From NCBI GenBank assembly GCA_051294375.1, contig JBJCIZ010000778.1:1-25615 (forward strand): DNA of 25,615 nucleotides. Direction: 5' to 3'. This document shows, piece after piece, positions 1 to 25,615 of the stretch (positions are counted from its first letter, which is position 1; each line of letters begins with the position of its first letter). The position numbers and the translations under genes are program-made. Source of the stretch: Paraspadella gotoi (lineage: Eukaryota > Animalia > Chaetognatha). The notes under the pieces were generated by a model. That model was not told the origin of the DNA. It saw nothing but the letters and a program-made list of their open reading frames with translations, and did not search any database.

Positions 1-808
1 GCCTATGGCGAGGTTTTTAGGCCAAATATTATAAAAGCTGCGTGCTAAAATAAAAACGGATCGAAATTCTGTTTTAGATTTTTTTTTTTGCCGGTAAAAA
101 TTTTTTATCCATTTTTATTTTTTGTGTTTTTTCACCATGGAAACTTCAAAACAGTTAAACCCTAAAAGAAAGCTGCAATTATTAAGCTTTGGAAGGCGTG
201 TTTGTCAAGATATAGGATCGCCAAAACAGTTGAATTTCTCTCCTACCACCATTTGGCAGTTTCAATAAATTTGAAAACAACTGGAACTTGGACGAGCTGT
301 TGAAAGTGGGCGACCTCGGCAGGTCCTGGAAACCTAGAACAATAACCTGGTAAATACGAAATTCAAAAATGGAGGGCTCCTGCAAACCAGATGAAAAAAA
401 TAAAGAAAGAGGAATTGTTAGCCAGTCGTTCACGTATTGAAAGATGGCTTTTCATACTGAATTGAGCTACTGGAAATGAGGCTAAGCACCCACATCGCTT
501 GACTGCATCCATCGAAAACGTCTGTCAAGGATAAAAAAGGATATTTCGCAGTACAACGCCACGACAGCGACGAAATAAAAAAATTGTAAATGTATTTGGC
601 GGGAGCTGAACCCTTCGTATTTTCGCAGCCTCTACGACTCTCTCCCTCGTCGCATGGAAGCGGTGCTGGAAGCAAATGGTGGTCCGACAATGATTAATTA
701 ACCGAGTCCTAAAAAATATTTTCTGCGAATAGCAAATAAAATGTTTCGTCATAACTATTAAACTTTTTTTTTGACACATGTGTCAATATATTAAATGTCC
801 CTCCCGTA
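1..808 (+). mobile_element. Non-autonomous Tc1/mariner DNA transposon, left end outside the window
   Basis: Contains the transposase remnant. Probable right end ...AAATGTCCCTCCCG followed by TA (807-808), the Tc1/mariner target dinucleotide. The partner TIR is not visible, so the end is inferred. Confidence 0.55.
137..701 (+). pseudogene. Tc1-like transposase remnant, internally deleted and frameshifted
   Basis: Manual translation across indels gives an N-terminal HTH-type segment (METSKQLNP..KAAIIKLWKACLSRYRIAK.QLNFSPTTIW..NKF..TG...SGRPR) and the typical Tc1 C-terminus (..IENV...IWRELNPSYFRSLYDSLPRRMEAVLEANGGPT). Only ~560 nt long, so most of the DDE core is missing. Confidence 0.75.
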
Positions 809-853
809 TAATAAAATTATAAATTATGAATCAATCGATCAATCGCCGCTGAC

Positions 854-1048
854 CTCGTCGGCCCTGGACGTTAGAGCTCGGACTATCGCGGCGTCAAAGT
901 CGTAGAGGCGCGCGCGCGTTTCACATCCTTTTTGGAGAGGAAGACGACGACGTCGGCCCCGCGGGTCGGAGAGTCCAGGCTCGAGAACGCGTTCGACGCC
1001 AGGCCCTTGAGGGAGAGGCGGTGAGTTTAGGGTGAGGTTAAGAACGCA
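854..1048 (-). CDS. SH3GLB1: Endophilin B exon: linker plus start of SH3 domain
   Basis: Minus strand reads ..SNAFSSLDSPTRGADVVVFLSKKDVKRAR(A)LYDFDAA...RADE (with indels), then a GTCAGC donor. Matches the endophilin-B SH3 start (KARVLYDYDAA..ELSLLADE). Acceptor position is approximate. Confidence 0.8.
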
Positions 1049-1407
1049 CTTTAATAGCTATCAAAGTCAAAGCTCAAATGCAAATTTGTAAAGTTTAGTT
1101 GGTTTTTTTTGAAGCTCAAATTAAAATCTCTACTTGTTTTTTGTTTGTTTGTTGTTTTTTTTTTTTTACGCTGAAAAAAAAACTTTTTTCCTTTCTTATC
1201 AAAAAATCTGATTTTGGATAAAAAAAAGTCATTTTGAAAACAAACAAAAAATTTCATTAGGATATTACTGTGATAATTGTATTTGGTACAATGTGCAATT
1301 GTGCATCGTTCCCAAAGGCCTAACAATATGATTATCTGATAATTTTTTTGATTTCCGAAGCTTCATTCTATCATCCCATTCCATCCTATCTTAAACGCTC
1401 TTCCTAC

Positions 1408-1526
1408 CGAAACCGTTGCTTGAGATCAAGTCGTTCGTCGGGATGTTCGTCGTTATTGTCGTGCTGGCAAAATAGGTTCAGATTACTGCCGCCAGGGTGG
1501 TGCGGCTCCGAGGCTTGGGCGTCAGG
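1408..1526 (-). CDS. SH3GLB1: Endophilin B exon: Ser/Thr-rich BAR-SH3 linker
   Basis: GC-rich island bounded by a TTTTGTTTCAG acceptor and a G|GTAGGA donor, between two clear endophilin exons. Best frame ends ASTTITTNIPTNDLISSNGF. Indels obscure the 5' part. Confidence 0.6.
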
Positions 1527-1695
1527 CTGAAACAAAAGATCAGGCTTATTTGATTTCAACGTATTAATTTTATGAAAAAAAAATTTGATTTTAACTCTAA
1601 TTACGTATACTATGTCAGATTATCATTATTATAAATCCTTAATACTGGCATGATGAATAAATGATTCATGTAGAACTGGTTACCGATTAACTCAC

Positions 1696-1795
1696 TTCCC
1701 AACTGTCGGCTGAAGGTCGAGCATGTACTGGTGGCACTGAGCGTGGAACGGACTTGAGCCTCCACGAAGTCGTTTAGGCATCGCAAAGGATGCGC
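1696..1795 (-). CDS. SH3GLB1: Endophilin B exon: end of N-BAR domain
   Basis: (CT)n-CAG acceptor and A|GTGAGT donor. Reads AHPLRCLNDFVEAQV.FHAQCHQYMLDLQ.RQLG with two indels, closely matching endophilin B1 as recalled (AHHLRCLNDFVEAQMTYYAQCYQYMLDLQKQLG). Confidence 0.9.
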
Positions 1796-1797
1796 CT

Positions 1798-1838
1798 GAG
1801 AGAGGAGAGAGAGAGAGAGAGAATGAGAGAGAGAGAGA

Positions 1839-1870
<32 letters not shown>
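1798..1870. repeat. (GA)n microsatellite, also the polypyrimidine tract of the adjacent exon
   Basis: Seen directly. Confidence 0.95.
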
Positions 1871-2132
1871 TGAAAGCTGAAAGCATCGGCTCGTCGATAG
1901 ATCCTCTTGTACTTTAAATTTTCAACCCGTCACGAGCAAAATGTTGGGGAATAATGGGTGCAAAGTTAAGAGATTTTTGGTCTTTTTTTTTTTTTTTTTT
2001 TTTAAGAAGGAAACAGATTTACTATGAGGAGAGAAGAGAGATTGAATAGAAGAATGAGAGGAAAGGGTTGGAGAGAGAGAGAGAGAGAGAGGGAAAAAGT
2101 GATATAATTACACTGGAGAAAAATGGGAGTGG

Positions 2133-2412
2133 AAAGGAGAGAGTAGATAGAAAAGGAGCAGGAGATAGAAAGGAGAGAGGGGATAGAAAGAATAGAGGAG
2201 ATAGAAAAGGAGAGAGGAGATAGAAAAGGTGAGAAGAAATAGAAAAGGAGACAGGAGATAGAAAGGAGAAGAGAGATAGAAAAGGAAGAGAAGAGATAGA
2301 AAAGAGAGAAGAGATTAGAAAAGGAGAGAGGAGATAGAAAAGGAGAGAGGAGATGAAAAGGAAGAGCGGAGATTAGATAAAAAAGGAGAGAGGAGATAGA
2401 AAAGGAAGATAG
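2133..2412. repeat. Purine-rich minisatellite, ~19-nt unit GAGATAGAAAAGGAGAGAG
   Basis: More than ten imperfect tandem copies. Confidence 0.9.
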
Positions 2413-3559
2413 AATTTGAAAATGTAGGAGATTTATCGGGAGATTAATTAAAAAACGAAATTGTTTCTGGTGTTTGGAAAAATTTTTTTAAAAAAGTTTT
2501 TGAAAGGGATCGGTGATGTAAACTTTGAGTTATACTTTTTTTAGGAAGAGAGACAGAGATAGAGAGAGAAAGAGGAAGAAAAGAAACAGAGCGTGACCAC
2601 TGATTTATGAGAGACTTTGCAAGTGCTATTGAATTTATACAAATGGCTTATTTTCGGTAGGCAAGCTGGTACTAAAACTTTTTCTCAAAACTCATGGGGA
2701 CGTTCGTAGTTATTTCGATTCGTTTTTTGAAAAAAAAACAAGATATAAACAATCGGAAAAAAGTTTAACATTTCGAGTACTACACATTACTTATTTAGGT
2801 TCTATGTAGTTTAGGTTAGAATTACTAACAAACATGATAATGAGGAGAATATTAGCACAACATCGAAATTTGAGCGATTTTGTCATTTTTATCGAGCCTT
2901 GACCGGCGAAGCCGGGTCAGGCTCTATAATGTTTTAGGTTTGATCTTTGTGACGTAGTCGTCGTCGTCGTCGGCGGTCACGCTATTTTTTGTATAAAAAC
3001 TACTGCGCTTTTATAGTTTTGGCCTGGGACTTACCGTTTTTTTTTTAAATAAAAATTATTATGAATTATTATAAAGTTTTACAAAAGTGTGCGATCAAGT
3101 AGTAATTAAAAAATTAGATATGGCTTCTCAACTTGAATAGCTTGATTATTTTTTATTCATTGGATTTAAGTATATTTTTTTGTTTGAATTCCATTTGATT
3201 ATGATTTACTGGGCCACATATCAAATAGATTATAGTACTCATTATAATACCAATTAGTATATAGAAATGCTTTAAGCTATTTACATATTGCAGTATATAA
3301 TATTGAAGATGGAAAATTCACAAGATAATTTTTTTTAAATTTCTAATAAAAAATGGGAACTCAAAGGATTTTTTTTTAATGCAGAAGCTTATATCTTATT
3401 TTAATACAAATATGAAAAAATAAAATCTTTTTACATAGCTGCGATTGGAAAAAAATTTGGAATGGAAAGTTTCCAATTTTAAACCATTTTGTAACACATT
3501 TTTGCCTTCTTTTAGTTATAATATATATATATTTTTTTAGGCGGCTTGGCCTTTTCTTT

Positions 3560-3819
3560 GAATCGTTAAAAACGAGTTCTGTCTCTCTTTGGTCGATCTC
3601 TTACGTGATCGTTCGTTTTTGAAAAATTCTGATTTTTTTTTTCTTTCTAAAAAAAAAAAAAACATAGTATATTTATCAGGCGCGGCCTTTTCTGAATCGT
3701 TTTAAAAAAACGAGTAATCAGGGCTCTCTCCTCTCTACCCTCCGTCTTTCCTCTCTCTCTCTTCCTCCTACGCTTCCCTGTCTTCTCTGCTTTCCATTCT
3801 TATCTGTCTCTCTCTCTCT

Positions 3820-3865
<46 letters not shown>

Positions 3866-4422
3866 CCTGATCTTTTCTTTTTTTTTTTTATTTTTTTTTT
3901 TTTTAATTTTTTTTAATTTTTTTTTCCTTTTTTTTTCATTTTTTTCGTCTCGTTTTATTCTTTTTTTTTTTTTCACTTTTTTTTTCTTTATTTTTTTTTC
4001 CTCTTTTTTTTTTTTCCTTTTTTACAAAAAAAAAAATATATTTATTCACTTTGTTTACCACCGTTTTTGAAAAATTCTGTATGATTTCTTTTTTCTTCTA
4101 AAAACTTTGTATTATCGCCCTTCATTCCCGGCGCTTTCTTTTTTTTTTTTTTTTTCTCAATTACAAAATCCCAAAATTTACATCTGAGATTTTCGCTGGA
4201 TTTTGTTTTGAAAAATGTGAAGAATAACTTACATGACCTGGATTTCGTGGCCGTTGCCGCAACGAAGTAAACAATGTGAGGAACATGACCTAATAAGCGT
4301 GTTGATGGCCAACGGAAGGAAACGTTACTTCTATAAAAACAAGATCAACTTGACCGAGAGATCACGCGAATAAACAAGAGTGACCTAATTATGCCGTATC
4401 GTTGTGCGAGCGGGAAAACTTT

Positions 4423-4453
<31 letters not shown>

Positions 4454-5751
4454 TCTCTCTCTCTCTATCTACTCTCTTTTCTCTCTCTCTCTCTCTCTCT
4501 CGTCTCTCTCTCTCTCTGCTCCTCTCTACCTACTCTGTTTTTTTTTTTTTACAAAAAAAAATTTATTTCACTGATATAAACGGTAAACGAGTTCGCCTCT
4601 CTCTCATCTCTCTCTCTCTCTCTCTGCTCTCACCTTCTCATCATCTTTCTCTCTTCTCTATCTTCTTTCTCTCGTCTCCTTTCCTCTCTCTTCCTCCTCC
4701 CTACCTTATTTCTATTATCTTTTTGTTTTGTCTGTACCAAAATAGAATTTAGTCACCTTTTTTTCCCTCCGTCATTTTTTAATTTTTAAACGAGTCCGGT
4801 CTCTCTCTATCTCTCTCTCTCTCTCCCGTTTTTTTTTTTTTTAGCCAAAAAAAAATAAAAATTTTTTGTTTTTTAGTCACTTTTTTTTTCCACCCAGGCG
4901 ACGAAGTAAACCGAGTAAACCCGAGTTCCGCGCTCTCAGGTTCAGCTTTCTCTCCTCTCTCCTCTCTCTCTCATCTCTCTCTTCTCTCTCTCTCTCTTCT
5001 CCTCAATGTACGATCGTCGTTTTTGAAAAATTCCTTATTATTTTTTTCCTTCTAAAAACTTTATTATCGCCATTTATTTTTTTCTCCTATACAAAATCCC
5101 AAATTTACAATCTCTCGAGATTTTCACTGAGTTCATTTAGAAAAAAATGCACGCCCAATGTTCACATGCTACATCAGCTTGCCTGCCTGCTACCAATATA
5201 GCTGCGTATATGTCACGGCCAATAACGGCCGCGCGAGTTAAATTTAATTGCCATTATAAAACTTTCTACAATAAAAATTTTTTTTTGTTTTTGGTTATAT
5301 TACATGCTAACTTTGCGACCGTCGGCTCCGACTTTGGCATAATCGTATATCTAAAAGTAGGAGTGAGAAAGAGATATGTCAAATAAACATTACCTTTTTT
5401 TGTTATTCTAACAATTTTTACCACATTTTAAATTTGTAAAGTTTTTTTTAGGTCATATATTTATCATTTTTATTCTTTTTTAAAATAATAATTATTTGAG
5501 TTTGGGAATACAATATTATAAATTACGTTAAAATGCAAATATGAAATTTGACCTGGTCTGCCGTTTCTTCTTAAAAAAAAGAACAATCTAAAATTTCATC
5601 AAGATTTAAAACTTTTTTAAGATGAGGACCTCAAAATTTTTTTGATAAGCTTAAAAAAAATATTAAACAGCTGAAAATGAGTTCGTCCCTACTCAGATAC
5701 GTCGAAAAACGAGTGCAGCCTCTGCCAGGGCGTCCACGCTTCTCTTATCTT

Positions 5752-5805
<54 letters not shown>

Positions 5806-5965
5806 TTCTTTTCTATTTATTCCGGCCCATTTATTCGCGCTTTTTCTACATACAAAATCCCAAAGTTTACATCCGAGATTCTAATTTTTTTTCCAAAATT
5901 TTGATTATTCTTTATATTAAACGAGAGTGAAAACTGACCACCTCTGCTCACTCTTTCTCTCTCTC

Positions 5966-5998
<33 letters not shown>

Positions 5999-6000
5999 TC
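3560..6000. repeat. Degenerate repeated blocks mixed with (CT)n and poly-T
   Basis: TACAAAATCCCAAA(A/G)TTTACA..GAGATT at ~4162, ~5089 and ~5851. CGTTTTTGAAAAATTC at ~3614, ~4062 and ~5018. Recurrent AAACGAGT followed by (CT)n. Confidence 0.75.
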
Positions 6001-6029
6001 ATTCATACACGCATTTGTTTGTTTTATTT

Positions 6030-6241
6030 ACGATGAATGATTCACGCGTCAATGAATGACTATCATCGCATCAATGAATGATTGATCATCATATCTGATG
6101 AATGATTATCATCACATCAAGAATGACAACATCGCCATCAATCATTGATTATCACACATCAGTTATTTGTTATCATCGCATCAATATGGTATCATCGCCA
6201 TCAATATTTGGTTATCATCGCATCAATATTTGGTTACATCG
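6030..6241. repeat. Minisatellite, ~20-24-nt unit with core TATCATCGCATCAAT
   Basis: About nine imperfect tandem copies. Confidence 0.85.
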
Positions 6242-7036
6242 AAAGCGGCTCGATCCCTATGCGTTTAAGGAGTTTTTTTTTGACTACTGCCAATTAATTA
6301 TTTAAAGATCTCATGCCACTTAGTTATTTTTTCATGAAGAAGAAACTATTATTCACTAACACCATAACTCTTAAAACTGTTAGTCGTACGAATGAAATTA
6401 TTCATGCAGACAGGCGAACACGTCACGATTTATTGAACGTTTTTGACGTCACACACGTGAAACATTTTGTCTTCGCGAAAGTTTGCTGAATTAGAAACGA
6501 GCACACAGAGAAAAAAAAAAAAAAACAGGAAATCATCCCCAATTCTTAGAACCACAAATAATACTATTAGGTAACTATATTCCTGTAAAAAAAAAACATA
6601 TTGGATGGCTGACATTGCAAATCAAGGTATATAATAACTCAGCATCCATCGTCAAATTCTACTTCTACCCCAAAAACTATTGTATTACAAATTTATTTTA
6701 TAATAATCGTACCACCGCGTCCACGGAAACCGAAATAATATCAGAAAAAAATAGCGAATAGAGACAAAGGGGGAAAAAAATCCATGAAAAAATTCTAAAG
6801 AAAGTTGCGAGGGAGAAAAAGTCAAACGACAAGAATTCCATGTGAATCTTATTTACATTTTCCAAGAGATAATCACAACATTAATGTTTTTTTTAGTTTT
6901 CTGTAAATCATGCATTAAATTACGTCTACCAAAAGCATTCACATTTTAAAAAGTTTAAAATATCATTGATTTTATATTGTATTATTTTTTTTCCGCCAAC
7001 GAACAAAACAAAGAAAACATCAATTACTTTCGACAC

Positions 7037-7119
7037 GTGAGTTGCTGGTATTCCCTCCAGCAGCATTCTGATTCCGCCTGCCGTCGATCCGTCTCGCCTG
7101 ACGAAAGATTCGCTTCCCG
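7037..7119 (-). CDS. SH3GLB1: Endophilin B exon: N-BAR helix
   Basis: Minus strand reads EANL.RQA....RQAE.RMLLEGIPATH|GTGTCG with several indels. Matches endophilin B (ELRITQSEFDRQAEITRLLLEGISSTH) and joins directly to the AHPLRCLNDF exon. Acceptor is approximate. Confidence 0.85.
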
Positions 7120-7699
7120 CTCGCGAATTTTTGAGACGATGGGTTAGGATGGAGATTTTGATGAGAAATGAAAGAAAAAGGAGATGAGATATTTGATGGG
7201 CAAAAGAAAAAATGAAATAAGAAAGGAATAAGAAAAAAAATAATAACGTTAAAAGACCATATTTAAAAAAAGATACGAATAAAGAAGCGCAAGAAGGAAA
7301 GGAAGGAAAAGGGTATAAAAAAGACGAAATGAAATGAATTAAATATTGAAAAGAATAACGCGAATTTTCAATTGTTAGGCCAATTCTATTGTCCTTATGC
7401 CAATTCCTATAATCATGGCCAAAGCTATTGGTTCATGCCAATTCATCACTAAAATGGATCGCTCCTACGACGGCATGATGGGATCATCTGATATCTAATA
7501 ATTCATTAGATATATATTATATATTTTTTTTAAATTGAAATTTAACTTCTACGATGAGGCCCAAACCTTTAATCTATTTCAATACAATACATAACTCGAA
7601 ATAAAGATTAGCTACTAAACATTGAATCAACGTACTTTTAATAACGCAGAAAAGAAAATGGCGGGTTAATGTGAGATCGCGAGAAAATTAAATGTTTAC

Positions 7700-7732
7700 C
7701 TGCACCCACGTTTCTCCGTTCATCCGGCCGGT
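7700..7732 (-). CDS. SH3GLB1: Putative 33-nt microexon of endophilin B (TGRMNGETWVQ)
   Basis: Long (CT)n tract ending TTTCTGGCATAG| acceptor, CAG|GTAAAC donor, frame-preserving, no stop. Confidence 0.6.
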
Positions 7733-8579
7733 CTATGCCAGAAAGAGAAGAGAAGAGAGGACAGGGAGAAGAGAGAGAAGTAGAGATTAGAGAGAGAGAG
7801 AGAGAGAGAGAGAGACGGAGAGAGAGAGAGAGAGAGAGATAGAGAGAGACGATGGCGATGGGATTAGGATAGCGATAAAGAGGTAAAAGACAGAAAAATA
7901 ACAAAAAAATTATCGATGATCTACAATGCAGAAAAAGGTCGACGAAGCGAAATTACGTGATTTTGGGAAGTTTGATCAAAAATTACGATATTGATTGCGT
8001 TTCTAGGAATTTCACAGACAAGCAAAGTGGGAAAAGTAAGAGCCTCCATTAAAATCTTCATTTTTTCTACGGAAAAGAAAAGAAAAAAAATATTTCGAGA
8101 TGTTTTTTTTTTGTCGCTGTAAACAACGGGTACTTTAACGACGGAAGTTGTCAACGACGGATTATGTCATCAAATCGACAAGGTTTAGTAAATAAGGTAA
8201 GCAGGTTTTTCCAAAAAGCGTAAAAGATAAAAAAATTTATTCACGATAAAAGGGAAACAAAGCATTCACACCAAAATTATTTTAAATAAATCCAAGTTTT
8301 TTTTTTTTTTTTTACAGAATCGTAATTTTTTAGCGTAATAGAATAATAATAAAGAATTAATTAAACTCTATCATGATTTTGAAAAAAGCTAAAATCTCTG
8401 AGCCGCTAGTTAAAAAAAAAATTACGAACTGGTACGGCAAAGACAGGGTCATTATTTTCGATAGTGACTTACGTTCGTCATTTGCACTTTCATCACAGTT
8501 TCACATTCTGAAATCGGTTTTCACAAAAGACGATAAAGATAAAAGATATAAAATGGTCGGGCGAATAAAACTGTCCAAA

Positions 8580-9193
8580 TGTGCCGAGGGGAGGAATTAT
8601 CGGAAATCGTGATTCGCGAATCTGAGGATGAAACAATTTCGCGCCGTCTCAAGATTATAGTTACACGTAGTTATAGTAAAGTGTCGCGAGACCTCTGCCA
8701 CCGGCAGTGCTAAGGAATCGGAAATTAGCGTTCTCTTTTTGTCAACAACTTGCTTAGAAAATCTCGTTTTAGTGAATTCCGATTCCTCCAGCGCTTTCTG
8801 AGATTTTTGGAAAATTTATTTGCTGCCATTTTGTTGAAGCCTGCGAGTTGTGGTCCTAGAGATTATAGTAGGTTTCGTCCACTACATTCCCTTTAGATTT
8901 TGAACTCTCGCGCTCTCTCTTTTGTCCACACTTTGTGCCATTGGATTATCATACAATATCGGCGTTTTTGCCCTTTTATTGATTATTCCAAGTTTTATCA
9001 TCTCTTAGAAACGCAGGGATAAATAAAATCATAGGCATTAGAAAGATCAAATTTACCCCATTTCTACATTCAAATCTGATCCTAAAACTTAAACCTCTAA
9101 GGTTAAAAACCGGGTGCTGTAAATTTGATCCTGCCTTCGTCGTAAGCTGCCGAGTGAGCTCGTAATGTTGGTAATATTTAAAACGACACTACA
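8580..9193 (+). repeat. Candidate 5' LTR, boundaries unverified
   Basis: TGTGCC...CACTACA termini fit TGT..ACA. AATAAA at ~9022. Lies upstream of gag. No partner LTR or canonical PBS to confirm it. Confidence 0.3.
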
Positions 9194-9750
9194 AGGCTGT
9201 CGAGGCCAAGGTGGACAGACACTTGGATCTTTGAGTGTAGATTGGGCGTCTGGGCTTAAGTGTATAAATTAAGAATAGTCCGAGCCTAAAGCCAGAGGAT
9301 TAATCCGAGTTTAGTGTGCGCACGTCGAGGGGACTGCAAAGTGAAAGTGTTGTGAGTCGTAGCCGAGATCTTTGTGGCGCGCTCTGTAATGGAAGATTAT
9401 TTTAGATGATAAAGACTAACGGAATTGAGGAAAGGGAGTTAAGAATTTGGTGTAATGAATTAAACAAACGTTTGAGAGATATTTAATTGAAAGGCATCGA
9501 GTTGCCAAAGTGAATCCCGACGTCCGGACAGTTCAGAGGCAGTCCGTGCCCGGAGAGCAGAGTCCGAGTTTGCGTGTCGTCAGTTTTATGCGGAATGTCA
9601 GTTCGTGTGTTATTCCTGTGTTTGGAAAGCGATAAGTAGAGTCGTTATAGTTAGGATCCTAACCGTATTAGATTCCGCCCACCGTATATTGTTTCTCGGT
9701 TATTGCCGACTTGGTCTAATTTAATCTGTGACCGCCGTATCTGCGCGGCG

Positions 9751-12024
9751 ATGGAAGGGTCATTAATGAGTGGTTGTAGAAGGGGGAAAGGAGGCAGGAA
9801 GGATGTGTGACCGATTGATCGAGTGGACCGAGACGAGTCTCTGTCCCGGAAACCCGTTCCGTTATCTCCGCCAGTCGCGTCCTTGACTCTTCCTCAGCTG
9901 CGCTCCTCGTGCCTGCGCTATTGCCTTCAAACCATGAGTTTCTTCCTCCGCCCCGCCGAAAAAGGTCGGCGTGGAGTTCGACTCGTTGCTGCCTGACAAT
10001 TCTCGGCCACAGCGGAGTTTCTGCGCATTTTTCACGCCGTAGGGGAGGGAGCCCGCATTCTTCCTGCCTGAATAGACTCGGGTAACGTCCGTACCAGGTC
10101 GATTCGGCCTCGAGCAGAAAGGAGACTACAAGGTTAGCCAATAGCGAACTGACAGATTGATCGATGAAAGAAATGAAAGTTGAACGGAAAAAAGCTGCCA
10201 GTAGAAAGAATCGCTTAGAAGAAAGTTAAAATTAGCTGAACTGGCGAGGACGAAAAAGCTGGAAAATGAAAAATTTGAAAGGGAAATAAACCAAATGCAT
10301 CAGAGATTAGAAAGATCTATGAATGTTTCAACGAATACTTCTAGGAAACAACGGGGTGCGCCGAGAGGATCGCACAACGGCTCGTTCATCGACTTGCGAG
10401 AAGAAATTCCAAACCCTTCGTCCCCAAATGCTGTAGTCACGGTAAGTGCGGAGGGGAATAGAAATAGGAATGTCAACATGGTAAAGGAAAACATTAATTC
10501 TGTCGTCAGTCGCGTTAGTCGATCGTCTCGTGAAAATACTGAGCCAAAGGTTGTGTCCGGTTTGTCGTTGACGGAACCGATTCTGTCTGGAGGCGGAGAC
10601 ATTGATCAGTCATCACTTGCTCCGAATGTGCCGAATAGAAGGTTGTCGCCGTCCGTAGTTAAAACGAGTCCGTGTGTTTCTAGGGACGGTCCAAGAGTTG
10701 AAAAAAGACAGTCTGTATGTTCTGCGACTCAGGTTGATTTTCCTCCCACCCAATCTAATTGTTATGTGTCTCAGCAAGGGTTTCCGGTCGTTTCGAGTGC
10801 TTCGCGTCTGATTTCGCCAACAAACAAGGTTACGGAGAATTTTCATAAGCAGTCCATTATCCACACAGACAGGCACAGTTGTGACCGATACTGAAGGCGA
10901 TGGACCATTTGCCCAGCTTTGTTCCATTCAGAACCCAACATCAGCTTTCACGATGATGCATCAAGAGAGACCAAAATTAAAGTTTAATGGTAAGGACAAG
11001 AGATTGATTTTGAAAGCCAGTTGAATTTGTTTAACTCTTTACTAATATTGTTGGAGTGAATGATCAGATGTTGATGAGTGAGATAAGGAGTATTTTGATG
11101 GAGATGCTGCGATTATAATATCACAATATGAGGCTTCAAGTGATTTCACTGGGGCGCTTAAAAAGGTTCGGAAGGCTTGAGAGTTGAGTTTGGAAAAAAA
11201 ACTACACGGCCCACCAAATGTTGGAAGAGCTTTTTGGGGACCCAAGATTTCACAGGATTTTGCTGGCGCTAGAACCTTTGTTCTCGAAATGGAGAAGTTT
11301 CATATTCGTGCGGTTGAAACTAAGAGGGAAGCGACCTTTTCCACTTTAGAACTACCGGGAGATTGTTTCAAAAAATTGCCTTTCTTAGCCGCACTTGGTG
11401 CATAGAAGGATGATCGATTCGGAATGGGAAGTGTTGCAGAGTGATGGAGATGGCTTTATCGATGAAGAGATGAAGTTTGATGCATTTGTTAACTTCATTA
11501 AGAAAGCTCTGAAGGTTAATGAAAGGAAAGCAACTTTGTTAGGGAACCGAGACTCTGCTGTAACAAGTCATACGACTCCGGCGACTCAGCCTCGGACAAT
11601 CAATATGTTTAATCGTAATCAAGCATCAATTCGATTAGGGACAACCGCAGTCGCCGCGAATTCCACCCACCCTATAGCGTCAACCCATACTAAGCCTAAA
11701 GATCATAAAGCTAACGCTGTCGCCGCCGCGTCCCATTTCCCAAATCCGAATTCTGATCCTAATAATCACGCACCACGTGTTCCGACGACACCGAAGTGTA
11801 AGTTTTGTGAGCAAAGTCATTATATCGGAAATTGTGATAGTTTTCTTTCCCTTGCTCATGATGCTAGAGTTGCTTGGATGAAGGAAAAGGTTTTATGCTT
11901 TTTGTGTTTTGGAAGAGGCCATGTTGCTAAAACTTGTCTGAAGCTTCTTGGATGCTCCAAATGTGGAGGAAGGCATAACGTGGCTTTTCATCTGGCAGAT
12001 GCTGCTCATGCAGAGTCTTCCTGA
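9751..12024 (+). CDS. gag: Bel/Pao Gag, broken by multiple frameshifts upstream of ~11400; start uncertain
   Basis: Pieces include a coiled-coil (LAELARTKKLENEKFEREINQMHQRLE), a Ser/Pro-rich region (ORF 10295-10894), a PKLKFNG motif and ORF 11184-11405. The clean C-terminal ORF 11395-12024 has the Bel/Pao triple knuckle CKFCEQSHYIGNC / CFLCFGRGHVAKTC / CSKCGGRHNVAFH (11797-11991). Confidence 0.85.
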
Positions 12025-15000
12025 CTCGCGGCAGCATACGCGGCCACAGGAGCGTTTCGTCCAATCGTCCCAGTAGTAGTTTCAAATGGTTCAAAGCGTG
12101 TGGTCGTGTATGCCATGCTTGATAGTGGCGCAACGAGATCTGCCGTTACATCTAGGATTGTTAGTCATTTAGGATTACAACCTTACACTTTGTTCACTAA
12201 TCTTTCTACATATAATTCTGTCACCCAAGCTTGGCGTGATTATGTTGACTTAAGGATTTCGACTCTTGATGACTCTTATTCCATTGATATCAATAAGGTG
12301 TTAGTTGGTGCAGTCTTGACAACTGAGTATGACCGACCATGTAAGAATGCTGATATCATTGATTATGAATACATGAATGATGTTGTGTTTGAGGAATTGG
12401 AAAACGATGGCGTGGAATTGATTCTTGACGCTCGCTTGGCGGCTACTTGGGTTGGAGGGGAGACGAGAGTTGGCCCAGAGGGATACCCAGTTGCCCTTAA
12501 AACCCGTTTTGGTTGGACTTTGGTAGGTGCTAGTGAGAATGAGACTCATGACTACTTGAGTTGTTGTTCAACTATTCCAGAATTTGAGCATTTGGAATTT
12601 TTGATAGCTTCAATGTTCAGGCATGATTTTTTGCTTCGTGGTGATGAGAGGTATCCTTCTGAGGTTCAGCATCCATCTGCTCAAGATCTGTTTGCAATTA
12701 AACAATTGGAAGAAGGCATTTATTTCAACAAGGAGACGGGCCACTATGTGGCACCATCGCCTTGGAAGAATGGTCGTGAAAAAACTGCGGATATGTTTAA
12801 ATCATGTCGTGATGATGCAACTGAAAATGCAAAAAGTCGAGCTCGAAAAACTGCTCATAAGATGAGGAAAGATTTGGTTTTGAGGGATGGTGTATTTAAA
12901 ACAATGGAGGAGACGATTGAACTGGGTCATGCCAGGAAGGTTGTTGAGGATCATCCATTTGAAGGTTCTCTCGAGTATTTTGCTCCTATTCATGTAGTGA
13001 CGCGTTCCGACAAACCTGGAAAGTTCCGGATTTGTCAGGATGCAGCGACAAAGGTCAAAGGTTCAAGTCTGAATGATTTTCTTATACCAGGGCCCGATAA
13101 TCTCACTCCCCTTCTTGGAATCTTGTTAAAATTTAGAAGAAAAAGGGTCACTTTGTCTGGTGACATTAAACTATTTTTTCATCAAATTGAGCTTCATCCA
13201 AAAGATGTTCCGGGGTTTAGATATTTCTGGTATACTGATAAGACTATGAAAGTACTTGAAAAACATGAACCTTTGGTCCACGTCTTTGGAGCAGCCGGAA
13301 GTCCTGGAGTAGCTAATTTTGTATTGCAATACCACGGCAAAGCAAATAAAGAGAGATTTTCGCCAGAAGTTCTAGTCGCTTTGTTTTTAAAATTTTATGT
13401 GGATGATTACTTGGATTCCTTAGATGGAGTCAAGGAAGCTAGAAAGATGAGAATTGAGTTGACTGAGGCTATGAAGGAAGGAGGATTTGAGCTGACTAAG
13501 TGGCAGAGTTCCGATCCGGGAGTTCTCATTGATTTCTCTGACGATGATGATTCCGAAAAAATTGATGGAGCGATTAGTGCTGCGGTGGAAGCCCCTCTTC
13601 CTCAAGATTCTGAAGGACTTTCTGATGATCTTGAGGGAGTTGCTGACAATGCTATTCCTGAGGACCCCTCCTTTGATGTGCAGAATGGAAAGATTCTTGG
13701 TGTTGGTTACAATTTTAGTCATGACGTTTTCTTTGTCAGAGTGACCGAGCGAGCTAAAAAGGAAGCTAAGACACGTCGTGATATCTTGAAACTCGTTGCT
13801 TCAATTTATGACCCACTGGGTCTTGTCTCCCCATTCATCCTTAAGGGGCGAAGCTTTTTCCAACGGGTTACGGATCTTAGGCTTGAATGGGATGAAAATG
13901 TGCCAGATGATGTACATAAAGAATTTAACAAATGGAGAGAGAGTATTTTTTGTCTCAAAAAATTATTAATTCCCAGATGGACATCGGTCTTAGGATTAGG
14001 AGATTTTGTGGCTAAGTTAATTATTTTTAGTGATGCATCTTTGGATGGGTACGGTATGACAGCTTATATTAAGAAAGAAAGTAAATGTAATAAGTTAAAT
14101 CATGTCTGTTTATTATTTTCTAAGTCCCACGTCGTACCCATCAAGATGCAGAAAACGATTGTTCCAGATCAACTTGACCATGGCATGTCGATGCCGCGAT
14201 TGGAGTTGAATGCGGCACGCTTGGCTGCTCAAATGCGAGATATGTTAGAACGGGAGTCTGGGGAGAGTTTTGAAAAAGTATTTATGATTACTGATTCGTT
14301 AACTGTCTTGAAATGGGTTGGGGATTGGGAGAAACGTTTTAAAACGTTTGAAAATTTCCGCTTACGAACAATTCGTCATCTTTCCAGGGTATCGGAATGG
14401 TTCCACGTCGCGGGCGAGGAGAATCCAGCTGATTTGACGAGCCGCGGAATCGAAGGAGGCGACTTCAAAAGATGGTCTTTGTTTCATCAGGGGCCGACTT
14501 GGCTCAAACTTCCGGAGGACAAATGGCCAATCGTTTCCGACCCAAAGAATGTTAAGAAGAAAAAGATCAATCTCAAAGAAGTTCACGACGATACTGCTTT
14601 CTCCCCTTCTGAACTCGTTTTGCTCGGTGCGACCCATGAATATCCCGTGATTCCCGACTCGGAACCCTCAACAGGTTGGGTCCTAAAAGTATGTGAGAAA
14701 CTGAATGGTTGGGAGAAGAAAGTAAGAAGAGTTGCTCTCTTTACAAATGCTGTATTAAAATTTGTAAAATTTTTGGGTAATAAACAATTAGTATTTGAAA
14801 AAGTTAAATTAATGGCCGATGAGTTTAAATTTGCTGAAAAAATGATAATTCGTTCTATCCAGCGGAAACATTTTAAGAAAGAGATCGCGCAATTGTTAAA
14901 GCTTGGAGTGTTTTCGGCTGATGCACACCGAGAGCTTCGTAGTAAAGAGTCAAAAATAGTTAATTTGAGCCCTTTTTTAGATGAATTTGGATTGCTAAGG

Positions 15001-16200
15001 ACTGGGGGGAGACTTTCTAATGCTGAATGTTTAAGTTATGAGTCTAAGTATCCTTGTATCCTTCCTAAGGATGATGAAGTGGTGCGATCAATTATTCAAT
15101 TTGAGCATGAGGAATTGTTACATTCTGGCCCAAGTGCAACTTTTCATTCCCTTCGCCAAAAATTCATAATTTTGGGTGGGCGAGGTACTGTTGATACTGT
15201 ATTGCGGAAATGTGTAAAGTGTCAAAAATTGTTTAAAAATCCTTCTCCTCAAAAGATGTCCAACCTGCCATTAGAAAGGATGGACCCCTCGTGGCCATTT
15301 CGCGCCACCGGGGTTGACGTCTTTGGTCCCTTCCAAGTTAGACTGGCGGGACGAGGACTAAATAAAAAGTTTGTACTTTTGTTGACCTGCTTAACTACTC
15401 GCGCAACTGCCTTTGAGGTGCTGCGAGATATGTCAACGCCCTCTGTTTTAAATGCTTTGATAAGGTTTAAGAATCTTTACCCAGGTCTGGAGACTCTCAT
15501 CTCTGACAACGGTACAAACTTTAAAGGGGCTTCGGGTGAGCTCAATCGACAGTTTGAGGCGATACAGAATGATGAAAACTTTAATAATGCTATAGCCAAA
15601 AAGAATATTCGATGGAAATTTGGTCCACCTTACACCCCGCATTATGGGGGAGTGTGGGAGCGGATGGTTAGAAGTACTAAGAAATTGCTAAAAGCAATTA
15701 TTCCTAATGAGATGGACCTTGATACTTTTGTAACTATTCTCAGTGAGGTGGCTGGTGTGTTGAATCGACGTCCAATCACTTATGTTCCGACTGGCCCTCT
15801 TGACTTTATTGTGCTATCTCCATCTAATTTTTTGTATCCCTATTTACATGCTTCTAGTGCACTTACATTGTTACCTAATGTTTCCTCAGAGAGTGACGTA
15901 ATGCGTTCAACTTGGAAAAAAGTTAGGGAGGTTGCCGATGAGTTCTGGCGAAGATTTATTGTCGAATATTTACCTACTTTACAGGCGCGAACCAAATGGA
16001 GAAATTCGTCAACGGATTTGGAGATCGGCCAAATCGTCTTAGTTGTGGACCCGACTGCCGCCCGTGACTGCTGGAAGGTCGGTCGCGTCCATGAAGTCTT
16101 GGGCGATGGACCTCACGCCCGAGAAGCCATCGTAAAGATGCCCGATGGCCGGACTTTAAAAAGACACAAGTTGTCTCTTGTGGGACTAGAACTACAATAA
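12025..16200 (+). CDS. pol: Bel/Pao Pol polyprotein: aspartic protease, reverse transcriptase, RNase H, integrase
   Basis: Protease LDSGATRS (DSG at 12121). RT GDIKLFFHQI, VFGAAGSP and FYVDDYL (YVDD 13396-13407). Pao-type RNase H FSDAS, SMPRLELNAA, TDS, WFHVAGEENPADLTSRG. Integrase HEELLH..CVKC, GVDVFGP, SDNGTNF, GGVWERMV. C-terminal FWRRFIVEYLPTLQARTKW. The frame is open from 12025 and in frame with gag. Confidence 0.97.
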   Translation, partial: LAAAYAATGAFRPIVPVVVSNGSKRVVVYAMLDSGATRSAVTSRIVSHLGLQPYTLFTNLSTYNSVTQAWRDYVDLRISTLDDSYSIDINKVLVGAVLTTEYDRPCKNADIIDYEYMNDVVFEELENDGVELILDARLAATWVGGETRVGPEGYPVALKTRFGWTLVGASENETHDYLSCCSTIPEFEHLEFLIASMFRHDFLLRGDERYPSEVQHPSAQDLFAIKQLEEGIYFNKETGHYVAPSPWKNGREKTADMFKSCRDDATENAKSRARKTAHKMRKDLVLRDGVFKTMEETIELGHARKVVEDHPFEGSLEYFAPIHVVTRSDKPGKFRICQDAATKVKGSSLNDFLIPGPDNLTPLLGILLKFRRKRVTLSGDIKLFFHQIELHPKDVPGFRYFWYTDKTMKVLEKHEPLVHVFGAAGSPGVANFVLQYHGKANKERFSPEVLVALFLKFYVDDYLDSLDGVKEARKMRIELTEAMKEGGFELTKWQSSDPGVLIDFSDDDDSEKIDGAISAAVEAPLPQDSEGLSDDLEGVADNAIPEDPSFDVQNGKILGVGYNFSHDVFFVRVTERAKKEAKTRRDILKLVASIYDPLGLVSPFILKGRSFFQRVTDLRLEWDENVPDDVHKEFNKWRESIFCLKKLLIPRWTSVLGLGDFVAKLIIFSDASLDGYGMTAYIKKESKCNKLNHVCLLFSKSHVVPIKMQKTIVPDQLDHGMSMPRLELNAARLAAQMRDMLERESGESFEKVFMITDSLTVLKWVGDWEKRFKTFENFRLRTIRHLSRVSEWFHVAGEENPADLTSRGIEGGDFKRWSLFHQGPTWLKLPEDKWPIVSDPKNVKKKKINLKEVHDDTAFSPSELVLLGATHEYPVIPDSEPSTGWVLKVCEKLNGWEKKVRRVALFTNAVLKFVKFLGNKQLVFEKVKLMADEFKFAEKMIIRSIQRKHFKKEIAQLLKLGVFSADAHRELRSKESKIVNLSPFLDEFGLLRTGGRLSNAECLSYESKYPCILPKDDEVVRSIIQFEHEELLHSGPSATFHSLRQKFIILGGRGTVDTVLRKCVKCQKLFKNPSPQKMSNLPLERMDPSWPFRATGVDVFGPFQVRLAGRGLNKKFVLLLTCLTTRATAFEVLRDMSTPSVLNALIRFKNLYPGLETLISDNGTNFKGASGELNRQFEAIQNDENFNNAIAKKNIRWKFGPPYTPHYGGVWERMVRSTKKLLKAIIPNEMDLDTFVTILSEVAGVLNRRPITYVPTGPLDFIVLSPSNFLYPYLHASSALTLLPNVSSESDVMRSTWKKVREVADEFWRRFIVEYLPTLQARTKWRNSSTDLEIGQIVLVVDPTAARDCWKVGRVHEVLGDGPHAREAIVKMPDGRTLKRHKLSLVGLELQ

Positions 16201-16902
16201 TAATGTTTACAATCGTCATTATGAACAAATTTTTCAGTGATAATACCTCTCGTAATGCATTTGTTTAGAATGAGTTTAATCCTTCCTTTGTCATCGCTGA
16301 TGCAAAACATTTAAAAAAAAAAAAAAAAGTTGACATTTTTTATTTCACTAATTTTTCTCAATGTTTGTATAAAAAGTAATTATTTATAATTACTATAGTA
16401 CTACTATAATTCGACATTAGATCGTTCCCAGTCACTAAATTGATCGATTTAAGGCTTGAATCACTCTGAGTAACTTAATCTAAGGTCAAGAATTTGTACT
16501 GAATTTCTTCTAATTCCAACTGCATAAAATTAATAATATTTTTAGTAAGACCATTGTTTAAGATTAATTGGAAATCGTTCATCGTCCACTCATGATTGAG
16601 TCAATTTCACTATCTCACAGTTAGCTTGGTCGATTAAGATTGAAAACTAAGTTAGTAACCTCTGAGTAGAGAGTTATTTGGTTAAAATTAAGATGTTTAT
16701 CGTGTTCGTGATAGCTTGAAGTACTTATGCATGATACATGAAAGACAGTTTGCTGAATTACATTATTTTTCTTTCTCTCGCCAGTTAAGACTAAATTTAT
16801 TTTAACGAATTTTTATTTTATGTTTTTATCGTCGTTTCGTGTTAATAGTTTAAATTATTTTTTTTTACAGTAGTTAAATTCTTACAGTTCAGCTTGATTA
16901 AA

Positions 16903-17232
16903 ATGTCCGTTTCCGTTGCGCTTAATAAACTGAAAGAGGTTTATGAGGCCATCGCTGACGCCAAGATCGCCATGTTGATGATTAACAAAAGCAATGACGA
17001 GTGGAATGTTGCCCTTTCAAAGCATGAAACAGTGAACGAACGGATCGCCGAAGCCAAAGAAAGCATCAAGGCTGTTGCTAATCTTCGAGATGCAGCACAA
17101 AGGATGGTGATGATTAAGGCCATGAAGGATAGACTGAATATGTATGAAAAGATTTCTACTGATGACCGAGGATGTTTGGATCGGCTTCGTCCAGAACCAG
17201 AAGCGAAACGTCCGCGACTCTTCATGGGATAG
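16903..17232 (+). CDS. Accessory ORF A1, 109 aa helical protein with C-terminal NLS-like PEAKRPR
   Basis: GC-richer island in an AT-rich spacer. AAAATG start, acceptor TTTTTTACAG at 16870, amphipathic heptad pattern. Confidence 0.75.
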   Translation: MSVSVALNKLKEVYEAIADAKIAMLMINKSNDEWNVALSKHETVNERIAEAKESIKAVANLRDAAQRMVMIKAMKDRLNMYEKISTDDRGCLDRLRPEPEAKRPRLFMG

Positions 17233-17526
17233 GTGTAGTAAATAGACATGATTGTTAAGTTAGTAGATCCAGTTTTCATGGAACCCGTTGAAAGTTAGAA
17301 CCTCGTCTTAAACTCAAATTTGTTTTAAAATTTCATCGTTAGTATGTTAAGAGAATTTAAATATTTTTAGAACAAAGTCTGGATTTGGTAGATATTAAGT
17401 TTATTACTTTCAATGTTCGTTTTTCTTTTCAAGATTAATAGGTATTTGCCAACTAACTTTATCGCTTCTCGTCTCCCGCTCGCTTTCGGATTGTTAATCA
17501 TTCCTCCTCGGTTCGTCGTCATTGTA

Positions 17527-17843
17527 ATGGTAATACCTAGTTTAATTGAAATTTAAGATAGTAAAGGTCGTATGTACTAGAGTATAACCATGTATATTTT
17601 AATCAGAATCGCTCTGTCGGAATCGCGAGCGAAGTTTTCGCTGCGAAGGAAGGGGCAAAACGGATTTTCGTTCTCGGAATGGCAAAGAGAGAAAGGACGC
17701 GGTCGACTTCGGCGCTCAACGGAAGTACGGACGTCGCCATTGAGACTGAGAATGTCATCGTCGGGATTCCGTTGCACGACTTGTGGTCCTTGGAGCGGGC
17801 ACTTAAGAAAACCACGGAGGAATTAGAACGACTCAAACAATAG
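17527..17843 (+). CDS. Accessory ORF A2, predicted spliced 79 aa: join(17527-17529,17607-17843)
   Basis: Frame open 17607-17843 (NRSVGIASEVFAAKEGAKRIFVLGMAK...LWSLERALKKTTEELERLKQ*). ATG|GTAATA...TTTTAATCAG gives a 77-nt phase-0 intron. Alternative is an unspliced 54 aa product from ATG 17679. Not in the supplied ORF track. Confidence 0.55.
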
Positions 17844-18316
17844 GCCATGGAGTGACTCTCTATACTTGTGCTTGCTTTCAGTTACAAACTTTGGTCATGT
17901 TAGGCAATTTAGGCAATAAGTAAAACGTTTAAGATGAGCAACATAATAAATAATTAAGCTTTTATTCTGTTTATTAGTCTCTATTTGAGTAAGTTAATTT
18001 AAGTTCAGTTCTTATAAGATTTCTTATTTAGAGTCAGTCGGAATTGTTGATGTCCTCTACATTGGAAGAGATTAATTAATCAATTAGTTAATTAGTTAAT
18101 TTAAGGAAGAAAGTTTAATTAAGTTGTATTTTTTTTTAAATAATTGTGTAAAGTCAAATCGTAAGCTTAATTGATATGTTAGTTTACTATTGACATTTTT
18201 TTTCGTCGCCTCTTTGTTCATGTTAGGTTATTTTCCAAAATTGAAATTACTATCCTTTAGTCATATAGACTCGTCTCGTCTGTTCATTGCAAAGTATCTG
18301 TTTACGGGCATAGAAT

Positions 18317-18586
18317 ATGGCGCGAGCTCCTAGTTTTTTTCATCGCGAAATGATGAGCTGTCTCGTATCTCCTGAGAACATGGATAAGTTTCATGAAATC
18401 TACGACCGGATTGTGCGATCCAAGGAAGACGAGTTGTTCCAGCTTTTGGAGAGGTTGGGGATCCCAAGAACGAGGACAGGCCAAGTTCCAGCAGAATTCG
18501 TGCCAATGTTTGCAGATTGGGAGAAGAGGGCCGAAGACGAAATCAACGCAGCGATCCGGGACTTCATTAAAAAGAATGAAAAATAA
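18317..18586 (+). CDS. Accessory ORF A3, 89 aa, unknown function
   Basis: ATG-to-stop ORF coinciding with a GC island, globular helical composition. First ATG after the pyrimidine-rich acceptor ending TGTTAG at 18226. Confidence 0.75.
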   Translation: MARAPSFFHREMMSCLVSPENMDKFHEIYDRIVRSKEDELFQLLERLGIPRTRTGQVPAEFVPMFADWEKRAEDEINAAIRDFIKKNEK

Positions 18587-18992
18587 ACTTTCGTTGGTAA
18601 CCAAAGTTGGTTAATTCTGAAACTAGTTTTCTTTGGTTTGACTAATTTAAAATTAAATAAGGTTCTATTGCGTTAATATTGATCAATGAGTGAGACTTTC
18701 GTCAGGCATTGGTGCCAGAACCTGTGTAGTGTTATGCATAAAAGAGAATTAGTTTGATTACGTCATAAGTTATTTAGATTTTTTGGGAATAATCTAATCT
18801 GATATTTGTCGTAATAAAAATGTTAATATAGGATATTTTTTGGTCGATTTTTCGTGAATGGTTGAATTAAGTTGCTTAGTTTAAATTTAAATCATAGTCG
18901 TGATAAGATAATTAGTTAAATAATGAAATAATACTTCAATACTCTTTAAAAAGTTTATAGAATTTTCTACTTGCCTGAATTTCATATGAAAG

Positions 18993-19220
18993 ATGTCGTT
19001 AAATTCCCAAGAACCAGTTGAGAGTAATAACGTTATTTTGGGAGCAAGATTAATGGGGGCTATCATTGAAGTGGGGGAGTCGTTGAGCACTCAAGATATG
19101 ATCCAGCTCCGGTGGGCAATAGAAAGAGGAATTACGTTGGCAAGAGAAGCTGAAATGAGAAGAATCCTGGCAGAGCAAAACGCTGAGAGAGAAAGAATTA
19201 GGAACATTCGGGAGGAGTGA
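18993..19220 (+). CDS. Accessory ORF A4, 75 aa with charged C-terminal helix
   Basis: AAGATG start, GC island, tail REAEMRRILAEQNAERERIRNIREE. Confidence 0.7.
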   Translation: MSLNSQEPVESNNVILGARLMGAIIEVGESLSTQDMIQLRWAIERGITLAREAEMRRILAEQNAERERIRNIREE

Positions 19221-19402
19221 TACTATCATCAATGTAATAGACCTTGTCGGCCTTGATCGATGATTGTGATAGCGTAATACAATTGGTATGGTATTTGAAT
19301 TTTTTTTTTTTTTTTTTGGATTCTAATATTTTTCGGCGAGAGGAAAATTTTGTCTATTTTTGCTTGTTATTTGATTTGACAGGATTAGTGATTTAAATAG
19401 TA

Positions 19403-19687
19403 ATGGTCTCTAAAAGAGTATTTAACGATGGCGATCCTAGAAATAAAATTGGCGCGTTGCGTCAGAGGCTTAGTGATCCAGCTGGAGAAGTGGTCCACGT
19501 CACCCCGGACTCGGGGAATCATTCGCGGTCGGGTGGCATCTCTTTTGATCGGATACACAGAATATCAAACCATGATAATCGAGGGGTTTCAGTCTCATTC
19601 CGGATTCGATTTTGGGAGCTGGGGAGTCAAGTAGCTCCAGCCGTCGTAAATGAAATCTTGGCTACGGAATCTAGCAGATTGTTTTAA
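19403..19687 (+). CDS. Accessory ORF A5, either 94 aa (19403-19687) or the overlapping 68 aa frame (19428-19634)
   Basis: GC island after the acceptor TTGATTTGACAG (19382). Two ATG-initiated frames are open and I cannot choose between them. Confidence 0.55.
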   Translation: MVSKRVFNDGDPRNKIGALRQRLSDPAGEVVHVTPDSGNHSRSGGISFDRIHRISNHDNRGVSVSFRIRFWELGSQVAPAVVNEILATESSRLF

Positions 19688-20029
19688 TTAAAAACATTTC
19701 TTCACGAATTAATGATGAAAATTTTATAAAGCTTTCGTTGTAATCTTGTTGATAACTCGGTATTTAAATTATTATTATAATTATAATAAATATTAAAATT
19801 AAATTTAAAAAATTGCCCCTATTGAATTTAATTTCATAGTAGATTTCTATTTATATAGCAAAAAGAAAAGTCGTCTGTACCATAAATTTTTTTTTAAGTT
19901 GATTTGAGGATTTTTTGTAGTCAACCTGTGATGAAAATTTTCGGTGCTTGTCATTTTTACTATTACGCATATCTTTATCTCTGGTTGCAGATTTCATTGT
20001 CTGTTTTCTTTCTAGCGAAATCCGTAAAA

Positions 20030-20373
20030 ATGAACAAATTTGAATTCAAGAGAGCAATGACATTTGCTGATGCGGCAGCGAGAGATCTTTGCAATGCAGT
20101 GAGTAGACTTGAGGAAGCGAACCGGTCGGTTTTTCGTGCGGCGAAATTGATGGGTTATTGTTTGGATAATCTGGAAGTCAAGAACGATGTAAGTAAAACG
20201 AGGGAAGGAGAATTTAGGAGTTTACAATTGATAAATAATTTGTTTTTTGTCAGCGTCAGGGTAATTACGTGCCATTGGTGGAGTGGGTTGAGGACTCTCC
20301 GACATTTAAGCCAGGATGTGCAGTGATAATTGCCAAGACTCGTTCGTCCTCAGCTCCTGGTCCAAAGATTTAA
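20030..20373 (+). CDS. Accessory ORF A6, predicted spliced 92 aa: join(20030-20188,20254-20373)
   Basis: AAAATG start. GAT|GTAAGT donor and TTGTTTTTTGTCAG acceptor define a 65-nt phase-0 intron. Exon 2 reads RQGNYVPLVEWVEDSPTFKPGCAVIIAKTRSSSAPGPKI*. Confidence 0.7.
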
Positions 20374-20558
20374 ACTGTTATGAATTTTAAAAACTCATTC
20401 GTGATGTGACGTGAACGTGACGCGATATCTCAGTTTTTTATTTGTGTGTCTTTTACAGGGTTTTAGCAATTGATTTTGAATTTGTGAAATTTAAACATTA
20501 CTATTCGAGAGATCGTGAGATCTGTGTGAATTCTAAGAGTGAAAACTTTATAATCAAG

Positions 20559-20879
20559 ATGGATCCAGTCACGACTGAAGTCGCAGTCATTGAAGCTGAA
20601 TCGGCAATGATCATGGCGTTGTTAGCCAGCGCGGAGTGGAAGCAGGCGTTGACGGACGATGAGAAGATCAGGGCCAAAAGCATGGCTCTGCGGGCACAAG
20701 ACGTCTACAAAGAAACCTTCCGGTCTGTTTTTACCATTTTCCAAGCCGATCCTTTGGTTGATGATGACGTGTGGAGAAACCGATTATGGAGAGCCCTCAA
20801 TGACGGGAGGAAATTTTTAGTGGAAATATTTGGCGAGTGGTTCGACATGCCACAACTTGAAATCATAGAGGATATATAA
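20559..20879 (+). CDS. Accessory ORF A7, 106 aa helical protein
   Basis: AAGATGG start, first ATG after the acceptor TCTTTTACAG (20458). Reads MDPVTTEVAVIEAESAMIMALL... Confidence 0.75.
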   Translation: MDPVTTEVAVIEAESAMIMALLASAEWKQALTDDEKIRAKSMALRAQDVYKETFRSVFTIFQADPLVDDDVWRNRLWRALNDGRKFLVEIFGEWFDMPQLEIIEDI

Positions 20880-21110
20880 GTTGAACGACTATTACATTAA
20901 CTGTTACCTTTTTAGTTTGATCGCGCGATAATTTAATAGAAACTGGTTTGTGATGGTTAATTTTAATGCGTCATGTCAATATTAAAATTGTTACTTAACG
21001 TGATCGTTTAACTAAGATTGTATTTCCGTATTAAGTTGGCTTAAAGTGAAGTATTTGAGTTGGTTTTTTATTTAGCGTGAATTTAAAAAAAAAAGTTATT
21101 TTTCACTAAA

Positions 21111-21338
21111 ATGGAGTCGAAGTTATTAGAAGCAATAGAAGTGATAACTCTAGCTAAAGATTCCCTAACGACAGCTACTGATGAGTGGGTACGGGAAGTA
21201 GTTTTGACTAAAGTTGAAAAGGCTTTAAGACTCATGAACGAGATGTCCGCGGAGATGATTCATGAACGGGTGAGCTCGATTGATCCAGAAAAGTTGAGTT
21301 CGAGTCGCCAGAATCATAAGTTAAAGGAATCTCGATAG
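21111..21338 (+). CDS. Accessory ORF A8, 75 aa helical-hairpin-like protein
   Basis: AAAATGG start after TTTTTTATTTAG (21075). Similar by eye to A1 and A9. Confidence 0.7.
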   Translation: MESKLLEAIEVITLAKDSLTTATDEWVREVVLTKVEKALRLMNEMSAEMIHERVSSIDPEKLSSSRQNHKLKESR

Positions 21339-21486
21339 AAACTTGTATTAGTGATAGTTTAGTTGTTTTGCTTAATTTTCTATACGTTTAGATACATTAT
21401 TAAATTTGTTTTGGTCGCGTTTGTCTGAAATAGTTAATGTTTCATTTAAATGTTTGCAGTTGTAGCGTTATCAGCTCATAAATAAG

Positions 21487-21798
21487 ATGGGAGCGCGACT
21501 CACTATGTTGAGGGCTTTTGAAAAGATGCTGGACGCTTCAGAGGCGAATTGTTTTGCTTGTGAGCTACTTTTACGTTTGGAAAGTTCCCAAGATCGAAAC
21601 GCGGCTCGCGTGGCTATTTCCAGGGCAAGGCGGCTCACCGGCGAGGCTATGACGATAATAACTTCAGCGTTGGCTGGGATCCACCCACTCGATCACTATT
21701 TTCCAGAACTGAATGAATACGGAAATAGTTGGATGGACAGATTGCGCGTTGAAAGTACCCTCCTCCAGGATATGATGGATTTAGTCTTAAGTTCTTAG
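21487..21798 (+). CDS. Accessory ORF A9, 103 aa helical protein
   Basis: AAGATGG start after TGTTTGCAG (21459), GC island, ungapped similarity to A8. Confidence 0.75.
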   Translation: MGARLTMLRAFEKMLDASEANCFACELLLRLESSQDRNAARVAISRARRLTGEAMTIITSALAGIHPLDHYFPELNEYGNSWMDRLRVESTLLQDMMDLVLSS

Positions 21799-22192
21799 AC
21801 GAGTCAGAGTGACAGACCAAAGGGACTAATGAGTCAAATTTCGTGATGTGAATGTTTGAATATTTATCTGTTCAAAGGCTAAAATTTCATTGTTCTTGAA
21901 CAAATTTTTTTTTTGAATTTGATATTCTATTTGCTATTGTTTTGTTTAACCAGGTTAACTATTAATTCTTAATACAAACTAAGAAGTTGACTATATGTTA
22001 TCGAACTCAGTCCTATTTCGTCGATCAATTCGCCTCAGCTTATTGTTAATACATTTCAAGTGAGCGCTGTCCACTGTCAAGCGGACTCAAACCTTCTACG
22101 ATCGTTCTCACGGCTTCCTTCAACGTTCGGTGTCCTCGTAAGCGGACACAGACAAACTTTGCTTCCGGGTCGTTCAAATTGTTCCGTCAAGA

Positions 22193-23530
22193 ATGAGCGT
22201 GCTTCTCCGTCCTGCGGGAGATGTTCTCTTCGGGGGCCTTACAGACGATGAAAGGCAAATGTTTAGTGACGATGATTTGGTTTTTCCCAATGAACAATCT
22301 TTGGATGAACCGGTAACCTCGCTGTCAAAGAGAGAAGCTCCAACGGACCAGGAGAAAATGGTGAATAAGATATTTAGTTAGTTGTATAATGTCATTCGTT
22401 ATTGGTTTTCAATAAAATTTTATTTTAATTAGGCATTTACGGATAATTTTCTGAGCGGAAAAGAAAGACCAACTCCCGCTCATCGGATCGCTATGGAAGA
22501 TTTGAGCTATCCGATTATTTACGGGACTGGGGATGAAAGGATCTTCAGTCCTACGTTTGTCGCTCCTGACGGGAAAGAATTGATGTTTAAAAGAATCAGG
22601 AGAACTTGGGAACGGATTGCGATGAAGCGAGGATGGAGTCGGGTCGTGTTTTGGGAATTCGTGGACCGAATGAATCGCGGAGAAAGTCATGAAGTTCTCT
22701 ACAAACTTGCAAGGAGGATCTTTCCGGTCAACCAAGAGTTTCGAGACTGTCCGCCACCACCAGCAACCCGGGTCTTCACGGCGCGTGATTCCGAAAACGA
22801 TCCGCCATCTATTCGTTATACTTCAAGAAAAGATTACTCGAATTCTTCTGATCAGCATGATGGCCAGATTCCTCAAGCTACACTTACGAAATCGATTAAG
22901 ACTCAAACCGATATAGATGGGACCGTTTGGAGAGATATTGAAGTTCGTGCATTAAAAATACAGAGAGAAGGTTTACACTTAAAGGCAGCTAACTCTGAAT
23001 TGAGAAGAAGAGTTGATGAGTCTGAGAGGAAGTTTCAAGGGGAAGTTGAAAAAAAGCTAGAATCTGAGATGAGGTTAGAACTAAACAAAAAAGAAGCGAG
23101 TGAAAGGTTAGCTAAAGTTGAGAGGCTCTGGGGTCAAAGTTATGAGAGAGAGAAAAAAAGGGCTGATGAATTGGGCGTTTTGTTAGAAAAGGAGAGGAAG
23201 CGGGTTGAGGAATATAGGGCTGAGTTGGAAAAATTACGGTCAATGGAACGTTCCCAAACTCCGATACGAAACAGATACGTTCGCCATGATTCGCCTGTTC
23301 AAGGGTCCTGGGGAGAGAGTTGTGCTCATCCTGTTAAGTTATCAAGGTTCAATCCGCCTCCAGGACAAGAATTTATGTGTCAGACTCCACAGGGCTTGCA
23401 GTCCCCAGTTTCAACTCGTTCATGTCATCTTAAGCTTCCCACATTGTCATCTGATACACCACCGCCGCCGCCTTCGCCTCTTGCAAGACCATCTTGGTAT
23501 AAGCCTGTCCCAAGAAAACGTAAAAACTAA
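22193..23530 (+). CDS. Accessory ORF A10, predicted spliced 421 aa: join(22193-22360,22433-23530)
   Basis: ATG|GTGAAT...TTTTATTTTAATTAG (72 nt, phase 0) joins the 22193 ORF in frame to AFTDNFLSGKERPTPAHRIA-MEDLSY. The product has an acidic N-terminus, a Trp-containing domain, a ~100 aa E/K/R coiled coil, a Pro/Ser tail and terminal PRKRKN. Confidence 0.8.
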
Positions 23531-23798
23531 TAATTTGTTGCCAGACACTGGAATTCAGAATGAGTGGTTTATGTTAATTATTTTTTTTAGTGACTCGCTA
23601 TTCTCTATTTGTTTGACAAGTAAATTCGTTAGAGAAAAATAATATTTTTGTGGAGAGTTTAAACAAAATCTATATTTTATTTTGTTAAAACGAATTTCTG
23701 AGAACAGACGAATGTTCTGAATTTTTTAATATGTCAATTTGGGCATACAAATTTCAATGTTAGAATAAATTAAGACTTCGTCGTGATTAAATTTTGTT

Positions 23799-23965
23799 TG
23801 ATCCAGCCGTCGGGCTGAGCTTTTTAAGATTAATGATCCAGCTGGCGAGCTGAGGGTTTTTTAAGATTTATGATCCAGCTGATGAGCTGAGCTTTGTTTA
23901 AATTTTACGATCAAGCCGGCGGGCTTACTTCTAGACATTAAGATTTGATCCAGCCGTCGGGCTGA
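23799..23965 (+). repeat. Five-copy 35-38-nt tandem repeat, each with a 5-bp stem and 4-nt loop
   Basis: Units start at 23799, 23834, 23871, 23908 and 23946. Core GATC-(C/A)AGCY-GNYG-RGCT(G/T). Confidence 0.9.
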
Positions 23966-24247
23966 AATTATTTTTTATTTGGAGATTGGATGGCAGTGGC
24001 AATAACAAATTTACGCGTATTACTGAAGTAATGTTATTACATTAGAAATAAATACTGTCTGATTGTGAAACTCACCATTGTCTAAGGAAGTTTCAATTCG
24101 TTGTCAAATGTTGTTGTCTCAAAGTTTTTTGAGATTTAAATAAGGTCGGCGATCTAAACATTGTGATCCCAGAATAACTTGTTTCCGGGATATTTGTCTA
24201 GTGATTTAATTAGGAATTTGAATACCGATATGACTTGTCGGTATATT

Positions 24248-24308
24248 TTCGTTCCCAAGACTAATAATCTTGGCTATCTTCGTTCCCAAGACCAACAATC
24301 TTGGCTAT
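24248..24308 (+). repeat. Two-copy 31-nt-period repeat with CCAAGA-N7-TCTTGG hairpin
   Basis: TTCGTTCCCAAGAC(T/C)AA(T/C)AATCTTGGCTAT occurs twice. The differences fall only in the loop. Confidence 0.9.
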
Positions 24309-24349
24309 TTGTCGGAGTCTTACATTGAATAGACTCAATTTGTAAGTTC

Positions 24350-24520
24350 ACAGGGCGGACATACCCTGATGGAACTTAAAGAACCATTTCTTTCTCGATA
24401 GTCAACAGGGCGGACAAACCCTGATGTGACTTATGTATTTATCTCGAAAGTTGACAGGGTTTAAAAATCCTGATGCGACTTATCTCTCGAAAGATAACAG
24501 GGCTGAAAAGACCCTGATGA
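24350..24520 (+). repeat. Four-copy repeat ACAGGG-N8/9-YCCTGATG with CTCGA(A/T)AG in each spacer
   Basis: CAGGG starts at 24351, 24406, 24455 and 24498. Period 43-55 nt. Confidence 0.85.
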
Positions 24521-25139
24521 GACCTTTCTTAGAGGGGCATCCATACCCCAATATTTTTTGTAGTATATTGACGACGTCGTCCATTTGTTTCGTCCTCTTG
24601 TCTTTTTTCGTCCCCCTTCGTCATCTTTCTCTTCTAACCATCATGGTGAGGCCAGCCGTGAAGGTTTAAGTTAAAACTTACCAGAAACTTATGATTAGAA
24701 AAGCGTAAAATTGAATATTTGTTGATTGGATCTGCGACTGCAGCGCAGAGGAGAATCTTTGTCCGATTATTTGAAGTTTATCTGAGCTAAAAATTTTTTT
24801 TTTAAAACGAAAACACGAATGAATCGCTTTGTCGTGCGGTCACGTTTATTAGTACTAATTGATGTACATAGTTTTTTTTTTTTTTGAGCCCGCTTTTATT
24901 AATTTTTACAAGCGTGGTTAACAGTTATTGTTTAGTCCGTTTAGAATCAGTCCCATGTTGTTTGAGGGATTGAAATTATTCTCACGAGCACATTTATTGT
25001 TACAATTGATGAAATTTATAGATTCTAGAACAGTATTTATTTGCAAGTAGAAAGCTCAATGAATTTTTGAAACTTTGAAAATTAGATCAAGAAAAGTAGT
25101 AATAGATGTATTAAAATAGAATTGAACAGTTAATTTAAT

Positions 25140-25615
25140 TGAGCTAGCAGCATCAGTCCCACCAAACATGGGGGAGGTCAGACAGATTTAGTGAGCTAGA
25201 CATCTTGCCTAGATTCCATTCACTCTAGATAGTCGAGAAGGATTGTCAAACATTTCATTCACGTCAAGCACCAGCTAATTGTCGTCAGCAGAATTCAAGT
25301 CGGCCGAGACGAGAATGATCAACAAGACGCAGCTTCCCTATGCCGTCGAGGAATTCGGGACGTCAGCAAGTGTTTGGTGAACCAGATGGTGCATGCAGTC
25401 TTGAAGAAAGGGGGGCGGTTAGTTGGGAATGTTTAATGGGGGGAGGAACTTGCAGTAATGGCGACGTCGGAGCACGGCAAGATCGTGAACAAACGGCGCG
25501 GCAATGGCGAGATTGCAGATGGTGGTAACAGCGGGACGGCAAGATCTTGAACAAAACCTGGGAAATCGGAGGGGAGAAATTTGGGGCAGTTATTGAAGCT
25601 GATACTACAAGTCCA
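25140..25615 (-). other. Possible 3' end of an antisense coding region, disrupted and running off the window
   Basis: GC-richer block. One minus frame is open from the window edge to 25363 (Pro/Ser-rich). Contains a 63-nt-period imperfect duplication (25450/25513). No recognisable domain. Confidence 0.3.

Follow-up and report, generated by a model that had tools for sequence, protein, structure and literature searches.

A 25,615-nt contig of the chaetognath Paraspadella gotoi (JBJCIZ010000778.1, analysed whole and called the window here) carries an intact Bel/Pao-type pol followed on the same strand by a cassette of ten ORFs, several of which are real genes that are transcribed and processed. 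We consider it probable, at roughly 60%, that this is a Bel/Pao-type element, 15.5 kb or longer, with accessory genes processed as a spliced-leader (SL) trans-spliced operon, and we hold it probable in the same measure that the cassette is cargo of the element. A first-pass annotation, made from sequence without database searches, had proposed a complex element of at least 17 kb. The cassette does lie inside this copy and several of its genes are processed; the observed extent, from gag to the window end, is 15.5 kb or more.

A Bel/Pao-type pol and the array behind it

Pfam searches of pol (Table 1) recover a weak protease match (residues 1-45), RVT_1 (333-460), Peptidase_A17 (553-728, E 1e-32), Integrase_H2C2 (987-1038), rve (1084-1175) and DUF5641. 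PF05380 occurs in 51 of 52 hits (best identity 45%), in agreement with the Bel/Pao assignment made at first pass. The order PR-RT-RH-IN with Pao-type domains, including peptidase A17 and DUF5641, and the Cys-His knuckles of Gag are those of Belpaoviridae (Bel/Pao). The family's ICTV description gives one to three genes in 4.2-10 kb (PMC8742986), whereas here gag and pol are joined by some ten more genes, about 12 over a span of 15.5 kb or more between gag and the window end, and there is no env-like ORF. Because gene count and size exceed that range, we file the element as Bel/Pao-type and not as a typical member. The knuckles lie in the last open gag segment (11389-12021; visible in 11410-12024), and zf-CCHC_4 matches gag weakly (E 0.083). 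Pol is likely produced by read-through of the gag TGA; the TGA-CT followed by in-frame pol is kept in all three relatives checked (L001, L003, L004). TGG sites and purine runs are present, none of them assigned as primer-binding site or polypurine tract. Elements of the family have two LTRs of 0.2-1.2 kb and a target-site duplication. As first noted, the window lacks a 3' LTR: a blastn comparison (word 7) of 7901-16200 with 16201-25615 gives no LTR-scale repeat, the best E being 0.23.

Table 1. Features of the window, with positions counted from its first letter.
Feature	Position	Strand	Details
gag region	10205-12024	+	several frameshifts in assembly; start uncertain; judged from open stretches per frame
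gag stretch in derivative junction	11616-11634	+	X9 contig (depth 66); 11 other letters, then 23587; loose end read by eye
gag stop TGA, then CT and in-frame pol	12022-12027	+	likely read-through junction
pol, intact	12025-16200	+	protease, RT, Pao peptidase A17/RNase H region, integrase, DUF5641
ORF1	16903-17232	+	109 aa, helical-looking; acceptor at 16870
ORF2	17679-17843	+	54 aa (probable)
ORF3	18317-18586	+	89 aa; acceptor candidate 18226
ORF4	18993-19220	+	75 aa; true start uncertain, clean acceptor not found
ORF5	19403-19687	+	94 aa; acceptor candidate 19382
ORF6 trans-splice acceptor	20013-20016	+	contig begins at 20016 after 25 non-window letters
ORF6	20030-20373	+	92 aa, two exons; GT-AG intron 20189-20253, 65 nt
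ORF7	20559-20879	+	106 aa, predicted three-helix bundle; acceptor 20458, where ORF6 contig ends
ORF8	21111-21338	+	75 aa; covered in X5, X6
ORF9	21487-21798	+	103 aa; X5 and X6 contigs stop at AG at 21953
ORF10	22193-23530	+	predicted 421 aa with predicted intron 22361-22432
3' region of element	23587-25615	+	continues past window; common to deeper-covered family, 2-7% diverged
antisense exon	24872-25559	-	X5, X6 contigs

The ten plus-strand ATG ORFs announced by the first-pass annotation are all present behind the pol stop and co-oriented with pol. They encode 54-109 aa, plus one predicted protein of 421 aa (ORF10), start 376-776 nt apart, and form the GC-richer islands described there (0.42-0.52, against 0.24-0.37 in the spacers). 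Four of the nine stop-to-start gaps are shorter than 250 nt (148-231 nt), and other spacers reach 470-700 nt. ATG ORFs of at least 70 aa within 16201-23530 number 12 on the plus strand, overlapping alternative frames included, and 3 on the minus strand; local shuffles (n=1000) gave a mean of 0.94 and a maximum of 6, none reaching 12. Of 11 segments tested with a frame score trained on pol, 10 favoured the frame that had been called. The ORF2 locus was scored on an overlapping 78-aa frame at 17590 rather than on the 54-aa frame and, because that frame is the sole segment scoring against (-15.3), it was ruled out, and ORF2 is probably only 54 aa, below the minimum of about 70 aa first reported.

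The usual hydropathy threshold for a transmembrane segment is about 1.6. Maximal 19-residue values across the cassette ORFs are 0.22-1.45, so that no transmembrane segment is evident, as had been claimed. No env family matches at the Pfam cut-off either, and on these two absences an env reading of the cassette was rejected. Plus-strand GC skew is 0.10-0.16 across 8580-25615 and 0.01 in the host flank. Tracts of (GA)n/(CT)n of at least five units, said at first pass to be missing here, lie left of 7840 in 21 of 22 cases, the exception being one (10 nt) inside ORF10.

None of the ORFs was recognised at first pass, and database searches leave them orphans. The cassette has nothing significant in Pfam or PHROGs (best E 0.023). 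Searches of large databases covered ORF7, ORF9 and ORF10. For ORF10, exon 2 has no homologue among 5.8 billion proteins, nor the first 255 aa among 1.84 billion representatives; the best E against PDB sequences is 0.37, and the ESM Atlas returns nothing. Its predicted layout is a small N-terminal helical domain (model pLDDT below 60, unreliable), a coiled coil of about 90 residues, and a Pro-rich and basic tail, which is presumably NLS-like, as we also take the basic KRPR motif at the end of ORF1 to be. The best ESM Atlas score for ORF9 is 0.76, below chance level. ORF7 has no sequence homologue; its model (pLDDT 71.5) finds nothing at E 0.001 or better with Foldseek in PDB and BFVD, and its top VIA-align Z of 11.1 falls among unrelated three-helix bundles and below the level meaningful for bundles. 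In metagenome loci 15 relatives of pol occur, at 25-40%; where their pol is complete, the DNA behind it never exceeds 1.5 kb. Against the four relatives with DNA past pol (L001, L004, L011, L014; 0.1-1.5 kb) and other fetched loci, the cassette ORFs reach a best tblastn E of 0.35. No pol relative was found in viral contigs, and no second full-length copy was seen in the public contigs compared.

The 3' region and a deleted derivative

The sequence behind ORF10 contains 37-nt and 31-nt tandem repeats, and an X9 contig extends 262 letters beyond 25615. Depth in X1 is about 600 over this 3' region and 60-75 over the cassette; all 40 of the 100 differences that were listed lie within the 3' region. 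An X9 contig joins gag directly to 23587 (Table 1), a join with a chance expectation of about 5e-6, and an X6 contig likewise appears to start at 23587, judging from side lengths of 45 and 63. This join is the junction of an internally deleted derivative belonging to the roughly tenfold deeper family, and its 3' breakpoint is 57 nt behind the ORF10 stop. Since the derivative's gag runs into DNA immediately behind ORF10, the place of the cassette is between pol and the 3' region that belongs to the element itself; the junction brackets the cassette and says nothing on whether the derivative's parent carried it. An element end between pol and the cassette, which the first-pass annotation had itself named as the case to look for, was not found. 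It is very improbable that the element is truncated behind pol and that the ORFs are neighbouring host genes. The absence of an LTR at either end inside the window fits such a truncation, but the DNA behind ORF10 is high-copy and joined to this gag, and the host-type (GA)n tracts are missing.

A more serious alternative is that an SL-trans-spliced operon of orphan genes, either a host operon or a second mobile element, entered this one copy as DNA behind pol and is not carried along by the family. Cassette sequence was found in three samples at about 99% identity or more, and its X1 depth, with 0 differences in the contigs, is compatible with a single copy. Such an insertion would account for a depth about one ninth that of the 3' region in X1 without variants and for a spliceable intron having been kept, and for chaetognaths young genes are reported to be numerous and operons to hold as many as nine genes (PMC12460157). 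Nevertheless, the cassette shares strand and GC skew with pol, no terminal repeats bracketing it were found in the window nor a transposase in the cassette region, and the derivative breaks immediately behind its last gene. Moreover, its ten orphans (54-421 aa), with no Pfam match at cut-off, are unlike host operons, which are described as housekeeping-biased (PMC12460157), and an oversized Bel/Pao element is reported from Spadella. On balance we consider a one-off insertion unlikely, and favour the reading of the cassette as cargo.

Transcripts and the spliced leader

Public contigs were compared with the cassette from ORF5 rightwards; the 5' end, gag, the pol-cassette junction and ORFs 1-4 (7900-19334) lie outside this comparison. 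Transcription of the cassette, for which a check of RNA-seq coverage had been proposed, is seen in contigs of runs X5 and X6, which are labelled 'DNA?' and in which splicing shows RNA behaviour. In contigs of both (one sample), the ORF6 intron is removed (joint 20188>20254, GT..AG). ORF6 and ORF10 need one intron each, and removal is seen for that of ORF6 alone; ORF5 and ORF10 have little or no cover in X5 and X6. Sense-strand introns are unexpected in something copied via RNA, which speaks against the cassette being cargo.

The ORF6 mRNA contig of X6 starts at 20016, with a pyrimidine-AG acceptor directly before it, and its X5 counterpart has the same first base. All 25 loose letters on the X6 contig match the 3' end of chaetognath SL2.0 (PMC2481426 Table 3), and these leader letters are absent from the window sequence. 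Of the 10 acceptors, one shows the leader, in a single contig of a single sample. At their other ends, X5 and X6 contigs stop at downstream acceptor AGs, at 20458 with 19 loose letters and at 21953 with 16, and an X5 contig also ends at 21458. Judging from these end positions, the upstream cistron is likely polyadenylated at the next acceptor; in a Spadella operon the poly(A) site is reported 3 nt from the next acceptor (PMC2481426). One X6 contig spans ORF8 and ORF9, but it does not show a single transcript for the array. The host apparently processes the array in the manner of a spliced-leader operon, a mechanism that the first-pass annotation missed.

It is also conceivable that the cassette belongs to the element and that every gene is either served by an internal promoter of its own or joined by cis-splicing to an LTR leader, as in Tor env or foamy-like viruses, with trans-splicing only trimming outrons. 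The longest spacers could house promoters, Tor3b/4b env relies on an internal promoter, and only one acceptor shows the leader. We nonetheless regard this as improbable, given that contigs end exactly at downstream acceptors, that the four shortest gaps would leave just 148-231 nt, and that the leader joined at 20016 does not occur in the window.

For the operon reading, one long transcript would run through the cassette, from the 5' LTR or from a promoter behind pol. At each AG acceptor the leader would be added to the downstream cistron, and the upstream cistron would end there, likely polyadenylated. Genomic RNA (over 15 kb) would have to skip about ten acceptors and retain its introns, and the element would therefore need a Rev/CERV-like factor. 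By its coiled coil and basic tail ORF10 is a candidate for this part, though an RNA-export or regulatory role is a guess that we think doubtful. The small helical ORFs may serve as binding modules that counter host silencing; in one chaetognath the main target of DNA methylation is reported to be LTR elements (PMC12460157). The autonomous copy likely mobilises the roughly tenfold commoner deleted derivatives as well. More tentatively, and at somewhat less than even odds, this would be one of a chaetognath lineage of giant complex Bel/Pao retroelements, with an SL-run ten-gene operon that includes silencing suppressors and a factor exporting unspliced genomic RNA: a parallel among invertebrates to the complex retroviruses, using a new expression strategy and driving a larger family of deleted passengers.

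Known systems and meaning

A survey took 15 kb as the upper bound for full-length elements (PMC3118150), and a 13,941-bp Bel/Pao element with 914-bp LTRs, annotated with gag-pol only, is reported from Spadella. The nearest precedents in the sources drawn on are Cer1 and the Terminons. Cer1 of C. elegans is likewise an LTR element in a trans-splicing host; its spliced accessory mRNA can carry the host leader SL1, and its genomic RNA must skip splice sites and needs CERV for export (PMC3315495, PMC10309623). Unlike the element here, with about ten separate cistrons behind pol, Cer1 is Ty3/gypsy and is described as making one accessory protein via cis-splicing from gag exons; the ORF10 database searches found no sequence link to CERV. 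The Terminons of bdelloid rotifers are giant retroelements of a gnathiferan host with many accessory ORFs, coiled-coil ones included, but are described as having a Penelope-like RT, telomere attachment, recognisable enzymes as cargo and no LTR-type integrase (PMC6431247).

Fish foamy-like ERVs such as AciFLERV likewise have large LTR genomes, of up to 17 kb, and carry several accessory genes that are orphans, some of them paralogous. They differ in being Retroviridae with env and in having five accessory ORFs of 234-465 aa, and the portion of the source used does not mention trans-splicing (PMC5512871). Bdelloid LTR elements with ORF3 (PMC5408684) and planarian Burro share large size and non-env cargo behind pol, but are reported with a single additional ORF in each family, or with domains that are fused to form part of a polyprotein, and are Ty3/gypsy-like. 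The processing itself resembles that of chaetognath host operons, with SL addition and, as the contig ends suggest, an upstream mRNA that ends beside the downstream acceptor (PMC2481426, PMC12460157); those are described as enriched in housekeeping genes, the longest having nine (PMC12460157), whereas here ten orphans sit inside a retrotransposon. In the mainly open-access literature searched, no Bel/Pao element, nor any other LTR element, is described as having a multi-gene operon that is trans-spliced.

Should the cassette be cargo of the element, the number of genes known from a Bel/Pao element would roughly quadruple, and borrowing the host's SL trans-splicing would offer a way past the one-mRNA-one-protein limit that keeps LTR elements small. 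This raises the questions of how genomic RNA stays unprocessed across about ten acceptors, and of whether orphan accessory proteins counter the transposon-targeted DNA methylation reported for a chaetognath (PMC12460157). The cargo reading further predicts that LTR finders capped near 15 kb (PMC3118150) overlook elements of this kind, and that among the 'chaetognath-specific genes' some are cargo of retroelements.

Two smaller observations concern the window itself. Among the 45 pairs of cassette ORFs only ORF1 and ORF7 stood out, with a weak and marginal similarity (Z 4.6, 0 of 500 shuffles, best of the 45). On the opposite strand, the antisense exon has a minus-strand acceptor at its right end, and its upstream exon lies outside the compared stretch.

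A gene array behind a Bel/Pao-type pol

On its left the window consists of host DNA, which is AT-rich and contains (GA)n tracts; a retroelement follows. By its sequence, the pol of this element is of Bel/Pao type, with Peptidase_A17 (E 1e-32), DUF5641 and integrase domains in Pfam, and with PF05380 present in 51 of its 52 database matches, the best of which is 45% identical. Behind pol lies a cassette of ten plus-strand ORFs of 109, 54, 89, 75, 94, 92, 106, 75, 103 and a predicted 421 aa. ATG-initiated ORFs of at least 70 aa in 16201-23530 number 12 on the plus strand and 3 on the minus strand, against a mean of 0.94 in shuffled sequence, and 12 was reached in 0/1000 shuffles. The ten-ORF array of the first-pass annotation is confirmed, with ORF2 cut to 54 aa. 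Its description of GC-richer islands in AT-rich spacers also stands, at 0.42-0.52 and 0.24-0.37 GC respectively.

Neither Pfam nor PHROGs gave a significant match for any cassette protein, and large database searches found no homologues of ORF10, ORF7 or ORF9. There is no TM-level hydrophobic stretch among the cassette ORFs, whose maximum hydropathy lies below TM level, as the earlier claim of proteins without TM segments had it. AlphaFold2 models computed without an alignment gave a three-helix bundle for ORF7 (pLDDT 71.5) and, for ORF10, a confident helix of ~90 residues preceded by an unreliable N-terminal part; the suggested fold search of predicted structures was run for ORF7, with generic bundles as the sole matches. 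A distant paralogy between ORF1 and ORF7 is possible (Z 4.6, top among 45 pairs), and the basic C-terminal motifs of ORF1 and ORF10 resemble nuclear localisation signals.

Features located in the window and in metagenome loci carrying pol relatives
Sequence	Feature	Coordinates	Strand	Remark
window	pol	12115-16200	+	intact; 1361 aa counted from first ATG
window	gag stop TGA-CT	12022-12027		in-frame pol
L001	gag stop TGA-CT	1043-1048		in-frame pol
L003	gag stop TGA-CT	342-347		in-frame pol
L004	gag stop TGA-CT	4965-4970		in-frame pol
window	ORF6 intron	20189-20253		GT..AG
window	high-copy stretch	19760-19857		ORF5-ORF6 spacer
window	tandem repeats	23799-23965, 24244-24308		37 nt and 31 nt
window	looser repeats	~24350-24530
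window	antisense transcript	24872-25559	-	spliced
L014	two post-pol ORFs	2651-3663	+	245 and 83 aa; directly after pol stop

Processing of cassette transcripts

The cassette is present in nine public sequencing runs from one organism and three samples, and four of these (X1, X5, X6 and X9) were compared with the window over 19335-25615. X5 and X6 come from one sample, labelled 'DNA?', and behave as RNA, because precisely the predicted ORF6 intron is absent from their contigs. These contigs start at 20016, the base right after a pyrimidine-rich AG, and in X6 the start bears 25 extra letters which, by eye, are identical to the final 25 of SL2.0, a chaetognath leader (Table 3 of PMC2481426). Since the sequence of those letters is not in the window, ORF6 mRNA is trans-spliced, and its leader marks the host as a chaetognath; the leader was observed at a single acceptor, in a single contig from one sample. 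The first-pass annotation missed this mechanism: the array is real and expressed, and appears to be processed by trans-splicing. The RNA coverage check that it proposed shows ORF6 spliced, within 19335-25615 and in one sample.

The ORF6 contigs end at 20458, with 19 loose letters, and other contigs at 21953, with 16; both ends fall on the G of the pyrimidine-AG that follows. A further end is at 21458. Because contigs end at acceptors, and because the upstream poly(A) site of a Spadella operon lies three bases from the next acceptor (PMC2481426), we infer operon-type processing by analogy. For 9/10 ORFs a candidate acceptor stands ahead of the start with no other ATG in between, a count made with no control for chance.

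Place of the cassette in the element

X1 cassette contigs (up to 1940 nt) show zero differences from the window at a depth of 60-75, and from ~23750 to the window end X1 depth is 590-660 and contigs are 2-7% different. X9 steps likewise, from 2-6.5 in the cassette to 43-98 in the 3' region, where one contig extends 262 letters beyond the window end. An X9 contig of depth 66 joins the window at 23587, 57 nt past the ORF10 stop, and 19/30 letters shown before the junction are gag 11616-11634 (chance ~5e-6). Because this contig joins gag to 23587, the deeper family is likely an internally deleted derivative, running from part of gag into the 3' region, and the sequence that follows the cassette then belongs to the element. 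That the ORFs are host neighbours is thus barely credible. Judged from this junction, the cassette is inside this copy of the element, a statement that leaves aside the derivative's parent and other copies.

A one-off operon nested in this copy would, as a DNA-level insertion, leave a retained intron such as that of ORF6, and the cassette may be single copy; even so, we hold this main rival to be less likely, as plus-strand GC skew is 0.10-0.16 all along 8580-25615, against 0.01 in the flank. We favor the reading that the cassette is the element's own cargo operon, with a probability of about 0.62. Leader addition, with 3'-end formation coupled to it, would then divide one long transcript into single mRNAs; expression from internal promoters we consider quite improbable. 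Genomic RNA would have to escape all acceptors and retain its introns, and if the cassette is cargo, the retained intron would call for an export factor. ORF10 is a tentative candidate regulator by analogy with CERV, which is required for export in Cer1 of C. elegans (PMC10309623). More speculatively, the small helical proteins could act as binding proteins that counter silencing by the host; in Paraspadella gotoi, LTR elements are the strongest target of DNA methylation (PMC12460157).

Cer1 poses the same genomic-RNA escape problem: its accessory mRNA can bear SL1 and its 8-kb RNA is unprocessed, yet trans-splicing there concerns one LTR accessory mRNA (PMC3315495). Multi-ORF retroelements are already known, namely Terminons, Burro, fish foamy-like ERVs and bdelloid ORF3 elements, and we found no literature report of an LTR element whose multi-gene operon is trans-spliced. 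A Bel/Pao element of 13,941 bp from Spadella (BAC 46L09), for which PMC2997562 annotates just gag-pol, may be related and carry cargo that has gone unnoticed.

Extent, expression of Pol and minor observations

No LTR-scale repeat occurs within the window, in agreement with the report that no 3' LTR is apparent. From gag to the window end the element measures at least 15.5 kb, and the proposed minimum of 17 kb would hold with a putative start near 8580. Belpaoviridae have 1-3 genes and a length of 4.2-10 kb according to the ICTV profile (PMC8742986), so we file the element as Bel/Pao-type but outside the described range: its pol is alike, whereas its gene number and size are not. A polypurine run (8586-8596) lies at the start of the proposed 5' LTR, although it is a 3' LTR, not a 5' one, that would be expected to follow such a run. 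Similar runs lie at 25438 and 25568.

The TGA-CT gag stop is shared by the window and 3/3 relatives checked, and many of pol's close database matches begin just ahead of protease. Pol is likely produced by read-through of this TGA, which suggests a marine Bel/Pao clade making Pol in this way. Gag itself is split over several frames in this assembly. The frameshifts (10100-11450) are all 5' of 11634, in the portion of gag that is presumably common to the derivative family, and pol is intact. Polishing errors may account for some of the breaks; within 24811-25049, 8 gaps set an X1 contig apart from the window. In L014, a 31% pol relative, the two post-pol ORFs are dissimilar to the cassette.

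The high-copy stretch is an AT-rich genomic repeat (X1 bin depth 17467, many differing loose ends) and possibly a small inserted element. Nearby, an X5, X6 and X9 contig matches the window from 19912 on with a different upstream part, and an X9 contig departs behind 19980; perhaps these represent a diverged spacer relative, and thereby a second cassette subfamily or an allele. The derivative family, ~9-15x deeper than the cassette (X1, X9) and 2-7% diverged, also lacks 24868-25017. Tandem repeats in the 3' region vary in copy number between contigs and are candidate packaging or enhancer signals. The antisense transcript matches this copy, not the derivative family. Past its acceptor there are 66 and 238 loose letters, and internal priming may explain why it ends at a genomic T run. 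It could come from an element gene or from a host gene caught by the insertion; host exons left of the element also look minus-strand by eye.
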